Source: a virus
Lineage: Duplodnaviria > Caudoviricetes
Reading direction: 5' to 3' (one strand)
Virus record (IMG/VR): IMGVR_UViG_3300023181_000031
Coordinates: 1 to 62,097 of that record
DNA length: 62,097 nucleotides
The stretch's first letter is position 1. Every line of letters begins with the position of its first letter. The notes beneath the pieces were generated by a model. That model was not told where the DNA came from, ran no database searches, and saw only the letters and a list, made by a program, of their open reading frames with translations. Both the position numbers and the translations under genes were made by a program. Below, one piece after another: positions 1 through 62,097 of the stretch.

Positions 1-145
1 AAATTATCTTGATGATAATTAAAAGCTTGACCATCAATATTTACAATCGCAAAATTATGAAAAACATCACTTTCAAATCTTGATATAATTCCTACTTGAT
101 TATATTCTGGACAACCTTTATTACTAACCCTAACTTTATCGCCTA
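1..145. repeat. Terminal direct repeat, left copy (circular assembly overlap)
   Basis: Identical to 61954-62097 except for one extra A (TTACTAACCC vs TTACTACCC); an ORF reads through the join. Confidence 0.95.
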
Positions 146-1103
146 CTTTAAGCTTATCATCAGCTTTTTTAAACTCTGTTTTTTGATCTTGATTCTCTAC
201 AAAATCAATACTTGCTTGACTTGCTCCAAATAAATTTTTATCGTTAATTTCTATATCTTTTATAGGTATTAAAACTGGTTCTGATTCAGACGGCAACTGA
301 ATATAAATATTATTATGTGAGCTACCATCTCTTAAACCATTATCTATTAAAACTATACCAGTCATATTATGATATTTAGATTCAGGATTATTTATTTTAA
401 CTAAATCATTAGGTTTATAAACATACATAAGTGTTTGTTTTTCTTCTTTAATTAATTCTAAATGATATTTATGAAATGAAGTCTCGTTAAAATCATCAAA
501 ACTAACAATAAAATTTTTGTCTGTTGTTCCAATTCCCTTAATAATACCTATTTTATTAACATCAGTTAAATATAAGGTTTTTACTCTAACTTTATCACCT
601 ATTTTAAATTCTTGATTAGTATTTTTTTTAGACTCTTGTTTAACTTTTTCTTTAACTAACTCTAATTGATTTAGATTTAGTTCATCAGTACCAACATTAA
701 AGCTAACACGTGCACAAAATTGCTCTTCTTTAGTCCAACTACTTGTAAAAGTAAAAAATTCTTTAATAATTCCAACCTGATTATATCTATTTAAATAATC
801 TTTGGTTACTCTTACTTTATCGCCTATTTTAAAACCATCAAAATTGATATCTAGTTTAGGTAATTCAGAATCTTGCTTAACTTCTTCTTTATCCTTACTA
901 ACTCTTGTTAAAGTTCTTACGCCATTAGCTAACAAAATAGTACTTATATCTCTAGCTTTAAACTCTTTACCGTTATGCCTTTTAAAACCTCTAACATTTA
1001 AAGAATCAGCCGTATTACATTGATTAAATCCAGCTTCTTTATACTCTAAAACTAAATCAATAATCTCTTGCGGTTCTTTACACTCTTTTATTTTAGCTTC
1101 CAT
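1..1103 (-). CDS. N-terminal part of a junction-spanning 766-aa protein (recombinase-type HTH + tandem KOW/SH3 modules + Rha); continues at 61953-60756
   Basis: ATG at 1103 after GGAGAAG, open to base 1 and in frame with the 60756..61799 ORF. MEAKIKECKEPQEII...ADSLNVRGFKRHNGKEF...FKIGDKVRV...FKIGDKVRV...YKPNDLVKI...LKVGDKVRV. Confidence 0.88.
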   Translation of the reverse strand, partial: MEAKIKECKEPQEIIDLVLEYKEAGFNQCNTADSLNVRGFKRHNGKEFKARDISTILLANGVRTLTRVSKDKEEVKQDSELPKLDINFDGFKIGDKVRVTKDYLNRYNQVGIIKEFFTFTSSWTKEEQFCARVSFNVGTDELNLNQLELVKEKVKQESKKNTNQEFKIGDKVRVKTLYLTDVNKIGIIKGIGTTDKNFIVSFDDFNETSFHKYHLELIKEEKQTLMYVYKPNDLVKINNPESKYHNMTGIVLIDNGLRDGSSHNNIYIQLPSESEPVLIPIKDIEINDKNLFGASQASIDFVENQDQKTEFKKADDKLKVGDKVRVSNKGCPEYNQVGIISRFESDVFHNFAIVNIDGQAFNYHQDN

Positions 1104-1317
1104 AATCTTCTCCAATATATAAAAATTGTCCTACTTCTATTTTAAAAAACTCACATATTTTTAATAAAGTATCGTAGTGAATACCTTTTAATTTATTTGC
1201 TTTTATACCTGATAAAGTTCTGTTATCTATAGCAATTACTTTGCTTAAAGTTTTACTATTATATCTTTCCTTTTTCATTAACTCAGCAAGCTTGTTTTTT
1301 ATTATTCTGTCTGTCAT
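1093..1317 (-). CDS. XRE/Cro-C1 helix-turn-helix regulator
   Basis: 74 aa; KLAELMKKE..SKTLSKVIAIDNRTLSGIKANK..IHYDTLLKICEFFKIEVGQFL. Confidence 0.85.
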   Translation of the reverse strand: MTDRIIKNKLAELMKKERYNSKTLSKVIAIDNRTLSGIKANKLKGIHYDTLLKICEFFKIEVGQFLYIGEDYGS

Positions 1318-1341
1318 ATTCTCCTAGACTCCAATAATTTA

Positions 1342-1381
1342 ACAGTAATTACATTATATAGTAAATTTTAATTACTGTCTA
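1342..1381 (-). promoter_or_regulatory. sigma70-type promoter with overlapping inverted operator
   Basis: TAGACA-17 nt-TATAAT on the minus strand; ACAGTAATT...AATTACTGT inverted repeat overlaps it. Confidence 0.7.
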
Positions 1382-1401
1382 TAGTAATTTAAGATAATAA
1401 A

Positions 1402-1433
1402 TTAGACGAGTTTAGACGGTTAAACTCGTCTAA
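1402..1433 (-). terminator. 13-bp perfect hairpin at the end of the methylase gene
   Basis: TTAGACGAGTTTA-gacggt-TAAACTCGTCTAA, followed by a T-rich run on the minus strand. Confidence 0.6.
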
Positions 1434-2077
1434 AAATAATAGTTAATTTCTGGTTGTTCTTGAAATAAATTTAACTGTGAAACAAACTTATCTATCCTGT
1501 TTTTACCTTCTAAAAAATAATGTTGATCTAATTCGCAGCCTGTTAAATCAAAACCTAATTCTATACAGGCTTGTACAATAGACATTGAACCTAAATGAGT
1601 ATCAAGAATTTTATCACCTTGTTTAGCATACTTTTCTAATAACCAACGATACAGGGCAGTTGGTTTTTGTGTGGGGTGTATTCTATATTTATCTTGTGGA
1701 GCATATTCAAATAATTTTGATATAGTAGATAATTCATTATTAATCCAAGCATATTCACACATAGACATTGTAAATGTATCAGAAATAGTTTTTTTCTTAT
1801 AAATTACAAATCCACAATTATTAGGTAATAAATCATTAAAATTATTAGCACCCCAAATAATCTGATTTTTACTTACTCTAAATAATTCTTCAAAATAACT
1901 TTTATTAGGTTTATTTCCAAAATCTTTCATACTCCCATTATTTCGCATATCTTTTGTTGGTTGGTTATCTTTTAAATCTCGATAAGGCGGATCAACTATC
2001 GCTAAATCAAAATATTTATCAGGGTAATCTTTCATCAATAACATATTATCTTTGTTATATAAATCTATCTTAGTCAT
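1430..2077 (-). CDS. DNA amino-methyltransferase (N6-A/N4-C, beta-class), orphan
   Basis: DLAIVDPPY, HPTQKP and ILDTHLGS..GCELD motifs. Confidence 0.92.
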   Translation of the reverse strand: MTKIDLYNKDNMLLMKDYPDKYFDLAIVDPPYRDLKDNQPTKDMRNNGSMKDFGNKPNKSYFEELFRVSKNQIIWGANNFNDLLPNNCGFVIYKKKTISDTFTMSMCEYAWINNELSTISKLFEYAPQDKYRIHPTQKPTALYRWLLEKYAKQGDKILDTHLGSMSIVQACIELGFDLTGCELDQHYFLEGKNRIDKFVSQLNLFQEQPEINYYF

Positions 2078-2448
2078 TTTTTACCTTTATTTTTATCTAA
2101 TAAAATTTGATTGTTTTTAATATTAATAAAATCCTGAATATCAATATCGTTATCACTTAATACTCTTATTCTAGGCTCTATTAAATAATCAGGAGTATTA
2201 TTATTTACGCTTAAAATATCACTTATAACCTGATTGCAACTATCTTGATTAGTAAGAAGCTCATTAAAAATATACTCTAATCTTTCTAATGCTTCAGGGT
2301 CATTTTTACACTTTTCAATTTTATTAGAATATTTCTCTATTAAACCTATATCAACAAATCTTTTCTCACTAGCTAATTTTCTAAGCAAAGTATCTATATC
2401 ATCTTCAAAATATTCGTTATACATATTAATATTTCTCCAAGCTTGCAA
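2074..2448 (-). CDS. Hypothetical protein (probable start MYNEY at 2424)
   Basis: ORF coupled to dnaB and the methylase. Confidence 0.6.
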   Translation of the reverse strand: MQAWRNINMYNEYFEDDIDTLLRKLASEKRFVDIGLIEKYSNKIEKCKNDPEALERLEYIFNELLTNQDSCNQVISDILSVNNNTPDYLIEPRIRVLSDNDIDIQDFINIKNNQILLDKNKGKK

Positions 2449-3757
2449 ATTTTGTTAACGAACCATCAAAGAATAATTCTATTTCTCCCGTTGAGCCTTC
2501 ACGATTTTTTACTATTATAACGTCCGCTGTTTTTGTTCGAGTTCCTGGGTTGTAATACTCCTCTCTATAAAGCATTATTATGGCATCGGCAGCGGCTTCA
2601 ATTTCTGATGAATGTATTAAATCACTCATAATAGGTTTTTTACTTTGTCTTTGCTCAACTGCTCTACTTAATTGACTTAATGCTATTATTGGCACTTCTA
2701 ACTCTAAAGCAATATTTTTTAATTCTCTAGCAATTTGTGATACTTCATTTTCACGGTTAAAACCTTTACCTTTTAAAAGTTGTAAATAATCAACAACAAC
2801 AACACCTATTTTTTGCCCTTTAGTTTTTAATTTACGTAACTTATTTTTAATATCCTGCGGACTAACAGCACCTTTATCATCAATAAAAATAGGAGCTTTT
2901 TTGAGTTTAATAAATATTTCTTTTAGTTTATCTTTTTCTGTTGAGCTTACATTCCCATATTTAAAATCATTATAACTTTTACCAAACTCAGACGTGATAA
3001 TTCTATCGGCTATTTTACCTTTTAACATTTCTAAACTAAATATTGGAGTAGCTAAATTTTGATTTAATGCAATATATGTTGCTAAATTTACAGCGTAACT
3101 ACTTTTCCCGATTGCAGGTCTAGCCGCTAGTATATATAAACCTCCTGGCTGTATTTCTAATAAAGTATCTACATGCTCAAAGCCTGTATTTATTTTCTTA
3201 GATTTTTGCTCTTCGGTAATACCTCTATTATCTATATATCCCATATATTCAAGTTCTTTTTCTTCAAAAGTTTGTTTCATATGTTCTAAGTCATTAGTAT
3301 ATTTATCTTGAGATATTGCATATAATCCGCTTTCAGCTACTTCTAATAAATCATCTGTTTTTGTTGTTGGATCAAAAGCCATTTCTATAAGTTCATAAGA
3401 AAATGTTATTAAATCTCTTTTAACTTCTAAGTTCTTAAGTATCTCTAAATGTTTGGTAAACATACCGTGAACAATACTTTCAGTTGCGGTTAATACATAA
3501 CTGTAACCGCCTACATCTTCTAAATCATTATTTTCTTTTAACTTTTCGCATAAAGTTATAATATCAATTTGTACATTCTCAGAATTAAGATTGCTTAAGG
3601 CTTTAAAAATTTTAGCGTGATGAGTAATATAAAAACTTTTCTCATTTAATTTACTCAACATTTCATCTAAACAATTTTTACTTGTAAAACCTGCACTTAA
3701 AACAGACGTTTCCGCTTGTATATTATGCGGTGGTATAGAATCTAGTATCTTACTCAT
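2426..3757 (-). CDS. dnaB: Replicative DNA helicase DnaB
   Basis: PPHNIQAE N-terminus, Walker A ARPAIGKS, FSLEM, VVVDYLQL, SQLSRAVEQR, KNREG. Confidence 0.95.
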   Translation of the reverse strand: MSKILDSIPPHNIQAETSVLSAGFTSKNCLDEMLSKLNEKSFYITHHAKIFKALSNLNSENVQIDIITLCEKLKENNDLEDVGGYSYVLTATESIVHGMFTKHLEILKNLEVKRDLITFSYELIEMAFDPTTKTDDLLEVAESGLYAISQDKYTNDLEHMKQTFEEKELEYMGYIDNRGITEEQKSKKINTGFEHVDTLLEIQPGGLYILAARPAIGKSSYAVNLATYIALNQNLATPIFSLEMLKGKIADRIITSEFGKSYNDFKYGNVSSTEKDKLKEIFIKLKKAPIFIDDKGAVSPQDIKNKLRKLKTKGQKIGVVVVDYLQLLKGKGFNRENEVSQIARELKNIALELEVPIIALSQLSRAVEQRQSKKPIMSDLIHSSEIEAAADAIIMLYREEYYNPGTRTKTADVIIVKNREGSTGEIELFFDGSLTKFASLEKY

Positions 3758-4858
3758 TTAAACACCCTTATTGATTATTTTTGATATGGTTTTGCTTATA
3801 GAATTAATGTTTATATCTTTGTTATTTGCTTTAACTTCTAAGATCATATCTATTAATTCTTTAAAAGAAATAATTTCAAATGTTTTTAAGAACTTTGTTT
3901 GTATTTCATCAAAAAAACTACTATATGTTTCATCAAGTTCGGGCCTAGTTTCTTTTGAAATTGATCTGTAATAATCTAAATTACTTAGTTGAACTAATAC
4001 AGGATTAACTATATTCTCTTTAAGTTGTTCTAGGTTACTACCCATTGAACAACGCCAAATACTCATAACAGGTCTGTGTTTATTTAAAAATTCTTTCATA
4101 GACAAAGAAAATAAATGTTTTTTGTATTCGTCAGGCATATCCTGATTATTTTTTATAGCATTAACTAAATAACCTGCGTTGCGTTCACTAGTTTCTCTAT
4201 ATGGGTAATAAATTAATTGTTTAGAAATAATGTCACTAGAGTAATTAAAAACTAAATCTTTAGCAACACTTTCAAATATCTTTAATTCTGTAAGTTGTTT
4301 AATTAAGCTTGTTTTTTCTTCAGATAGAAAATTAACTATTTTTTCTTTAGGTGATTCAAAATTTTCTTTTATATTATCTTTATTATTATTTGTTTTATTT
4401 AAATTAGTTTTATTTATTTCTTTATATTTATATCGGTCTGATTCAACAGGGTTGCTTTCAATACTATTGCTTTCAATACCCTTGCTTGCAATACCCTTGC
4501 TTGCAATGGGGTTGCTTTCAATACCATTGAAAAGGGGGGATTGATCATCAAAAGGATAAGTAGTATAAGTCCATAAATACTTACCATCTACGCTTATTCT
4601 CTCACGTGATAACAACTTTAAGTTTTCAAGTTCTTTTACTCCCTTACTAACTGCTTTTTCTGTCAGGTTACATTTAAGCATTAAACTTTTAATATTCTCG
4701 TTATATTTAACATCGTTTGTTTTGATATTTAAGTATATTAATTTTGCGTTAGCTGTTATTTTAGGGTATCTGATAAATTTTAGATACCAAGTTTGATCCT
4801 CACTTTTATGATTAGTCACGTTTCCTCTATAATTGTTTTGTTTTTGAATTGCCGACAT
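3758..4858 (-). CDS. Replication initiator (N-terminal wHTH, internal iterons)
   Basis: ITANAKLIYL..SEKAVSKGVKELENLKLL-type wHTH, 5-aa repeats, C-terminal AGYLVNAIK; directly upstream of dnaB. Confidence 0.8.
   Translation of the reverse strand: MSAIQKQNNYRGNVTNHKSEDQTWYLKFIRYPKITANAKLIYLNIKTNDVKYNENIKSLMLKCNLTEKAVSKGVKELENLKLLSRERISVDGKYLWTYTTYPFDDQSPLFNGIESNPIASKGIASKGIESNSIESNPVESDRYKYKEINKTNLNKTNNNKDNIKENFESPKEKIVNFLSEEKTSLIKQLTELKIFESVAKDLVFNYSSDIISKQLIYYPYRETSERNAGYLVNAIKNNQDMPDEYKKHLFSLSMKEFLNKHRPVMSIWRCSMGSNLEQLKENIVNPVLVQLSNLDYYRSISKETRPELDETYSSFFDEIQTKFLKTFEIISFKELIDMILEVKANNKDININSISKTISKIINKGV
4452..4526. repeat. Five tandem 15-bp iteron-like repeats, probable replication origin
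   Basis: TTGCTT(T/G)CAAT-N4 units at 4452, 4467, 4482, 4497 and 4512, inside the initiator gene. Confidence 0.8.
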
Positions 4859-4867
4859 TAAAAAATA

Positions 4868-4957
4868 TCTCCTTTAATATTGTTTTTTAGGAGAATTTAA
4901 GCTAAACTAAGAATGTTACATAAATATATTTGGTCTTAGCGTTTGTTTAAATTCTCC
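4868..4957 (-). promoter_or_regulatory. Structured leader of the initiator gene with alternative RBS-sequestering pairing
   Basis: GGAGAATTTAA (4890-4900) and TTAAATTCTCC (4947-4957) inverted repeat; UCUCCU can alternatively pair with the AGGAGA RBS at 4868-4873. Confidence 0.55.
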
Positions 4958-4982
4958 AATAGTTTAGATAGGCTCTAAGGCT

Positions 4983-5135
4983 CTATCTTTTATCAAAATA
5001 ATCATTCACTATATCTCTAAGTATTTCAGAAATATGAACACCTAGCCTTGTAGCTTCATTTGTTAAATCTTTTATATTCTTTTCTGAATATGTATAAGTT
5101 TTTTTTACCTTTTTATTAGTTTCTACTCTTATCAT
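4983..5135 (-). CDS. CopG-like ribbon-helix-helix protein (50 aa, not in ORF track)
   Basis: MIRVETNKKVKKTYTYSEKNIKDLTNEATRLGVHISEILRDIVNDYFDKR; RBS AGGAG. Confidence 0.75.
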   Translation of the reverse strand: MIRVETNKKVKKTYTYSEKNIKDLTNEATRLGVHISEILRDIVNDYFDKR

Positions 5136-5542
5136 TTTTTTTATACTCCTGTATTGCTATTATACCACCTTAAATATTATATGTAAATTATTTAAGTTTT
5201 TTCAAATTTATCCCTTTATTAAAATTAAATCATCGGTTGAGCATTTAATATGCTGAGTGCTAAACGGGTAATTAGCTATTAAACATTGGTTATTGGCTTT
5301 CTTTTTAAGTCTTATATAGAATTTACCTTTTAAAGTTTTATGCTTTACTAAATCGCTTATATTCATTATTCTTCAGCTCCTAACTCTTCTAATAATTCGT
5401 TTATAAGTTTGTTTTCATAATAACCTTTTTCATCATAAGAATTATATGTTTTAAAGCTAGAATCTAAAAGAATGTTTTTTAGTGCTTGAATGTCTGATCC
5501 TGTTAGTTCAAGTTTTAAACTGTAATTTATTTCCATTATTTT

Positions 5543-5839
5543 TTACTCCTCAAAGCCTGAAAATTGATTGAATAAATTTAAACAATCCGAGCATGTTATA
5601 TCTTTTTTGGTATAGTTACTTTTTACATCTATTAAATCAAGCCATGTTAAGGTTTCATCTTCTATTGCCAAAGCTCTTACCTCACCACATAATGAAATAT
5701 TCCCTATTGAGTTTATATCGTCATTATCTTCTAAAGGCTCATCAGGAATAAAGACATGTATATCTGTTACACCATAAATCTCATTGTTATTTTCATCTAT
5801 TTCACAGGTATCTAACTCTGTAATATAAAAATCTTGCAT
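5543..5839 (-). CDS. Acidic putative zinc-binding protein; paralog of 57939..58187
   Basis: IHV..SLCG..DETL..ITCxxC pattern shared by both. Confidence 0.6.
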   Translation of the reverse strand: MQDFYITELDTCEIDENNNEIYGVTDIHVFIPDEPLEDNDDINSIGNISLCGEVRALAIEDETLTWLDLIDVKSNYTKKDITCSDCLNLFNQFSGFEE

Positions 5840-6011
5840 TTATTTTTTATCCTCTATTTCATATAATATTTTATCCATTAGGTCACGCTCAGGCTCATCG
5901 CCAAAATGTACAGCTACTTTATTAAATATGTTGATTAAAAGTTTTTGATCTCTTGAGGATAAAACAAGCATTATAGGTTGAAAAGTTTGTTTAGTTTCCA
6001 TTTATTACTCC

Positions 6012-6134
6012 TTAAAGTTGATTAGTTAAAATAGGTGTTTCACTTGGTGAAGGTAAAGGGAACGGTTTGTTATCCTGACACGGGTTAAACTGTGATAGTA
6101 AGATTATTAAACCGATTGTTAGTATTGTTTTCAT
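6012..6134 (-). CDS. 40-aa peptide with signal-like N-terminus (not in ORF track)
   Basis: MKTILTIGLIILLSQFNPCQDNKPFPLPSPSETPILTNQL; RBS AGGAG. Confidence 0.55.
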   Translation of the reverse strand: MKTILTIGLIILLSQFNPCQDNKPFPLPSPSETPILTNQL

Positions 6135-6518
6135 TTAATTAACTCCTGATAATAATTTGTTGTATTTAGGTTTCACTTTTTCAAAAGAGTCTTTTAATTC
6201 TTGAAGTTTGAATAAATTATTTTTTAAGTGATGTTTATTATTTTGTAATAAATTTCTAAAATTGATTCTATCATCAAGTGAATTACTTTCTTTAATTAAT
6301 TTAGTAAGTTTATTTACTTCATTTTGATAGAAATTAACTAAGTTAGTTAAATAATCGGTTTGTTGATCCCACCAGATTAAAGAATTTTCAGCGTAAAGTT
6401 TTTTAATTAAGTTTAAGTCTTTATCAGATAAGCTTTCAAATTTGATTGAGATAAACTCTAATAATATTTTAGCTGTGATAACTAAATCTAATTCTTTTAG
6501 TTGTTCTTTGGTTTTCAT
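6135..6518 (-). CDS. Hypothetical helical protein
   Basis: ORF in a tightly packed leftward operon. Confidence 0.65.
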   Translation of the reverse strand: MKTKEQLKELDLVITAKILLEFISIKFESLSDKDLNLIKKLYAENSLIWWDQQTDYLTNLVNFYQNEVNKLTKLIKESNSLDDRINFRNLLQNNKHHLKNNLFKLQELKDSFEKVKPKYNKLLSGVN

Positions 6519-6519
6519 T

Positions 6520-6813
6520 TTATTTCCTTTTAACTCCTATTGCTTTGTCACTTTCTTCAATTTGTTTATTTATACTTAGTTTTTCTAAATAATGATTTAA
6601 TTTATCGTTTGGAAATTCCGCTATATAAATTAAAAGTGTTTTCTTTTTACCTACAGATAAATTTACTAAGTCTTTATTATTGTTTAAGTCTTCTACATCT
6701 TCATAGTCTAAAATTATTTTATGTTCTTTGCCTTCAACGCCTTCAATATTTTTGATTATTTCCATTCTATTTTTTACTCCAAACGTCACATACACGACTT
6801 TGTGACACTTCAA
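6520..6813 (-). CDS. Hypothetical protein (probable start MEIIK)
   Basis: ORF in the same operon. Confidence 0.55.
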   Translation of the reverse strand: MKCHKVVYVTFGVKNRMEIIKNIEGVEGKEHKIILDYEDVEDLNNNKDLVNLSVGKKKTLLIYIAEFPNDKLNHYLEKLSINKQIEESDKAIGVKRK

Positions 6814-7021
6814 ATTTTAATTTATAATGTTGAGTGCAAAGATAGATTTTATTATTGTATTTATCTTTGTCAGATTGCACTGATTTACATGTTAAACAAT
6901 GTTTGTTTTGTTCTGTACTAGGTTTATACTCATAATGAGATTTAAAAGCGTTTACAGTGCAATTTAAACTTAACGGCTTTTTGTTAGTTGGTATATCTCC
7001 AAAAATATTTATTTGACACAT
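6767..7021 (-). CDS. Cys-rich hypothetical protein
   Basis: CxxC...C...VCDVW. Confidence 0.6.
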   Translation of the reverse strand: MCQINIFGDIPTNKKPLSLNCTVNAFKSHYEYKPSTEQNKHCLTCKSVQSDKDKYNNKIYLCTQHYKLKFEVSQSRVCDVWSKK

Positions 7022-7177
7022 ATTTTTAGCTCATCAGTATTAAAATATCTAAGTACTTGTTTTTTATCTAATAAAACCCTTATTTTTGGTTCTCCGTCTG
7101 TATAAACTTCTTTTATAATACCTGTAGAGTTAAAATGTATACACTCAGGATTAATAATTTTAACCTTTTTGTTTAGT

Positions 7178-7390
7178 TTAAATTCCATCTTTTTCTCCTT
7201 TATATTTTAATAAATCTCCTGGTTGACACTTAAGAGCCTTGCATAATTTGTTAAGAGTTGGTAGTGTGACGCCTTTCACGTTTCTTGATACATCAGATAA
7301 AAAGTTAGCTGATAGTTTTGTTTCTAGTGCTAAATCACTAAGTCTCATTTTTCTTTTTTGCAATACTTTAAGTAAAGTTATTTCGATCAA
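7178..7390 (-). CDS. XRE/Cro-like HTH regulator at the divergent switch
   Basis: KRKMRLSDLALETKLSANFLSDVSRN..TLPTLNKLCKALKCQPGDLL; TTG start after GAGGT. Confidence 0.9.
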   Translation of the reverse strand: MIEITLLKVLQKRKMRLSDLALETKLSANFLSDVSRNVKGVTLPTLNKLCKALKCQPGDLLKYKGEKDGI

Positions 7391-7420
7391 TTTTTAAACC
7401 TCTAAAAATATAATAATATT

Positions 7421-7512
7421 AGTGTAACACTATAAGAGATAAAATACAACTCATAGAGATTGTAAAAATATCTCTTGAAGTAGTTGACTTTTAAATGTGA
7501 TTAATATATACT
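7421..7512. promoter_or_regulatory. Back-to-back sigma70 promoters
   Basis: Plus: TTGACT-17-TATACT (7484-7512). Minus: TTGTAT-17-TACACT (7449-7421). AGAGAT/ATCTCT repeats lie between. Confidence 0.75.
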
Positions 7513-7547
7513 TGGTTTTAACGATTGAAATTAAAGGTAAAAACAAA

Positions 7548-7781
7548 ATGACAAAATTTGCTGATGAAAAAGTTTTAAAACAAGAATTAAAAACACAACT
7601 TCCTAAATTAACTATAAAGGTTACTAGAAATAAAGAAGCGGTAATAGGAATAAAAACCGAAGGTATAGGAGCAGGTAAGTTATTAACAAAGTATGTTTGT
7701 AAGAAATTAGGTTATGAGATTGTTAAACCTGAATATTTAACAGATAAACAAAAACAAAATTATGATTGTTTTATATTTTAA
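7548..7781 (+). CDS. Hypothetical early protein (start corrected to MTKFAD)
   Basis: AAAGGTAAAAACAAA before ATG 7548; the upstream track start lies within the promoter. Confidence 0.7.
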   Translation: MTKFADEKVLKQELKTQLPKLTIKVTRNKEAVIGIKTEGIGAGKLLTKYVCKKLGYEIVKPEYLTDKQKQNYDCFIF

Positions 7782-7794
7782 GAGGTAAAAACAA

Positions 7795-8412
7795 ATGACA
7801 TTTAGAAGCGTAACAAGTGATTTAGAAAAGACTTATCAAGAAAAGTTTAAAGGTTTAGATAATAAAGGTTTAGTAGCTGATTTTAGAGCTGAGAAAAAGA
7901 AAAAAAATGAATTTAAAACACTTGCAGAGTTTAAAGCTGAAAGTTTAGTTCCTTTTCATATCTATAGAAAAGAATTTAATAGAAGAGGGATAGATTACTT
8001 AGAAGTGTTGCATAATCCTGAGTTTGTGCCTGCTGATAGTGTTACAGAAATTACTTACGCTGAGTATGCAAAACAGTTTTTAAATATAACTATAACAGAA
8101 GATCAAGCCATGTTTTTATGGAGTTTAGCCACTGATGACTTAGATATAGTTTATCAAGGTTGTAAGACTGGTACTAGATCAGTTTATATAGTTAATTACA
8201 TAGAAAGTTTATGTGATGATAAAGGTATAGAGTTTCCAGAAAAAAGACATTTTAATAACAGTGAATATAACAGGTTTTTTGATAATATTCTTGATCCTGA
8301 AAGTAATATTTATAATGCTTCTGTTCATATGGAAGTGTTAAATAAAATAGTTACTAAGTGTTTTGATAAGTTCGTAGAATTTTATGATGAAAATAGAAAT
8401 GGAGATATTTAA
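7795..8412 (+). CDS. Hypothetical acidic early protein
   Basis: 205-aa ORF with RBS GAGGTAAAA. Confidence 0.75.
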   Translation: MTFRSVTSDLEKTYQEKFKGLDNKGLVADFRAEKKKKNEFKTLAEFKAESLVPFHIYRKEFNRRGIDYLEVLHNPEFVPADSVTEITYAEYAKQFLNITITEDQAMFLWSLATDDLDIVYQGCKTGTRSVYIVNYIESLCDDKGIEFPEKRHFNNSEYNRFFDNILDPESNIYNASVHMEVLNKIVTKCFDKFVEFYDENRNGDI

Positions 8413-8413
8413 A

Positions 8414-8593
8414 ATGTCAATTAAAAATAATATGGATCAAATTAATAAATTAGTGTCTGAAATAACTAGTTTAACCGTTCACAATATGCCTGTAATTCCT
8501 TGTTTAAAAGTTCAGGATTTATTATTACAAATTTGTAATTTAACTGGTAGAACTGAAAATATTGCTGAAAGTTTAACGGAGGTAAAAAAATGA
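8414..8593 (+). CDS. Hypothetical protein (start MSIKNN)
   Basis: GGAG RBS, operon packing. Confidence 0.55.
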   Translation: MSIKNNMDQINKLVSEITSLTVHNMPVIPCLKVQDLLLQICNLTGRTENIAESLTEVKK

Positions 8594-8701
8594 TTAGAGG
8601 TTTAATTGTTTTAACAGATAATAGCCCGTTTTTACCTGTTGGTATAGCTTTAGTTTGTGCGGTTTTATTATGGTTCTTTTTAAGTGAAGATGAGGTGATT
8701 A

Positions 8702-9055
8702 ATGGATAGATTAGGGTATCAAAAAATACTTATGCCTATAGTGGCTGAGGTGATTAACAAAGAGATATTGTTAGGTGAACAAAACCAATACAATGACAAT
8801 TCGGGTTATGTAATCCGAGATAATGAAAGTAAAACGGGATTACTTTATAGCTTTGTTTATTTATATGAGGGTTGGCCTGAAGATTCACCGAGAAATATTT
8901 TTTATGAAATAGAGTTTTTATTTACAGGTGAAATAAATCTTTTGTTAGAAAGTAGTTTTCATAGTTATGAACTATCAAGTTTTTTTCAAAAGTTTAAAAA
9001 AGAAGTGCGAAATTTATATATTCCAGAGATGGAAAAATTAAAAGGTAAGGTTTAA
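8702..9055 (+). CDS. Hypothetical protein
   Basis: GAGGTGA RBS, 117 aa. Confidence 0.65.
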   Translation: MDRLGYQKILMPIVAEVINKEILLGEQNQYNDNSGYVIRDNESKTGLLYSFVYLYEGWPEDSPRNIFYEIEFLFTGEINLLLESSFHSYELSSFFQKFKKEVRNLYIPEMEKLKGKV

Positions 9056-9193
9056 ATGAGTTCAGTAATTTGCAAAATATGCGAGATTAATTTACAGCTA
9101 AAAAGAAAAAGAATAACTATAGATAATTTTGAAATTCTTATTGTAATTCTTTATTGTGCCAAGTGTGAAAGTGTTATTGATATAGATTATTAA
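9056..9193 (+). CDS. Zinc-ribbon micro-protein 1 (45 aa)
   Basis: MSSVICKIC..x24..CAKCESVIDIDY. Confidence 0.7.
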   Translation: MSSVICKICEINLQLKRKRITIDNFEILIVILYCAKCESVIDIDY

Positions 9194-9207
9194 AAGGTAA
9201 GATTAAA

Positions 9208-9348
9208 ATGACAGAATTTTGTAAGTATTGTAATTCTATAATTCAAAGAAAAAAAGTGTTAGTAGATTTAGGTTTGTTTGAAGCTCCTATTATGATTTAT
9301 TTTTGTAATAAGTGTGAAAATATTAGTAGTGTTGATGTGGATTATTAA
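9208..9348 (+). CDS. Zinc-ribbon micro-protein 2 (46 aa)
   Basis: MTEFCKYC..x24..CNKCENISSVDVDY; RBS AAAGGTAA. Confidence 0.7.
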   Translation: MTEFCKYCNSIIQRKKVLVDLGLFEAPIMIYFCNKCENISSVDVDY

Positions 9349-9359
9349 GGAGTAAAAAA

Positions 9360-9497
9360 ATGAATAATTGCCCACAGTGCGGAATATTATTAAGTACAGA
9401 AAATAAGCATTTTGAAATAGGTGAAAGCTGGACTATAGAAATATTAGTTAGTTTTTGTGAGCCTTGTTATTATATTGATCCAGTAGAGGTGGTTTAA
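9360..9497 (+). CDS. Zinc-ribbon micro-protein 3 (45 aa)
   Basis: MNNCPQCG..CEPCYYIDPVEVV; RBS AAGGAG. Confidence 0.7.
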   Translation: MNNCPQCGILLSTENKHFEIGESWTIEILVSFCEPCYYIDPVEVV

Positions 9498-9614
9498 GAA
9501 TGAAAGTAAGACAAGTTTTAGAAAGTAATCAAATAGAAGCTTTAATGTGGGTTAGTTTGTTTATAACTGGTTTTTATACTGTGTGCATAGTTGTATGGAA
9601 TGTAGGAGGTTAAG

Positions 9615-9743
9615 ATGAGCAAAGTTAAATATAGATATTGTGATAGATGTAATGTAGTTTGTAATGTAGTTATTAATGGTTTTTGCTTAACTTGTGCTTA
9701 TGCTATAAAGCATTTTAAACCTAGTCAGGGGGTTAACAAATGA
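9615..9743 (+). CDS. Cys-rich micro-protein (42 aa)
   Basis: YCDRC..GFCLTC; RBS AGGAGG. Confidence 0.6.
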   Translation: MSKVKYRYCDRCNVVCNVVINGFCLTCAYAIKHFKPSQGVNK

Positions 9744-10030
9744 CTTTTACAAAAGGATTTTATAAGATAGAGCTTCAAGTTTTAAATGAAAGATTTACAG
9801 TTTTAGAAAATACAAATAAGGTTTTATATAAAAGAATTGAGGTATTAGAAGAGCGTTTACTTTTACGTGATAAGTTTGTTGAAAAAATGCAAGATGATTT
9901 AACTAATAAAGAAAATGAAATAAATAAACTTGTAGATGATCTGGAACAAGCTAACAATGAGATAGAGAATTTAAAAAACTATCAGGAATATTATAAAGAA
10001 ACAATTAAAGATTTAAAGGGAGAGATTTAA
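9740..10030 (+). CDS. Coiled-coil protein
   Basis: Heptad pattern; sits upstream of the annealase. Confidence 0.65.
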   Translation: MTFTKGFYKIELQVLNERFTVLENTNKVLYKRIEVLEERLLLRDKFVEKMQDDLTNKENEINKLVDDLEQANNEIENLKNYQEYYKETIKDLKGEI

Positions 10031-10032
10031 AA

Positions 10033-10698
10033 ATGACAAGTAAAATTATAACACCTGAAATATTAGCGGAATTAAAGCAAGAGTTACCTTATAAATGGCG
10101 TGTGCAATCTTTTAGTGCTTATAAACCCGAAGCGACTTGTGTTGCTTATGTAGACGCTAGACAAGTAATGGATTTACTTGACGAAGTGGTAGGGGTTGAA
10201 AATTGGCAAAGCGATTATAAAGAAATTAAAGACAATATGTATGCAGGTATAGGAATAAAAATAAATGACGAATGGGTTTGGAAATGGGATTGCGGAACTG
10301 AATCAAACACTGAGAAAGAAAAAGGAGAGTCAAGCGATTCATTTAAGCGTGCTGCTGTAAAATGGGGTGTAGCTAGATTTTTATATACTCTCGGAATGCA
10401 AAAAGTAAAAGCTAGTTGTACTAAAGAAAAAGATACTAAGGCTAATGCTTTATATCCTACTGATGATCAAAATAATAGAATATGGGATTTAAGTAAGCAT
10501 ATTAATAATATAAATAAGAATAAAAAAAAGAAAGTTCCTAGCGTATTAAAATCTGTATTGAAACAAGTTAATGATTGCAAAAACCTTGATGATTTAAGAA
10601 TTATTAGACAAGATAACCAGGATTTAGAAACCACAAATAAAGAGTATAAAAACGCCTTACTAGCAAAATTTAATATATTAAAAGATCAAGAGGTTTAA
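10033..10698 (+). CDS. Rad52/Rad22-family single-strand annealing protein (Sak-like)
   Basis: KWRVQ, AYVDARQVMDLLDEVVG..NW, KGESSDSFKRAAVKWGVARFLY. Confidence 0.92.
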   Translation: MTSKIITPEILAELKQELPYKWRVQSFSAYKPEATCVAYVDARQVMDLLDEVVGVENWQSDYKEIKDNMYAGIGIKINDEWVWKWDCGTESNTEKEKGESSDSFKRAAVKWGVARFLYTLGMQKVKASCTKEKDTKANALYPTDDQNNRIWDLSKHINNINKNKKKKVPSVLKSVLKQVNDCKNLDDLRIIRQDNQDLETTNKEYKNALLAKFNILKDQEV

Positions 10699-10699
10699 A

Positions 10700-10963
10700 A
10701 TTGGTAGAACTGAAATATACGAAAAAGTTAGAGAGTACAGAGCTTTAATTTTTAATGAGATTAAAGATAAAAAACAGATAACAATGCCTGAACTAAGATT
10801 GTTATTACCAGAGTTAACAGAATTATCTGATACGTCACTAAGTAGATATTTTTATGATGTAATGAATCATTACCCTTTAGAGATATCAGATACTTATTCG
10901 CCTAGAGGTGGAAAGAAAATATATTATTTAAATTATTATGGAGTGAAAGATGAAAACATTTAA
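10700..10963 (+). CDS. Winged-helix-like protein with apparent ATT start (not in ORF track)
   Basis: 88-codon open frame after GAGGT: xGRTEIYEKVREYRALIFNEIKDKKQITMPELR..LSRYF..SPRGGKKIYYL. Confidence 0.55.
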   Translation: MGRTEIYEKVREYRALIFNEIKDKKQITMPELRLLLPELTELSDTSLSRYFYDVMNHYPLEISDTYSPRGGKKIYYLNYYGVKDENI

Positions 10964-11069
10964 ATGTTCAAATTGCAGGAATAGCTCACTTATTTTAGAT
11001 ATAGGTATTTGTTTATCTTGTTATATGCTTGTTAAGCCAGAGGTAAAAAATGAAAGCGGGAAAATATAA
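10950..11069 (+). CDS. Cys-rich micro-protein (39 aa)
   Basis: KCSNC..GICLSC, similar layout to 9615..9743. Confidence 0.55.
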   Translation: MKTFKCSNCRNSSLILDIGICLSCYMLVKPEVKNESGKI

Positions 11070-11229
11070 TATTAATTGTCAATGTAAATGTTTAGAATGT
11101 GAATCTGATCTTATAAAGAAAAATTATTATACGCAGGGATATTGTAACAGTTGCGGTGAATGGAAGTTAACTGACGAAATAGACGATTGTGATTATTGTA
11201 TGGAAGTTAGAAAAAAGGATATAAATTAA
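11050..11229 (+). CDS. Cys-rich micro-protein (59 aa)
   Basis: CQCKCLEC..CNSC..CDYC; RBS GAGGTAAAA. Confidence 0.6.
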   Translation: MKAGKYNINCQCKCLECESDLIKKNYYTQGYCNSCGEWKLTDEIDDCDYCMEVRKKDIN

Positions 11230-11230
11230 A

Positions 11231-11674
11231 ATGAAAATACAAGAGATGTTATATATAAAAAAACTACATGAAGATGCAAAAATACCAAGTTATGCACATG
11301 ATAAGGATTCAGGAATGGATTTATATGCTATAGAAGATAATCTTATTTATCCTAATGAGTGCAAAGCTATTAAAACAGGTTTAAGCATAGAATTATCCGA
11401 AGGAGTAGAAGCCCAAATAAGACCTAAAAGCGGCATAGCTTTAAATCACTCAGTGACAGTTTTAAATACTCCTGGCACTGTTGATGAAAGCTATAGAGGT
11501 GAAATAATAGTTTTATTAATTAATCATGGTTGTGATACATATTTTATTGAAAAAGGTAAGAAAATAGCACAAATGGTTATTTGTCCAGTTATTAGAGTAG
11601 ATATAAAAGAGTTAAAAGATTTATCTGATACTAGTAGGGGTTTTGGTGGTTTTGGCTCAACTGGATTAAATTAA
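11231..11674 (+). CDS. dut: Trimeric dUTPase
   Basis: SGMDL, QIRPKSG, GTVDESYRGE, KIAQMV, RGFGGFGSTG. Confidence 0.97.
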   Translation: MKIQEMLYIKKLHEDAKIPSYAHDKDSGMDLYAIEDNLIYPNECKAIKTGLSIELSEGVEAQIRPKSGIALNHSVTVLNTPGTVDESYRGEIIVLLINHGCDTYFIEKGKKIAQMVICPVIRVDIKELKDLSDTSRGFGGFGSTGLN

Positions 11675-11723
11675 ATAAAATTATAGTGAGCTAAACTTAA
11701 TTAGCTCTTAAGGATAAAATTAA

Positions 11724-12218
11724 ATGAATGTTTATATAGAATTAGATTTTGAAGAGCAAGAAAAAGAGCAATGTGCTTATATTAAAATGGATAAAGAAGA
11801 GGCTATTAAATTAAGAAAAGTTATTATTTTATGTAATATTTGTAGAGAGCCTGCAACAACTTTAGATAATCATTATCCTTGGCAAGATGAGTATAATACG
11901 TGCGATATTCACTTTGAATCAAATCCAGTTAAAAAAATTGCAGAAAAGAAAAAAAATGAATATGTACAAGCTTTAAAAGAAAAGAAAGAAAAGCATAAAG
12001 ATAATATTATTGCTGAAGCTAGAAAAATTAAAGAAGAGAATAATAAATTAACTCATAATGATATTTTTAAAATAGCTTATAAGTTTGATAATATGCCAGT
12101 AAAAACAACTTATGAGATTTTAGAAAATGTTAGTATTATTGCTAGTGGTACTTTTGAACGTGCAACCTGGAATGGTTTAAAAGTTAGACAAGTACAAAAA
12201 GAATTGGGGTTAATATAA
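11724..12218 (+). CDS. Hypothetical protein
   Basis: 164-aa ORF with CxxC. Confidence 0.65.
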   Translation: MNVYIELDFEEQEKEQCAYIKMDKEEAIKLRKVIILCNICREPATTLDNHYPWQDEYNTCDIHFESNPVKKIAEKKKNEYVQALKEKKEKHKDNIIAEARKIKEENNKLTHNDIFKIAYKFDNMPVKTTYEILENVSIIASGTFERATWNGLKVRQVQKELGLI

Positions 12219-12535
12219 TGGATATATCTTATATAGTATTGGGGTTACTAATAGTTTATTTATTTTTGGAATTAAATTATTATAAGCATAAATTTAAAGA
12301 ATTAGATTCAAAAATAAATAAACTAAATTTTGATTGTTGTGTTTCTAAAGATAATGAAATTCAATATCTTAAATGTTCATTAGACAGTGAAAAAGAAAGA
12401 AATAATAAATATTTAAATATAATAAGAGAAAAAGATACTAATAATAATTTAATAGAAAAAAGAAATAATGAAAGTTTAGAGATTGATATTAATGTCATAC
12501 CTCAACCTTATGATTATAGAAATGGGGTTAATTAA
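12218..12535 (+). CDS. Membrane-anchored coiled-coil protein
   Basis: N-terminal hydrophobic segment. Confidence 0.6.
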   Translation: MDISYIVLGLLIVYLFLELNYYKHKFKELDSKINKLNFDCCVSKDNEIQYLKCSLDSEKERNNKYLNIIREKDTNNNLIEKRNNESLEIDINVIPQPYDYRNGVN

Positions 12536-12838
12536 ATGGTTTATCAAATATCAGTAATAGTTATAATTGTTTTAATTTTGACCCTGATTTATTTAAGATT
12601 AAGTTCTAAAAATAAAAGACACAGTTTTAGTAATGATTTAGATTTTGATAGTATATTTGATAGTATATTTGATTGTTTTTCAGGTGATGACTAATGAATA
12701 AAAAGAAAGATAGTAAGACTATACAAAAGAATAAAGAACTAGTTAAAAGAGCGTTAAAAAATAATAATTCTAATGAAACTAGTAATATGAATTTGTATCA
12801 GGAAATTAATAAATTAACATTGAAGAAAAGCTATTTTA

Positions 12839-13231
12839 ATGAGGTTAACAATAATGCCGCAAACTAAAGAGCAAAGGCAGATAAGTTATGAAAAGAATAA
12901 AGAAAAAATATTAGCCAGGAATCGAGAGTATAGAAGAAAAAATAAAGAAAAAATAGATGAGGCTAAGAAAAACAAAATTAAACCTATTTTAAGCGATGAA
13001 AAAAAAGAAAAAAGGAAAGCATATAAATTAGAGTGGGATAAGAAAAGAAAAGAAAAATTAAATGTAAAAGATAAAGTAAATACTAAAGAAAAAGTAAAAT
13101 TTATAGAACCTAAAAAGCCAGTTAAACAAAATACATTAGTTGTTTCTGATACTAATAGATTTATAGATAATTTAATAACAAGGCAAAAAAATAGAAATTT
13201 AACTTTGACTAAAAGTTATTATGTAAAATAA
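12839..13231 (+). CDS. Basic YxxNKE-repeat protein
   Basis: YEKNKEKILARNREYRRKNKEKI. Confidence 0.65.
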   Translation: MRLTIMPQTKEQRQISYEKNKEKILARNREYRRKNKEKIDEAKKNKIKPILSDEKKEKRKAYKLEWDKKRKEKLNVKDKVNTKEKVKFIEPKKPVKQNTLVVSDTNRFIDNLITRQKNRNLTLTKSYYVK

Positions 13232-13244
13232 AAGGTTTAATATT

Positions 13245-14042
13245 ATGGAAGGCACTAAAGAGTATACTAAACAGTATTACATTGATAATAAAGAAATATT
13301 TAAAGCTAGGAATAAGCAGTATTATATTGATAATAAAGAAAGATTATCTATTAGGAACAAAAAGTATTATGCAAAAAATAAAGAGACTTTAAAATTAAAA
13401 GAAAATTATAAAAAAAGTGTTACTCCTGAAGATAAAAAAAATAAATCTATTTTAAAAATAAATGCTAAAAAGAATAAAAAAGCTAAAATACTTAAGCCAA
13501 TAAATAAACTTATAAATAATAAAGAAGCGGTTAAAGATGTTATAGACCTTTTAACTTATAATTTAACGGCTAATACAAATGATCTTATAAAACTTTTTAA
13601 TGTAAATAAAAGCAAATTAAGTAAACTTACTAATAGTTTTGAGTTTAAGAAAAGAATATTAGTTGCTGAAGTATATAGTCTAACTAGTTCAGGAAAAAGA
13701 AAAATCTATTATTTAAGTTCAAGGTCTAAGGAAGTTTTTAAAGAATTTAAATTAGTAGAGTCTAAAGATAAGATTTTAAGTGAATTAAAAGAAAAGTTAT
13801 CTGAGTTTTTATTAAAGGTTGATTTAATAGATTTTGATGTAATACTACAAAAATTTTCTATGTATTTTACTCAAAATATTAAAACTGTTCTTAAGGAGTT
13901 AGATTTTAAGTTTAAGGTTCTGAGAGGAAAAAACAAATTTAAAAAAATTGTGATTATACGTAAATCAATTAAATTAGATAATTTACTTTTAATGTATTTT
14001 ATTTCTAAAGATAAAATTAATTTAAGTAAGGTGATATACTAA
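13245..14042 (+). CDS. Basic protein with YYIDNKE repeats and probable wHTH domains
   Basis: Three KxYYxxNKE repeats; LIKLFNVNKSKLSKL..SGKRKIYYL. Confidence 0.65.
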   Translation: MEGTKEYTKQYYIDNKEIFKARNKQYYIDNKERLSIRNKKYYAKNKETLKLKENYKKSVTPEDKKNKSILKINAKKNKKAKILKPINKLINNKEAVKDVIDLLTYNLTANTNDLIKLFNVNKSKLSKLTNSFEFKKRILVAEVYSLTSSGKRKIYYLSSRSKEVFKEFKLVESKDKILSELKEKLSEFLLKVDLIDFDVILQKFSMYFTQNIKTVLKELDFKFKVLRGKNKFKKIVIIRKSIKLDNLLLMYFISKDKINLSKVIY

Positions 14043-14114
14043 GATCACAAATATTTTATTTATTAATTATGTTTGTCAGTTTTTTAGCTATTGATTATGT
14101 CAGTAGCTTTTTTT
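14032..14114 (+). ncRNA. Candidate small RNA (extended -10, hairpin, intrinsic terminator); also ends the early operon
   Basis: TGATATACT 14032-14040; ACAAATAT/ATGTTTGT stem; AGCTATTGA/TCAGTAGCT + T run. Confidence 0.35.
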
Positions 14115-14175
14115 ATTGGAATATGATATATTTATTTGAAAGGTTTATCAAATGGATTTGATAGGCTTTTTGTTT

Positions 14176-14247
14176 GTTGCTATAGTTTAACTAAGAAAAT
14201 ACGTGGAGGAGTTCACGAGAATTAAGGTGTAAATCCTTATGGCAACT
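14176..14247 (+). ncRNA. tRNA-like element (pseudo-tRNA, non-canonical anticodon loop)
   Basis: Acceptor GTTGCTA/TGGCAAC, D stem GTTT/AAAT, stem CGTGG/TCACG with 6-nt loop AGGAGT, T arm TAAGG-TGTAAAT-CCTTA. Confidence 0.7.
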
Positions 14248-14250
14248 TTT

Positions 14251-14323
14251 GCCCTTTTAACTCAGTGAATAGAGTACCTGGCTACGAACTAGGGAGTCGT
14301 AAGTTTGATTCTTACAAAGGGTA
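14251..14323 (+). tRNA. tRNA-Arg(ACG), no encoded CCA
   Basis: GCCCTTT/AAAGGGT, ACTC/GAGT, CCTGG-CTACGAA-CTAGG, GTAAG-TTTGATT-CTTAC. Confidence 0.9.
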
Positions 14324-14348
14324 TTTATATATTTTAAGAGGTATAAAA

Positions 14349-14534
14349 ATGGCTAGTCCTATAATTAAGTTTTTTGAGTATGAACATCTACCGCAACATT
14401 TACAAGAAATATCAAAGCCTATAGGTGATTTAGCTAGAGATATGGATTTAATACTTCCTGATAGTGCGGAAAAATCAGCAGGTTTAAGAAAGTTATTAGA
14501 AGCTAAAGATTGTTTAGTTAGAGCTAAACTATAA
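14349..14534 (+). CDS. 61-aa helical-hairpin protein, Acb2/Tad1-like candidate (start corrected)
   Basis: MASPIIKFFEYEHLPQHLQEISKP..LPDSAEKSAGLRKLLEAKDCLVRA; the track start lies inside the tRNA. Confidence 0.7.
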   Translation: MASPIIKFFEYEHLPQHLQEISKPIGDLARDMDLILPDSAEKSAGLRKLLEAKDCLVRAKL

Positions 14535-14550
14535 AACTTATTTAGAAAAC

Positions 14551-14583
14551 AAAAAGCACTTAAATTAATTTAAGTGCTTTTTT
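14551..14583. terminator. Bidirectional intrinsic terminator
   Basis: AAAAAGCACTTAAATT/AATTTAAGTGCTTTTT between convergent genes. Confidence 0.85.
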
Positions 14584-14753
14584 AATGCTATCTATATAAG
14601 CTATATACTGCATAATCCCCGAAAGGGTCATTATCTGTAGAGCGTTTTATTTTATCGCCTAAGATATGCAGTTCTCTAGCTTTTAACTCTTTTTCAGTTC
14701 CTATTTTTAAAGTTAGTGAACTTTGTTGCTTGATTTGTTTTTCAAGTGATTTT

Positions 14754-15002
14754 TTATAATTTACCATGTTTATATTTTTTTATACTCCATTTAATTGTAT
14801 TGAGAATTTTATTTTTATCTATATCAGTGTTACCTGTTTCAGCTACATAAAAATCTATCATATAGATTAATACTTCTTTTGTGATGTAAACTTGATTGTT
14901 ATTTTCTATGTAATAGATATTAGATTTGTTTAGTTTAAGCTCTACTAGTGAGAATGTGCCATCATAATTATAAGCTTTTATATATCCTATGTGTTTAGAC
15001 AT
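14754..15002 (-). CDS. Hypothetical protein, small-gene module
   Basis: ORF packing. Confidence 0.55.
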   Translation of the reverse strand: MSKHIGYIKAYNYDGTFSLVELKLNKSNIYYIENNNQVYITKEVLIYMIDFYVAETGNTDIDKNKILNTIKWSIKKYKHGKL

Positions 15003-15185
15003 TTATTTTCTAGTATTTAAAGTTATAAATAATCTTATTTGATTTCTTTTATTTATTGCGGTTGAGATAAAGCTTGTTATTTTTTTAACTATTGAAAAAT
15101 TTAGTTTATCAGTTAATAAATTACTTAGCATATAGTAAATATAAGCATCTGACCTTATTTTTAATTTTTCATTGAGTTGATTCAT
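15003..15185 (-). CDS. Hypothetical protein
   Basis: AAGGAG RBS. Confidence 0.55.
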   Translation of the reverse strand: MNQLNEKLKIRSDAYIYYMLSNLLTDKLNFSIVKKITSFISTAINKRNQIRLFITLNTRK

Positions 15186-15198
15186 TATTTTATTCTCC

Positions 15199-15330
15199 TT
15201 AAAAATATCTTTGAATATAACTATCTTTTTGAGTAATTGTAATCACTCTGTACGTAAAGTTTATTGCGTACTTACCTATTTTTATTACTGTAGGTTTTTT
15301 AAATGTACCTGTTAGATTGATTTGAGTCAT
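15199..15330 (-). CDS. 43-aa hypothetical protein (not in ORF track)
   Basis: MTQINLTGTFKKPTVIKIGKYAINFTYRVITITQKDSYIQRYF. Confidence 0.45.
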   Translation of the reverse strand: MTQINLTGTFKKPTVIKIGKYAINFTYRVITITQKDSYIQRYF

Positions 15331-15351
15331 GATTTTAACGTCTTGTCTGAC

Positions 15352-15397
15352 ATATTCTAAATACAAGATCTCGTGAGATCCTGACTTTTAAAATACT
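15352..15397 (-). repeat. 46-bp intergenic hairpin element, copy A (RNase III-site-like)
   Basis: Identical to 16590-16635; long irregular stem on the minus strand. Confidence 0.9.
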
Positions 15398-15569
15398 ATT
15401 TTCTTAACGCTTGGTTTTTAATTTTTAAATCATTAGTTTCTATCATTTGTACAAGCTGGTTAACTGTAGGTTTATCTGTATTGATAAATAAAGCACTTGG
15501 AGCTAAACCCATTAAAATGATAATTGTTAGTGTCGCTGTTACTAATCCGATAAGTGTTAATCTGTTCAT
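15396..15569 (-). CDS. 57-aa membrane or secreted protein (not in ORF track)
   Basis: MNRLTLIGLVTATLTIIILMGLAPSA...; RBS AAAGGTAAAAACAAA. Confidence 0.6.
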   Translation of the reverse strand: MNRLTLIGLVTATLTIIILMGLAPSALFINTDKPTVNQLVQMIETNDLKIKNQALRK

Positions 15570-15591
15570 TTTGTTTTTACCTTTTTTAAAA

Positions 15592-15635
15592 ATATCCTAA
15601 ATTCAAAGCCCCTTAAGGCTCTGAGTTAAAATACT
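15592..15635 (-). repeat. Diverged hairpin element, copy B
   Basis: Same AGTATTTTAA...ATTTAG(G/A)ATAT arms; different inner stem with preserved pairing. Confidence 0.75.
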
Positions 15636-15637
15636 AT

Positions 15638-15829
15638 TTAAACAGTCCAGCCCATTGTAGCTATATGTTTTTTCTTACCGTTTTCATAAAAGTAGTACCC
15701 ACAAAAAACCATGCTCATCATTGCCTCTTCAACTGTCCAATTAGTTCCAAATTGCTCATTATGAACTCTTACCGCATTTTCTTTTCCTGTTTGTGATAAA
15801 GTTGTAAATTCTGTAAAAGTGTTGTCCAT
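15638..15829 (-). CDS. Small early protein, first gene after promoter
   Basis: 63 aa; RBS AAAAGGTAAAA. Confidence 0.7.
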   Translation of the reverse strand: MDNTFTEFTTLSQTGKENAVRVHNEQFGTNWTVEEAMMSMVFCGYYFYENGKKKHIATMGWTV

Positions 15830-15877
15830 TTTGTTTTTTACCTTTTTTATAATTGGTTTGTTTCAACCGATAAATAT

Positions 15878-15906
15878 ATAATATCACATGTGATATTTAA
15901 TTGCAA
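15878..15906 (-). promoter_or_regulatory. sigma70 promoter with palindromic operator
   Basis: TTGCAA-17-TATTAT; 18-bp palindrome AATATCACATGTGATATT at 15880-15897. Confidence 0.8.
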
Positions 15907-15925
15907 GTGTTTGAAAGAAAATATT

Positions 15926-16120
15926 TTAAATTTCTTTTTTCTTTCTACCAACTTTACTTCTAGGGATTAAAGCAGATTCATCAAATCCCTTAATTTTAGC
16001 TACTTTGTCAGGGTTAACCCATATTTCTACTTTGATTAACCCTGAGTCTTTAAAAGCTTGTCTAAGCTCTTTCATTGATTCTCTTTGAGTAGCCTTTTTT
16101 TGTTCATTAGTTTGTTTCAT
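15926..16120 (-). CDS. Small basic DNA-binding protein (RHH-like), candidate autorepressor
   Basis: QRESMKELRQAFKDSGLIKVEIWVNPDKVAKIK, with a GRKKK tail. Confidence 0.6.
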   Translation of the reverse strand: MKQTNEQKKATQRESMKELRQAFKDSGLIKVEIWVNPDKVAKIKGFDESALIPRSKVGRKKKEI

Positions 16121-16388
16121 TGTATTTTTTAAGCTCCTTTTGTTCTTCAGATGTTAATTCTCTATAAAATGCTACTACTTGACCCGTAACCGATTCATGA
16201 CGGCTTAAAATAGTGTTTCCTTTATTTTTTAAGCTTTCTTTAGCGGAATTAAGAACAGTGTCAGCATAATCTTGACCTCTACCTTTATATCTTTCATGTT
16301 TACAGTATTTATTTAAAAACTCCTCTACTGTTTTAATATCTGTTTGTTCAACTTTACGCCACATATCAAAGTATTTAAAATTAATCAT
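16107..16388 (-). CDS. Hypothetical protein
   Basis: 93 aa; AAGGAG RBS. Confidence 0.7.
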   Translation of the reverse strand: MINFKYFDMWRKVEQTDIKTVEEFLNKYCKHERYKGRGQDYADTVLNSAKESLKNKGNTILSRHESVTGQVVAFYRELTSEEQKELKKYNETN

Positions 16389-16399
16389 TGTTTAGCTCC

Positions 16400-16570
16400 T
16401 TAAACTATTTGATATTTGCCTGATTTATAATGAAAACCTGACACTATAGCTCCTCTTTTACCTTTTGCTTTAAATCTGCCTATGATATCTGGGTTAGAGT
16501 AAGATACTTCTTTATACTCTATGATTTCCATTTGTCTATTAACTCCAAAGGTTACTATTTTACCTACCAT
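16400..16570 (-). CDS. 56-aa hypothetical protein (not in ORF track)
   Basis: MVGKIVTFGVNRQMEII...; AAGGAG RBS. Confidence 0.6.
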   Translation of the reverse strand: MVGKIVTFGVNRQMEIIEYKEVSYSNPDIIGRFKAKGKRGAIVSGFHYKSGKYQIV

Positions 16571-16589
16571 TTTTAAAACTCCTTATTTT

Positions 16590-16635
16590 ATATTCTAAAT
16601 ACAAGATCTCGTGAGATCCTGACTTTTAAAATACT
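16590..16635 (-). repeat. 46-bp intergenic hairpin element, copy C
   Basis: Identical to 15352-15397; begins immediately after a TAA stop. Confidence 0.9.
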
Positions 16636-16863
16636 TTATAACATCCAGTTTAAGATTGCTTTTATTTCATCTTTAGATAGATACATTTCTACTTCACCTT
16701 CTAAAGTATCTTTTCTTATTTTGAATATACCGTTATCAAGTTTTTCTATAACTCCACGATTTAAACATATTGCTTTATCGCCTGTTAATACTTTTTCACC
16801 TGATATTATTTCATCACCTAAAGTTACATTAGATAATATGTTTTTACTTGCTTGATGAATCAT
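16636..16863 (-). CDS. Small early protein, first gene after promoter
   Basis: 75-aa ORF. Confidence 0.65.
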   Translation of the reverse strand: MIHQASKNILSNVTLGDEIISGEKVLTGDKAICLNRGVIEKLDNGIFKIRKDTLEGEVEMYLSKDEIKAILNWML

Positions 16864-16900
16864 TTTTAAACTCGCTTTCTTTTTTAATGCTTATAAATAT

Positions 16901-16929
16901 AATATACATCACATGTGATATTAATGCAA
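16901..16929 (-). promoter_or_regulatory. sigma70 promoter with the same operator
   Basis: TTGCAT-17-TATATT; ATCACATGTGAT at 16908-16919. Confidence 0.8.
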
Positions 16930-16968
16930 TAGGTAAATAAGAAAATAATTAAAACATTTTGAGATAAG

Positions 16969-16997
16969 AAAAAAGCTTAGTAAGAAATTACTAAGCT
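16969..16997 (-). terminator. Intrinsic terminator
   Basis: AGCTTAGTAA/TTACTAAGCT + T run on the minus strand. Confidence 0.75.
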
Positions 16998-17020
16998 AAC
17001 AATTAAATAAAGGTATCAAG

Positions 17021-17458
17021 TTAATTTTTTAAGTGACTCTCAATAATTGCTATACGTCTATAGTCTTGCATATGTGTTGGGTCAAGAGCGTCTTGTTTAA
17101 TGTGTTTTTCTATATCTGATAATCCCTGATGTTCTTTAAGTCTGTATAACTCTCTTATTATTTCAATTTGTATAGTTGCTATTTCTTCTTTATTATCGGT
17201 ATGGTAATGATATTCTTTAGGGTCTAATACACGTTTGATATAAGTTAGTATAGGTAAGTACTTGCTAGAATCTTTCTTGTGTACATATAGGTTAATAGGT
17301 GACATTACTCCATAGATATTAAACATTATTTTCTCTATAAGATTATCTGTCACTATATCCCATCTTTCACTGTTATAAGGTGGTTTATATTCTCTTTTTA
17401 TCATAAGTTCGCTTAAAGGTATTTTTATATCAAGTGCTAATCTTGGAATATATGACAT
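17021..17458 (-). CDS. Hypothetical protein, monocistronic
   Basis: 145 aa, own TGATAGAAT extended -10 and terminator. Confidence 0.65.
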   Translation of the reverse strand: MSYIPRLALDIKIPLSELMIKREYKPPYNSERWDIVTDNLIEKIMFNIYGVMSPINLYVHKKDSSKYLPILTYIKRVLDPKEYHYHTDNKEEIATIQIEIIRELYRLKEHQGLSDIEKHIKQDALDPTHMQDYRRIAIIESHLKN

Positions 17459-17530
17459 TTTAGTTATCCTTTTAACATGTTTTTATTAATTCTATCATAT
17501 TGAGTAAATAGTTTATATTGAATGTTTGAG

Positions 17531-17608
17531 AAAAAAAAGAGCCTGTTATAAGTCAGCAGATAAGCGAACAGGCATGATTTCTGTTTACTAACTATTAAAA
17601 TGATATCA
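17531..17608 (-). ncRNA. Candidate small RNA or terminator
   Basis: TGATATCAT extended -10, GCCTGTT/AACAGGC stem with 19-nt loop, T8 tail. Confidence 0.35.
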
Positions 17609-17735
17609 CAAAGTTTACTCTAAAGAAATAGCAAATAATTAAGCAATAGACTATAATCAAATCAAGTAATAGTCAGTACTGACTACAATTTAATAAACTT
17701 TCAAAGTATACATAAAATATGTAAAGCTTTGATTC

Positions 17736-17927
17736 TCACTTGCTTTCAAGCTTTTTATAGTAGCAATTAGGGCATAACTCTAACTGAGTTTCTATTACTT
17801 TATCTTTGTTTCTACCAAGATTATTTGACTTAAGCCAAGCGGGTATGCCTTGCAGTATATTTACTTCCGCTTCAAGTAATGCTTTTTTACAGCCGTCACA
17901 TTTATAATATCTCATCATTTGCTCCAA
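17736..17927 (-). CDS. Zinc-finger micro-protein
   Basis: YKCDGCKK..ELCPNCY. Confidence 0.65.
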   Translation of the reverse strand: MEQMMRYYKCDGCKKALLEAEVNILQGIPAWLKSNNLGRNKDKVIETQLELCPNCYYKKLESK

Positions 17928-18005
17928 GTTATCTATATCTAAATGATATATTTTATATATATTTTTGATATAATGATAGGATATTTTAAAAAAGGTAAGA
18001 TTAAA

Positions 18006-18446
18006 ATGATTGATAAATTTAAAGTATATTACAAGCTTACTGATGAGCAGTTAAAAGATCAAGACCCTGATTTTAAAACTAAGTATATTTACATAGGTAT
18101 TACTGAAGTTAAATTATTTAAAAGATCATTAGGTTTAGTAGTAGAGGCTGACGCTTGTCAGTTAGTTGATGATATTAATAATTTAATCTTTTGTAAGTTT
18201 ACTGGTAAGCAGGATATTAATGGATTAGATTTATTTGAAGGTGATAGAGTAGAGTTTTCAACCGAACCACCCGAATATATTATACAGTTAAATTCTTTCT
18301 TTTATGGTATGGCTAACGCTAAAGGTACTATTAACAGGCACTTTGATATTGAGGTTGATGAGATTTACAGGGACAAATTAGGTTTTACTTATCATAGTTT
18401 AACTAAGCCAAATTCTAAGTATATAGGTTCTATTTATGATTGCTAA
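18006..18446 (+). CDS. YopX-family protein (start corrected to MIDKFK)
   Basis: KFTGKQDINGLDLFEGDRV..YIGSIYD; RBS AAAGGTAA. Confidence 0.75.
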   Translation: MIDKFKVYYKLTDEQLKDQDPDFKTKYIYIGITEVKLFKRSLGLVVEADACQLVDDINNLIFCKFTGKQDINGLDLFEGDRVEFSTEPPEYIIQLNSFFYGMANAKGTINRHFDIEVDEIYRDKLGFTYHSLTKPNSKYIGSIYDC

Positions 18447-18870
18447 TCAAATGAAAACTATTAATAGAGTAAAGGCTCATTTTAAAGCGTATAAGGCTCA
18501 CTTTATTCAAACAGGTGTTTATATAGCTTTAAAGGTTTTACCCTATAAGATTGATGAATTAGAAGCAGTAAAGCGTATAACTATTGATGGTTTACTTGAT
18601 TTAAATACTATTGATACTAGTAAATGGTCTAGTTATTTTTATAATTGGATAGATGATATAGGTCGTGCCGTTGGTAATCAGATTAAGAAAACGGGTAAAC
18701 GCCCAAACAAAGTTATATTTACTTATGACGAATATTTACACTTGGCAGGCAATCAATTTACCTTAGAAAGGTGTCATAGTGTAGGGCTTATTGATTTAAA
18801 TACTACTTTAAAAATGATGCTTTCTAACTTTGGAATAAAAGAAATGATAGTTTTAGATGTTCAAATTTAA
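18436..18870 (+). CDS. Hypothetical protein
   Basis: 144 aa; internal repeat GL(L/I)DLNT. Confidence 0.6.
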   Translation: MIANQMKTINRVKAHFKAYKAHFIQTGVYIALKVLPYKIDELEAVKRITIDGLLDLNTIDTSKWSSYFYNWIDDIGRAVGNQIKKTGKRPNKVIFTYDEYLHLAGNQFTLERCHSVGLIDLNTTLKMMLSNFGIKEMIVLDVQI

Positions 18871-18935
18871 TGCTCTATGTTGATTTTTGATAAATAAAAT
18901 AATCTTTGATCTCTACCCCTATAAAAACGACACTT

Positions 18936-18975
18936 AAAAAAATAAAACCCTTTTATATCAAGGGTTTTATTTTTT
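18936..18975. terminator. Bidirectional intrinsic terminator
   Basis: AAAATAAAACCCTT/AAGGGTTTTATTTT. Confidence 0.85.
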
Positions 18976-19028
18976 ATTTATTTTAAATTAGTTTGTTTGA
19001 TTTTAATAAGTAGATTGTAAATATAGCA

Positions 19029-22000
19029 TTATAATTGATATTCATTAAATATTTTAAAAGCATTATCAAAGTTATCATAGTATTCAGTTTTATTAGAATC
19101 ATTATCAATAGTTACTCTCCACTTAGTAAAGTAAAATTGTAGCTCTTTTGATTTGTCGCAATCTTCATTCATTTGTTTAAGTATTAACTTATGTCTTGCT
19201 AAGTATTCTTTAGAGATTATATCAGTAGTAGGAACATTACCCATCATTTTATCTAGTTCATTTTGTGCCTGCTCTTTTGATTCATAAGCATATGAAGCTG
19301 TAAGTTTATCTTTCTGACTTCTTAAAGTAACTTCTATAGCAAAGCCTTTAAACCATTGACTTTCCATATAAACAGGTAAATCAAAGTCTTTATATAATTG
19401 ACCTGTTTCTTTATGCTTGTATGGAAATAACTCAAGATAAGCACATGAGATATCATCAGGGTTAATATATTGTCCGCTTGGAGTTTTAATCATTTTGTTT
19501 TACCTTTAACTTATTACTATAATTTTATCAGGATTAAAACCACATTCTATTAAATCACTTTTAAATGTTTGATCGTTTATAAATGACTTATCAAATACAT
19601 ACGCACCATCTTCCCACATAGCTGTAATTAATTCTTTATCTTGATCTAAAGTTTTTAATATCTCGATTGCTTCACTTACTTTCATTTTTTAGTCCTTTAT
19701 ATCTTCAATAGGATTTTCAAAACTAATATTAGTTAAGTTTCCTTCTATAACTTTACCTGCAAACTCATCATTAAAGATACTTTCAGCACTTTCATGATAA
19801 TTAGTTTCGTCATAGTCGGACTGGTTTTGATTTTCCATTTGCTCTAATAATTCCTTAAAATAATTTAGATCACTTACTTTAATTAGATATAGATTACCTT
19901 CGTTATCGTATTGAAATGTTGATCTTTTGTTATTCATTTGATTAGCCCCTCTAAGTGCTTACTTAAATCTATAATATGATAATTTTTTTGTGTGTATTCT
20001 TTTTTATGTTCAAAGTTTTGTTTATCTTTTGGTATATTCCATGTGTGTTTATGCCAAGCGTATACAGTGGCTACTAAAAAACCTTCACTTTTGTATAATT
20101 TATCGTTGAATATTTTTTTAGTTTTTTTGTTAATTGCTATCCAAGTTTTAGTCATTTAAATTGATTCCAAAGCTAGTAATAATATCTCAGCTATAGTAAA
20201 ATATCTTAAAGTTTTTTGATCCTGAATAATAAATGTCATTTCTTCATTAAGGAAACCATGAATTAACCCACATACTTGATGTAATTCTTTATTAGTTAAT
20301 ATAAACATTGTTGCCTGATAACAGTTTTTAATTTCTACTCTGAAAGTTTGCATTAAATATTACCCTCGATAAACTTTGTATATTCTTGATAAAAATCTAA
20401 AGCTTCTTTCTTACGCTTTAAGGTATTAGTAAGCTCTTTTCTAAAATACTTTATATCTTTTTTATTTTGTTCTATTTCTTTTTCAATATATAGCTCGTAA
20501 GTTTCAGGAAACGAATTATAATACTTACTATAAAACTCGTTATTATATGAAAAGCCGTAAGACTCCTGTAAAAACTTTAAAGATGATTCTAACCCAGGTT
20601 TTATAATATCACTAGGATTTTTAGATAATAAAGTTTGTACTTTTTCAATAGATTTAGATAGATTTTCTTTTTCTTTATAAAATTTAGTTCTTTCTGAAAT
20701 TAAAGTTTTATTATTTTCTTCCATTGCTAAAAGATATTTATTTAGATAATTTAATTTTAAATGAGTTGCATATTTTATCTCAGTTAAAAACTTTTGACTT
20801 TCTGTTATTTTATTTTTGTAATAATTAAGTGATTTTTTATAGCTAGTATGAATATAGTTTAATATCTTTTCTTTAGTTATTTTTTCATCGTTATCAAAGT
20901 TAGCACCATATAATAACCCTAAGCATTGAGGTACTTGAGTTAGTAACCAATCTTTTAAATCATAATCAGACTGGATTAATTTATCTACTATAAAACTTGT
21001 CATTTTTTTAATCCTTATAATGTTTTGTATGTAATTGATAAATCATATATTTAGTATCGTTTAAAGTGTCACTAATTTTATTCAAGTCATGGTTTGATTC
21101 TTTTACAATTCTTTGAATCTCAGATATAGAGCTTTTGATATCGTAAATATCATGTATTGGTACATCTTTATATTTATCATTTTCTTTTAATTTACTTTCT
21201 AAGCTTAGATTTTTTTGTATAAAGTTGCTTAATTCATCTTTTAACTCTTGATTCTTTTGTTTTAAATGATATGTTTTATAAGAGTTAAAATAGTTAGATA
21301 TTATAAAGCCTAGTACTATCATTAAAATATAGATTATGTCCATTTATAGTAACTCTCCCATTTGTTTAACAATAGATTCAAACTCTTTAAAGTCTTTTAT
21401 AAACCCTTCTGATATCCCAAACGCATGGAATTTATTATTTAAATTAGCTATTTGACTGTGTAAGGTGTTGATGTTTTCCTCGGTGAAATCTAATTTTTGA
21501 AAGAATCCTGGATTATTTTCTACTAAGTCTTTTGATAAAGCTCCACTAGTACTAGATATATTTTTATATAAGTCATGTTTTTTATATTGTTGAATAATAG
21601 TATCTTTTGGAAAGTTTTCTAGTAAGTTAGTTATTACTTTGTATCTCATTGGTTTTCCCTTTTTTATTAATGTACATTCTTTTAGATTTCTTTTTCTGCC
21701 ATCATCAAATTTAATAACATAATCTATGTCACCGTTTTCATAAATATGTTCCACTGAATCGATCTTGTTAGTGAAAATATTATTTTTATGTTTATAGTGA
21801 TAATCATTAGGGTTAAATAACTTAAATTCAGATAAGGGTAAGGCACATCTATTAAAACAATCCTTAATATCTTGAACATTAATAGTATTATCCCATTTGC
21901 TAATTGATGTTACTTTTAATAAAATATTATATAAACTAGTTCCTTTTGATTTTTTTTCATTTAAAATAACTAAATCATTTACTTTTATTTCTTCAAGCAT

Positions 22001-23335
22001 TTTTTAATCCTTTAACATGTAAGCAGCACTTAATATAAAAACTATTATGATTAAGCCTTGCCAATCTAATTCAGACATTTAAACCTCTTCTACGTGTACA
22101 ATTAATTGATTTTTATATGTGTAATTAGAAGAGGCTACTGTTATTGCTTCATAAGCTAGAATTTTATATCTTGTAAGTTTTTTATCAGCATTGTAATTAA
22201 TTATTGATCCAACAGGTAAAATAAAATCTATTGGATTACCTTTTTTATAGTGCTTTTTTGCGTATTCAGTTAACTGATTTATTTCTTTGCCGTTACATGC
22301 TAATAGTATTTGAGCGTTATACATTTAAATTATTTCCCTTTTAAATTTTAAATCTCTTTTTTCTTTTCGATTCTTTGGTGCGTATGGCAATTCTAAAATA
22401 GTACGACCATCATTTTCGTGGTCAATAGATTTTATAATATAGTTAACTTTTTTGTTTTCAGTGAGAAGTGATACTATTTCACCTACTTGATATTTATAAC
22501 TTTGATCGCCTAAATATAAAACATTATCAGGTTCTTTAATTTTTAGCAGTTCATAAGAATTATTTATGTTATCTACTTTTATTTCATAGTCTCCTAGGAA
22601 TAATCTTTCATATTTTTTATTCTCTTTTTTAATATAATTTTCTCTCATAGTTTTTAAAGTTTTTTGAGATAAACTACTAGGCATTTCAAACATTGTTATT
22701 CTCCAACTATGCTAATATTTAAATCAACTCTTATTTTTACTTTCCATTCATCGCCTAATTCTTTTTCAAACGGTGTATTTTCGTGATAACAAACTAAAGT
22801 TAAATCATTGTAAGCGTTTAGATGAGTAATAGAAGTAAAATCATCTATGTAATATTTAAATGGTTCTTTACATGTAGGGCAATAACTTGTTATTAAAGCA
22901 TTTGTTTTAAAATTTGATTTAATTTTAATAAATTCATCTTTATTGTAATGAAGTTTACTTGGTATCATTTAGTTACGCTTTCCTAATATAGTTAATACCG
23001 ATTAATATTGCAGCTACACAAAATATTAAAGTGGTTATTATTATAATTGCTGTCCATAGTACTAGTATTAATTCAATCATTTAATAATCTACTTTTGCGT
23101 TAATTTTTTTTGGAAATTTCCATTTATCTTGAATTGTCCAAGATGCTTTTAAAAAACTAGGAAGTGTTGTTATATAAGTATTTTTATGATTTTGAGTTCT
23201 TTTAGTTACAAAATAAAACCTATCTCTATGTAAAGTTTTTGCAAAATGTTGAGCCTTTTTAGTTGTGTTAAATAATTTTACTTTAATTTCATTATTATCA
23301 ATATAATGTACAAATATTGTTGTTTTTAATTTCAT
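19029..23335 (-). other. Leftward block of more than a dozen small hypothetical CDSs (19029, 19689, 19934, 20156, 20353, 21008, 21344, 22079, 22325, 22696, 23081 and shorter ORFs)
   Basis: Head-to-tail ORFs with RBSs; no family recognised beyond SH3/KOW-like starts, coiled coils and a CxxC protein. Confidence 0.7.
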
Positions 23336-23458
23336 TATTTACCTTCTTTCAAATGCTTATATTTATCTAATATTTTATTTTGTTCATCTACTAATTCTTT
23401 GCAAGTAAGTTTTATCTTTTCAGTTACTTTTTTAGCTTTTAGCTCTAGTATTTCTATC

Positions 23459-23638
23459 TCAGTCATTTTTTACCTCTAATTCATCAGGAAAAAACCATTT
23501 TGTTTCTTTACCAATAATAGCTAAAATATAATCATCACTAATGTGAGTAATAGTTCCTGTTAACCCTAAATAAACATTTATATAACCTTTTCTTGTATTA
23601 ACTATTTTAACTGTATCATTTACTTTAAATTCATACAT
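23459..23638 (-). CDS. 59-aa stand-alone KOW/SH3-like protein (not in ORF track)
   Basis: MYEFKVNDTVKIVNTRKGYINVYLGLTGTITHI..KWFFPDELE. Confidence 0.75.
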   Translation of the reverse strand: MYEFKVNDTVKIVNTRKGYINVYLGLTGTITHISDDYILAIIGKETKWFFPDELEVKND

Positions 23639-23783
23639 TAGTTTTGTTCTCCTCTAAAGAATCTCTCATAGTTTCAAGTATCTGAGCTGTTACCGTTCGA
23701 CTTTCTATATCTGCTTTATCTTTAATCTTTTGATATAGCTCTATAGGAATTTTTAAAAGAATTGCGTATTTATCTTTACTCAT
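23631..23783 (-). CDS. Arc-like ribbon-helix-helix repressor (50 aa, not in ORF track)
   Basis: AILLKIPIELYQKIKDKADIESRTVTAQILETMRDSL. Confidence 0.8.
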   Translation of the reverse strand: MSKDKYAILLKIPIELYQKIKDKADIESRTVTAQILETMRDSLEENKTNV

Positions 23784-23955
23784 TGATTAACTCCAATTCA
23801 TTAGGTAAAAACCATTTTTCATCATTTCTAAAACTTAGTAAAATACTACTATCATTCATTTCTATAATTTCACCTGTTAAACCTAAATAAGAATTTATAT
23901 AGCCAGGTTCTGTATAAACAACTTTAACAGTATCGCCTATTTTAAATTTATCCAT
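23776..23955 (-). CDS. 59-aa stand-alone KOW/SH3-like protein, paralog of 23459..23638
   Basis: MDKFKIGDTVKVVYTEPGYINSYLGLTGEIIEM..KWFLPNELE. Confidence 0.75.
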   Translation of the reverse strand: MDKFKIGDTVKVVYTEPGYINSYLGLTGEIIEMNDSSILLSFRNDEKWFLPNELELINE

Positions 23956-23981
23956 TGATTACCTCTTAATAGAATATATAC

Positions 23982-24015
23982 ATTATATATTAAAAGTATA
24001 TACTTATGCTATAAT
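23982..24015. promoter_or_regulatory. Divergent promoters with central palindrome
   Basis: Plus TGCTATAAT 24007-24015; minus TATAAT 23987-23982; AAGTATATACTT 23994-24005. Confidence 0.65.
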
Positions 24016-24039
24016 AGATTTTATTTTATTGAGGTTTTT

Positions 24040-27000
24040 ATGTTAGAAACTTTATTTGTAATTAGCATAGTATTTGTAATTTATTCCTTAGTTAATATTT
24101 TTACAAAGTATAAAAGTCAAGTTAATGCTTTAGATTGTTTTATATTTTCAATATGTTGTGTTTTTGCTTTAACTTCTTGGCATAGTTTAGAAATAAAAGA
24201 GTTGAAACAAAGAGTTATTATTTTAGAATCAAAACAGGTTAAATAATGAAAACAGAATTTATTTTTAGAAGTAAAATAAGTGATAACTTTGAGTTAGAAA
24301 AAATAATAGGTAGTGAGAAACTAAAAGAAGTTATGTACTTAGATTTAAAAGATAGATTAGATTATATGCACGTTACTGAAACTTGTTTTAAAAAGATTAT
24401 TTATAATCAAAGTGAGTATTATCAAATAGAAGGTATTTTATTATCTGAGAATGTAGAAAAATACAAAGAATCTGTAAGAGAGAGTAAAGAGTTTTATGCT
24501 AAGTTAGAAGAAAAAGTTATTACTGTATCTATTATGAAGCCTGCCTCAATAAGTAAACCTGAAGATTACGGGTTTTAAATATGGAAAGTACACATAAATT
24601 TAGATACATTGTAACTGATGCTGAAAAACGTATAGTAGGTTTAAATAAAATTGGTAAAAATGCTTATAAGTCCTTAAAAGATAAATTTGATAGTTTGTTT
24701 TTAACTGAAACTAATTTTATATTTGTTTCAGGTGCTTTTAATGATTACTTTGAGATAGAAGGTATATTACTTCCAGAGAATAAAGAAAAGTATTATCAAG
24801 AGATAAAACGTATTGATTTAGAAGATAAATTAGAACAAGAAAAACTTAAAAACTTAGTTATTAAAGATTGTGATTGTGGGTGTAATTGCTGTGAGTAAAA
24901 AAATAAGTAATCGTAGGCATCATATAAAAAGCTATTACAAAAATAAAAAGAATAATCTTAAGCCTGTTTTATTTACTTTAAAATTTAATGCACAAAGTTT
25001 TAAACATGATATAGGTGAAATTGTTAAGAATATTAAGTGGTTAGATAAGCAGATTCAACAAGCTATACAAGGAATTAAATTAAATATTAATCAAGTGGGT
25101 TCAAGTTATAGTCAAGATAAAGTAAAACAACAAATGATTATTAATAGTTTTAAAAGGAATAAAAATGATGAGTAAATTTATAGTTGAATACTATGACACT
25201 GAAAAATTAAGAAGAGGTATTGAGCCTGTAAAAAAGATAGAGACAGATAATTTAAGTATTACAGAAACCGAGGATAAAATAATAATTACTATTGATAATA
25301 CATCTTCTAAAAAGGCTAAGGCTTTAGCTAAGTTAACTTATGCGGATAAAGTAGCTTTAGGATTAATAACAGAACATGATAGTAGGGACGGTACTATGGG
25401 ATTAAATATTGATTATAGCAAAGGTAGATAAAAATGATTGATGTTTATATCCCAGTTAAATTACTGGCTTCGATATTATGTTTTTTAATTGTAATTGTTA
25501 GTGTTTATTATTTGAGAGGTAAAAAGATATGACTTTAAAAATAGCGTATTTTCTTAGATTTATAGCTTTAATATTAACTATATTAGCTATTTATAGTCAT
25601 AATTTAAATTATTTTATATTCGCTTGGTTAGTTTATACCGAGAGTAATTTTATGGCTATAGAAAGTAAGTTTGAAGCTATAGGTAAAGGTTTAGGTAAGT
25701 TTAGTAAGATTGCTAAGGAGTTTATGAATGAGTAAAAAATATAAAGTACTTACTGATTTGATTAAAGATTTATCTTATCAAGATATACTAACTTTTGATG
25801 AAAAACAAAACGGTTATTCAATTTTAAAACGAATAGCTCCAAATGTAAAAGGTATGCAATCAATTTTATTTACTAAAGAAACTATAGAAAATTCACCTGA
25901 GTTTTTTAAATTAATTGAGTTTGATTTTAGTAAAAATGAAATAGATTCTAAATTATCTAACATAATAGCTATAAACTCTAATTATAATATCACTGGAAAT
26001 AAAAAGCTATTTATAGAATCTTTAGATGAACATATAAGATATTTGAAAGAACTTAGAGAGAAATTAAATGATTAAATTTTTAAATAAATACGGCTCTGAA
26101 ATTATTCTTATCTTATCATTAACAGGAGTTGTTACAAGTGCGGTTATAGTTGCAGGTTTTATGCCAAGAAATAAAGATTACGCTTTTAGAACTACTACAA
26201 AAACAATTATGGTCCAAGGTTGTGAATATTTAGTAAATGAGTATTGCAACGATGTTAGATGCTATATAGATAATGATATTCAAGATATGAAATTAAAAGT
26301 TAATGGTAATTGTGGAAAGTTAAAAGGTAAATAATATATGTTTGAAGAGTTTGAAATATGTGATAATCCAATAACAGAAACTAAAGAGCAACTTTTATTA
26401 ATCATAGCTGATTTAAACGATGAAATAGACGATTTAAAACATCAATTAAAACTTGCAACAGATAAAGATTATCGTTTAGACTGGATTAATAACGAATGGT
26501 TGCCACGAAACGGATTAAAAAATGTCAAAAATACCTAAATTTCAAGTATCGCAAAAAGTATATTTAAAAACTGATATAATTGCGGCAAGTTATAAATTAA
26601 ATATTAACGCAGAAGGTATAATTCAAGGTGTTTCCACAAATGCTGTAAAAGTATTATATAGCGTTTTATTTACTGATAGCGATTTAGTATTACTTATAAA
26701 TGAATGTTATTTAAATAATGAAAAGATTGAAATAGCTACTGAGACTATTGATGTAAAAGTTGAGAATTTAATATCTGTAATAACTAGGCAAGAATCTAAA
26801 ATAAAAGGTCTACAAGCACAATTAAAAAACTATGAGGATATATTAAATCAAATAGCTAAATTATCTAACCCGTGGAGTTAAAGAAATGAATCAAGGTGAT
26901 TATATAGAAATTAAAAAAGAAATAACCGAGAGTGAATTATATTATTTTAGAGGTGATAAAGATTTACTTATTAGAGCTACTTATCAAGAGATTACTAACG

Positions 27001-28507
27001 AGATTATAAAAGAATTAACTAAGTATATTGTTTTAGAGCATAGAAGTGAGCCTGATACTTGTAGTTTATATTTTAAAGGTAAATTTGATCTTAATTATAA
27101 ATTTACTGAGCAAGAAAATACTATTAAACAATTAGAATTTGATTTAGATACTTTAGAAGAAAGAAATACACAATTAACTCAGGCTGTGGATGTTTTACAT
27201 GCGGAGTGTGGAACTTATGTGGAAATTATCGAAAGTTTACAAGATAATGAGAAAACATTATTCAGTCTTATTGATATTAAAAATAGTGAATTAAAAGATT
27301 ATAGTAGTTTAATTATAAAATTAAGTTATGGAAGTCTTTTTATATTATTTTTAGGGTTAATTATATTTTTTATTTTAAATAGTTAGGTTTATAAAATGTT
27401 TGATTTTAATATTACAAAAGGGTTTATTTTATTAGTTATTTTATCCTTATTTGGTATTTATAAACTAATAGAAATTATAAGAGATTTAATAATATGAATG
27501 AAGAAGATAAAAACAAGCTTGCTTCTCAAATAGAGATAAGACGTATTCAATTAATTCAAGATTGGATATTAGAGCAATTAAACATTACTAAAGAAAGATT
27601 CACAGAGTCTTATCGTAAACTTAGAAACATAGAAATTAATTCAGAACATGTAAACGCTAACTTATCAATTTATAAGCTAATGAAAGATAATAAACAAAAA
27701 GGTTTGACTATGTTTTTATTTCAAAATATAATAGTTAAAGATGGAAAACATAAAGTAGAGTTAAGAAGTCAGTATATTGACGAAAATAAAAAGTAAAAGG
27801 TAAAAATTATAATGCAAAAAGAAATAGAAACAGCAGTTAAGTGGTGGAGTCAATTTTTAGAAACTACAGCTAAGTTTGATAATGGTGATAATAGTCATAC
27901 AGGTTTTATAACTTCTGTTATGGCAAGTATGTTGAGTGAGAACGTAAAAACTACTACACAAGATAAAGAAAAATTTGAAAAAGCATTTACTCAGATTTTA
28001 GAAGAAAAATATAAAACTAATTGGGACGAAAATAATCCTATATTTGGGGCAATGTATAATTCTATAAGCGTAGATTATCACCCTTGTAAATATCTTTGTG
28101 ACGCTGTTTCTTTAGCAGGTTTAGACTATGATATTAATAATAAATTCCCTTATAAAACTAATATGCGTGTACGCCCTGGCTTTGTTTCTGTTAGTTATGG
28201 TTACGGTGCAAAACAAGAGGTTTTATATACAGATAATAGAATAACTACTTTTAATATTCAACCTACTGAAAATCAAATAAATAAATATAAAGAAGAATTA
28301 AAAGATGAAAATGTTTTTTCTATAAAAATAAATGATTTTGAAAAATATAAATATTCTAATAGTAATTACTTATCTTATAGTTTTAATGATTGGGACGATA
28401 CAAAAAATTATGTTTATGTATCATGCTTAAGTAAAGATGCTGAAATAATTCTAAAATTAATTAATGAAAACATTGAATACATTGAATTAACAGAAACAAA
28501 GGAATAA
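24040..28507 (+). other. Rightward block of about 15 small hypothetical CDSs, several with TM segments; 24246 and 24581 are tandem paralogs
   Basis: Head-to-tail ORFs; shared LKD.(L/F)D...TET.F..Y..IEGILL.EN.EKY motif. Confidence 0.7.
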
Positions 28508-28514
28508 TCTATAT

Positions 28515-29318
28515 ATGAACTATGAAACAATAAAAAAACTCTATATAGATTCTCCAATATTCTCTAACGATGATAAATTTCTTAAGGTTTTAAAAAATAT
28601 TAATTCGGATAATTTAGATATCATTAAATCAAATGAATATTGTCAGGTATATTTTTATGATAACGATGCGTCAAAACCTTTTGCACTCGCAACCTATGTT
28701 GACGGTGTTATGATGGCTAAAAATTTTATAATTACTAAAAATAATTTAGCCATAGGAGTAAGAGAAACTAAAGAGATTATAGATATTAGTAATAAATATG
28801 ATTTAGTTATTCAAAGAGCATTAAATGATTATTTTGGAAAAGATAAAAGCATTCATGAACTAGGTAAATCGGCTTTTAGAAGGCGTGAAAACTTTGTTAT
28901 TGATTTAAATAGAGTTACAGACGGCTTAAAAGCAAAGAAAATATCTAAATTAAAAGCTTATCAACTAAATATTTGTAATGTAAATCAAGAAATACCTAGT
29001 TTTTTACTATCAAGAGTTGAGAATAAAGAAAAATTTACTAGATTAGTTATAGAATTTGATGTGTTAAATAGAGCATTAAATACTTTAGATATTCAATATT
29101 ATAGCGTTTTAGCTGTGTGGTTTTTTCCTGAAAGACCATCTAAAAATAATACTATTCAATTAGCTGCATCAAGATTAAAAAACAGTCAAATTTCAGCTAA
29201 GAGACAAACATCAAGGCGTAATAAAGAAACAGCTTTAAATGCTTTAATAGAGAATATTTCTTATACTCAATACTTAGATTTTATTAAAGCAGGCGAATTA
29301 TTATTAAAGCAATTTTAA
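28515..29318 (+). CDS. Putative late-gene transcriptional activator or antiterminator
   Basis: Last gene before the late leader; C-terminal sigma4/ArpU-like pattern ALNTLD..YSVL..IQLAASRL..RRNKETALNAL. Confidence 0.5.
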   Translation: MNYETIKKLYIDSPIFSNDDKFLKVLKNINSDNLDIIKSNEYCQVYFYDNDASKPFALATYVDGVMMAKNFIITKNNLAIGVRETKEIIDISNKYDLVIQRALNDYFGKDKSIHELGKSAFRRRENFVIDLNRVTDGLKAKKISKLKAYQLNICNVNQEIPSFLLSRVENKEKFTRLVIEFDVLNRALNTLDIQYYSVLAVWFFPERPSKNNTIQLAASRLKNSQISAKRQTSRRNKETALNALIENISYTQYLDFIKAGELLLKQF

Positions 29319-29437
29319 AAAGTTTTAGAATTAAAGTAAACTATTGTAACAAAAAACAATGAAATTTATTTTCAGCTATTTAAGACTATATCTTAGTTAT
29401 AAGTTATAAAATGAATCAAAAATGAATTAAATACTTA

Positions 29438-29553
29438 TGTTATATTAAAATGTATACAAAGTTTTTACATCAGGAGTAAGCTTTTATTTACCTTTTAGCT
29501 TACTCCAAACAAAATTAAATAATAAATCAAGACCTATAACGGGTCTTTTTTTT
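29438..29553 (+). ncRNA. Late promoter plus about 100-nt leader RNA (10-bp stem, 14-nt anti-RBS-like loop, intrinsic terminator)
   Basis: TGTTATATT 29438-29446; GGAGTAAGCT-tttatttacctttt-AGCTTACTCC 29473-29506; AAGACCT/GGGTCTT + T run 29529-29553. Confidence 0.6.
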
Positions 29554-29567
29554 AATGGATAAATAAA

Positions 29568-30272
29568 ATGGCTAGACCTAAGAGTAAAAAAGATAAAGAT
29601 AACGAGCCTGATCTAATAGAACAAGATGAAAAGTTAAAACTAGCACCCGTACACATGGCTATAGATGCTTATTATGGTAGAAACGAAGATAACACAGGTT
29701 CTTTAATTTTTAACGTTAGTGATGAAGATATTGATTTAGACTATCCCGAAGATGATCTCGAAGAGGAAAATTTAAACGAATATAAGCAAGTTGAGAAAGA
29801 ATCTAAAAAAGATGGCACAGAAGAAAAAATAAAAGCTCATCATAAAGTACCTACTCATAGAGAATTTGTAAAAGCGTTTTTTAAACATCGTGGAATTAAA
29901 TTAAATATAGCTAATGAATTAAATATAACTAGACGTGCTTTAGATCGTAGATTAAATAGAAGTAAAACATTAAGAGAAGCTTTAAAAGATGCAATAGCAA
30001 ACGGTGTTGACGGGGCACAAAGTAAGTTAGTTGAACTTATGGACGGTGTAGTTATCCAAGACTATGATTTTAGAGGCAAGCCTATTGTATATAAAACTGT
30101 TCCTTGTACTAAATCAATTCAATTTTATTTACGTAAACAAGGTAAAGAATTAGGTTATGGAGACGAAGTTAAAGAAGAAGCTAAAAAACCTCTTGATAAT
30201 GGCTCTATAGATAATTTAGTCGATGCTATTAATCGAAGTACTGAAAAAATGAATAAAGAAGATAATGCTTAG
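29568..30272 (+). CDS. Terminase small subunit
   Basis: HTH IANELNITRRALDRRL, AQSKL, SIQFYLRKQGKELGY; overlaps terL. Confidence 0.75.
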   Translation: MARPKSKKDKDNEPDLIEQDEKLKLAPVHMAIDAYYGRNEDNTGSLIFNVSDEDIDLDYPEDDLEEENLNEYKQVEKESKKDGTEEKIKAHHKVPTHREFVKAFFKHRGIKLNIANELNITRRALDRRLNRSKTLREALKDAIANGVDGAQSKLVELMDGVVIQDYDFRGKPIVYKTVPCTKSIQFYLRKQGKELGYGDEVKEEAKKPLDNGSIDNLVDAINRSTEKMNKEDNA

Positions 30273-31536
30273 TACCGAAGATAATATAATTAATGCTAAG
30301 TTTCAATTTGGTGAGTTTTCAAGAAAAGCATTATTATCATTAAGTTTAAGTACAGCTCGTTATAATATCTGGGAAGGCTCAGTATCAAGCGGTAAAACTA
30401 TAACCTCTATAGTTAGATGGATTTCATACATAAAGACAGCCCCAAGAGGTCGTCTTTTAATGGTAGGTAAAACAGAACGTACATTAAAAAGAAACGTACT
30501 AGATGATTTACAGGCTATAGTTGGCACTGATAACTATAAGAAAAAAGGTGATGGCGAAATAATTGTTTATGGTCGCGTAATTGATCTTGTTGGAGCTAAT
30601 GATGAAAGGGCACAAGATAAAATAAGGGGTGGTACTTATGCGGGTGCTTATTGCGATGAGATTACCTTATACCCTGAAAGTTTTTTTCAAATGTTAATTA
30701 CTCGTTTAAGGGTGTTAGGCTCTCAATTATTTGGAACTACTAACCCCGATAGTCCTTATCATTGGTTAAAAGAAAATTATTTAAATAATACTAAATTAGA
30801 TTTAAAAATATTTTCCTTTACTATGGATGATAACCCGAATTTAGATCCTAGTTATGTCGAAGCTATGAAAAAAGCATTTACAGGACTTTGGTATAAAAGA
30901 TTTATTCTTGGCTTGTGGGTTATGGCTGCGGGCGTTATTTATGATGTATTTAAAGATGATATACATAAACTAGATTCTATACCTAGTACTTTTGATAGTT
31001 ATTATGTGGGTATGGATTACGGCACTAATAACCCGTGTGTATTCTTACTTTTTGGTAAGCTAAATAATAAGTATTACTTGATTAAAGAGTTTTATCACGA
31101 AGGTAGAAAAGAAGGACAAAAGACTGATTCTTATTATGCTACTAAATTAAAAGAATTTGTTAAGGGTTATAAAATTACTAAGTTTTTCCTTGATCCTAGT
31201 GCATCAAGTTTTAAAACTGAGTTAAAAGAGCAAGGTATTTATACAACTGATGCGGAAAACTCTGTTATTGATGGAATAAGAAAAACATCATCTATTATTG
31301 ATAACAATAGATTATTTATACATACAACTTGTAAACATACCTTAAAAGAATTTTCATCTTATATATGGGATGAAAAAGCAGGTAAAAAAGGCGTTGATAA
31401 GCCTATTAAAGCTAATGACCATGCGTTAGACGCATTACGTTACGTACTTTATAGTTTAGAATCAAGCCCGCCACCTAACGTAGAAGTAATAGAAACTTAC
31501 GGAGATAGAAAAAATTATGATAGTGAATTTGATTAA
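30265..31536 (+). CDS. terL: Terminase large subunit, PBSX family
   Basis: EGSVSSGKT, AYCDE, TTNPDSPYHWLK, GMDYGTNNP, DPSA, NDHALDALRY. Confidence 0.95.
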   Translation: MLSTEDNIINAKFQFGEFSRKALLSLSLSTARYNIWEGSVSSGKTITSIVRWISYIKTAPRGRLLMVGKTERTLKRNVLDDLQAIVGTDNYKKKGDGEIIVYGRVIDLVGANDERAQDKIRGGTYAGAYCDEITLYPESFFQMLITRLRVLGSQLFGTTNPDSPYHWLKENYLNNTKLDLKIFSFTMDDNPNLDPSYVEAMKKAFTGLWYKRFILGLWVMAAGVIYDVFKDDIHKLDSIPSTFDSYYVGMDYGTNNPCVFLLFGKLNNKYYLIKEFYHEGRKEGQKTDSYYATKLKEFVKGYKITKFFLDPSASSFKTELKEQGIYTTDAENSVIDGIRKTSSIIDNNRLFIHTTCKHTLKEFSSYIWDEKAGKKGVDKPIKANDHALDALRYVLYSLESSPPPNVEVIETYGDRKNYDSEFD

Positions 31537-32912
31537 TGAGTAATTTAAGTTACTCAACAGGTCTATTTAATACAACTTTGGTTAATCCTTTATTTAACCA
31601 AGATAAATTAAAAGAGATAGAAAGAGTAATTAAGAAAGATCCAACTATTGAAGTAGGTCAATCTGTAAATACAATTAATACTACTCAAATACTTGATTTA
31701 GGTGAAGATGATTATTATGGATTCGGTAGAAATAAAATCCTTAATGATAAGGGTATCGCTAAAATTGAAAAGTATGTCGAAAAAGACGCTCAGGTTATAG
31801 CATGTAGAGAGCTTTTACTAGGCTCAGTAGTTCAATTAGTACTTAGTATACATGTATCTACCAAATGTCCTGAAAAACAAGAATTAGCGGACGAATTAGC
31901 CGACTTTTTTAATTATGTTTTTGATAGTATGCAAGGTACTATTGAGGACGAACTAAGACAATTAGTAGGTGATATTTACGGATACGGTTTATCTGAATTT
32001 AAATGGAAATATTCAGATGATTTAAGATTTGAAAATAAATTAATTATTGATGCTTTAAAAAATAAGAAACAAGGCTTATATCAATTTGATTGCGATAGCT
32101 TTGGAAATATATTAAGTATAAGTAATTTATGGAATCCAAGCCAACCTTTACCCGTTAGTAAGTTTTGTTATTCTACTTGGAAGAAAAAATATAGTAATCC
32201 TTACGGTTGCGGATTAGCGGAGACACTTTATTTTTTATGTTTTGCTAAACGTGAATTATTGAAAGGTAAACTTAAACGTTCAGACAAAGAGACTAGACCT
32301 ACTGTAGTTATTTCTATGCCTTCTACCCCTGATAATGCTTTAATTAAAGCAGCTAATAAATTTTTACAGGATATAGAACATAGTACAGGCGGTACACTTC
32401 CAGACCCTTTAAAAGCTGAGTTATTAGATAGATTTTCAAATAGTAATACTTCTAATGATTTAGATATACTTAAATTTCTAAACGAAGAAATATCAAAATG
32501 TATTCTTGGTAATTCATCAGAAGCTAATAATTCAGAGGGTGGAAGTTACGCAAGATCAAAAGTATCATCACAAGTTACTAAAGTAAATATTATGTACTTA
32601 ATTAAGCACTTAGAGGATATTGTTAAAGAACAAATTATAAAGCCAATGGCACGTTATAACTTTGATCCTAACATATACACAAGTGACTTATACCCTACTG
32701 CTAAATTTGGAGAAGTAGAAGAAGAAAGTAAAGATAGTCTAGTAGATAGATTGGTTAGTCTTGCAAATGCTAATTTTATAAATGCGACAGATAAAAACGT
32801 CCGTGAGTATGTAAGAAAAATTGATGATATTCCTGAGCCTGAAATTATAGCAAATCCTAATGATGATATTTCAAGTGACGAAACTATTGCTTTTGTAAAT
32901 AAAAATAAATAG
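31536..32912 (+). CDS. Portal protein (DUF935/Mu gp29-like)
   Basis: NPYGCGL..LY, NEEISKCILG, GGSYARSKV, QIIKP; follows terL. Confidence 0.88.
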   Translation: MSNLSYSTGLFNTTLVNPLFNQDKLKEIERVIKKDPTIEVGQSVNTINTTQILDLGEDDYYGFGRNKILNDKGIAKIEKYVEKDAQVIACRELLLGSVVQLVLSIHVSTKCPEKQELADELADFFNYVFDSMQGTIEDELRQLVGDIYGYGLSEFKWKYSDDLRFENKLIIDALKNKKQGLYQFDCDSFGNILSISNLWNPSQPLPVSKFCYSTWKKKYSNPYGCGLAETLYFLCFAKRELLKGKLKRSDKETRPTVVISMPSTPDNALIKAANKFLQDIEHSTGGTLPDPLKAELLDRFSNSNTSNDLDILKFLNEEISKCILGNSSEANNSEGGSYARSKVSSQVTKVNIMYLIKHLEDIVKEQIIKPMARYNFDPNIYTSDLYPTAKFGEVEEESKDSLVDRLVSLANANFINATDKNVREYVRKIDDIPEPEIIANPNDDISSDETIAFVNKNK

Positions 32913-32924
32913 GTGAAAATATAA

Positions 32925-33137
32925 ATGAATATAAAAACTTGTGATTTACCATTTTACAATATGATGAAAGATTTAGGTATTAATGATAATGACTTTAGTT
33001 ATATTGAAGATGAAGATGGTAGTACTATAGCGGTACATCAAAACATATTAGAAAAATTACCATTAGATAATTTAGAGCCTGAAAAACAACAAAAAGTTAT
33101 GACAATGCTAGCCGCTTGTAATATATATGAAAATTAG
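32925..33137 (+). CDS. Small hypothetical protein
   Basis: Lies between portal and protease. Confidence 0.6.
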   Translation: MNIKTCDLPFYNMMKDLGINDNDFSYIEDEDGSTIAVHQNILEKLPLDNLEPEKQQKVMTMLAACNIYEN

Positions 33138-33146
33138 GTTTAAATA

Positions 33147-34520
33147 ATGTCTGATTTAGTAATTGATTTTCCAAACGTAGAAATATTTAGTACTGGTACT
33201 TTTAACGGTAAAGTTACTACATTAGAAGACTTACAAGACGCTGTAAAAGCTTATAACGAACTTGGTTATATGCCTGACATTAAAATAACTCATGAAGATA
33301 CTAAGGCTGATAGAGATAAACGCTATGACATATTTAAAAAATTTCCGTTTATATTAGGTAAAGTAGCAAACTTAAGACTTGTAGCTAATAAATTAATAGG
33401 TGATTACGTTAATGTTTTAGAACCTGTTAAAAAAATGATTCAAGATAAATTATTAATTACACACTCAGCCGAATATTACAGAAATATAAAAGCAGATAAT
33501 GCAAACAAATCATATAAGGCTTTATTCTCAGCGGTTGCATTACTTCCCGTTGGTGAGATACCCGCATTATTTGAAGTATTTAAACCTTACATGTACGGAT
33601 TAGAAAAAAGCTCTATAGAAAATTTTGAATCTTTGCATATAGACGATTTTGAACATGGAAAGAAATTAATTTATGTAATCTCAGAGGAGATCAACACAAT
33701 GACAGAAGAGGAATATAAAAAGGCAATGATGAAGTACTCTGAGATGGGTATGTCTATTATGTCTTTTGCTAAATTTTCCGCTTTAAGTGAAGCGGCACAA
33801 AAAGAATATATGGATAAAATGAAAGAGGAGTCAGACGAAACTATGAGTAAAAATACTGTTCAAGTTGAACCAAAACAAGAGCCTATAAATACTGCAAACA
33901 TTATAGATGAAAATAAACGTCTTAATGCTGAAGTTGAACAATATAAGCTAGAATTTGCAAAATCCAAAGAGGCTGAAATTGAAGCAAGATTTAAACAAAA
34001 AGAAGATGCTTTAAATGCTAAGTTAAAAGAACAAGAAGATGAACAAAAAGCATTAAAATTTAGATTAGATCAATTAGCTTTAGATAAAAATGAAGCTGAG
34101 GACAAAGACTTTATTTCTAATTTAATTAGAAGTGCAAAATTATCACCTGGAAAAGAATCATTTGCATTAGCTAAAATGAAAGAATTTAGAAAAGCTGATA
34201 TAGAAACACCTGTTAAACTTAAATTTTCAGTAGGTGATACTATTCAAGAATTTAGCGTAACTGATGCTGTAAAAGACTTTATGAATAATATATTAATTGA
34301 AAATAAAGCTTATCTTACAGATGAGTTAGCACCTGATAATGAAGGTTTAACCAAACAACAAAAAGAAAAGTATTCAGTAGATGCAGACCCTAAAAGCGTT
34401 ATGTATCAATTACAGGCTGAAAAATACGCAAAAGAAAACAATATAGATATTTCAACTACTGAAGGTTTAACCGAGTGTTTAACAGCGGTTGGAGCGTATG
34501 ACGCTTTAATGAAATTATAA
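33147..34520 (+). CDS. Prohead protease-scaffold (Mu gpI-like) with probable internal scaffold start at 33699
   Basis: VEIFSTGTF, IKITH, LGKV, SAEY, AVALL..PA; coiled-coil C-terminal half; GAGGAG before in-frame ATG 33699. Confidence 0.82.
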   Translation: MSDLVIDFPNVEIFSTGTFNGKVTTLEDLQDAVKAYNELGYMPDIKITHEDTKADRDKRYDIFKKFPFILGKVANLRLVANKLIGDYVNVLEPVKKMIQDKLLITHSAEYYRNIKADNANKSYKALFSAVALLPVGEIPALFEVFKPYMYGLEKSSIENFESLHIDDFEHGKKLIYVISEEINTMTEEEYKKAMMKYSEMGMSIMSFAKFSALSEAAQKEYMDKMKEESDETMSKNTVQVEPKQEPINTANIIDENKRLNAEVEQYKLEFAKSKEAEIEARFKQKEDALNAKLKEQEDEQKALKFRLDQLALDKNEAEDKDFISNLIRSAKLSPGKESFALAKMKEFRKADIETPVKLKFSVGDTIQEFSVTDAVKDFMNNILIENKAYLTDELAPDNEGLTKQQKEKYSVDADPKSVMYQLQAEKYAKENNIDISTTEGLTECLTAVGAYDALMKL

Positions 34521-34537
34521 AAATATCATTCATTTCT

Positions 34538-34563
34538 AACTAGCTTAATAGGCTAGTTTTTTT
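34538..34563 (+). terminator. Intrinsic terminator within the late operon
   Basis: AACTAGCT/GGCTAGTT + T run. Confidence 0.7.
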
Positions 34564-34592
34564 ATGTCTATTTTCTAGGAGGAAATAAAACA

Positions 34593-35015
34593 ATGGCAGT
34601 TACAAGAGGAACAGAAAGACCAATCTCTTATAGTTCAGGTTCGGCTACTTTAAAAGCTGAGATCCCAGTAATGGAAGGTACAGCAATAAATGAACATAAA
34701 ACAGTTATAGCACCATTAGCACAAACATCTAAAATTTCAGGTGTAACAATGACTGACGCTGTTTATTTAGGTCAAGGCGTAGATGTTATGTCTACACCAG
34801 GAGCTAGAGTAAAACTACAAATAGCAACAGGTCAAGTAGGTACAAAAGATTTATATGCAATATTAGACGCTACAGAGTTTGCACTAGGTAGAGTTAAGGC
34901 GGCTACTCTTGCACAAGCGGTAACAGCAACAGCAACCGTTATTGGCAAGTTTACAGAATCAGGCGTAGCACTTGATTTTGTAGAAGTTGAATTAATGCTA
35001 CAAGCTACAGTTTAA
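34593..35015 (+). CDS. Capsid decoration/cement protein
   Basis: 140 aa, A/G/T/V-rich, immediately before the MCP; strong AGGAGG RBS. Confidence 0.7.
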   Translation: MAVTRGTERPISYSSGSATLKAEIPVMEGTAINEHKTVIAPLAQTSKISGVTMTDAVYLGQGVDVMSTPGARVKLQIATGQVGTKDLYAILDATEFALGRVKAATLAQAVTATATVIGKFTESGVALDFVEVELMLQATV

Positions 35016-35038
35016 TAACATAAAGGAGATATAGACAA

Positions 35039-36007
35039 ATGGCAAATTTTGCAAATATAAATGTTAATGTTCCTATTACACAGATACAGCTAAAGCGTGT
35101 TTTAGACCATGAAACTTTTATTGTAGATAAAATATTTAAACCTGTTCCTACTGTAAGTGATACAGGTACTTATACAAAATGGGATAATTCACACCTTAGA
35201 ATTGAAGATTCAAAGTTAGGGCCTCACGGTATAGCTAATATTGTTAAATCAAACGTTAGTATTACAGGTAATTTTAATGTTGAAGATTATGCACTTAAAG
35301 AGTTTCTTTCTGATAAAGAATTAACAATGGCTTATCCTACTATTAGACCACAATTAATTAATAATGCTGCTAGTGGTGTTGTTGATAGACTTTGGATTCA
35401 AAAAGAGAAAAAAGCGGCTGATATGCTTTTTAATACTAGTACTTTTGCGGGTAGTACAGAGGCGTTAGGCTCAGGAACTCAGTTCGATGATCCATCAAAT
35501 ACAAGTATATTTGAGCAAATTGGAGACGCTGCACAAACTGTTAAAAATAAATCAGGTAAAAGAGCAAATACAATTATTATGGGTAGTGCTATATGGGCTA
35601 AATTAAGAAATAGACAAGAGTTTCTAGCTAGACTTAAAACAACCGCTGATGCTAAATTCACTACACAAGCATTTCAAAACTTACTTAATTATGATAATTT
35701 AGCTATTAATCAGGTTCTTGTAGGTGATGAACAATACAACGCTGCTAAAGAAGGTCAAGTGGATAACTTTGTAGATTTATGGGGTAATTATTTCTTAGTT
35801 TGTTATATTGAACCAGGTCAAAACTCTACAGCTAACGTTTCACTTGCTAAGAACTTTACAAGAGGCGGACAAGAAACCGTACAAATGAGAGTATTTAAGA
35901 AAGACCCTGAAGAAACAGGTAACTGGTATCGTGCAAATACTGCTTATGATTTAAGAGTTATCATGAGTGCCGCAGGTTATTTATTCTCTAATGTTATTTC
36001 TACATAA
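35039..36007 (+). CDS. Major capsid protein (HK97 fold)
   Basis: FIVDKIFKPV, RANTIIMGSAIWAKL, LWGN, AAGYLFSNVI; position in operon. Confidence 0.88.
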   Translation: MANFANINVNVPITQIQLKRVLDHETFIVDKIFKPVPTVSDTGTYTKWDNSHLRIEDSKLGPHGIANIVKSNVSITGNFNVEDYALKEFLSDKELTMAYPTIRPQLINNAASGVVDRLWIQKEKKAADMLFNTSTFAGSTEALGSGTQFDDPSNTSIFEQIGDAAQTVKNKSGKRANTIIMGSAIWAKLRNRQEFLARLKTTADAKFTTQAFQNLLNYDNLAINQVLVGDEQYNAAKEGQVDNFVDLWGNYFLVCYIEPGQNSTANVSLAKNFTRGGQETVQMRVFKKDPEETGNWYRANTAYDLRVIMSAAGYLFSNVIST

Positions 36008-36021
36008 GGAAGGTTTAAAAA

Positions 36022-36435
36022 ATGGAAAATAATCAAGAACTAAAAAAAGAAAAAATGAGAACTGTTTATCTTTTAGAAGGTCAAAAAATAAGTAAAAAAG
36101 AAGATGGTCAACTTGTTAGAACTGTAGGCCCTAAAGAAATACAAGTTAATGAGTCAGACTATAACTTATATGTTAATGATTTAAAAATAGCTATTGATAC
36201 TAAAGATAAAGATAGCGAAAATTTAATCAATGAAACAGGTTTAAGTTTAATTGAAGTAAATAATATTAAAGATGAGAATATTATGCTTCAAGAAAAAGTT
36301 AAAGAGCTAGAAGTTTTATTATCAGAAGCAAACGCTAAAAACTTAGAATCTGAGAAAATTAAATCAGATAAAAAAAGTAATAAAAATGTAGCGTCTGAAA
36401 TTAAAACCGATTTAGACGTTAAGGATAACGCTTAA
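36022..36435 (+). CDS. Hypothetical virion-assembly protein
   Basis: Follows the MCP; charged C-terminus. Confidence 0.6.
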   Translation: MENNQELKKEKMRTVYLLEGQKISKKEDGQLVRTVGPKEIQVNESDYNLYVNDLKIAIDTKDKDSENLINETGLSLIEVNNIKDENIMLQEKVKELEVLLSEANAKNLESEKIKSDKKSNKNVASEIKTDLDVKDNA

Positions 36436-36437
36436 TT

Positions 36438-37184
36438 ATGTTTTGCTCAGTAATGGAAGTTAAATCACTTTGTAAATTGATTGAAAACGGATCATTTAAC
36501 GATGATTATGTTCAACGTTATATTAATCAAGCAGAAGCATGGGCTTATGGAAAAATAGAAGATAAGTATATTTGTCCGCCTATACCTAATGTTTTACCTA
36601 CTGGTTTAATTTCTATTACTGCAAATACTAAAGAACAAAACGACGCTAAAAATCCACAAATAATTACAGGTGTTGATACTTTGTTTAAAACACAAAAGGT
36701 AAGACCTGAACAACATATATATATCTATGATTCTAATGAAGTAGCTATTATTAAATCTGTAGATAGTGAAACACAACTAACTGTTTATTTCTTTCAAAAT
36801 AAAATAAAATCCTCTAATGTTAACATTGTAAATAATCCAATTAAAACAAGTGTTACTAATTCGGAATTTTATATTTTAAATGAAAAGTTATGTACAGCTA
36901 TTAGTTATATGGCTGCTAAAAATTTAATTATGGTAGATTTTTCAGACACAGCATATAAACAAGATACTTACCCATTCTATAAACAATATAAGCAATTCGC
37001 TAAAGAAATACTAGACGATTTAGAAAATGGACGTTTCTATGATTCTTCTTTAGCTCCTCAAAATGGTTTAAATACACCCGCTAGAGTAGTAACCACTGTT
37101 AAAAACTCTGATTATTATAATAGTAAGTATTTTAGTTATGAATTAGATGATTGCGGTTATAGAGATAGAAGGTTTTTTGAATGA
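36438..37184 (+). CDS. Head-tail adaptor (Mu gp36-like) with inserted beta domain
   Basis: FCSVMEVK..YINQAEAW..Y..P, AKEILDDLENG. Confidence 0.65.
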   Translation: MFCSVMEVKSLCKLIENGSFNDDYVQRYINQAEAWAYGKIEDKYICPPIPNVLPTGLISITANTKEQNDAKNPQIITGVDTLFKTQKVRPEQHIYIYDSNEVAIIKSVDSETQLTVYFFQNKIKSSNVNIVNNPIKTSVTNSEFYILNEKLCTAISYMAAKNLIMVDFSDTAYKQDTYPFYKQYKQFAKEILDDLENGRFYDSSLAPQNGLNTPARVVTTVKNSDYYNSKYFSYELDDCGYRDRRFFE

Positions 37185-37687
37185 TTAATGTATCTATAAC
37201 TATTGAGGATCAAAACGTTAGAGCTATATTTAATAAAGTATTAGCTAAACTAAACGATTCACCTAAGTTATTAGAAAAAAACGCTAGAATGATAATATTA
37301 GGCTCAATACGAGAAAATATTAAAAGTCAAAGCAATATAGTTCCTTCTAATGATGGTACTAAATTTAAGATTCTAAGTGAAAGATATAAAAATTCTAAAG
37401 CTTTTAAAAATAGACCTCGTAACTCTCAAAATCCATTAGACACACAGAATTTTATTGATTCTTTTTATGTCGCTCCTATGAGTTCTGTACAGTCTCAACA
37501 ATCAGGTTTAGCGGTAACAAGTAGACACCCTGGGGCTTTTACACATACAAAAGGATTAACAGTAAATATATTCGGTAAAACTCAGTATAAATTTCCTGAA
37601 CGTAACGGAATATGGCTTTCAGAGCGTGCCCAACAATTAATAGCTAACAATATTCAAATGGAGCTAATTAATGCCACAAAATCCTAA
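37181..37687 (+). CDS. Virion morphogenesis/neck protein (Mu gpG-like)
   Basis: LSERYK..PLDT..AFTH..G..FPER..WLS. Confidence 0.65.
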   Translation: MINVSITIEDQNVRAIFNKVLAKLNDSPKLLEKNARMIILGSIRENIKSQSNIVPSNDGTKFKILSERYKNSKAFKNRPRNSQNPLDTQNFIDSFYVAPMSSVQSQQSGLAVTSRHPGAFTHTKGLTVNIFGKTQYKFPERNGIWLSERAQQLIANNIQMELINATKS

Positions 37688-38201
37688 CCGAGATTATGAA
37701 TATTTAATTAGAGATGCAATGGCTCAGATTTTATACAATGACGTATATTTTCAAGAGATATTCAAAAACTATGAATTGTCTGAACAAACAGGACAAACAA
37801 TTTTTAATATTTATAAATCTAGTTTATTAGAAAACACTATTGCGTCTTACCCTGCCTTAGCTGTTTATTTTGAGAATGAAGCTACTTATCAAAGAAACAA
37901 TATTTTAAACTATGTTAAGCCTGTTATTTTAGTTGATGTAGCTTATCAATCATCACATCAAGAATACGGAGAAAGAGACGCTAAGGAGCAATCTTTTTTT
38001 ATATGTAGGGATATTACAGCTACATTATTATGCGAAAGTAATTTATATCAAACAGTAAATAATATTCCTATTCAAATTAGTGATTTAAAATTACTTAAGA
38101 TAGAGCCTTTAGCAAGTTTTAATGATGGTGGTAACTGGACTTTTATCACTACAATAATTTTTGAAATTAATACCCCTGAACTAAAAGCACCACGTTTTTA
38201 A
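37671..38201 (+). CDS. Putative tail terminator
   Basis: SYPALAVY; precedes the tail tube gene. Confidence 0.55.
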   Translation: MPQNPNRDYEYLIRDAMAQILYNDVYFQEIFKNYELSEQTGQTIFNIYKSSLLENTIASYPALAVYFENEATYQRNNILNYVKPVILVDVAYQSSHQEYGERDAKEQSFFICRDITATLLCESNLYQTVNNIPIQISDLKLLKIEPLASFNDGGNWTFITTIIFEINTPELKAPRF

Positions 38202-38268
38202 ATTCACACAATAAATTTATTTTAACCTTCTAATAAGAGGGTTTATTTAACCATAGGAGGTTAAACAC

Positions 38269-39126
38269 ATGGCTGATACAACTTTAGTAAGTTATTCATG
38301 TAATCCACTAGCCGAACAACTAGGCAATTTAGGTATAAATATAGGTGTCGGGGGTACTGTTTTAGAGTATGCACCTAGAGACAATGTAAATATTACCTAT
38401 AATGGTACTCTAGGATGGAGACCCGTTGGAATGTCAGAAACAGCAATTAACTTTGTTTTCGCTGCTGAGTATGCAAATTTACAAACTGGTATGGTTGCTA
38501 AAACACAAGATGTTAAACAAACATCTATTGATTTAACTGTTGATGTTTCTATTATGGCTGCTACTCAAGAAGGTAAAAGAATGGCTCTTGGTTATGCTAA
38601 ACAAGTAGTTATATTACCTACAACACCTGTAAGCACAACTGTTGACGGTGATGTAGTATTACCTAATGATAACGGATTCTATGAAGTAGGTTTAACCGCT
38701 GTAACTGGACTTAACCCAGGTGATACAGTTGGAATAGTTACAGGTGATGCAACTTATGGAACTGAAGAAGAATTCGCAGATATTTTATCTATTGACACAG
38801 TTTTAAAAGTAATAAGATTAAAAACACCTATATTTCAATTACCTGCTGACGGTGCCGCTGTTAGAAAAGTTAAAGAAATTAGATTGTTTGTTGAAGCTTG
38901 TTCAGATATGCCTGATAGACAATTTAGAATTGTTAAATATAACAGATCAAATAGAAAACCAGTTGTTGAGCATGCTCAAGATATGGTTATTAGTGGTTTT
39001 AGTGGTGTAACTAACGCTAACGATGCCGCTACTACTTACGGTTTTCAATTACGTGGTAAAGCTAATTTCGATATTGCTACTAATACTTATAGCCTATCAA
39101 GCTATAACGAGTTAAAAGCCGCTTAA
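38269..39126 (+). CDS. Major tail tube protein with inserted beta domain
   Basis: Strong AGGAGG RBS; WRPVG.SE; position before the chaperone and TMP. Confidence 0.7.
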   Translation: MADTTLVSYSCNPLAEQLGNLGINIGVGGTVLEYAPRDNVNITYNGTLGWRPVGMSETAINFVFAAEYANLQTGMVAKTQDVKQTSIDLTVDVSIMAATQEGKRMALGYAKQVVILPTTPVSTTVDGDVVLPNDNGFYEVGLTAVTGLNPGDTVGIVTGDATYGTEEEFADILSIDTVLKVIRLKTPIFQLPADGAAVRKVKEIRLFVEACSDMPDRQFRIVKYNRSNRKPVVEHAQDMVISGFSGVTNANDAATTYGFQLRGKANFDIATNTYSLSSYNELKAA

Positions 39127-39158
39127 ATTTTTCTTCCAAAATCAAACATGTTTAAACC

Positions 39159-39194
39159 ATATAGGGCAGTAACCTTTTACTGTCTTATATTTTT
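39159..39194 (+). terminator. 14-bp hairpin after the tail tube gene
   Basis: ATATAGGGCAGTAA-cctt-TTACTGTCTTATAT + T run. Confidence 0.6.
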
Positions 39195-39220
39195 ATTATA
39201 AATAAAGGAATATATATTAA

Positions 39221-39859
39221 ATGACAAAGTATGAAAATGGTTATTTAGAGCCAGACGATTTAAAAACAATTTATCTTAACGGTAACAAAGCTACTCTAAT
39301 AAAAATAAGTGATTTTGCTGATAGATTAGCCGATGAATTTAATGTTAGCGTAGATCAAATCAAAGAATTTTTTCTTAATCAAAAAACTGAAACATTTGAA
39401 GAAAAGAATTATAAATCTATTGCTAGTACTTGGAATCAAGCGGGTAAAGAAGCTCAAGAAGAGTACAAAGAAGCTAATCCTGATTTAGATTATGATAGAG
39501 TTCAATCTTTAGCTGATAGCTTAGAAACTAAATCCAAAGAAAGTATAGAAAAAACTTTTGAGGTAGTTAATAAAGTTAAATCTCTTTTAAAATCAGAAAT
39601 AACAAACAATAATAACAAAGGATTTTTTAATGATTTAATTGATATTTTAGATTGTGCTACTAACAAACATATTACTAAAGAGATCTTAGAAAATACAAGT
39701 ATAAGCATTTTATTAGAAATGTTATTTAATATAATACTTCAAACACAAAATGAGACATCAAGAAATTTTTTAATAAACAGAGGGGTGAAGTACGTTTATA
39801 CGCTAGTTTCCCCTATATTGAACTCTACACTAACAGGGTTAAAGAATATTATGAGATAG
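39221..39859 (+). CDS. Tail assembly chaperone (gpG analog)
   Basis: Between tube and TMP; slippery site near its 3' end. Confidence 0.75.
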   Translation: MTKYENGYLEPDDLKTIYLNGNKATLIKISDFADRLADEFNVSVDQIKEFFLNQKTETFEEKNYKSIASTWNQAGKEAQEEYKEANPDLDYDRVQSLADSLETKSKESIEKTFEVVNKVKSLLKSEITNNNNKGFFNDLIDILDCATNKHITKEILENTSISILLEMLFNIILQTQNETSRNFLINRGVKYVYTLVSPILNSTLTGLKNIMR

Positions 39860-40260
39860 TTTTAAATGATTTTAACAAAAGTGATTTTGATATATTTGAC
39901 CGTAAAACTTTAAATGATATTGAAACACTTTTAAGACATAATTACTTTTCACAATTTTGGATTGAAAAACAAACTATAGCTACATTAATAGAAAAATGGT
40001 TAGTTATTCAACAAGATAAATTTATAGAAAATGCTACAGAATGGTTTACACGTACGCTATTTGATATAGATTCTAAATCTAAAGAAAAATCAAGTACTAA
40101 ATTAAAAGACGAAAAAACACAAGCGGCTATTGATTTATCAAGATCAGTAATAGAAAAAAAATATTTTCGTATAAAAAAAGACGGTCTTGATAAAGACGGA
40201 AATATACAATATGAAGGTGTGAACCTTCTACAATTTAAACGATTAAGAGGTATAGAATGA
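39763..40260 (+). CDS. -1 frameshift extension of the chaperone (gpGT analog, not in ORF track)
   Basis: A AAT TTT / T TTT TTA at 39763-39772; ATG-less -1 frame FNKQRGEVRLY..RLRGIE open to TGA 40260; AGGGG/CCCCT stem downstream. Confidence 0.85.
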   Translation, partial: KFFNKQRGEVRLYASFPYIELYTNRVKEYYEIVLNDFNKSDFDIFDRKTLNDIETLLRHNYFSQFWIEKQTIATLIEKWLVIQQDKFIENATEWFTRTLFDIDSKSKEKSSTKLKDEKTQAAIDLSRSVIEKKYFRIKKDGLDKDGNIQYEGVNLLQFKRLRGIE

Positions 40261-40748
40261 TAGAGAAATATCAACCAAAACAAATTTTATTATCACTAGG
40301 CTTAAGCGATCATGGAACTAGTACTATATTAAAAGATAAAGATTTTAAATATATTACAAGTACTAAAGATAAATTAGACAAAGATAAAGTAAATGTAATT
40401 ATGTTTAGAAAAAATAGGGCTGAAGGTTTTGATTATCCTGATAGTTTTGAAACATCTGTAAATATGATTAATTCTTTCGATAATTTAAAAGGTCTTTATC
40501 AACCACAAATGGAAAAATTAAAAGAAAGTTCAGATATGGACAATAAAGTTATTACAAATGAAAATAGTAATATAGGTATTGCCCTTATTTATTCAAAATC
40601 AGCACCTAAAAAAGAAGATGATAAAAAAGAAAAATCAGAACTAGTTAAAAATGATCCGCCGCCTTCAACAACTATTATAAGTAAAGATGAAAAATTATCT
40701 GAAATTGTAAATACAACCGAAGACGCTAAAACTAAAAAAACTAAGTAA
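40257..40748 (+). CDS. Hypothetical protein between chaperone and TMP
   Basis: ATGA overlap with the frameshift ORF; low-complexity C-terminus. Confidence 0.65.
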   Translation: MIEKYQPKQILLSLGLSDHGTSTILKDKDFKYITSTKDKLDKDKVNVIMFRKNRAEGFDYPDSFETSVNMINSFDNLKGLYQPQMEKLKESSDMDNKVITNENSNIGIALIYSKSAPKKEDDKKEKSELVKNDPPPSTTIISKDEKLSEIVNTTEDAKTKKTK

Positions 40749-40812
40749 CTTTCTTAATGCTCTTTAGATACGGTCGAAAAGAGCATTTATATTTTTTTCT
40801 AATGGGTGACTA

Positions 40813-43800
40813 ATGGCTTTAAATGATATTCTATTAAAAATACTACTCGATAACGCAGACGCTTTAAAAAAGATTAAGCAAACTATTACAAGTTTTGATG
40901 ATCTAGCAAAGTCTATAAATGGTTTTAATGCTACTACTAAGTCAATGACTAAAGACATGGACGCTTTAGGCGTTAGTATTGGTAAGATTGAAAACAATAA
41001 TAAAAATCTAAGTAAAACTTTTAACGATAATGCTACTAATATAGAGAAACAAGATAATAGCACTAAAACATATCAAAAAACTATTACAAATACTACAGAA
41101 GCTATTCACACCTTAGAAACTAATATAAAAGGTCAGATAGCTAGTATTAACAGTAATACAACAGCTATTAAGGGTAATATACAAGCTTTACAAACTGAAA
41201 ACTCTTTTATCAATAGTAATAACACAGCTATCAAAGGAAATATAGCCGCTTATAACTCACAAACAACCGCTATAAATGGTGATATAAAAGCACTTCATAC
41301 TTTAGATACTTCTATACAAGGTAATATTAGTAATTTAAATTCTAATAAAACCGCTATACAGGGTAACATCGGAGCATTACACACGCTCGAAACAGCTATC
41401 AAAACTGAAAAAGTAGTAATAGAGGGAGCTGTACAAGCTTTAAACGCTGAAAATGTTGTTATTAATAACGTAACAAATAATATTATACGTAACTCAACCG
41501 TTGTAAGAGAACAAACAAACGTTTATCAAGGTTTTCAGAATGTTATATGGGAAGTTCAAACAGCTTTTAACGCTTTAGGTAAAGTAATTAATCAACTTAT
41601 TGATTCACCATTTATCGAGTGGGGGCGTCAGGTTGAGGTTAATTTTAGAAACATGAATAGTATTGGCTTAGAAACTGAGGAACAATTTAAACAAACTAAG
41701 CAAGCAGTATATGACCTGGCAAATAAAGAAGGATTAGCAAATCTAAACGATTTATCCGATGGTTTACGTGAGATATATTCAAGTGGCTATGAAGGAAAGC
41801 AAGCACTAGAATTACTAGAAGCCGCTAATCAAGGTGCAGGGGCAGGTTTAGCACAAACAGCCGAGCAATTACATGCTACAATTAGTATTCTCCATTCTTA
41901 CGGATTGGCGACGTCTGAGGCGGCACGAGTTAACAATATTCTCGTTAAAACTGTACAAGACGGTGTCGTTACATTACCTGAGTTATCAAGATATATAGGT
42001 CAAGCTGTGACCTTAGCACCTGCATTTAAAAAAGCAAATGGGGAAACAGCGGTATCACTTGATCAGGTTGCGGCTGCAATAGTTGGAATAACTAGACAAG
42101 GTTTGAACATATCAGAGACCACAGTAGCAATAAATCAATTATTTAAAACATTCTTAGACCCTGCTAAAGAAGCTAAAGAGTTAGCCGATAGTTTAAATAT
42201 TGATCTATCAAGTAAGGCTTTTAGTGAGCGTAATTTTGCGGAAGTAATACAAGATGTATTAGCAAAAACTAATGGGCCAGATCAAGACGACCTTTTAGGT
42301 AAATTGTTCGGAAATATTAGAGCATTAAAGGGTTTATTTAAATTAGCTCGTGATGACGCACAATTTTTTAAACAAGAAATCGACGTAATAATGTCAGATT
42401 ATGACAAGCAAAATAACGCTCAAAAAGGTGCTTTAGCTGAACAAAGAAAAACATACGATCAACATTTAAAAGCTTTAACTTTACGTTGGGAAGTTGCAGC
42501 ACAAAATTTATTTGATATAGCGAAATTTCTTGCCGCTCCATTTATTGCTATAGTAGATACTTTAATACAAACTTTTAATTTACTTCCTGGATGGTTTAAA
42601 ACTCTTGTAGCGGGTTTTGTTGTAATAACTTTTAATGCGGGTGTTTTAGCCGCTGCATTTGTAACACTTAAATTATCTGCTATGGCGGCTATGAAAGCTT
42701 TACTAATTGTAGGTGTAGAAGCGGAAATATTAGCAAAAGGGTTATATCTACTTAGAACGGCTGCTATAGCCGCTTGGAGTTATTTAGTAATTCCCGCTGC
42801 TGTTTTTGTAGGATTAAATTTATTTAATGAATGGTTAAAAAGTGTAGATACACCATTATCAAGAGCTATATCAAAAGTTATGGATTATGTAGACGCAATA
42901 AATTTACTTAAACAAGCTGCTGAAAGTTTATCTACTGAAAGTGCTGTAATTGAAAACTCTAAAAATTATAATAAATCTATTGACGAAGCAAATAAAAAAG
43001 TAGCGGAATTACTTAAATTAGAAGAAGAAAGATTTGCAGTAGGAAAAAGGTTAACCTCTTTAGAAAAATATGAACTTGCTAGAGCTTCACTTGTTCTTGA
43101 TCCTGTAGGAAATAAAAACTTTGCTCAGGAATATGCTAAAGATTATTTAGCAGAAATTAAAGCCGCTAAAGATAAAGAAAAAGCTATAAAAGAAGTAACT
43201 ATCAGAGGTATAAATGAACGTAAACAATTATCTGAAGACGCATCAAAAACTATAGGACAATTAGAAGATAAATATTTCAAAAGAACATTAGATAAACACG
43301 ACTATAATATTAATAAAGCAAAAGTAGATAGAGACGCTGAATTAAAACAAATACAAAATGCTTACGATCAACAAATTGACTTAGTAGATAAAAATGGTAA
43401 TAAGTATAAACTTACTGAAGAAAAATACAGAGATATAATCTCACGTATTAATGCCTCTTATGATGAAAAAGACAAAACATTACTTAAAGCAAAAAATGAT
43501 TATATTACCGCTGAAAATGAAAAGGCTTTAAGAAAACAAGAAGCAGCTAGAAAGAAATATATTGATAATGTAAATATTAAATTTGATCCTAATGTTTTAC
43601 AAGCTAAAACTAATATAAATGAAATAGAATCAGATACACAACATTCAGATCAAGAAAAACAAAAATCATTAATAGCTCAATATAAATATTTACAGGATTT
43701 ATACAACCTCAAAAAAACATTCTTTACTAAAGATGGTGAAGAGTATAAAAAAGCTCAATTACAAGCTAGTGAATATACTGAAAAAATAGCTAAAGTACAA

Positions 43801-46800
43801 TATCAAGCAACCGTACAAGGTTATCAAGATAGATTAGAAAAAGCTAAGGAATTTACTCAGGATCAAACCGAGTTAGAAAATATTTCTATTGAAGACAAAG
43901 CAAAGAAAATAAAGTTAGCTCTTAACTCTGAAAAGATTATTTATACTCAAATGTCTAAAGATTTAAAACTATCTTTTAATGAAAGACAAGCCGCTAATAA
44001 AAATATTCTTGCTATAGATAAGCAATTAAATAAAAATAAAATAGATTTACAAAAACAATCATTAGATGAACAAATCAACGAAGAAAAAAGAGCTAATAGT
44101 GCATTAGAAACAGAAACTAACAACCGCATTAAAAATGATGAGATAAGAGAAAAAGAAGCCAATGATTTAAGAATTAATGTAGCTAATTTACATCTTAAAG
44201 AATTAAATGCACTCTTAAGAAAAGCTGAAAAAGAAAATAACATTAGTGTTATAAAATCATTAAAAGATGAAATTACAACTACTAAAAATGCTAAGAGTGA
44301 ATTAATAACAAACTATAAACAAATAGCTGAAGAAAGACGTAAAATCGAAGTAGAACAAAGCCAACAGTCTATACAACAACTTATAGCTAATGATGATAAA
44401 TTGTATCAACGTAAATTACAATTTATACAAGATAATGTACAACAAAACGAAATAGCTTACCAACAACAATTAACAACCGATTCAGATTACTATAATAAAC
44501 AACTAGCTTTTATTGATGCCGAAATCGAAGCTGAAAAACAAAAACAATCTTTAATTTATTTTGATAAAGATTATTTTGATAATTTAGAAGCTAGTAGAAG
44601 ACGTATTGCTTTATTAAATGAAGCTAGAATTAATAAAGAATTTGAAGCTGAAAAGAAACTATATCAAAATAAATTAGATTTTATTAACGGTATAGGTCAA
44701 GCATTACAACAATCTAATAATGCAACTGTACAAAGTTTCGGAAATTTAGCTAATAGTGTGGGTAATGCTTTTAGTAGTGTACCTGGAATATTAACAGATA
44801 TCACAAAGGCTATGAGTGGCGATTTTTCAGGCGTAATAGTTAGAGTATTAAATGAAACTGTAAGAATAACAAATAGTTTAGGTAGTGCATGGGATAACTT
44901 TAATAAAGGTGCTGCTAAAGGTAAAGAAGGTATGCAAGATATCTTAAAAGCTTCTAATGATCTATTAAGAGCTGTGCCTTTTGTGGGTGATATGCTAGCT
45001 GATTTTTTCAAAACGGCAACAAATATATTAGGATTAACAAAATCAGATAAAGAAATAGAAGATAATAATAAACTTATTAATTCTACTTATGAACTAGCAA
45101 AGGTTAAATTACAAACCGCTGATAAAACATCTAAAGGAGAGATAGAGCTTGAAAATTTAGCTTATGATAACGCTATACATAATCTTAACCAAGAAAAATT
45201 AAACGCTCAGGATTACGCTAATAAAAAAGAAATTATAGAGATACAACATCAAGAAAAACTAAGCGAAATAAGACAAAAAGCAAGTGAGAAAGATCTCGAA
45301 ATAACACAAGCACTTATGACTAGTCAATTAAAATTAAATGATAGTTATAGAAATAAATTATTAAATAATACTTTAAGCGGAATAACTAAACTTATAAACC
45401 TTACTAATCAATTAGCTAGAGGAGAAATTACACAAGATCAATTTAATAAATTAGCACAAACTAATCAAAACGAAGTTAACTCAAATGATGATAGTATACG
45501 TTTAAGCGAAGTTGCAAAACAAATATCATTAGACGCTAAAGTAGCTAAATCATATATAGAAACACGTGAAGACTCTGAACAAAAAAGTATAGATCTAGCT
45601 AATAATGCTTTTAATGAGCGTAAAGCTATTTTAGATGCTGAGTTAAAATATGGAAAAATTCAACAGGCTGAATATGATAGAGAATTAATAATAGCTCAAA
45701 ATAATCGTTTAGTTGCTATGAAATCTAACGCAAAAACTGCTAATAAAGATATTGTAGAAGCTAACGAAAAAAATTATAAATCTGAGTTATCTATTATTGA
45801 TAAATTTTACGGTGAAAAAAGACGTAAACTTGAACAAGACGTACAAAAAGAAATAGATATAATTCAAGATAAAAACAATAAACTTAGACAATTAGACGAA
45901 GATAGACAAACAACATTAGAACAAAAACAAACTAGATTAACCGCTTTTAATAATGCTTTAGCTGATCCAAATAATCAACGTACAGCAGATTTTTATAGAG
46001 CTAATCCCGAGGATTTTGAGAATGGCTTTAATGGAAATACAGCAGCTAGACAAAACCTAGAAGCTGGATTTAATGCGGGTACTGTAGATTTTGATTCGTA
46101 TATGCGTCAACGTGCCTCACTTGGTTTAAAACAATATCAATATTATACAGAACAAGCTAAAAAAATACTTGATCCTAAAGAACGTCAAGAAGCTTTAAAC
46201 AAGGCTATCGCAGGTCAAGAAGAATTTTACAATTTTGTATTTGATAAAGATAAAGAAAAAATAGAACTAGAAGCCCGTCAAGCTGAAAAACGTAAGCAAG
46301 AAAAGCAAAAAGAATTAGACGCTATATTAATTCTTGAGAAGCAGGCTATATCTAAGTTAGACGCCGCTTATAAAAATTCTGCGGGCTTGTATAAGGACGT
46401 TTTTGTGCAAGCTACTCAATCTTGGGTGGATTTTGCTCAGGCTGCAATTAATGATATTGATTTATCTAACTTGATTAAAAAAGCTACGAATGATATAGCA
46501 CAAACTACACAAGGTGTTACAGGTAGTAATAATATTAGTAATCCTCAACCACAAGCGGGATATAACAGCGGTACAGGTACGGTAAATATTCCGATACCAC
46601 TTCCAGGCGGTGGATTTGTAAATATTCCAATACCTGTACACGCTCCAACTAATCAAAATATAGGCTCTACAACTGCTAACAGTACTAATAACTTAGGCTC
46701 TAATTCTAATTTATCTATAGATGAACAAATCAGACGTTTAACTATTGATGACGCAAATATAGAACGTGCTAAGCGTGGTATGCCTTTATTAAAATATCAT

Positions 46801-47097
46801 GGTGGTGGTGATACCCCTACAAGTGGCGGTGAGTTTTTTGCATTAATGAAACCAAAAGAAACAGTATTTAATGAAACTCAACGAAATGAAGTACACAGTG
46901 GAATATTAAACCTAGTTAGAGAAGCAAACGCAAGACCTTCTAATAATTACAATAATAGCTCTAAAAATATAACTGTTGTTTTTAATCCTGTATTACATAA
47001 TGTTGATCTCGCTAATAGTCCAATGCTTCAAGCTACTATGAAAAATGAATTTAATGTGTTTAAAAATGATTTACAAAATACTATTTTAGGTAGGTAA
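40813..47097 (+). CDS. Tail tape measure protein (TP901-type core)
   Basis: 2094 aa; ILHSYGL..NNILVKTVQDGVVTLPELS; TM region; long coiled coil; KYHGGG near C-terminus. Confidence 0.92.
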   Translation: MALNDILLKILLDNADALKKIKQTITSFDDLAKSINGFNATTKSMTKDMDALGVSIGKIENNNKNLSKTFNDNATNIEKQDNSTKTYQKTITNTTEAIHTLETNIKGQIASINSNTTAIKGNIQALQTENSFINSNNTAIKGNIAAYNSQTTAINGDIKALHTLDTSIQGNISNLNSNKTAIQGNIGALHTLETAIKTEKVVIEGAVQALNAENVVINNVTNNIIRNSTVVREQTNVYQGFQNVIWEVQTAFNALGKVINQLIDSPFIEWGRQVEVNFRNMNSIGLETEEQFKQTKQAVYDLANKEGLANLNDLSDGLREIYSSGYEGKQALELLEAANQGAGAGLAQTAEQLHATISILHSYGLATSEAARVNNILVKTVQDGVVTLPELSRYIGQAVTLAPAFKKANGETAVSLDQVAAAIVGITRQGLNISETTVAINQLFKTFLDPAKEAKELADSLNIDLSSKAFSERNFAEVIQDVLAKTNGPDQDDLLGKLFGNIRALKGLFKLARDDAQFFKQEIDVIMSDYDKQNNAQKGALAEQRKTYDQHLKALTLRWEVAAQNLFDIAKFLAAPFIAIVDTLIQTFNLLPGWFKTLVAGFVVITFNAGVLAAAFVTLKLSAMAAMKALLIVGVEAEILAKGLYLLRTAAIAAWSYLVIPAAVFVGLNLFNEWLKSVDTPLSRAISKVMDYVDAINLLKQAAESLSTESAVIENSKNYNKSIDEANKKVAELLKLEEERFAVGKRLTSLEKYELARASLVLDPVGNKNFAQEYAKDYLAEIKAAKDKEKAIKEVTIRGINERKQLSEDASKTIGQLEDKYFKRTLDKHDYNINKAKVDRDAELKQIQNAYDQQIDLVDKNGNKYKLTEEKYRDIISRINASYDEKDKTLLKAKNDYITAENEKALRKQEAARKKYIDNVNIKFDPNVLQAKTNINEIESDTQHSDQEKQKSLIAQYKYLQDLYNLKKTFFTKDGEEYKKAQLQASEYTEKIAKVQYQATVQGYQDRLEKAKEFTQDQTELENISIEDKAKKIKLALNSEKIIYTQMSKDLKLSFNERQAANKNILAIDKQLNKNKIDLQKQSLDEQINEEKRANSALETETNNRIKNDEIREKEANDLRINVANLHLKELNALLRKAEKENNISVIKSLKDEITTTKNAKSELITNYKQIAEERRKIEVEQSQQSIQQLIANDDKLYQRKLQFIQDNVQQNEIAYQQQLTTDSDYYNKQLAFIDAEIEAEKQKQSLIYFDKDYFDNLEASRRRIALLNEARINKEFEAEKKLYQNKLDFINGIGQALQQSNNATVQSFGNLANSVGNAFSSVPGILTDITKAMSGDFSGVIVRVLNETVRITNSLGSAWDNFNKGAAKGKEGMQDILKASNDLLRAVPFVGDMLADFFKTATNILGLTKSDKEIEDNNKLINSTYELAKVKLQTADKTSKGEIELENLAYDNAIHNLNQEKLNAQDYANKKEIIEIQHQEKLSEIRQKASEKDLEITQALMTSQLKLNDSYRNKLLNNTLSGITKLINLTNQLARGEITQDQFNKLAQTNQNEVNSNDDSIRLSEVAKQISLDAKVAKSYIETREDSEQKSIDLANNAFNERKAILDAELKYGKIQQAEYDRELIIAQNNRLVAMKSNAKTANKDIVEANEKNYKSELSIIDKFYGEKRRKLEQDVQKEIDIIQDKNNKLRQLDEDRQTTLEQKQTRLTAFNNALADPNNQRTADFYRANPEDFENGFNGNTAARQNLEAGFNAGTVDFDSYMRQRASLGLKQYQYYTEQAKKILDPKERQEALNKAIAGQEEFYNFVFDKDKEKIELEARQAEKRKQEKQKELDAILILEKQAISKLDAAYKNSAGLYKDVFVQATQSWVDFAQAAINDIDLSNLIKKATNDIAQTTQGVTGSNNISNPQPQAGYNSGTGTVNIPIPLPGGGFVNIPIPVHAPTNQNIGSTTANSTNNLGSNSNLSIDEQIRRLTIDDANIERAKRGMPLLKYHGGGDTPTSGGEFFALMKPKETVFNETQRNEVHSGILNLVREANARPSNNYNNSSKNITVVFNPVLHNVDLANSPMLQATMKNEFNVFKNDLQNTILGR

Positions 47098-47099
47098 TT

Positions 47100-47783
47100 A
47101 TGATAAATAAACAACCTATCTTACTTAAAAAATATAATGCTATTAAATGGATTGATATATCTAATTATATAGATCATAATCAATTACCTGGAAGTAGTGA
47201 CCCTGAAAATAATAGTCTGTATCAATTCTCACTTGGTTTTATTGACCCACAAGACGACAACGGAAATTATATAACTATTGAAAACGGTGACGATATTGCT
47301 ATATTAACAAGTGATAGTACACAAATACTTGATAATTTAAAATTAGGTTGCGTTACTACGAAAACAATTCCGCCCCCTGTTTTAGATTGTTCAAGCGGTA
47401 TAAATAGATTAAAACTTAGTTATTCATTAACAATAACTCAACGTGATTGGTCATTTTATCCACTTCAATTATCTAATAAGGTATTTGATGATAATTCAAA
47501 TTTTCAATATCTTTTAACAATACTAACCTATATTTTTAGCTCTAACTTTGTAAGAGATGATCTAGGCGGGGTAATGGCTAACGGTACAATAATAGATAAG
47601 TTTGTCTTATTAGGTGAAAATATTGAAATGCAAGTTCCCGAGATAGAAGGAATATCAAGAGAGATATTAACAGAAATACTTAATCAAATTGGTTACGCTT
47701 GGGGTGTTCAATCTTTTAGTGAACCTAACGCAGAAACAACAATAAAAACATTCTATCAGGTGGTAATATGGCAACAGGATTAA
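47100..47783 (+). CDS. Tail tip protein
   Basis: Directly after the TMP; beta-rich. Confidence 0.6.
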   Translation: MINKQPILLKKYNAIKWIDISNYIDHNQLPGSSDPENNSLYQFSLGFIDPQDDNGNYITIENGDDIAILTSDSTQILDNLKLGCVTTKTIPPPVLDCSSGINRLKLSYSLTITQRDWSFYPLQLSNKVFDDNSNFQYLLTILTYIFSSNFVRDDLGGVMANGTIIDKFVLLGENIEMQVPEIEGISREILTEILNQIGYAWGVQSFSEPNAETTIKTFYQVVIWQQD

Positions 47784-50122
47784 CAGAACTTACTAACGAT
47801 TGGTCATGTGGAGTATTAACAACTCATGTTGTTAACGGTGCTTTATATAATGCAGACTATCAGTTAAATATAAATCAACCTGAGTATTTTACAGGCGATA
47901 AATCTATAAGTGTAACTAGTGAAAGCTCTACACTTAGAAATTACTTAGTACTATTAGCGTTATTACTTAGTCAAAATAATCAACTAACAATACAAACATA
48001 TCCAACCACAGGAAATGATACATATAATATTGGAAAAAGTGCCGACATATTATATTGTGCTAGATATATAGATTCATTTTTAACTAATGTTATAAATACT
48101 AGTACCGCTAGTTTGCCGCAAGATGTAAGTGAAAAAGTAGGTAAATATGATATAAGGTTTACTGTAAATAATTTAGGCGGTAAATTAATTTGTAGAATTA
48201 CAAGTAATAGTATTCAATATATTAGACAATTTTCTATAAGTGACACAACTATAATTTTATTAGATCCTGAAACAGGTTTAACTAGTCCGATTGCTACATT
48301 ATCCAAGAATGACCGATGGGAATTACTTAATTCATTCGATGTGCTTGAAGAGAACCTTGAAAGTACTGTCGGATATCCAGTGCAAGGATATGTAATTAAA
48401 CATATAGAGCCAAATGGAGAGAGTTTTATTAAGTTTGGACAATACGATAAACCCAGTAAATTAATAGGCGAAAAAGTAGTTATAACATATAAAGGTTTAT
48501 TAGATTTTAAACAACAATTCCCTTACGAGCAATCAATGCTTAGATATGGAACTTATATAAGAAAAGAAGAGTTAAACTTTCCTGTTACACAAGAAACTAT
48601 TAATTATATCGAAGCTACTTTAAAGAAATTTACAGAGCCTATGGTAACTATTAACCTAGAAACTTATAGACCTAATAAACCTAAAAAAGGGTGGAAAATT
48701 AACGTAAATGTACCAGGTATAGCAATAGGTCAATTTACTATTACAGGAGTAAGTGAAACTTATATACACCCTAACGGGCAATTAAATAATGTACCTTTTC
48801 GACTTTGGAAAGTAACACTAGCTAATTATGTGGATAATTTACAAACACTATTAGCAGGTTTAAAACGTAAAAATGATTTAAACAAAGCTAAGTTAGCTGA
48901 TAATATTATTTATAAATCTGTTATGAATTTTCAAACTTTACTTAATTTTGTTGATGATCCTGCAATTATTGATAATGGTTTAATAGCTCCTCAAAATCTT
49001 AGCTTTTCTAATTTAACAAATGATAGTTTTAATATTAATTTTGATATGGTAGACGGACAAAATTATAAAATAACTGTCTATTTAGACGGTAATTATAATA
49101 ATATTGCGCAAGGATTAAATTTTCAAGATGTTGTGAGTGGGCAATTAATTACATCACCTGATATTACAGATGGTACTAAGTTTTGGGTTCATATAGTAGC
49201 AATTAAAAACACTATTCAATCTATGTATACTGAATTAATAATTGAGAAACAAGTATTACAAGAAAGAATATTAGGTATAAGATATAATGCTCCTTTCTTT
49301 AGTACAGGCGAGGTTTTTAGTTGTAAACCTGACGGATCAGATTTTCAATTACATACTAGTAGCGGTACAGTTAAGCAAGGTGCTACGTATCTTAACAATG
49401 GTGATATCATTTTTAATGAAAATAATACTTTATACAGAATTACAAAAGCTAGTAATTATGCAACCAAAACAGAAGTTAAATATTTAAATGCTGGTGTATT
49501 AACATCATTACCTAGTGGTAGTCGTGCCCCTCATGCAAGTTATGAGAGCGAAAATATAATATCATATCAGTATGGGTTTGCCAATGGTTTTCAAATATTA
49601 AATGTAGATACAATGCAATTATTGTATACAATATCTGGCTCATATGATTTACCTAATTTTTCCTTAGATAATACTAAATTATCAATAATACATCAAAGTA
49701 GTGGTTCTTATCCAAGAATATTTACAAAAGATGGGGTTGGTTGGGAGAATGGATTATCTGCAACTGATTTACCTACATTAAGCGGCGGTGTATATATTGG
49801 TAGAAATATATTAGATCAAAATAATCAAAATCTTATTTATGAAAAATATGCTTTTGATGCTAATAGCTCTAATCAATTAGTTAAATTTAATATAGCTAAT
49901 TCCACTGAAACAATTAGTGTTAACACTGGCAATAATGGTATTCCAAAAAATAAACCTGATGGTAGTAAATTCGGTTTTGCTTCTTTACGCTCAGGCAGTA
50001 GTTATTATCAAATTTATTTAGCGGATTGGTCAGGCGATTACACCACAAATAATCAACAACCATTATTTAGCAGTGACACAGGATTTAATGACTTTATTTA
50101 TGATTGGAGATATATAACTTAA
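47768..50122 (+). CDS. Tail tip/hub protein with FN3 and TolB-like beta-propeller
   Basis: APQNLSFSNLT (FN3); FSCKPDGS, PNFSLDNTKL, KPDGSKFGFASLRSG..QIY (PD40-like). Confidence 0.7.
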   Translation: MATGLTELTNDWSCGVLTTHVVNGALYNADYQLNINQPEYFTGDKSISVTSESSTLRNYLVLLALLLSQNNQLTIQTYPTTGNDTYNIGKSADILYCARYIDSFLTNVINTSTASLPQDVSEKVGKYDIRFTVNNLGGKLICRITSNSIQYIRQFSISDTTIILLDPETGLTSPIATLSKNDRWELLNSFDVLEENLESTVGYPVQGYVIKHIEPNGESFIKFGQYDKPSKLIGEKVVITYKGLLDFKQQFPYEQSMLRYGTYIRKEELNFPVTQETINYIEATLKKFTEPMVTINLETYRPNKPKKGWKINVNVPGIAIGQFTITGVSETYIHPNGQLNNVPFRLWKVTLANYVDNLQTLLAGLKRKNDLNKAKLADNIIYKSVMNFQTLLNFVDDPAIIDNGLIAPQNLSFSNLTNDSFNINFDMVDGQNYKITVYLDGNYNNIAQGLNFQDVVSGQLITSPDITDGTKFWVHIVAIKNTIQSMYTELIIEKQVLQERILGIRYNAPFFSTGEVFSCKPDGSDFQLHTSSGTVKQGATYLNNGDIIFNENNTLYRITKASNYATKTEVKYLNAGVLTSLPSGSRAPHASYESENIISYQYGFANGFQILNVDTMQLLYTISGSYDLPNFSLDNTKLSIIHQSSGSYPRIFTKDGVGWENGLSATDLPTLSGGVYIGRNILDQNNQNLIYEKYAFDANSSNQLVKFNIANSTETISVNTGNNGIPKNKPDGSKFGFASLRSGSSYYQIYLADWSGDYTTNNQQPLFSSDTGFNDFIYDWRYIT

Positions 50123-50679
50123 TGATTACACCAAATTATGAACTATCAACACGATTATCTTTAGTAACTAATGATTATGGATATGTAGCATTTTCAACAA
50201 ATTTTGATAAACCTACAGGTCAAGAAATTTATAGTAATTTAAACCTTATAGGTAAAACCGCCTTATCAAAAACAATAACAGGTAATAATTTTAGTGCTGA
50301 TTATACTTTAAACGGCTCTACAGCTAATTGTCCTACTTCAACAGTAGCAAGTTATTCAAATACTCAAACTACTATAAAAGTATCTGATAGCGTAAATACT
50401 AAATTTAAAGTAAACGATAGGATACAAGTCGGAATAGAGCAAGATAACAAAATTATATCTATTGATTCTACAAATAATACTATTACATTAATGAATGCTC
50501 TTACAGGTGTTCCAACAGTAGGAACAATTATAAAAGTAAAAATATCTCAACGTATTGTGGTTAGAGGTGGAGATAGTACACTTTTAACAGGTACTATAGC
50601 GGGTATAGAAGAATTTATATTTTTTAAAACTTCAGCAATGACGGCAATTAAAGGAAGGGTAACAGGTCAGGATTTATGA
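50122..50679 (+). CDS. Tail-associated protein (probable start MITPN)
   Basis: TAATG coupling; beta insert FKVNDRIQV..ISIDSTNNTITL. Confidence 0.6.
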   Translation: MITPNYELSTRLSLVTNDYGYVAFSTNFDKPTGQEIYSNLNLIGKTALSKTITGNNFSADYTLNGSTANCPTSTVASYSNTQTTIKVSDSVNTKFKVNDRIQVGIEQDNKIISIDSTNNTITLMNALTGVPTVGTIIKVKISQRIVVRGGDSTLLTGTIAGIEEFIFFKTSAMTAIKGRVTGQDL

Positions 50680-51140
50680 TAGGTCAACCAGGATTATTAG
50701 ATACTCAGCAAACGGAAGCTAGTAACCAATCTGAGCAAAATATGATAAATAATAATATTCAAAATGATTTATTTACTTTGCTTAAATTCGGAGTTGGTAG
50801 AGATGATTTAAAAACTTTATCAGGTCAAAAAATAACCGTTACTAATACTGTTATTGTAAAGAAAAAAGGAATGATAACCTATATTGGTGTTGTTTCTAGT
50901 TCTATTTCTATAAATGTTTTACTTCCTGAAGTGCAAGACATTAATATTTATGATTGTTTTATTATTAAAGATGAGAGTTTAAACGCATCTACATATAATA
51001 TTACTATTATAGCTAATGATAATGTAATTGACGGAGTTAATGCGGATCAAATTATTAATACTAATGGTGGTAAGTTATGGTTAATATGTACTGATATTGA
51101 TTATGATAATAATATTGCTTATTTCTCGGTGTTAAACTAA
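50676..51140 (+). CDS. Tail-associated protein
   Basis: LLP..FIIKDES..NITI..IDG..INTNGG motif typical of fibre-associated domains. Confidence 0.6.
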   Translation: MIGQPGLLDTQQTEASNQSEQNMINNNIQNDLFTLLKFGVGRDDLKTLSGQKITVTNTVIVKKKGMITYIGVVSSSISINVLLPEVQDINIYDCFIIKDESLNASTYNITIIANDNVIDGVNADQIINTNGGKLWLICTDIDYDNNIAYFSVLN

Positions 51141-52444
51141 TGGATGAATTAAATAATATACCCGTTACTACACCGAAAACAAGGTTTTCATGGCCTTATC
51201 AACAAGCTTATAATAACCAAGTACGATTAAATGTAAATCAATTAAAAGATATTGCTGTAGCTACTCAATTAATGATTGATAATTTACAAACTCAAATTAC
51301 AAATGATAATAAACAAAGTGATTGGAATCAAACAGACAACACTAAAATAGATTATATTTTAAATAAACCCGCTTTTACTACTCCCGTTAATGCTGATTGG
51401 AACTCTACAACTGGTTTATCACAAATATTAAATAAACCTGTATTATTTGATGGAAACTATAACAGTTTAATTAATAAGCCAAATTTATTTAATGGAGACT
51501 ATAATAATCTAACAAACAAACCTACTTATTTTAACGGTGATTATAACAACCTTACTAATAAGCCTATTATACCTGCTACACAAATACAAAGTAACTGGAC
51601 TCAATCTGATAATACAAAGTTAGACTTTATAAAGAATAAACCCGTTTTATTTAGTGGCTCTTATACAGATTTAACAAACAAGCCTAGCTTTTTTGATGGA
51701 AATTATAATAACTTAACTAATAAACCTATATTGTTTGATGGTAATTATACTAGTTTAACTAATAAACCAACTATCCCAAATAATACAGCTCAAATAACAG
51801 AAACTACAAGCTTATATTTTACTCAAACAAGAGCAAGAGAAAGTATAACAGCTACTACACCGCTTAATTATAATTCTACAACAGGTGTTTTATCACTTCC
51901 TTTAACTAGCTTTGCACCGGCCTTATTATTTTCACAAACTGAGACAAAAACAGTTAGTGGAGTATTAACAGAAACTAGCTTACTAGGTAATGGTGTAGGA
52001 ACTAAAACACTTACAGCTAATAGCTTAATCCAAGGTAAAACTATCTTAATAAAAGGTAATGGCTTTTTAAGTACAGGGTTAATCAGTTTACCTAACATAA
52101 ATCTTAGATTAAAACTTGGGGGTACTTTATTAGTACAAACAGGTACAGTGCTAATAGTTGGTTTAGGTCAATCTAACGCAGGCTTTGATTTTGAAATATT
52201 ACTTACATGTCAATCTATTGATGTAAATAATAAAGCTGTAATTAGGTGTCAAGGTGTAGCCGGTTATAGTAGCGTAGCAGCACTTAATTTATCAAATCGT
52301 ATATCATACGGTATGACACAAACTACACCTGTTTTAATTGATCCATCAATAGCCCAAACATTTGATATTACTTTTCAATGGGGTTTAGTAACTCTTGGAA
52401 GTACTATTACAATTACAAATTTATATATTCAAACTTTAAACTAA
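51140..52444 (+). CDS. Tail fibre with repeat shaft
   Basis: F(D/N/S)GxYxxLxNKP x6 and (Q/N)(S/A)(D/N)W..I.NKP x3; LYFTQTRAR. Confidence 0.8.
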   Translation: MDELNNIPVTTPKTRFSWPYQQAYNNQVRLNVNQLKDIAVATQLMIDNLQTQITNDNKQSDWNQTDNTKIDYILNKPAFTTPVNADWNSTTGLSQILNKPVLFDGNYNSLINKPNLFNGDYNNLTNKPTYFNGDYNNLTNKPIIPATQIQSNWTQSDNTKLDFIKNKPVLFSGSYTDLTNKPSFFDGNYNNLTNKPILFDGNYTSLTNKPTIPNNTAQITETTSLYFTQTRARESITATTPLNYNSTTGVLSLPLTSFAPALLFSQTETKTVSGVLTETSLLGNGVGTKTLTANSLIQGKTILIKGNGFLSTGLISLPNINLRLKLGGTLLVQTGTVLIVGLGQSNAGFDFEILLTCQSIDVNNKAVIRCQGVAGYSSVAALNLSNRISYGMTQTTPVLIDPSIAQTFDITFQWGLVTLGSTITITNLYIQTLN

Positions 52445-52458
52445 AAGGAGTTTTTAAC

Positions 52459-52977
52459 ATGGCAACATTTCAAGAGATTACAGATAAAATTAATAACTTA
52501 GCAAATAAGTTTTATGTATTTTACCAATTAAATAATAATAATGCTTTAATTAAATCTATACTTACAGATTTTAAAAATATATTAATTAATTCTACTCCTG
52601 AAAAATCCTTTGTTTCTCTATATAATGTTAGTACAGAAGCATTAAGTGTATTAAGAGTTGATGATACTTTAATAGCAACTCAAAATGGTCAGTTTATTTT
52701 TAATGGTCAACCTGCTTATGCGGATAATTCAATATTATATCTTTTAAAAGATCAGCCTAAAGAATTTGAAACAGTAGTAAGTTTAAATAATGGTATTTAT
52801 AAATTAATTCAAACAGGGGATAATGAAACACCATTTATTTTAAAAGATATAAATAACGAATTTGCAAAACAAACTCTAGTTTTTGATACAAGTTCAAATA
52901 AACAATACGTTTACTCTAAAGATATATCTGATAATATCAATTATTACTCTATTTTTGAATTTATACCATCAATATAA
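52459..52977 (+). CDS. Hypothetical late protein (start MATFQE)
   Basis: AAGGAG RBS before 52459. Confidence 0.6.
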   Translation: MATFQEITDKINNLANKFYVFYQLNNNNALIKSILTDFKNILINSTPEKSFVSLYNVSTEALSVLRVDDTLIATQNGQFIFNGQPAYADNSILYLLKDQPKEFETVVSLNNGIYKLIQTGDNETPFILKDINNEFAKQTLVFDTSSNKQYVYSKDISDNINYYSIFEFIPSI

Positions 52978-53000
52978 AAATTATAAAGGAGTTTAAAAAA

Positions 53001-53510
53001 ATGGCAAATATTACAACAAATTTTCCAGATTATGAGTTAGCAGGTCAAGGCGAAAGATGGACTTTAATTCCAAAAGAGCATCAAAATAATTTAAAAATAC
53101 TAGCAAAGAATATTTTACAACCTGCTAGAGATGATATTAATAAAAATAATCCTAAAAACGATATAGCAATATTTATTACATCGGGTTACAGATCAAGAAA
53201 ACATAATGAAGCCGCTGACGGTGCTAGTAATAGCATGCACTTATATGGTAAAGCTGTAGATATATCATGCTCACAATTTACAGGTATAGAATTTTTTGAA
53301 TATATGCTAAAAAACTTTTCTAATCAAATAGGTGGAATTGGTTTATATGCAAATGAAAACCTAAAAGGAAAGTTTATACATATTGATATGCGACCTAAAC
53401 ATAATGGTAAAGCTATAGTTAGTTGGTATTTTGACGGTTCACGCTATAGATCACCTGGGCCAAAGATGCAAGCTATATTTAAAAAGCTTGGCTTAGCGTT
53501 TGTAGGTTAA
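53001..53510 (+). CDS. Endolysin, peptidase M15 family
   Basis: ITSGYRS, SMHLYGKAVDI, GIGLY, FIHIDMR. Confidence 0.92.
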   Translation: MANITTNFPDYELAGQGERWTLIPKEHQNNLKILAKNILQPARDDINKNNPKNDIAIFITSGYRSRKHNEAADGASNSMHLYGKAVDISCSQFTGIEFFEYMLKNFSNQIGGIGLYANENLKGKFIHIDMRPKHNGKAIVSWYFDGSRYRSPGPKMQAIFKKLGLAFVG

Positions 53511-53512
53511 TT

Positions 53513-53797
53513 ATGAAAATACTTACAGATACTTTAAAAAATAACGGTAAATGGTCTAGTAAAAAACTTACTACTTTAACGTGCTTAGTTCTTTGCATAT
53601 TTATGGCTTTAGTTGATCTTTTTACTGTTTATAAACTAAATATCCAAGTTTTTGAGGCATTCCTTCTCTTAGGTGGCGGAACATCTATCTTGACATCAGC
53701 AACAAACATAGTTAATAAAAAACTAGACAATGATTTAACAAACATAGATAATAATACAAGTACTACTATTAAAGAAACTACAATACAAAAGGGATAA
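53513..53797 (+). CDS. Putative holin (two TM segments)
   Basis: GKWSSKKL followed by two hydrophobic segments; adjacent to endolysin. Confidence 0.7.
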   Translation: MKILTDTLKNNGKWSSKKLTTLTCLVLCIFMALVDLFTVYKLNIQVFEAFLLLGGGTSILTSATNIVNKKLDNDLTNIDNNTSTTIKETTIQKG

Positions 53798-53798
53798 C

Positions 53799-54527
53799 AT
53801 GACCTCTATATTATCAGATAAAGCATTAATTATTGTCGAAGATGATAGTACTATCTCTTTACTTTTAGAAGAGATAGCAACTATCTTAAAAGTTAAAAGC
53901 TTTGAAACTCGTGCAACTGTTGACGAAGCCTTACTATTAATTAAAGACCCTAATTATATTTTTGATTTTATGATACTTGACATTCAACTACCAGGAAATA
54001 AAACAGGTGTAGATTTAGTGACTTATCTTTTTGATAATCATATTACTATGCCTATTTTAGTTTATTCAGCTAATCTAAAAGGCTATAAAAGTAAGTTCTT
54101 AAAATATACTTTATCCGATTTTCTTACAATTAAATTTCTTGAAAAACCTGCGAGTTATGTAGATTTAATTCAAAATATTAACGAAACTATTACTTTGCAT
54201 AATGCTTTAAGAGTTGAAACAGTAGAATTACCAAGATTGCAAAAGGAAATAACAGATTTAAAAATATTTTATGAACAAAAATTTAACGAACAAAAAAATC
54301 AGTATGAATTACAAATAACTGAAGTACAAGAAAAAGCTAATCAAGAAATTCAATTATTAAAAGATAAAGTAGCTAGTTTAGATGAAAACTTTATTCCTGT
54401 AATAAGAAAAATTATACTAGATGAAATTAAAAATAACAAAGGAAAAATCATTATAGGTTTAACGGGTGCTTTTGTTACTGCAACAGGATTTTACTTTGAA
54501 GTATTACAAAAATTCTTTGGTAAATAA
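53799..54527 (+). CDS. Response-regulator receiver domain + coiled coil + C-terminal TM helix
   Basis: IIVEDD (E14-D16), MILD61IQLPG, VYS90A, FLEK116P; IIIGLTGAFVTATGFYF. Confidence 0.88.
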   Translation: MTSILSDKALIIVEDDSTISLLLEEIATILKVKSFETRATVDEALLLIKDPNYIFDFMILDIQLPGNKTGVDLVTYLFDNHITMPILVYSANLKGYKSKFLKYTLSDFLTIKFLEKPASYVDLIQNINETITLHNALRVETVELPRLQKEITDLKIFYEQKFNEQKNQYELQITEVQEKANQEIQLLKDKVASLDENFIPVIRKIILDEIKNNKGKIIIGLTGAFVTATGFYFEVLQKFFGK

Positions 54528-54566
54528 TAAAAAAGATTCTAGCTATTTCTAACTAGAATCTTTTTT
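54528..54566. terminator. Bidirectional intrinsic terminator
   Basis: AAAAAAGATTCTAG/CTAGAATCTTTTTT between convergent operons. Confidence 0.85.
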
Positions 54567-54613
54567 ACTATAAGCTATTGAAAACGGTGATTAAGTTATT
54601 ATTATAACATAAA

Positions 54614-54919
54614 TTAATTATCTTGTAAAATTATAGGTAATCTAAATGTATAACCATAACTAGATCCATGATCACAAGTTTCACAACCTGATTGGTCATG
54701 TTCATCTGTTTCAAAATCTTCAATATTAAAATATTTTCCTATACCTAAAATCATTTTAGAGCTAAAAGGTACTTTTTCATACTCATTATTAATATATACT
54801 TTAACTAAATTATTTTGATCTATAGATATTTCAATTTCAGGATCATAATAATGTGCGTCAAGTTCTCTCCAAAATGTTTTAAAAAATTCTGTTATTTGTT
54901 CTTTTGTAAATTTATTCAT
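54614..54919 (-). CDS. Hypothetical protein
   Basis: SGCETCDHGSSY motif. Confidence 0.65.
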   Translation of the reverse strand: MNKFTKEQITEFFKTFWRELDAHYYDPEIEISIDQNNLVKVYINNEYEKVPFSSKMILGIGKYFNIEDFETDEHDQSGCETCDHGSSYGYTFRLPIILQDN

Positions 54920-55413
54920 TGTAACCCTAACCTATAACCTTCTAATAATAATCTATAATTAATTAAATCTATCAAACTATCCGTAATTGACTCATTCTTA
55001 GGAACTTTCCCACTAGTTAACAACTCTTTTAACCTAGCAATCTTAACACCTATCAAAATATTTAAAGATATTTCAGGATTAACAGTTTCAACTATTCCCA
55101 TTTTAACAATATAATTTGCTGATGATTGAAAATTAGAATATCTATTATCTTTTTCAGAATAATCATGAGATTTAATATTTAATTTATTAATACACTCTTT
55201 CTTTAAGTCTTGACCTACATAATTAGAATAATAAAAAGTAAAACAACATATTAAAAAACCATCTAAACGCTTAATTTTTTCAATATTATTTAAAAAAACA
55301 TTTATATTAAATTCTGTTTGATTTATATTAGTTTCATATTTTTGAAAGTGTTTAGTTAAAAAATAAGCTGAATGTAGTTCTTTTTCTACAAACTCTATAA
55401 ATTTACTTGTCAT
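54916..55413 (-). CDS. DUF1599/nucleotide-modification-associated domain protein
   Basis: KSHDYS..SNF..KIARL..NESITDSLIDLINY. Confidence 0.65.
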   Translation of the reverse strand: MTSKFIEFVEKELHSAYFLTKHFQKYETNINQTEFNINVFLNNIEKIKRLDGFLICCFTFYYSNYVGQDLKKECINKLNIKSHDYSEKDNRYSNFQSSANYIVKMGIVETVNPEISLNILIGVKIARLKELLTSGKVPKNESITDSLIDLINYRLLLEGYRLGLQ

Positions 55414-55426
55414 TTTTTTTACCTTA

Positions 55427-55879
55427 TTATAATAATTTTATATTTTCTTCGCTAAATTTTTTATCTTCAATTTCTTGTTTATCTTTATATTTTTTATTTT
55501 TTTCTTGTATATTTTGAAAATATAAATAAATATAAGGGTAATTATCTGTAAATCTTTTTAAATCATCTTCAAAACTTGAGAATGTATGAATAACATTATA
55601 TTTAGTATAATAACCACCAAAACTACTTAAATGTTCACTAAAAATATTTTGTTCAATTAATTCATAATTTCTTAATAAATCATTTGGTACAAAATACCAT
55701 TTATTATTATGTTCAAATTGTAAAAAACTATCATATACGCTAAATTCTTTTATTCTTAAGAATCTATAATTAGTTTTAACTGTTTTATCAAAAATAAAAG
55801 AATTTACTTTTTTAGTACTTGGTCTAGTAATAGAAATTAAAAAAAATATTATACCTAAAATTATTAAACCTATTATCAT
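55427..55879 (-). CDS. Membrane-anchored hypothetical protein
   Basis: N-terminal TM segment. Confidence 0.6.
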   Translation of the reverse strand: MIIGLIILGIIFFLISITRPSTKKVNSFIFDKTVKTNYRFLRIKEFSVYDSFLQFEHNNKWYFVPNDLLRNYELIEQNIFSEHLSSFGGYYTKYNVIHTFSSFEDDLKRFTDNYPYIYLYFQNIQEKNKKYKDKQEIEDKKFSEENIKLL

Positions 55880-55887
55880 TTTATCAC

Positions 55888-56532
55888 CTATAAGTTAAAC
55901 GCTTTTAATGTATATTCAAAAGGATTACCGTCTATATTTTTTACTAAATCTAACATTGTCTGGCTGATTTCCCTGATTTCAGCTTGTGAATGGCTATCTA
56001 ATCTTAGTTTAAGAAAGTGGAAAAAACTTCTTATATTAGCTGTAGCATATAACTGAGTATTTAAAGATAATGGTAAGACTCCCCTAGCTTGTTCCTTACA
56101 TACTCCCGCTTGTAATAAATGATTATATGCCGTATAAGCATTATCTAAAGCACTTTCATAAATAAACTTTATTTCTTCTTGGTTTAACTTACCTTCTATA
56201 TCATTTTTACTTCCTTGTTTAATATCTTTATCCTGTAATCTAAACTTATCAGGAGTAAAAAAATCATCTTCAAACTCAACATAACGACCTGATATCTCAT
56301 TAAATGACCATGATCTATGACGCATTAACTGTCTAGCAATATAAATAGGTATCTCTAATCTAAACGTAAAACCGCAATGTTCTAAAGTGCTTACATGATT
56401 ATGTTTTACCAAGTAATTTATTAATTTTTCGTCTGATAAATCTAATACATTTTTATGCTTACCTAATGATACTCTGGCTGAATTAACCACCATAAGATCA
56501 TTACCCCAACTATTAACTAATTCTACTTTCAT
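55888..56532 (-). CDS. thyX: Flavin-dependent thymidylate synthase
   Basis: VVNSARVS, H.STLEH, ARQLMRHRSWSFNEISGRY, EQARGVLP, HSQAEIR. Confidence 0.96.
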   Translation of the reverse strand: MKVELVNSWGNDLMVVNSARVSLGKHKNVLDLSDEKLINYLVKHNHVSTLEHCGFTFRLEIPIYIARQLMRHRSWSFNEISGRYVEFEDDFFTPDKFRLQDKDIKQGSKNDIEGKLNQEEIKFIYESALDNAYTAYNHLLQAGVCKEQARGVLPLSLNTQLYATANIRSFFHFLKLRLDSHSQAEIREISQTMLDLVKNIDGNPFEYTLKAFNL

Positions 56533-57374
56533 AATATTATTAACTCATATCCTTTTTTATTTGTAATACCTTTTTTTATTTTATTTATTGTAGTTAAAGG
56601 AACTTTTGATATTTTAGATAATTCTTTTAAACTATCCGCTATATAAGATTCTCCTGTAATTTTATTAACTAAATTACATTTAATTCTATTATATGCAGGC
56701 TTGCCTATTTTTGATAACCCTAATTTAGCACATCTAGGGTCAGTTTCTTTATTTAAACCTTTATTCCATCTTGGCTTATCTAACATATTTTTCATACGTT
56801 CTTTTTTATGTTCTGCATCTTCTTTTTTCCCATACATACCGTTTTTAGCACCTAATTTAGAAATACTTAATTTCTTTTTAGTTTCATCAGTATGTTTATT
56901 TCCTCTAATTTGATTAGCTCTTTTTTCTATTACTTCTTTAGATTGTTTAACACCTTTCTTTTTTAAACTCATAATTTTTTTACTTTCTTCGGTATGTTTA
57001 TAACCTGTGGGTCTACCCGCTTTAATACAATTATTAAAACCATATTCTCTATTATAAGATTGTAAAATATCCATATAAAATTGTTCTCTAATTAAGAGAT
57101 TATCTTTATCTGTATATTCTAATACTTCAAATATAAAATTTTCTTTAGAATGTAAATTCCAAGCACTTTGTAAATGTGGATTTTTATGTTTGTTATTGTT
57201 TAATGTTCTTAAATGTACCTTAAATCTATTTTCTAAATTTGATGAAGAGCCAATATAATATTTATTATTAACTAAACAAGTTATTTTATAAATACCACTA
57301 AGATTCTTTAAATCCTGAAAACAATTAGTGGTATTTTCTATATCTTTAAATACATACGAAATAAACATTTTCAA
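56529..57374 (-). CDS. Free-standing GIY-YIG homing endonuclease with NUMOD3 repeats
   Basis: SGIYKI..YYIGSS..R, REQFY, GYKHTEESKK, GNKHTDETKK; own TGTTATACT at 57413-57405. Confidence 0.92.
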   Translation of the reverse strand: MKMFISYVFKDIENTTNCFQDLKNLSGIYKITCLVNNKYYIGSSSNLENRFKVHLRTLNNNKHKNPHLQSAWNLHSKENFIFEVLEYTDKDNLLIREQFYMDILQSYNREYGFNNCIKAGRPTGYKHTEESKKIMSLKKKGVKQSKEVIEKRANQIRGNKHTDETKKKLSISKLGAKNGMYGKKEDAEHKKERMKNMLDKPRWNKGLNKETDPRCAKLGLSKIGKPAYNRIKCNLVNKITGESYIADSLKELSKISKVPLTTINKIKKGITNKKGYELIIL

Positions 57375-57390
57375 ATTACCTTTTTACGTT

Positions 57391-57624
57391 TTAATACACC
57401 ATTAAGTATAACATAAAGATGTGAATATGAGTAGCTAAACCCTTTAATAATTCATTATAAGCACGTTTCTTTTTAGTTTTAATATACTCAAACATTGAAT
57501 CTATTCTATCGGGTATATGTTCAGGTATTTCTATTCCTAATTCTTCAAAAGTAGAACACCAAGCAGATAGACTATGTGTCTTATCTCCACCATAATAACC
57601 TAATAACACTACTGAATTATTCAT
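57391..57624 (-). pseudogene. Truncated N-terminal remnant of a second, different thyX
   Basis: VVLLGYYGGDKTHSLSAWCST..LATHIH resembles my recollection of another phage ThyX clade; ends where the endonuclease promoter begins. Confidence 0.65.
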
Positions 57625-57923
57625 TAACTATTACCTTCTATTTCAATACTTAAAACATTATTATGAACTCCAACATTAGTTTTTACTTTTTTAGTATTTA
57701 AATCAGCTTCTTTTTCTAATGCTTCGTTAGCTAAATTCATTAAACCGATAACACCTAATAATAAATTTTGTTGATCGTAATCATCTTGTGTTAATAAATT
57801 TTCTCCACATTTTGGACAAGGTTTATTAATATAACTTTCGAGATTATTATTATCAATATCGCTATCTATATAATCGCAACTATCACACTTTAATTTAGTG
57901 TTTATTAAATCTATTTCATTCAT
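57624..57923 (-). CDS. Zinc-ribbon protein
   Basis: LKCDSCDY..PCPKCGENLLT. Confidence 0.7.
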   Translation of the reverse strand: MNEIDLINTKLKCDSCDYIDSDIDNNNLESYINKPCPKCGENLLTQDDYDQQNLLLGVIGLMNLANEALEKEADLNTKKVKTNVGVHNNVLSIEIEGNS

Positions 57924-57938
57924 TTTCTTTTTACCTTT

Positions 57939-58187
57939 TTATAATTTAATTTCTGATTTTTTTATTGATTTACACAAACTTATTATGTTAATACATTTTG
58001 GACATGATATCTTATTTTTTTTATCATCAATCTTTATTGAACCTTCTAAACCTAATGTTTCATCACCTGATAAGACATCACCACATAAAGTAGAATCTAA
58101 ATCATAAGTAACATGTATATAATTTTGTTCTTCTGGTTCATCTGAAAATTTAGAAAAATCCTCAAATAATATTTTTACCTTTTGCAT
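57939..58187 (-). CDS. Putative zinc-binding protein, paralog of 5543..5839
   Basis: IHV..TLCG..DETL..ISCPKC. Confidence 0.6.
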   Translation of the reverse strand: MQKVKILFEDFSKFSDEPEEQNYIHVTYDLDSTLCGDVLSGDETLGLEGSIKIDDKKNKISCPKCINIISLCKSIKKSEIKL

Positions 58188-58196
58188 TTTTTACCT

Positions 58197-59000
58197 TTAT
58201 AATGGAAACAAATCCGTTTCCGCTTGTAATTGTCTTTTTCTAATTTCCAACATCATTAAAACTTCATTTTTTAAATACTTACATTTATGTAGTACTTCCT
58301 GATTATCTTTATCTAAATGAATTACATACAAATCAGTAACATCTAAACATGTGTTTTGCTCTAACATGTAAGCGTATAAGGATAATTGCACTTGATAATG
58401 ATTAAATTTACAATCGTCTAACTTATCAAGAGGGTATAACATTTTTTGATATTTATTTTCTTTTTTTAATTCTTCAGAAGTTTTATAATCAAAAGGTATA
58501 ATTTCATCATATCTAGTTAAAGTTAAATCAACCATTCCACTTAATTCAAACTCATCAAGATAAACTATCTTTTCAGGCTCTACATAACAAAATTTATAAT
58601 TTTCACTTTTTTCAAAATATCTTTTACCTTCAAAAATAAAAGGTTTACCTTCTAAAATATCATTCTCTTTTTGTTTATGGAACTTATTACCTTTTTCAAT
58701 AGATAACTTACTTTTTAAAGCCCATTTATCTAATATCTCTTGTTGTTTCTCTTTAACTTGTTGACAGTTTTCAGTAGTTAAAAACTTGCTTACTGGCTCG
58801 TTTTGATAACCTATTAACTTTCTAAACTGCTTAAATTTTTCTATCCCTAGAATCTCCTCAACTGCTTTAAACATTGAAAAATAATCACTATCAAACGGTT
58901 TAACAAATTGATTAATAAACTTAGTTACAGAAAGATATTTTTTATTATTTTTAGTATTTGTGTATGTGTGATATTTTTCATTAAATTCTATGTGTGTCAT
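58197..59000 (-). CDS. PD-(D/E)XK exonuclease
   Basis: FNEKYHTY, SVT, GNKFH, E..SGMVDL..FDYKT, Y.VQLSLYAYML. Confidence 0.9.
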   Translation of the reverse strand: MTHIEFNEKYHTYTNTKNNKKYLSVTKFINQFVKPFDSDYFSMFKAVEEILGIEKFKQFRKLIGYQNEPVSKFLTTENCQQVKEKQQEILDKWALKSKLSIEKGNKFHKQKENDILEGKPFIFEGKRYFEKSENYKFCYVEPEKIVYLDEFELSGMVDLTLTRYDEIIPFDYKTSEELKKENKYQKMLYPLDKLDDCKFNHYQVQLSLYAYMLEQNTCLDVTDLYVIHLDKDNQEVLHKCKYLKNEVLMMLEIRKRQLQAETDLFPL

Positions 59001-59350
59001 TATCCTATACCTACTAAGAAACCAAATTTAACTATAGCATTACCGTAATAATTATTTATTCTATAAATCTCTTGAAAATAATTATGTTCAAATTTTATTT
59101 TACAGCTAGATATAAACTCTTGATTTATTTCTATATCATATTCTCCATTATTTTCATATTCTAATATCCCATAAGTACTAGAAATATTACTTAAGCTAGA
59201 TATATAAAAATATCTGTTATCATCAGGTGAACACATAGCACCATTAAATAGTCTTAATTTTTGATCTATGGTATCCGTATCAAATAATTCTAAATCTTTG
59301 CTTTCTATTTCTAAATAAGCACCGCAATAAACTTCTTTTTGAATTGACAT
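59000..59350 (-). CDS. Hypothetical acidic protein
   Basis: Coupled to dcd and the exonuclease. Confidence 0.6.
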   Translation of the reverse strand: MSIQKEVYCGAYLEIESKDLELFDTDTIDQKLRLFNGAMCSPDDNRYFYISSLSNISSTYGILEYENNGEYDIEINQEFISSCKIKFEHNYFQEIYRINNYYGNAIVKFGFLVGIG

Positions 59351-59985
59351 TAAACTTTAGCTCCTGTAATACCTGATTGATTTTGATACTTACCTTTTCT
59401 ATCAGCGTAAGTAATACTAGGCTTTTCACCTTTAAAAAATAATACTTGTCCACAACCCTCATTAACATAAACTTTCATAAAATTGTCACTAGGGTTAGTT
59501 AATTCTAGTGTTATCTGTCCAAAAAAAGTCGGTTCAAAAGTTGTAGAATTTAAGTTAAGTGATATCCTCGCTAAAGTACTTTTACAAGTACATAAACACA
59601 TAATATTATCAGGTATATCAAAAGTTTCTATAGTATGACCTAAAGCGAAACTATGAGGCGGTAAAATAACATATTCACCTGTATCATCTTTATTAATTTC
59701 TAACTCATAAAAAATACTTTCATCAAAATTCTTAGGATCAAGGATAATATCAGGATTAGCAAATACTTTAACAGTCGGTGCGAGTCTGATATCATAACCA
59801 AACGAGGAAACACCATAACTTAGTATTTTTTCACCATGCTCATTAACATTAATACTTTCAGATACAAAAGGCGTTATCATACCTTTTTGACCTAATTCTA
59901 TTATCTGAATATCATTTAAAATACCTCTTTCTTTTAAAGCTTCAATTTTTAAATGTAAATATTGGGAATCATTTATTAATGTCAT
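59350..59985 (-). CDS. dcd: dCTP deaminase
   Basis: SYGVSSFGYDIRL, CKSTLAR, FEP.F.GQITLE, YADRKGKYQNQSG. Confidence 0.95.
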   Translation of the reverse strand: MTLINDSQYLHLKIEALKERGILNDIQIIELGQKGMITPFVSESINVNEHGEKILSYGVSSFGYDIRLAPTVKVFANPDIILDPKNFDESIFYELEINKDDTGEYVILPPHSFALGHTIETFDIPDNIMCLCTCKSTLARISLNLNSTTFEPTFFGQITLELTNPSDNFMKVYVNEGCGQVLFFKGEKPSITYADRKGKYQNQSGITGAKV

Positions 59986-59986
59986 A

Positions 59987-60316
59987 TTATTTAATCTCGC
60001 TTATGATGGTATCTAATTTAGTTATTATTTCATCTGAACACTTTTCATATAAAGATAAATTTGTAAAATAATTTCTTACTTTTTTTCTTTTTAGTTGATT
60101 AGCCACAGTTTTAAAATCGTGTTCTTCAGCTATTTTAACAATATAATCTGACATAGGTTGATAAGGTTTAATTGATCCATTTGTATTAGAAAATTTTAAA
60201 TTTTTAACCTGTATAAATGTTTTACCTATTTTTGTAACATCATCAATATAATTATCACGATATCGGGAACTTATTAAAACCTTATCGCCTACTTTAATAT
60301 TTTTAAAATCAATCAT
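59987..60316 (-). CDS. Hypothetical beta-barrel protein
   Basis: NIKVGDKVLI..VTKIGKTFIQV. Confidence 0.6.
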   Translation of the reverse strand: MIDFKNIKVGDKVLISSRYRDNYIDDVTKIGKTFIQVKNLKFSNTNGSIKPYQPMSDYIVKIAEEHDFKTVANQLKRKKVRNYFTNLSLYEKCSDEIITKLDTIISEIK

Positions 60317-60480
60317 TATTTTTAATCTCTTCTATTTTAATATCATCATGGTTTATATCAAATTCATTTCTAATAACTTCATAAAGACTATCTTTAGTTA
60401 CATCTTTTAATTCTTCTATATTTAAATCTTGGTAATCTTCAACTGTTAGAATCAAACTTACTTTAAATTTATTTATCATT

Positions 60481-60753
60481 TTAATTCATCTCTTCTATTA
60501 CTTCTATATTTTGACTAGGTTCAAACTGGTAACTTTCACCAACCTCTAAAATTGATCTTTTTGTTGTTTGTAAAACTGTCATAATAAAACAACAACGCTT
60601 AGAATCATAAGATATTTTAAATACATTTCCTTTTTTACCTACTATTGAATTACTCTTTATAGGTTTTCCATTAATATCATTAACACCTAAATTAATAGAA
60701 ATTTCATTATTAATTAAAATATTTTCTATTTCACTATCACAATATTTACGCAT
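60481..60753 (-). CDS. Degenerate YopX-like protein
   Basis: LGVNDINGKPI..IV..IEVI. Confidence 0.5.
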   Translation of the reverse strand: MRKYCDSEIENILINNEISINLGVNDINGKPIKSNSIVGKKGNVFKISYDSKRCCFIMTVLQTTKRSILEVGESYQFEPSQNIEVIEEMN

Positions 60754-60755
60754 AA

Positions 60756-61953
60756 TTACACCTTAAAAATATCACTAACAATATCAAACACTTGATTTAA
60801 AATATCTAACTCGTGCATTATTTGCAATCTGCTTTTTTTAATACCCCTCATTTCATAATTACTTTTTCTAAGAGGAATATTAAAACCTAATCTATCGTAA
60901 ATCTCTTTATCTAATTTATACCAAGCTTCTTGATTTTCCTTATCTCCTGGATTATCAAACTTAGTAACAACATATTTACGAATAACAGCTAATATCTTTT
61001 TACTTAAAGGAGCTTCAATTGCTGTATTATTTGAGTACTCTACATCTTTTAAATTATCTAATAACTCTTTCTTTTCAACTTCCTGACGTTCTAAAGTATT
61101 TTCTACATTTTCTAATCTGCCATTAATTAAACTTAATTTAGCCTCTTGATCTTTTAAAGCTTGCAACTGACTAGTAAATAAATCAATCGCTGTTACTGGC
61201 TTAGTTTGTGCTAATTGCTCACTCATTTCTTCAAATTTATCAAGATATTTTTCTTTAAATTTAACAGCCTTTTCACCTGTAAAACTAAAAGCTAATAAAC
61301 TAAATCCTTTTTCTGTCATTTCAAACATACGGATTTGTTTATTTTGCTCACTGGTATAAAAGGACGGTGCAAAATTACGCTCTCTAAATTTTTCGGTACA
61401 TTCTAACAAATCTAAGGCACGTAATACAGATTTATGTTCCTTATTAAATACCATAGATACATAAAGAGTATTAGTAACTAACTTTCCATCTTTTTCATAA
61501 ACTATATTATTTTGATTAGGGGTAAATAAGTCTTGATCTACATTAACTAAACCGTTATCTATTTCTTTTAACTCATCTACTAATTCTAAATTACTAAGAT
61601 AAAACGTACCTACAGATTTACCATCATTAAAAATAACTTCTGTAATTTCTTTGTTTAAAAAATTAATTTTACCAATTTCATCAAAACAACTATTCTTTTT
61701 ATCAATTATTTTTACTTTACTTCCAATTTTAAACAACTCAGGATTATATTTTCTTAAACTTGTAAAAATAAACTCAGCAACAACATTAACATCTTTCATT
61801 TGAACAAAGTATCTACCATTAGATAAAACATCTTTAATAGTACCTACAGAGCCGTAAAAGTTTGTATATTCATTATCTATAACAACTAAATCACCAACTT
61901 TAAAACCTTTGTTTGTTTCAACTTCTTTAACGGGTTCTTGCTCTACTAACTCT
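60756..61953 (-). CDS. C-terminal part of the junction-spanning protein: KOW modules 5-6, Rha domain, coiled coil
   Basis: FKVGDLVVI, FKIGSKVKI; Rha motif VTNTLYVSMVFNKEHKSVLR..NFAPSFY..FEMTEKGFSLL..FTGEKAVKFKEKY..FEEM. Confidence 0.9.
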
Positions 61954-62097
61954 AAATTATCTTGATGATAATTAAAAGCTTGACCATCAATATTTACAAT
62001 CGCAAAATTATGAAAAACATCACTTTCAAATCTTGATATAATTCCTACTTGATTATATTCTGGACAACCTTTATTACTACCCTAACTTTATCGCCTA
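61954..62097. repeat. Terminal direct repeat, right copy
   Basis: Matches 1-145 with a 1-bp deletion. Confidence 0.95.

Follow-up and report, generated by a model that had tools for sequence, protein, structure and literature searches.

A predicted Rha-type phage regulator with an array of six tandem SH3-like modules, encoded by a gene split across the ends of its genome record

Proteins of the Rha family are among the commonest 'regulatory' genes of phages; ordinary members, of ~250 aa, are thought to be DNA-binding regulators or antirepressor-type factors, and to our knowledge the mechanism of Rha is barely known and its biochemical role poorly defined. Factors of the NusG/Spt5 type are defined by an NGN domain, which binds RNA polymerase, and carry one to seven KOW domains besides; the small barrels of the Hpy99I N-domain, of PWWP/Tudor domains and of Sso7d-like proteins contact DNA. 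An architecture with N-terminal Rha and C-terminal KilA-C/ANT has been described (available portion of PMC6145125). Here, a gene of the phage record IMGVR_UViG_3300023181_000031, the whole 62,097-nt stretch of which was analysed (the window), is compared with these systems. The gene is intact, and its 766-aa product has four parts: an N-terminal helical region, six modules, a Rha domain and a C-terminal region (Table 1).

An end-to-end comparison of the 62,097-nt record showed that its ends share an overlap of 144/145 nt, the two copies of which differ by one base. Circularisation through the left copy, as the preliminary description had proposed, yields a molecule of 61,953 bp with a 775-codon open frame, and in it a single minus-strand ORF of 2301 nt that is preceded by a ribosome-binding site (GGAG, 6-nt spacer); joining through the right copy splits the gene into two frames, one of 441 and one of 345 codons. 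A Logan contig of sequencing run X1 (1758 nt, depth 14.6), which spans 61266-62097, has the extra A behind 62078 rather than the 1-bp deletion that would have spoken against a single gene, and thus supports the in-frame (left) copy; it also extends 925 nt beyond the last base of the window, a figure that concerns extent only. X1, the sole run found to hold this DNA, may be the source sample; the Logan contig therefore counts as an independent assembly and not as independent data. In a self-comparison of the window, the DNA of the module paralogues was at most 71% identical over 78 nt, and the 144-nt identity of the ends is therefore not module paralogy; no further near-identical DNA repeat was found. 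At a G+C content of 27%, stops are expected to make up ~8.5% of random codons, so that an open frame of 766 codons is not a product of chance (~1e-30 by our own arithmetic). The complement of replication, packaging, head and tail genes in the window is full.

The record represents a phage genome of ~61,953 bp, circular or assembled as a circle, that was opened inside one gene. The gene was hidden by this linearisation and by a 1-bp error in the end repeat, and the same two faults probably made the record look linear (its class in IMG/VR) and 47% complete (the CheckV estimate). The protein database entry for the contig holds just the 347-aa call (P0009), and the 367-aa N-terminal piece sits as a separate entry in the ESM Atlas. 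The hidden 766-aa protein that the preliminary description had read across the junction is thus real, and its anatomy, a single gene in which Rha comes after six tandem modules, was borne out by the joined ORF, a module model and PF09669.

Table 1. Features of the gene, its surroundings and the record ends; amino acid positions are those of the joined 766-aa protein.
Feature	Coordinates	Strand	Details
Gene, 5' part	1..1103	-	codons 1-367 plus 2 nt; ATG 1103-1101
Gene, 3' part	60756..61953	-	last base of codon 368, codons 369-766; stop 60756-60758
N-terminal region	834..1103	-	aa 1-90; orphan
Module 1	654..833	-	aa 91-150; opens FKIGDKVRV; module HMM i-E 1.3e-12; pLDDT 93-97; modelled as SH3-like barrel
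Module 2	450..608	-	aa 166-218; opens FKIGDKVRV; module HMM i-E 9.4e-14; pLDDT 76-95; modelled as SH3-like barrel
Module 3	234..419	-	aa 229-290; opens YKPNDLVKI; divergent, with insertion
Module 4, first 50 residues	1..152	-	aa 318-371; opens LKVGDKVRV; i-E 1.9e-11 on joined protein
Module 5	61746..61904	-	aa 385-437; opens FKVGDLVVI; i-E 2.4e-11, aligned aa 385-423
Module 6	61578..61733	-	aa 442-493; opens FKIGSKVKI; module HMM i-E 9.4e-12
Rha domain	61221..61475	-	aa 528-612; PF09669, TIGR02681
C-terminal region	60759..61220	-	~150 aa; first ~30 residues align with ORF6C start of P0011
Upstream gene, Cro/C1-type HTH protein	1093..1317	-	74 aa; PF13443 E 4.1e-10
Predicted promoter	1342..1381	-	TAGACA-17-TATAAT; 11/12 consensus match only
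Terminator-like hairpin	1402..1433	-	13 pairs and T run; closes upstream methylase unit
Terminal overlap, left copy	1..145		complete in-frame version; equals 61954-62097 save one extra A
Terminal overlap, right copy	61954..62097		without one A behind 62078; indel 19 nt from record end

Membership of the Rha family is bona fide: the domain named in the preliminary description scores above the curated cut-offs of both Pfam (PF09669, E 1.3e-23, 83.8 bits against 29.9; 86.6 bits in a six-frame search) and NCBIfam (TIGR02681, 84.8 bits against 45.95), and the protein matches PHROG families of a Rha-like regulator and an anti-repressor. A BLASTP comparison of the 347-aa call with a Rha-ORF6C protein (P0011) gave 32% identity over 150 residues (E 8e-19), and a Rha-ANT protein (P0010) was 50% identical over 23% of the query. 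ORF6C had no match in the window, and ANT is absent from the Pfam matches of the protein. A phmmer search of PDB sequences with the 347-aa call returned nothing meaningful, that is, no solved Rha structure detectable by sequence.

The six repeats open with exactly the peptides first quoted for them, and LELV or LELI closes four of them. A module HMM built from ~410 modules of 124 relatives (seeded with the repeats of the window, then twice rebuilt from relatives only) found six matches of ~55-aa modules in the protein, five at 1e-11 to 1e-14 and one, to module 3, that is partial (aa 233-254, i-E 3.9e-4); the module consensus is FKVGDKVKV...G.VG.I...Y.V.FDDG...LELV. Module 4 is complete only after the ends are joined: its LELV end lies at 61944-61953, across the junction, and the right copy of the window encodes its second half and the LELV end uninterrupted. 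The array is slightly acidic (net charge -6, pI 5.7), and the modules of relatives have a median net charge of -3. Three small stand-alone module ORFs are present in early-looking regions of the same genome.

When modelled with AF2 on an alignment of 110 sequences, modules 1 and 2 form five-stranded barrels (pLDDT 76-97) and are the two confident barrel models; the strands of module 3 reach pLDDT 64-79, and module 4 and the N-terminal region are poorly modelled (single-sequence AF2 of the N-terminal part gave a mean pLDDT of 33). Structural searches returned multi-KOW chains of Spt5 as the top Foldseek matches (E 6e-7), with multi-domain TM-scores of 0.09-0.22 by target length and 0.11-0.15 by model. 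Single modules match NdhS, the Hpy99I N-domain, NusG/Spt5 KOW, YorP and Tudor at tied Z values of 8-9 (VIA Z 8-9.2 for module 2 against the Hpy99I N-domain, NdhS and KOW). The top single-module match is the Hpy99I N-terminal domain (Z 9.2, rmsd 1.3 over 53 residues); the KOW domains of NusG, RfaH and Spt5 match module 2 at Z 7.7-9.1, with the Spt5 KOW6-7 pair at Z 9.1 (rmsd 1.6 over 55 residues), and a PWWP-ssDNA complex is also among the matches (Z 8.0). The KOW-type five-stranded barrel fold is thus present in the models, and since NdhS, PsaE, Tudor and YorP are tied with KOW, the fold does not single out KOW. Modules 1 and 2 can be confidently predicted to be SH3-like barrels that match KOW, NdhS/PsaE and Tudor about equally.

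At the level of sequence profiles, the KOW family (PF00467) had no match in the window at E <= 10, with control searches positive in 14 of 14 genomes, and none among the hmmscan matches of the protein at E <= 1; DUF1918 (PF08940) and PsaE (PF02427) likewise had no match in the window at E <= 10, and the window's own modules reach no Pfam cut-off. Among relatives, the Pfam cut-offs of DUF1918, PsaE and KOW are exceeded (P0003, DUF1918 at 59 bits against 24; P0005, KOW at 37.5 against 22.3), and a profile of the window repeats reaches PsaE chains at E 1e-3. The tie of the array to the DUF1918 and PsaE families is transitive, running through relatives and the repeat profile. Of the 'KOW/SH3 modules' of the preliminary description, the barrel fold and the Spt5 matches therefore stand, whereas the KOW label finds no profile match and shares its Z values with other folds.

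The first 90 residues are more obscure. With the alignment, AF2 places two helices in aa 1-27 (pLDDT ~80) and the remainder falls below 50. The recombinase-type HTH originally seen here amounts to a sub-threshold likeness: PF07508 (Recombinase) aligns to aa 12-58 (930-1070, minus strand) at profile positions 4-50 with 12.7 bits, the cut-off being 21.1 (window-wide E 0.0064; it is the sole PF07508 candidate there), is not among the hmmscan matches of the protein at E <= 1, and recurs in two PF07508 clusters among the ESM Atlas feature matches to aa 1-90 (0.85 and 0.83), where scores below 0.9 are leads only. This stretch thus resembles, below the family cut-off, serine recombinases and short viral 'recombinase family' proteins; unlike large serine recombinases, the window has no match at E <= 10 to the Resolvase catalytic domain (PF00239). 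No match to aa 1-90 was found among PDB sequences with phmmer, none of the six exhaustive-search matches to the N-terminal part covers aa 1-65, and an ESM Atlas search with the whole N-terminal part gave no usable match.

The combination of array and Rha was not seen elsewhere in the searches that we made. The modules occur in none of the 80 nearest Rha relatives; in the 69 of these loci whose 5' frame is closed, the ORF has a median length of 252 aa and Rha is preceded by a median of 4 aa. One long Rha frame (L007, 589 aa) was rejected as a spurious open frame in G+C-rich DNA ahead of an ordinary start. From the side of the array, 319 matches to the module profile were obtained among 8000 scored candidates; PF09669 was found in none of the 120 array matches listed, and Rha in none of the six matches of the exhaustive search, the best of which is 34% identical to the N-terminal part. 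No relatives of the N-terminal part were found by tblastn in 50,697 GenBank phage records, a word-index search found no longer relatives of it, IMG/VR scans with P0001 and P0003 found no relatives, and scans of GTDB genomes with the terminase and with the 347-aa call found none either. A DNA search with positions 1-8000 matched the methylase gene alone. Twenty-six IMG/VR relatives of one array protein (P0048) were set aside: their module number is one or two, and none has Rha within 5 kb. No second example of an architecture that the preliminary description had not recognised thus emerged from phage, IMG/VR, Rha-relative or array-relative searches, and none of the papers listed by the literature searches describes it, as judged by title and abstract opening; the papers on DUF1918 do not concern phages. 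Arrays of predicted SH3-like modules are themselves common in phages and uncharacterised: 124 relatives carry 2-9 modules each, and BFVD holds 93 array models at E <= 0.001, the named ones being uncharacterised or bearing a label of fold type only.

The 766-aa gene is predicted to be the second of a minus-strand unit that has a near-consensus promoter, an operator-like palindrome and the HTH gene at its head. The last 11 nt of the HTH gene are also the first 11 nt of the 766-aa gene, and a perfect 10-bp inverted repeat (1342-1351 and 1369-1378) overlies the predicted promoter; the exact 10-mer of this repeat has just two copies in the window, both at the promoter. Complex prediction of the 74-aa HTH protein with the two halves of the protein scored 0.00, in runs made without controls, and speaks neither for nor against binding. 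The integrase profiles PF00589 and PF00239 matched nothing in the window, so the classic role of an antirepressor in prophage induction may not apply.

We consider it somewhat better than even (a probability of about 0.55) that this is an intact gene for an early-operon Rha-type regulator with an added multivalent docking array, born by fusion. The C-terminal ~250 aa would act like an ordinary Rha protein of that length, regulating the early programme by binding DNA or in the manner of an antirepressor. The six modules would form an added multivalent docking platform, probably for protein rather than nucleic acid, by which the Rha unit is tethered to, or concentrated on, a partner that is oligomeric or repeated. 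The preference for protein draws weakly on the acidic array, charge being a weak argument against nucleic-acid binding, and on Spt5, whose best-matching KOW6-7 pair showed no nucleic-acid binding (available portion of PMC6076269). The putative origin, fusion of a module array to a Rha regulator, is suggested by Rha relatives that are short with Rha N-terminal and by arrays that exist without Rha.

Among the alternatives, the array may be a general carrier, decoy or sponge that phages direct against host defence, with Rha as one of several payloads. Such arrays are widespread and unannotated, stand-alone modules occur in early-looking regions of this genome, and one relative (P0100) has a Tad2-like anti-defence domain between its modules (PF11195, E 7.9e-12, 46 bits against 25). 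That fusion is, however, one among 14 array relatives checked with Pfam, the remainder of which gave no other domain fusion of the kind, and the available portion of a survey of polyvalent proteins (PMC5512222) makes no mention of Rha, SH3, KOW or Tudor; we consider this reading unlikely.

It is also quite unlikely that the barrels contact DNA and that the protein, through them, Rha and the HTH-like N-terminal piece, wraps or bridges repeated sites. The top rank of the Hpy99I domain, the PWWP-ssDNA match and the presence of two further putative DNA-binding parts in the protein are consistent with such a role, but the array is slightly acidic, its Z values are tied with those of proteins that do not bind DNA, and no repeated DNA motif fitting six modules was found, the operator-like 10-mer being confined to the promoter.

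A Spt5/NusG-like role, in which a KOW-type array binds RNA polymerase, S10 (NusE) or nascent RNA and serves as an antiterminator or elongation factor brought by Rha, appears improbable. It is favoured by the Foldseek rank of the Spt5 chains, the Z values of the NusG, RfaH and Spt5 KOW domains, the KOW score of P0005 and a weak match to the NCBIfam UpxY antiterminator (E 0.0021, 18 bits against 100). Against it, NGN (PF02357) had no match in the window at E <= 10 although the control was positive in 11 of 14 genomes, the KOW profile is unmatched, NdhS, PsaE, Tudor, YorP and the Hpy99I N-domain fit equally well, the multi-domain TM-scores are low, the modules are not basic and KOW6-7 gave no nucleic-acid binding in the available portion of PMC6076269. 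With no NGN, no KOW profile match and an acidic array, this reading is left with the fold as its basis, and the RNA-polymerase-binding or antiterminator function first proposed finds no support beyond it. A bolder form, which we regard as decidedly improbable, would make the protein an NGN-less analogue of Spt5: Rha, perhaps with the Recombinase-like HTH, would anchor it on phage DNA, and the six barrels would couple or reprogramme the host transcription-translation machinery (RNA polymerase, NusE/S10, ribosomes) on early transcripts.

That the right, shorter copy is the true one (leaving a pseudogene or two genes), or that the end overlap is an artefact joining different molecules, is very improbable: the linear IMG/VR class, the 47% completeness, the one-base difference between the copies and a sole run that may be the source sample would fit it, but the extra A is present in the Logan contig, which extends 925 nt beyond the end (extent only), the indel lies only 19 nt from the end of the record, two long frames stay open at 27% G+C and their joining restores a complete module, no other near-identical DNA repeat is present and the phage gene set is full.

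If the fusion reading is correct, a natural six-fold docking array ahead of Rha gives a way to learn what Rha units are recruited to, and the gene points to tandem SH3-like arrays as a large phage family that still lacks a name. Should the NGN-less Spt5 analogue prove true, arrays in hundreds of phage proteins would be a general device for the multivalent capture of host machines. A practical lesson is that a gene can be hidden when a circular assembly is linearised inside it and the end repeat carries a 1-bp error.

Compared with known systems, the protein shares with Spt5/NusG a string of beads-like barrels of KOW-like fold, but those factors have NGN, whereas here neither NGN nor the KOW profile is matched and the partner domain is Rha. 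Tandem Tudor, SH3-like and Agenet readers (the triple Tudor of SETDB1, the tandem SH3-like domains of KIN17, HERC2 and AGDP3) are multi-barrel matches at E 1e-5 to 5e-4; these are eukaryotic chromatin or ubiquitin factors, and their sequence identity to the array is just 11-21%. Polyvalent proteins of phages and conjugative elements (Iyer et al., 2017) carry many different anti-host enzymatic or binding domains in one polypeptide; one repeated kind of module plus Rha was found here. The unnamed phage and metagenome arrays (P0003-P0008, P0015-P0132) have the same ~55-aa module and similar acidic linkers and carry the Pfam labels DUF1918, PsaE, SH3_15 or NHase_beta_C; Gp579 of Bacillus phage G is an example in BFVD. 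The Rha family, including gp103 of Bacillus phage Basilisk (Rha-KilA-C/ANT), shares the Rha domain. In those relatives Rha is N-terminal in proteins of ~250 aa, often with an ANT/KilA-C or ORF6C tail; here neither tail is matched and Rha begins at aa 528 of 766, behind ~520 extra residues. As in Rha-family relatives, the gene lies among early and regulatory genes and adjoins an HTH gene.

The window carries one gene for a 766-aa protein, in which six tandem SH3-like modules are followed by a Rha domain. The first 145 bases of the window (1-145) recur as its last 144 (61954-62097), and the sole mismatch between the two end copies is an A absent from the right copy behind 62078, 19 nt before the end. 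Without the right copy the circle measures 61,953 bp and the minus-strand frame is open over 775 codons; joined with the left copy, the reading from ATG 1103 (preceded by GGAG and a 6-nt spacer) to the stop codon 60756-60758 spans 2301 nt, confirming the hidden frame over the junction that the preliminary description had proposed. Databases store its halves separately, as a 347-aa call from an internal Met and a 367-aa N-terminal piece.

Joining via the right copy breaks the frame into 441 + 345 codons, and it is extremely unlikely that the pieces are not one gene. The left copy is favored because a Logan contig has the A, because the indel lies at the extreme end of the record, and because the join completes module 4, whose first half is readable at the left end only and whose LELV end is readable at the right end only; once completed, this module matches a profile built from other proteins at 1.9e-11. 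The contig (1758 nt, depth 14.6) derives from X1, a leaf-litter metagenome and the one public run in which the window DNA occurs; it spans 61266-62097 with the A inserted behind 62078, rather than the 1-bp-deleted copy that had been named as the result telling against the frame, and extends 925 nt past the last window base. X1 could itself be the source sample, so the contig counts as another assembly and not as further data. Module paralogy was rejected as the source of the end identity, because between paralogous modules DNA identity does not exceed 71% over 78 nt.

The 62,097-bp record is classed as “linear” by IMG/VR, with a CheckV completeness of 47%. Given that its ends overlap by 144/145 nt and that genes for replication, packaging, head and tail are present, the record probably represents a complete circular assembly (~61,953 bp), with the repeat hidden by a 1-bp end error. 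The genes include a replication initiator, DnaB, a DNA methylase, Erf, ThyX, dCTP deaminase, a PD-(D/E)XK nuclease and a GIY-YIG endonuclease, together with a large terminase, Mu-type portal, head protease, capsid and tail fiber; G+C is 24-31% in the window. Neither the tyrosine integrase (PF00589) nor the serine integrase Resolvase (PF00239) profile had a match in the whole window, and therefore the phage may not be temperate. No close relatives were found among GenBank phages or GTDB genomes.

Features of the 766-aa gene, its surroundings and the wider window
Feature	Position (strand)	Remark
766-aa gene	1-1103 + 60756-61953 (-)	modules start at aa 91, 166, 229, 318, 385, 442
Promoter match TAGACA-17-TATAAT	1381-1353 (-)	11/12 consensus; minus-strand unit
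Perfect 10-bp inverted repeat	arms 1342-1351 and 1369-1378	over promoter
Terminator-like hairpin	1402-1433	closes methylase gene
Cro/C1-type HTH gene, 74 aa		first in unit, behind promoter; end overlaps 766-aa gene ATG by 11 nt
Small ORFs, then dCTP deaminase		3' of 766-aa gene
Stand-alone single-module ORF	7012-7206 (-)	one of three of 60-65 aa (six-frame search, i-E 1.5e-8 to 1.6e-6)
Stand-alone single-module ORF	23462-23653 (-)	same profile
Stand-alone single-module ORF	23779-23958 (-)	same profile
tRNA-Arg(ACG)	14250-14324	one in window
2094-aa ORF	40813-47097 (+)	between head and tail-fiber genes; candidate tape measure by size and position only
ThyX gene	55888-56532 (-)	
GIY-YIG + NUMOD3 homing-endonuclease-like gene	56529-57374 (-)	directly 5' of ThyX gene

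The 766-aa gene is the second gene of its minus-strand unit. The exact 10-mer of the inverted repeat over the promoter occurs only at these two sites in the window, and the repeat (1342-1381) is a candidate operator.

All six repeats are present with the starting peptides originally quoted for them. A module profile seeded with the six and rebuilt twice from relatives only (about 410 modules, 124/124 proteins) recovers every module of the joined protein, five at i-E 1e-11 to 1e-14 and the third as a partial match only (i-E 3.9e-4). Pfam gave only sub-threshold SH3-like matches for the window modules (NHase_beta_C, SH3_15, L19, NdhS, S1) and no match for the three stand-alone module ORFs; in the window, the KOW, DUF1918 and PsaE models had no match at E ≤ 10. 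When the six window modules were themselves made into a profile, it reached PsaE chains (E 1e-3) and Spt5 KOW (E 0.3-1). The third gene 3' of the 766-aa gene (59987-60316, minus strand; 109 aa) has a module-like N-terminal peptide with a weak module match (i-E 0.015), and a sub-threshold match to Phage_ProQ_C_like (21.5 bits vs 27).

The N-terminal piece was modeled with AF2 using an alignment of 110 array-relative sequences (mean pLDDT 67). Confidence was highest for module 1 (pLDDT 93-97), followed by module 2 (76-95), module 3 (64-79) and module 4, which is truncated in the modeled piece (43-61); aa 1-27 form two helices (~80), and aa 28-83 fall below 50. In a Foldseek search of the PDB, Spt5 chains from Pol II-DSIF complexes ranked highest (E 6e-7), followed by HERC2, the SETDB1 triple Tudor, AGDP3, KOW6-7, KOW2-3 and KIN17, with low TM-scores because relative domain placement differs from the matched chains. 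VIA-align of module 2 against 48,161 representative chains, for which Z differences within 1 unit are ties and any model commonly reaches a best Z of 7-8, gave the Hpy99I N-domain (Z 9.2), NdhS (9.1), Spt5 KOW6-7 (9.1), NusG KOW (8.8), YorP (8.3), Tudor domains (~8) and PsaE (7.2-7.8). The models thus indicate an SH3-like barrel, as described at first, for which KOW is one among several equal labels.

The Rha domain (aa 528-612), recognized at the outset, clearly exceeds the cut-offs of PF09669 (83.8 bits vs 29.9) and TIGR02681 (84.8 bits vs 45.95), and in PHROG it matches families of Rha-like regulators and anti-repressors. The ~150 aa that follow are unassigned; over their first ~30 residues they can be aligned with the beginning of the ORF6C domain in a Rha-ORF6C relative (P0011), and the ORF6C profile itself has no match. 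At the N-terminus, aa 12-58 are the only PF07508 (Recombinase) candidate in the window, exactly where a recombinase-type HTH had been suspected, at 12.7 bits (cut-off 21.1; window E 0.0064). The ESM Atlas feature matches of aa 1-90 include two Recombinase clusters, scored 0.85 and 0.83; scores in this range yield leads only. This likeness is a weak but concordant signal, which does not establish membership.

When the N-terminal 367 aa were compared exhaustively by phmmer with 1.84 billion representatives, only six proteins reached E ≤ 0.001 (top relative 3.7e-9, identity 34%). Each is an array of this module, none has Rha, and as whole proteins they exceed Pfam cut-offs of DUF1918, PsaE, NHase_beta_C, KOW4_SPT5 or KOW. 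A follow-on profile search gave 319 matches among 8000 scored candidates, with PF09669 in 0/120 of the matches listed; among 124 counted proteins, 118 have two to five modules and the other 6 at least six. Arrays of such modules are common in phages, as 93 viral models in BFVD match at E ≤ 0.001; of the named matches nearly all are “uncharacterized”, apart from a few with fold-type labels (L21e, KOW, Mind-bomb SH3).

Of the 80 loci in IMG/VR with the most similar Rha domains, the 69 with a closed 5' frame have a median ORF of 252 aa and a median of 4 aa before Rha, and the module profile had no match at E below 0.7 in any of the 80. The one long Rha frame among these loci proved spurious. PHROG profiles show 60-160 aa ahead of Rha in some Rha families. 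For one array protein, 26 relatives in IMG/VR were examined; each carries one or two modules, and none has Rha nearby. The sets searched, which are samples and not a census, held no second module-Rha fusion, in keeping with the initial failure to recognize the architecture. A published account describes Rha at the N-terminus with KilA-C/ANT at the C-terminus, and domain shuffling with Bro (PMC6145125, which cites Iyer et al. 2002 for this). The fusion is a new domain combination in a well-known, shuffling-prone phage regulator family, and the partner of Rha here is a common yet uncharacterized module family.

We infer that the half comprising Rha and the C-terminus would form an ordinary Rha unit, an early regulator or antirepressor-type factor, to which the array would add a multivalent docking platform. 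On two weak arguments we lean tentatively towards a protein as the partner of the array: the array is slightly acidic (net charge -6, pI 5.7; median net charge of relatives' modules -3) and Spt5 KOW6-7, a top structural match, is reported to have bound no nucleic acid (PMC6076269). A role as a conflict or anti-defense carrier is rather unlikely; it draws on a 502-aa array relative (P0100) in which a Tad2-like anti-defense domain (PF11195, E 7.9e-12) is set between modules. That the array binds DNA is quite improbable. The preliminary description had the anatomy right, but its functional inference, a nucleic-acid- or RNA polymerase-binding regulator, is unsupported beyond the fold. A Spt5/NusG-like reading is very doubtful because the protein has neither the NGN domain that defines Spt5 and NusG nor a KOW profile match.

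Follow-up and report, generated by a model that had tools for sequence, protein, structure and literature searches.

What the short intergenic region immediately ahead of the packaging genes of this phage does, and whether an RNA made from it would act on its own operon, on other messages or not as RNA at all, are the questions raised by this locus. The stretch of DNA analysed (the window) is a linear IMG/VR virus record of 62,097 bases with an estimated completeness of ~47%, from an uncultivated, AT-rich, siphovirus-like phage of 27% GC (21-33% along the window) with strong Shine-Dalgarno (SD) usage. The + strand carries every ORF from 24040 to 54527, and 3′ of the unit considered here lie TerL (30265-31536), a Mu-type portal, a head protease and the major capsid protein. 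The features on which the argument turns are as follows.

28515-29318 (+): ORF of 267 aa, sitting where a late regulator usually does
29409-29427 (+): direct repeat AAATGAAT, present twice (at 29409 and at 29420; spacing 11 bp) in the position expected of a -35 element
29427-29595 (+): block of 169 nt with 0 differences in a co-occurring minor strain of metagenome run X1, the flanks differing by 7-17%
29435-29446 (+): promoter-like word TTATGTTATATT, with an extended -10 of the form TGnTATATT and without a -35 hexamer
29438-29446 (+): extended -10 TG-T-TATATT (TGTTATATT), read from the sequence
29451-29458 (+): palindrome TGTATACA of 8 bp, where transcription is expected to start
29473-29482 and 29497-29506 (+): stem of 5′ arm GGAGTAAGCT and 3′ arm AGCTTACTCC, 10 of 10 pairs Watson-Crick
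29483-29496 (+): 14-nt loop TTTATTTACCTTTT (UUUAUUUACCUUUU), read from the sequence
29507-29528 (+): A-rich linker, single-stranded in the predicted fold
29529-29553 (+): intrinsic terminator, stem AAGACCU/GGGUCUU (7 pairs, 29529-29547), loop AUAAC, U8; -7.2 kcal/mol
29568-30272 (+): ORF of 234 aa, first gene past the terminator, ATG at 29568; probable small terminase subunit (terS)
34538-34558 (+): terminator-like site inside the late operon, past the protease/scaffold region, with an RBS directly behind it and no room for a promoter
39159-39190 (+): terminator-like site inside the late operon, past a 285-aa ORF

The two genes that border the region are themselves poorly characterised by homology. 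The 234-aa ORF had 0 matches in Pfam or PHROG, and we regard it as probably terS because it overlaps the start of terL, shares a C-terminal tail with a relative (12 of its last 18 residues are identical to those of the ORF preceding terL in locus L002, described below) and has neighbours in the Atlas among small-terminase/HTH clusters (177-179 shared features at a score of 0.94), which is no more than a lead. The 267-aa ORF upstream belongs to no Pfam or PHROG family, gave 0 matches in a PDB profile search and matched none of Ltr, LtrA, LtrB, LtrC, RinA, ArpU or DUF1492; its AF2 model (pLDDT 50.8) was too poor for a structure search, and the only Atlas lead, a weak one, was to sigma-70 r2/r4 clusters (139 shared features at rank 26, 134 at rank 28). 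Four metagenomic homologues of this ORF were found, at 40-90% identity. A Pfam scan of the non-structural ORFs that reach 60 aa or more, 72 in all, assigned 24 families, with no Q, N, NusG-like, sigma, Ltr or other antiterminator family among them. Because these 72 ORFs hold no such family and the 267-aa ORF has none, there is no read-through factor that can be named for the late operon.

A promoter at this site is suggested by a word rather than by the -10 motif as such. The original prediction had pointed to an extended -10, which is indeed present; however, in AT-rich DNA the 9-nt motif alone is uninformative (107 matches with at most one mismatch, against 93 +/- 10 expected), and it is the 12-nt word TTATGYTATAWT that carries information. 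Exact copies of this word occur at only three sites in the window, 24004(+), 29435(+) and 54601(-), all of them intergenic, intergenic DNA making up 9.2% of the window; dinucleotide shuffles contain 0.54 matches on average, and 3% of them reach three. The copy at 24004(+) stands 25 nt ahead of the first gene (24040) of the rightward operon. We take the three sites as a putative class of -35-less promoters, and the 29435 site is absent from the list returned by a -35-dependent promoter scan. In addition, the strain comparison described below places the upstream edge of conservation at 29427, 11 nt upstream of the TG, which fits a promoter that needs no -35. The direct repeats that occupy the place of a -35 element are a possible activator site; they fall almost wholly in DNA that diverges between strains. 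A palindrome similar to the one at the expected start, AGTATATACT (23994-24003), abuts the upstream side of the promoter word at 24 kb, and AGTATATACT and TGTATACA may represent a shared operator.

Downstream of the promoter word, sequence and predicted fold agree with the original prediction of a perfect 10-bp stem closed by a 14-nt loop. Folded alone, the hairpin (29473-29506) reaches -13.8 kcal/mol, and the 111 nt from 29450 to 29560 reach -23.9 kcal/mol against -12.3 +/- 2.7 in shuffled sequences (z -4.36; 0 of 200 shuffles as good). AGGAG is present inside the 5′ arm. A window-wide Rfam search returned a tRNA only, the leader matching no family; at E <= 10, the interval 29250-29650 gave seven weak matches, the best of them Phe_leader, at 20.5 bits where the gathering score is 55. 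Two familiar kinds of leader were considered and rejected. No ATG, GTG or TTG follows the expected start, and the only candidate for a leader peptide is a 10-codon frame beginning with ATT, its SD locked in the stem; nor does the leader hold a complement to the terminator arms from which a terminator/antiterminator switch could be built. Pairing in cis between the loop and the terS start region amounts to -6.4 kcal/mol only.

The terminator likewise lies where it was first described, just ahead of the probable terS: its 7-pair stem is followed by eight T residues, the last at 29553, which leaves 14 nt before the ATG at 29568. Terminator-like sites in 28500-30500 number two, against 0.6 +/- 0.9 in shuffles, and these are the two strands of a single hairpin, so that the only such site in this interval falls downstream of the promoter word. 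Over the wider interval 22000-41000 there are 8, against 4.6 +/- 2.3 expected. The gap of only 14 nt leaves no space for a promoter between the T-run and terS, and no copy of the promoter word follows the terminator-like hairpins at 34538 or 39159. Since a promoter cannot be accommodated between the leader terminator and terS and two further terminator-like sites lie within the operon, the late genes must be transcribed through terminators.

This arrangement suggests a terminated late leader like lambda PR′-tR′, serving as a cis-acting control region of the packaging and structural operon, a reading to which we give about an even chance of being correct. The anatomy of the sequence, the repeated promoter word, the conservation between strains and the terminator-like sites downstream are direct observations; from them we infer promoter activity, termination, a need for antitermination and a role for the hairpin, which would fit together as follows. 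Among the RNA runs searched, none contained the region. The -35-less extended -10 promoter (29435-29446) would initiate transcription near 29453; the resulting leader of ~100 nt would fold into a single stable hairpin; the intrinsic terminator would stop RNA polymerase 14 nt ahead of terS, and the late genes would be expressed only when RNA polymerase reads through. The conserved hairpin would most likely be a cis-acting leader element, either the recognition site of a read-through factor or an RNA stability element, and the short terminated RNA would be a by-product that may have acquired a second role. Because the terminator stem is modest (-7.2 kcal/mol), read-through may also be simple leakiness.

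In phage lambda, transcription of the late genes starts at PR′ and yields a short leader (6S RNA) ending at the tR′ terminator, and the Q antiterminator acts through qut. Unlike lambda, the present phage encodes no Q-family protein or other recognisable antiterminator among the 72 ORFs scanned, and its late genes begin with terS, not with lysis genes, in an uncultivated, siphovirus-like phage of 27% GC. In Stx phages, according to the sections of PMC7547250 used here, the terminated PR′-tR′ late leader is processed into StxS, a trans-acting sRNA. The likeness to both systems lies in the order of a promoter, a ~100-nt leader and an intrinsic terminator directly ahead of the late genes, with further terminators downstream, and in the short RNA being an unavoidable by-product, which in the case of StxS acts in trans (PMC7547250, same sections). 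If the cis-acting reading is correct, a lambda-like late switch built on a terminated leader and read-through would operate in an uncultivated, very AT-rich phage, and the lack of any known antiterminator or Ltr family would point to an unrecognised read-through factor or RNA element. One feature that counts against a purely cis-acting leader is that the complete identity of loop and linker between strains exceeds what a purely structural hairpin would need.

The same anatomy might be read without a promoter, the middle operon (24040-29318) ending in the hairpin and terminator as its 3′ structure and the late genes being reached by partial read-through from upstream. We regard this as very unlikely. 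It would agree with the single-strand arrangement of all genes from 24040 to 54527 and with the lack of enrichment of the extended -10 by itself, and Ltr-type phages of Gram-positive bacteria, as presented in the portions of PMC3753634 relied on here, do have a terminator between the regulator gene and terS. However, 210 nt separate the stop codon of the 267-aa ORF from the terminator, all copies of the 12-nt promoter word lie at operon boundaries, and the 108 nt from that stop codon to the conserved block (29319-29426) are poorly conserved, conservation beginning sharply just 5′ of the promoter word. In the Ltr/RinA phages covered by those portions of PMC3753634, the terS promoter comes after the terminator, and the gene for a small basic activator is found upstream. 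With these and ArpU-type systems our locus shares a regulatory intergenic region directly upstream of terS, an abutting gene of the preceding cluster and direct repeats before the promoter (PMC3753634, same portions), but its terminator comes after the promoter. It differs, too, in that the upstream ORF is 267 aa long and without a family match, and in that the repeats are not conserved between strains.

Returning to the terminated late leader, further evidence comes from comparison of 28400-30800 with Logan contigs from two leaf-litter metagenome runs (X1, from which the record itself may derive, and X2). The minor strain in X1 (depth 5.3) differs from the window at 42 of 259 positions in 29021-29279, at 21 positions plus 2 indels in 29337-29456 and at 7 of 101 positions in 29566-29666, for flank totals of 63/379 upstream and 7/101 downstream; the unitig that covers 29427-29595 has a depth of 19.7, approximately the sum of both strains. 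In the same strain the segment 29280-29336, where the 267-aa ORF has its stop codon, gives way to 24 unrelated bases; the C-terminus and 3′ flank of that ORF are thus variable, and the leader 90 nt further on is invariant. The X2 strain has one substitution somewhere within 29412-29563 (152 nt) and one T missing from the T-run, against 20/215 and 8/151 differences (28/366 in all) in its coding flanks. At the flank rates, the probabilities of the block outcomes in the X1 and X2 strains are 5e-14, 5e-6 and 7e-4. The block reaches from 11 nt 5′ of the TG through the hairpin, linker, terminator and RBS into the first 28 nt of terS. Such identity shows either strong constraint on the proposed unit, at the level of RNA or of DNA, or a very recent shared tract, and the 169-nt identical tract could be one of recent recombination. 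The element is small (~120 nt) and sharply bounded by the strain comparison.

That every base of the block is kept and that the block spans the start of terS would also suit an element acting as DNA, with the RNA fold incidental: the block, together with its 10-bp inverted repeat and the direct repeats upstream, would be a pac-type site for the small terminase that covers the beginning of terS, or the operator of a DNA-binding regulator. The pac region of SPP1-type phages likewise extends across the start of terS. The stem is a complete palindrome and contains zero G-U pairs, so it bears no RNA-specific mark, and the nearest relative, L002, has a terL 82% identical to that of our phage together with an unrelated terS and an unrelated upstream region, which implies that terS and the DNA upstream of it are exchanged as one unit. 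On the other hand, the centres of the two arms are separated by 24 bp, a spacing that would put the halves of a simple dimer site out of helical phase, and the hairpin sits exactly between the promoter word and a U8-tailed terminator, as is typical of transcribed leaders. We consider a DNA-level element decidedly unlikely.

The original prediction went further and proposed that the ~100-nt terminated leader is a trans-acting sRNA, the loop pairing with AAAGGUAAA-type ribosome-binding sites (RBSs) of phage (or host) mRNAs and lowering their translation. At the level of sequence such an RNA would have a candidate promoter, a candidate terminator and a stable fold, and its loop is invariant in two strains. 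Complementarity to start regions was assessed on an uncurated ORF set from a longest-ORF script: 117 ORFs of at least 45 aa, 13 of which were dropped (TTG or GTG start, or at most 40 nt from an end), leaving 104 ATG starts. That the complement of the loop corresponds to the RBS motif of the phage was confirmed: the commonest GG-containing words at -25 to -1 of these starts, AGGTAA (18), AAGGTAA (13) and AAAGGTAA (10), all lie within it. Exact matches to the complement are found, as reported, over 13 nt at 26322-26334, which become 14 nt when the closing A of the stem is included, and over 11 nt ending at the RBS of the gene at 23335.

Preferential pairing with start regions was likewise upheld, with 0.2-2% of shuffled loops as good as the real one and coding controls pairing less well. 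The loop pairs at <= -8 kcal/mol with 24 of the 104 start regions, whereas 1000 shuffled loops average 5.9 +/- 4.3 and only 0.2% of them do as well; the same threshold is reached by 23% of start regions and 0.6% of 160 coding control windows. The mean pairing energy is equalled by 1.8% of shuffles, and when target accessibility is added 0.25-2% of 400 shuffles are as good. Neither the 5′ single strand of the leader nor the A-rich linker shows start-region pairing (their means were matched by 73% and 97% of 300 shuffles), and the complementarity is therefore specific to the loop. Against these figures stand others that temper them. Most of the predicted duplexes are short, 9-10 nt and nearly all A-U, at -8 to -9.4 kcal/mol, and the mean energy is equalled by 7% of 154 shuffles that keep the CC. 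Once the search is widened to the 146 loops that the 73 perfect hairpins of the window provide, nested versions included, the loop is the second-best distinct one, after a 19-nt loop that lies antisense inside terL, and some of the targets are tandem paralogues (15396/15638 and 9056/9208) and hence not independent. The pattern of loop-RBS complementarity is real and nominally significant, yet not overwhelming.

A role in shutting down early and middle genes would further predict a contrast between classes, which we sought by dividing the starts into late genes (22 ORFs on the + strand with starts in 29568-54000) and all others (82 ORFs). Predicted pairing does not differ between the two (Mann-Whitney p 0.73; <= -8 kcal/mol in 3/22 late and 21/82 other starts, p 0.39). 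The assertion that late genes use AGGAG instead does not hold for this set, AGGAG being present at 4/22 late and 16/82 other starts (Fisher p 1.0). AAGGTAA shows a trend (0/22 late against 13/82 other, p 0.065), AAAGGTAA occurs at 0/22 and 10/82 (p 0.115), and an accessibility-corrected energy of <= -6 kcal/mol is reached at 1/22 and 18/82 (p 0.069), so that the early-versus-late contrast is weak. The related phage G001 (L014-L016; 43 kb, 29% GC, 53 ATG-start ORFs) has neither the hairpin nor the AAGGTAA word, which none of its 53 starts carries, compared with 13 of 104 in our phage (p 0.005). Since G001 is without AAGGTAA, this word is a peculiarity of the present phage and not simply an SD imposed by the host.

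Taken with the loop complementarity, the joint lack of hairpin and word in G001 speaks for the anti-RBS sRNA, as do the AAGGTAA and accessibility trends and, as a partial precedent, StxS in the cited sections of PMC7547250; the proposal is also compatible with a role in cis, as for StxS. Its main difficulties are that pairing energies fail to separate late from other genes, with AGGAG equally frequent in both, that the loop of an analogously placed hairpin in L002 has no such pairing, and that the promoter looks constitutive and so would not by itself provide a late switch. We consider the sRNA proposal unlikely. In a combined version, the leader would be bifunctional, a gate in cis for the late operon and at the same time an abundant ~100-nt RNA with its loop as an anti-RBS seed against AAAGGUAAA sites, turning down an early/middle regulon; the putative target class would then comprise 13 of the 82 non-late genes, no late gene and 0 of the 53 genes of the related phage. 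We hold this to be doubtful in about the same measure.

In IMG/VR, terL relatives are found at 5 loci, of which only L002 is close (82%), and the terS of L002 is unrelated to that of our phage apart from the 18-aa tail mentioned above. Alignment of the L002 upstream region with the leader was matched by 24.7% of 300 shuffles and, under three other scorings, by 10-52% of 500; a resemblance noted by eye (TTATGTTA..AGTTTTTA..AGCTTAC..CAAACAAAA) was dropped, the alignment being no better than shuffles. L002 does have, at 3196-3246, a 12-pair hairpin with a 13-nt U-rich loop (UUUUUCAUAAUUU, -18.1 kcal/mol), with a TGTTAATAT word on one side and its packaging genes on the other, a likeness that speaks for the cis-acting leader, our preferred reading. 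This hairpin precedes an extra 69-aa ORF and the locus's own unrelated terS, an analogous position with no terminator, and its loop showed no anti-RBS pairing with the 53 start regions of its own phage (51% of shuffles as good). A search of IMG/VR with the exact-stem pattern gave 3 stretches, all with unrelated contexts and unrelated loops, and one with the terminator word gave 0 matches. No IMG/VR relatives were found for terS, for the 267-aa ORF or for its 5-member alignment; neither terL nor the alignment of the 267-aa ORF found any in genome_contigs, and terL found only 3 distant loci (29-52%) in metagenome_contigs. Thus, among the distant relatives covered by the scans of IMG/VR, genome_contigs and metagenome_contigs, none carries the leader element.

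Known RNAs and proteins that act on many translation starts provide a frame for the less likely trans-acting role. Anti-SD sRNAs of Firmicutes of the RNAIII, RsaE and RoxS type expose a C-rich (UCCC) hairpin loop that complements the SD regions of many mRNAs. Our leader is like these in having an accessible hairpin loop complementary to many SD regions and in ending with a terminator, but the C residues of its loop are just a CC set among A and U. T4 RegA is a protein that shuts off translation of phage early genes. The resemblance to RegA lies in the proposed repression of multiple genes at A/U-rich translation starts of early phage mRNAs; unlike RegA, the effector here would be an RNA loop, not a protein. 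To our knowledge, timing of a phage's own translation programme in this way is known only for a protein (T4 RegA), StxS being a distant precedent, and our literature search found no case of a phage that turns off its own early translation with an anti-SD RNA directed at many targets. If the trans-acting role also proved correct, one small RNA would time the translation programme of the phage by way of a common ribosome-binding word, as an RNA counterpart of T4 RegA built from the by-product of a late promoter. The description of this as an undescribed timing mechanism is nevertheless too strong for the general idea, given StxS and its origin from a PR′-tR′ leader in the sections of PMC7547250 used here; what would set our candidate apart from StxS is that its proposed seed is an anti-SD hairpin loop.

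Several observations concern the far end of the window. The third copy of the promoter word, TTATGTTATAAT (54612-54601, -), faces a bidirectional terminator hairpin of 22 bp (54524-54571, -24.6 kcal/mol) at the convergent end of the late operon, and the two together would give rise to a second short RNA of ~75 nt (54594-54518, -), the 5′ single strand of which shows no anti-RBS enrichment (30-33% of shuffles as good). Beyond it, a leftward cluster (54614-61799, -) carries genes for nucleotide metabolism and DNA functions, including ThyX (55888-56532), a GIY-YIG/NUMOD3 homing endonuclease (56529-57374), a PD-(D/E)XK nuclease, a dCTP deaminase-like protein (59350-59985) and a Rha-domain protein (60756-61799). 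In the same cluster, a 109-aa ORF (59987-60316, -) matches Pfam PF24203, Phage_ProQ_C_like, only weakly (E 3.9e-4; 21.5 bits, where the cut-off is 27); were the match real, the ORF would encode a phage protein resembling an RNA chaperone, and a match of this kind, though below the Pfam cut-off, would favour an sRNA. Elsewhere, a tRNA-Arg (anticodon ACG) at 14250-14324 is the sole Rfam/ARAGORN match in the window.

Follow-up and report, generated by a model that had tools for sequence, protein, structure and literature searches.

A conserved protein family in which a receiver (REC) domain is followed by a long helix and a C-terminal hydrophobic segment (TM) exists among metagenomic sequences, and it is linked to lysis genes in the two loci, both from one lineage, in which its genomic context can be read (2/2). 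The member described here is a 242-aa protein encoded in a 62,097-nucleotide stretch of DNA from a virus of the Caudoviricetes (IMG/VR record IMGVR_UViG_3300023181_000031), which is called the window below. Judging from sequence and structural model, this protein carries a genuine receiver domain, and there are hints that a phosphorylation signal sets the moment of host bursting.

The lysis cassette and its third protein

The initial annotation had described an endolysin gene, a gene for a small membrane protein and, 1 nt further on, the 242-aa gene. An ORF check of the window recovers the three open reading frames in this order and at these coordinates (Table 1). The spacers measure 2 nt between the endolysin stop and the start of the holin-like gene and 1 nt between the stop of the latter and the 242-aa gene. 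The cassette was also said to be closed by a terminator, and a hairpin of 15+2 bp is indeed found there (-16.8 kcal/mol; z -5.67; equalled by 0 of 200 shuffles upon folding), although a scan for consensus terminators returned 0 terminators and missed it. The hairpin sits between convergent genes and is likely a bidirectional intrinsic terminator. PADLOC gave no match for the proteins of the window.

Table 1. Features of the lysis cassette, in window coordinates
Feature	Position	Strand	Basis or remark
Endolysin, 169 aa	53001..53510	+	PF08291, phrog_894; single-domain Peptidase_M15_3
Holin-like membrane protein, 94 aa	53513..53797	+	Hydropathy, cassette position
REC-helix-TM protein, 242 aa	53799..54527	+	Final gene of the late operon
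Receiver (REC) domain, residues 1-119	53799..54155	+	PF00072, AF2 fold, Foldseek, residue conservation
Alpha5 prolonged as a single long amphipathic helix, residues 120-212 (predicted)	54156..54434	+	AF2, periodicity
C-terminal hydrophobic segment IIIGLTGAFVTATGFYFEV, residues 217-235	54447..54503	+	KD 1.56; counterpart in 15/15 family members
Hairpin flanked by A6 (5') and T6 (3')	54528..54567		Folding energy against shuffles

The endolysin matches Peptidase_M15_3 (E 4.1e-13; 49.8 bits against a cut-off of 23.2) and the PHROG family phrog_894, 'endolysin' (1.1e-25). With tblastn, relatives were found in 191 phage records, mostly of phages with Gram-negative hosts, and the best matches are Flavobacterium phages at 38% identity. 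For the second product, of 94 aa, a 2-TM holin had been proposed. The first half of this description stands, as the stretch of residues 19-44 is strongly hydrophobic (Kyte-Doolittle, KD, 19-residue mean up to 2.36), but the second stretch (42-67), rich in Gly, Ser and Thr, is marginal (KD 1.29-1.39), and no holin family or any other Pfam or PHROG family is matched. The N-terminus is basic and the C-terminal tail polar. Hydropathy and position are what make a 2-TM holin plausible; only 2 relatives were found among 5.8 billion proteins searched, and the AF2 model is poor (pLDDT 59.7). The sequence of the 94-aa protein has no dual-start motif, so that any antiholin must be a separate protein. When a complex of this protein with residues 140-242 of the REC protein was predicted, the score was 0.00 against a mark of 0.32, a result without controls that counts neither way.

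The 242-aa protein matches PF00072 at residues 11-110 (E 4.6e-10; 40.1 bits against a cut-off of 30.2), and Pfam finds no DNA-binding or other output domain in it, which agrees with the original description. The active site had been called complete, and rightly so: E14-D15, D61, S90 and K116-P117 are present, and D15, D61, S90 and K116 are conserved in the family. The roles of E14-D15, D61 (which we take to be the phospho-acceptor), S90 and K116 are assigned here after the canonical motifs of CheY and PhoB. The AF2 model (pLDDT 87) adopts a (beta-alpha)5 fold, with strands at residues 9-13, 34-38, 57-60, 84-90 and 109-115. Searched with Foldseek, this model gave at least 454 PDB matches at E<=0.001, and all the matches listed are receiver-domain proteins or constructs; the best ones are REC domains with probability 1.00. 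They include structures in which REC is combined with a coiled coil, namely 6oec, WspR (3bre) and EutV (6wsh).

Beyond the receiver domain, alpha5 is extended in the model into one helix of 93 residues, with pLDDT values of 87-98 up to about residue 190, and a further helix spans residues 214-240. The coiled coil of about 70 aa that was initially annotated seems to hold as a long amphipathic helix, but not as a clear heptad pattern: in a crude periodicity test of residues 147-212, the period of 3.5 was equalled by 825 of 1000 shuffles. The same crude test revealed a periodicity of 3.67 residues, reached by 3 of 1000 shuffles. The helix exceeds that of most relatives by 33 residues. An ESM Atlas search with residues 125-242 yielded only generic long-helix look-alikes.

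The single C-terminal hydrophobic helix expected from the initial annotation can be recognized, though it is marginal in the window protein, where it compares with a maximum KD of 1.14 in the REC domain. The segment comes after KNNKGK and has 7 residues behind it. All family members have such a segment (KD 1.41-2.49), the 10 residues before it carry a net positive charge in 14 of the 15, and long tails after it are net negative. From this pattern we infer the topology, and the segment is predicted to be an N-in tail anchor. Both the long helix and an anchor rich in small residues are conserved in the family.

A very rare family and its genomic context

An exhaustive HMMER search uncovered a small family of the same layout, made up of metagenome sequences only. 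It is very rare: about 15 of its sequences, cluster representatives or cluster members, were read from a search space of roughly 15 billion proteins. From a total of 128 HMMER matches, 15 sequences were read, 10 of which have the family layout, and the family may be somewhat larger than the members counted. Two kinds of candidates were rejected as members: the larger profile-search matches P0143-P0160, which are multi-receiver proteins, and L003, the only locus that alignment A4 retrieved from viral contigs, where a giant-virus-like contig of 166 kb encodes a hybrid histidine kinase.

Overall identity in the family is 22-33%. Nevertheless D61, the residue on whose conservation the initial annotation had staked its proposal, is invariant in 15/15 members, as are D15 and K116, while S90 is kept in 14/15; PF00072 is matched by 11/11 aligned members. 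Pseudo-receivers usually lose their catalytic residues. The retention of these residues at such low identity is the pattern expected of a truly phosphorylated receiver and not of a pseudo-receiver. A linker Cys kept by 14/15 relatives is absent from the window protein.

Among cultured phages, tblastn gave no match with the 242-aa protein and, with P0002 as query, one weak match in an unannotated 12-kb record. No relative was found in genome contigs searched with the family alignment A2 and with P0011, nor in viral contigs searched with the 242-aa protein alone and with the alignments A3 and A5. The search of viral contigs with A2 revealed one relative phage locus (L002, genome G001), which encodes the homolog P0003. 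The genomic context is thus known from 2 loci, the window and this relative phage. Three further searches of viral contigs bear on the window phage itself: TerL led to a genome 82% identical, whose contig ends inside the endolysin, an alignment of tail proteins led only to this same genome and to a contig cut in the tail gene, and nothing was found with the endolysin.

The ORFs that the relative phage shares with the window are 21-33% identical, with 25% for the major capsid protein and about 25% for capsid and tail proteins. In this phage, P0003 directly follows the endolysin gene and ends the late operon, with convergent genes behind it; the linkage of homologs to lysis genes on which the initial annotation depended is thus seen in the sole other homolog that can be read. 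The neighbouring endolysin is of the Amidase_2 type (27 bits, cut-off 26; phrog_5867 endolysin, 2.6e-8) and unrelated to the M15 type of the window. The link is therefore to 'an endolysin' and not to one endolysin family, which argues for a functional tie. On the other hand, the two loci in which the gene adjoins an endolysin (2/2 of those readable) come from a single broad phage lineage and share their gene order, so that common descent instead of selection could explain the synteny. Accessory 'moron' genes also commonly lie at the end of late operons. No membrane ORF, and hence no holin, lies between the endolysin and P0003 in the relative phage. The window endolysin has no N-terminal signal, TM or SAR segment and would need a holin to reach the wall. 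A signal and a SAR segment are likewise missing from the endolysin of the relative phage, so that both phages depend on a holin function.

A possible role in lysis and its alternatives

Neither HATPase_c nor HisKA is found in the 62-kb record, as the initial annotation had it; the same profiles match 14/14 and 13/14 control genomes. The record is estimated to be 47% complete, the relative phage record is likewise estimated below 50%, and no kinase is encoded in either. No lipobox occurs in any additional plus-strand ORF of at least 20 aa in 53000-54620, which agrees with the claim that the cassette has no recognizable spanin. As for known lysis families, the 242-aa protein has no similarity to holin, antiholin, XhlA or spanin families in Pfam (E up to 1) and PHROGs. 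XhlA is not among its 5 Pfam matches at E up to 1, taken all together, and is absent among the matches listed for 11 family members (best 25 of 29 families). With respect to what defines a holin, the protein has one hydrophobic segment, but its cytoplasmic part would comprise 216 residues and it belongs to no holin family.

For the 242-aa protein we infer dimerization, phosphorylation and any lysis effect, in addition to its membrane topology. Our leading reading, to which we give appreciable yet not preponderant credence, is that the protein belongs to the holin machinery, as a membrane component switched by phosphorylation. From its gene at the end of the late operon, it would be produced along with the endolysin and the holin-like protein, and it would be tail-anchored in the inner membrane with its receiver and long helix facing the cytoplasm. 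It might serve the 94-aa protein as antiholin or co-holin; where relatives lack an adjacent holin, the REC protein could itself be the holin. Dimers would form via the alpha4-beta5-alpha5 face and the helix continuous with alpha5. If D61 were phosphorylated, whether by a histidine kinase of the host or by acetyl phosphate, the REC dimer would re-pack and the long helices would thereby shift in register or rotation, as has been seen for DgcR (see below), and the small-residue-rich C-terminal membrane helices could then pack differently with each other or with the holin. The timing of lysis would thereby be tied to the signalling or energy state of the host.

In its most specific form, the proposal is that lysis timing is gated post-translationally by two-component phosphotransfer: a tail-anchored phage receiver would sense either a histidine kinase of the host or the pool of acetyl phosphate, and a rigid helix would carry this state into the membrane, so as to hold back or trigger the holin. 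This we hold to be possible but doubtful. Several observations speak against a place in the holin machinery, namely the marginal anchor (KD 1.56), the missing heptad signal, the lack of a kinase in both records and of similarity to lysis families, the great rarity of the family and the absence of the linker Cys from the window protein.

The main rival, which we judge rather unlikely, is a receiver tethered to the membrane whose target is host signalling. It could be a phosphate sink or decoy beside membrane histidine kinases that blunts or hijacks a two-component response of the host (for example an envelope-stress or defence response), or it could have some other 'moron' function unrelated to lysis and simply be carried along at the end of the late operon. 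Single-domain receivers can act as phosphate sinks, and an intact and conserved phospho-acceptor site without an output domain fits this role, as do the absence of a phage kinase and of homology to lysis proteins. Furthermore, the membrane anchor would place the protein near membrane kinases. Response regulators are also known among the auxiliary genes of phages. G48, a PhoB-type regulator of Alteromonas phage R8W that is presented as an auxiliary metabolic gene (PMC8228385), is likewise a phage receiver without a kinase of its own, presumably relying on a host kinase, but regulators of this type have a DNA-binding output, are soluble and are not known from lysis cassettes. Nor would host signalling account for the place behind the endolysin, kept in a phage whose shared structural-module ORFs are 21-33% identical and whose endolysin is of another type, or for the 1-nt spacing to the holin-like gene, and a simple sink would not need the conserved long helix and small-residue-rich anchor.

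Two further alternatives keep the protein in the lysis pathway. XhlA of the Bacillus subtilis prophage PBSX has about 90 aa; its helical part is cytoplasmic, one C-terminal anchor holds it in the membrane, and its gene lies beside those of holin and endolysin. The 242-aa protein could be an accessory of this kind, in which the receiver fold would be a mere dimerization or binding module that is never phosphorylated. The cassette position and the lack of a kinase at hand suit this idea, and the XhlA-like layout that was initially noted does hold: a cytoplasmic helix and one C-terminal anchor, next to holin and endolysin genes. The likeness is, however, one of layout only. XhlA is much shorter and has no receiver domain, the sequences do not match in Pfam even at E up to 1, and the catalytic residues are conserved at 22-33% identity, so that we find such a role distinctly improbable. 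That the protein is spanin-like or otherwise disrupts the envelope, in the third place where Gram-negative lysis cassettes usually have such a gene, is scarcely credible. The gene is indeed the third one after endolysin and holin, the protein combines a long helix with one membrane segment, the endolysin relatives come mostly from phages of Gram-negative hosts and no other spanin was recognized in the cassette, but a lipobox partner ORF is missing too. What is found instead of a spanin layout is a soluble REC N-terminus without a hydrophobic stretch and a sole hydrophobic segment at the C-terminus; with 7 residues behind this segment and no N-terminal signal, the helix and REC must be cytoplasmic, whereas spanins work in the periplasm.

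Comparison with known systems and implications

Holin triggering is known to be controlled by holin concentration, membrane potential, dual-start antiholins and periplasmic or cytoplasmic binders (T4 RI and RIII, N4 gp62), and T4 RIII is a lysis regulator that faces the cytoplasm. To our knowledge, none of the known controls uses phosphotransfer. In phage N4, the lysis regulator gp62 and a cytoplasmic regulatory region of the pinholin gp63 have been described (PMC12642591). As in the scheme proposed above, timing can be set in T4 and N4 by a small protein or domain of its own that acts on the holin machinery from the cytoplasm, but these systems are not known to have a CheY-like receiver and show no homology to the 242-aa protein; the 'Receiver domain' of N4 is the authors' own name for a Ser/Thr-rich stretch (PMC12642591).

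Receivers that decide if or when holin-type proteins act when phosphorylated are found in bacteria. LytSR controls transcription of lrgAB in Staphylococcus, where according to the title of the paper acetyl phosphate can replace the kinase (PMC4830213), and a PhoB-like regulator controls a lysis cassette in Yersinia entomophaga (bioRxiv 10.1101/2023.02.08.527387). Both of these receivers belong to the host and are soluble transcription factors that bind DNA, whereas the 242-aa receiver is phage-encoded, has no DNA-binding domain and would be anchored in the membrane from within the cassette. With regard to the helix, pseudo-phosphorylation of DgcR makes the REC halves rotate, and the coiled-coil linker changes its register (PMC8041772). 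REC alpha5 likewise runs on into a long helix in DgcR, WspR (3bre) and EutV (6wsh), but there the helix ends in an enzymatic or RNA-binding domain, while that of the window protein ends in a membrane anchor and has no heptad signal.

No paper describing such a protein was found in the literature searched. If the reading as a component of the holin machinery is true, the protein would be a rare response regulator whose 'output' is a membrane helix, and phages would possess a new input channel by which they read host physiology before committing to lysis. It could act as a phosphorylation-based 'dead-man's switch', or envelope-stress signalling of the host could drive a lysis inhibition through it. 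For relatives that have no holin beside it, the receiver protein would itself represent a new class of holins with a cytoplasmic sensor domain. The cassette would, furthermore, offer synthetic biology a compact, phospho-controlled lysis module.

The lysis cassette and its genomic surroundings

The window virus is a tailed phage. Its IMG/VR record, taken whole, comprises 62,097 bases with a G+C content of 27%, and under a strict rule 26 of 63 genes have AAGGAG-type ribosome-binding sites. The lysis cassette, which includes the receiver gene, is the extreme end of the plus-strand late operon, and its three ORFs lie where the initial annotation had placed them. Downstream, the opposite strand carries genes for ThyX, a GIY-YIG homing endonuclease and an exonuclease.

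Positions of features in the window record and on two other viral contigs (KD, Kyte-Doolittle hydropathy)
Feature	Position	Strand	Remarks
tRNA-Arg (ACG)	14250-14324	+	sole tRNA gene of the record
166-aa protein	26886-27386	+	C-terminus with one single, strongly hydrophobic segment (KD 2.54); upstream of structural module; no PHROG match
Terminase large subunit	30265-31536	+	closest cultured relative Bacillus phage Flasso, 53.7% identity
Major capsid protein	35039-36007	+	
Tape-measure protein, 2094 aa	40813-47097	+	
Tail and fibre genes	reaching 52444	+	
Tail-fibre-like protein	51140-52444	+	phrog_9729; many tandem copies of a short 'LTNKP..F.G.Y..'-type motif
Endolysin, 169 aa	53001-53510	+	single-domain Peptidase_M15_3, E 4.1e-13; phrog_894 'endolysin', 1.1e-25
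Holin-like protein, 94 aa	53513-53797	+	start 2 nt past endolysin
Receiver protein, 242 aa	53799-54527	+	start 1 nt past stop of 94-aa protein gene
Long hairpin, A/T-flanked	54528-54567		directly 3' of receiver gene stop; -16.8 kcal/mol, z -5.67
ThyX and homing endonuclease region	55888-57374	-	flavin-type thymidylate synthase gene, phrog_85, 1.1e-66; adjoining it with a 4-nt overlap, free-standing GIY-YIG endonuclease, phrog_314, 1e-28
M15 endolysin of G002	L014 13061-13272		contig stops inside the gene
Hybrid histidine kinase, 655 aa	L003 4453-6420		receiver domains; adjoins Ser/Thr-kinase-like gene

The endolysin has no hydrophobic stretch at its N-terminus. Against cultured phages, tblastn yields 191 matches to it, mostly in Escherichia, Klebsiella, Vibrio, Proteus and Flavobacterium phages and in microviruses. 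The 94-aa protein had been annotated as a holin with two transmembrane helices. Its N-terminus is basic and its tail polar; of the two helices between them, the first is strongly hydrophobic (KD up to 2.36) and the second, Gly/Ser/Thr-rich, is marginal (KD up to 1.39). No Pfam or PHROG family is matched, and by hydropathy and position the protein is a putative holin. Only two relatives were found among 5.8 billion cluster representatives. In a 62%-identical relative, P0229, the final 37 residues are identical while the membrane part has diverged, a sequence pattern that looks like a recombination joint within the gene.

The terminator proposed to close the cassette is supported by the hairpin behind the receiver gene, as none of 200 shuffles folds equally well. 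A simple terminator scan reported none at the cassette end, probably because the loop region exceeds the limit of the scan.

A conserved receiver, a long helix and a hydrophobic C-terminus

The receiver protein matches PF00072 over residues 11-110 with 40.1 bits (gathering score 30.2). The active-site residues that had been recognized in it are present, and the domain search yields neither a DNA-binding nor any other output domain. An AlphaFold2 model built from the family alignment (mean pLDDT 87) has the canonical five strand-helix units, with alpha5 extending unbroken through residues 120-212 and a second helix, of lower confidence, at 214-240. Foldseek gives at least 454 PDB matches to this model at E <= 0.001; among the matches listed, all are receiver-domain proteins or constructs, and those with alpha5 extended as a coiled coil include the REC-coiled-coil fusion construct 6oec, WspR (3bre) and EutV (6wsh). 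As for the coiled coil claimed initially, a crude Fourier test of residues 147-212 detects no heptad (3.5) periodicity, which 825 of 1000 shuffles equal, but a clear 3.67 periodicity, which only 3 of 1000 reach. The element is therefore named a long amphipathic helix; possibly it is a hendecad-type rather than a classic coiled coil. The final hydrophobic stretch, IIIGLTGAFVTATGFYFEV (residues 217-235), is by itself marginal, with a KD of 1.56 in a 19-residue Kyte-Doolittle window.

A word-indexed search with the receiver protein returned only the protein itself; an exhaustive HMMER search, which covered 1.84 billion representatives, produced 128 matches at E <= 1e-3. Sequences were inspected for 15 of these: ten, of 199-234 aa, have every element of the layout, namely receiver, linker, long helix and a hydrophobic segment at the C-terminus, and five are ordinary regulators. 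The ten clusters comprise 21 sequences, all from metagenomes and bearing only automatic names such as 'CheY-like' or 'OmpR family'. A profile search added three members (P0140-P0142), its larger matches being multi-receiver proteins.

In an alignment of 15 family sequences, 22-33% identical to the window protein, D15, D61 and K116 are invariant and S90 occurs in 14. A linker cysteine after alpha5 is likewise present in 14, the window protein having alanine there; this cysteine may have a redox function or provide a disulphide lock. All 15 possess the C-terminal hydrophobic segment (KD 1.41-2.49), which is Gly/Ala/Ser/Thr-rich (21-63% of 19 residues). The ten residues preceding it carry net positive charge in 14 members, and the longer tails past it are net negative, as would be expected of a predicted tail anchor with the N-terminus inside and the C-terminus outside. 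Measured between two conserved columns, the helix has 19 residues in most members and 26, one heptad extra, in three; that of the window protein, at 52, exceeds the usual length by 33. All 11 members scanned match PF00072, and ten match phrog_731 and ten phrog_5982, both of 'unknown function'; no holin or XhlA family is among the families listed for these 11. The protein belongs to the receiver superfamily and not to any known lysis-protein family.

The receiver gene in a distant relative

The neighbourhood of one further family member, P0003, was checked. It is encoded on G001 (L002), a viral contig of 42,306 bases, 41% complete, whose phage is, judged by sequence, a distant relative of the window phage. 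Six ORF pairs at E <= 1e-5 occur in conserved order, among them the gene after terminase (26% identity), a capsid protein (25%), a tail protein (21-25%) and the receiver protein (30%). In G001 a tail fibre gene with a Peptidase_S74 chaperone is followed by a 208-aa Amidase_2 protein (27 bits, cut-off 26; phrog_5867 endolysin, 2.6e-8), a 74-nt gap devoid of any membrane ORF, the receiver gene and a convergent ParB-like gene. The place of the receiver gene directly after the endolysin has therefore been kept while the endolysin was swapped for an unrelated type, and the expected linkage of homologs to endolysins holds in 2/2 readable loci, the window included. The receiver protein is the only membrane protein of the G001 cassette, and no homolog of the 94-aa protein occurs in its 42 kb (record 41% complete). 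A closer relative, G002, has a terminase 82% identical to that of the window and, in the same position after the tail genes, a 57%-identical M15 endolysin; its contig breaks off within that gene and so counts neither way for the linkage.

HATPase_c and HisKA are absent from the window record, 47% complete by CheckV estimate, in line with the initial report of no histidine kinase, and neither is encoded in G001 (41% complete); controls for the kinase domains were positive in 14/14 and 13/14 reference genomes. The hybrid kinase on the 166-kb viral contig L003, which looks giant-virus-like, is unrelated to the receiver-protein family.

Possible roles in lysis

In the literature, mostly outside subscription journals, neither a phage lysis cassette with a CheY-like receiver nor a tail-anchored response regulator was found described. 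Among the nearest concepts are host two-component systems that act transcriptionally on holin-like genes, as reported for LytSR with lrgAB and, in Yersinia entomophaga, for a PhoB-like regulator, and the cytoplasm-facing lysis regulators T4 RIII and N4 gp62/gp63. In the N4 paper (PMC12642591) the authors' 'Receiver domain' is a term unrelated to the CheY-like receiver.

The receiver protein lacks an N-terminal signal, and its anchor is followed by just seven residues; receiver and helix must therefore lie in the cytoplasm, a predicted topology that excludes a spanin and leaves a spanin-like role exceedingly improbable. Receivers can be phosphorylated in the cytoplasm only, and conservation of the catalytic residues speaks for a role of phosphorylation here. 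An XhlA-like accessory protein, with a receiver fold that is never phosphorylated, fits poorly with this conserved active site and is improbable. Somewhat less unlikely, though still doubtful, is a membrane-tethered receiver that targets host signalling as a phosphate sink or decoy and is merely carried at the operon end; response regulators unaccompanied by a kinase do occur among the auxiliary genes of phages (PMC8228385).

Our tentative preference is for a phosphorylation-switched control of hole formation, in which we infer dimerisation and all later steps. The element that shifts upon receiver phosphorylation is alpha5, and in the AlphaFold2 model the long helix is continuous with it. In DgcR (Rec-GGDEF), as described in PMC8041772, pseudo-phosphorylation rotates the receiver halves and the coiled-coil linker changes register. 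A similar switch, with acetyl phosphate or a host kinase as phosphodonor, would alter how the membrane helices pack and thereby hold back or favour hole formation by the holin; in phages of the G001 type, the lesion would be made by the receiver protein itself. This functional reading is attractive and testable, and the evidence for function is circumstantial. In both readable loci the receiver gene is linked to the endolysin. The family of which it is a member is rare, conserved and borne by phages, and combines an intact phospho-acceptor site with a membrane anchor; the observation is real and goes beyond chance.
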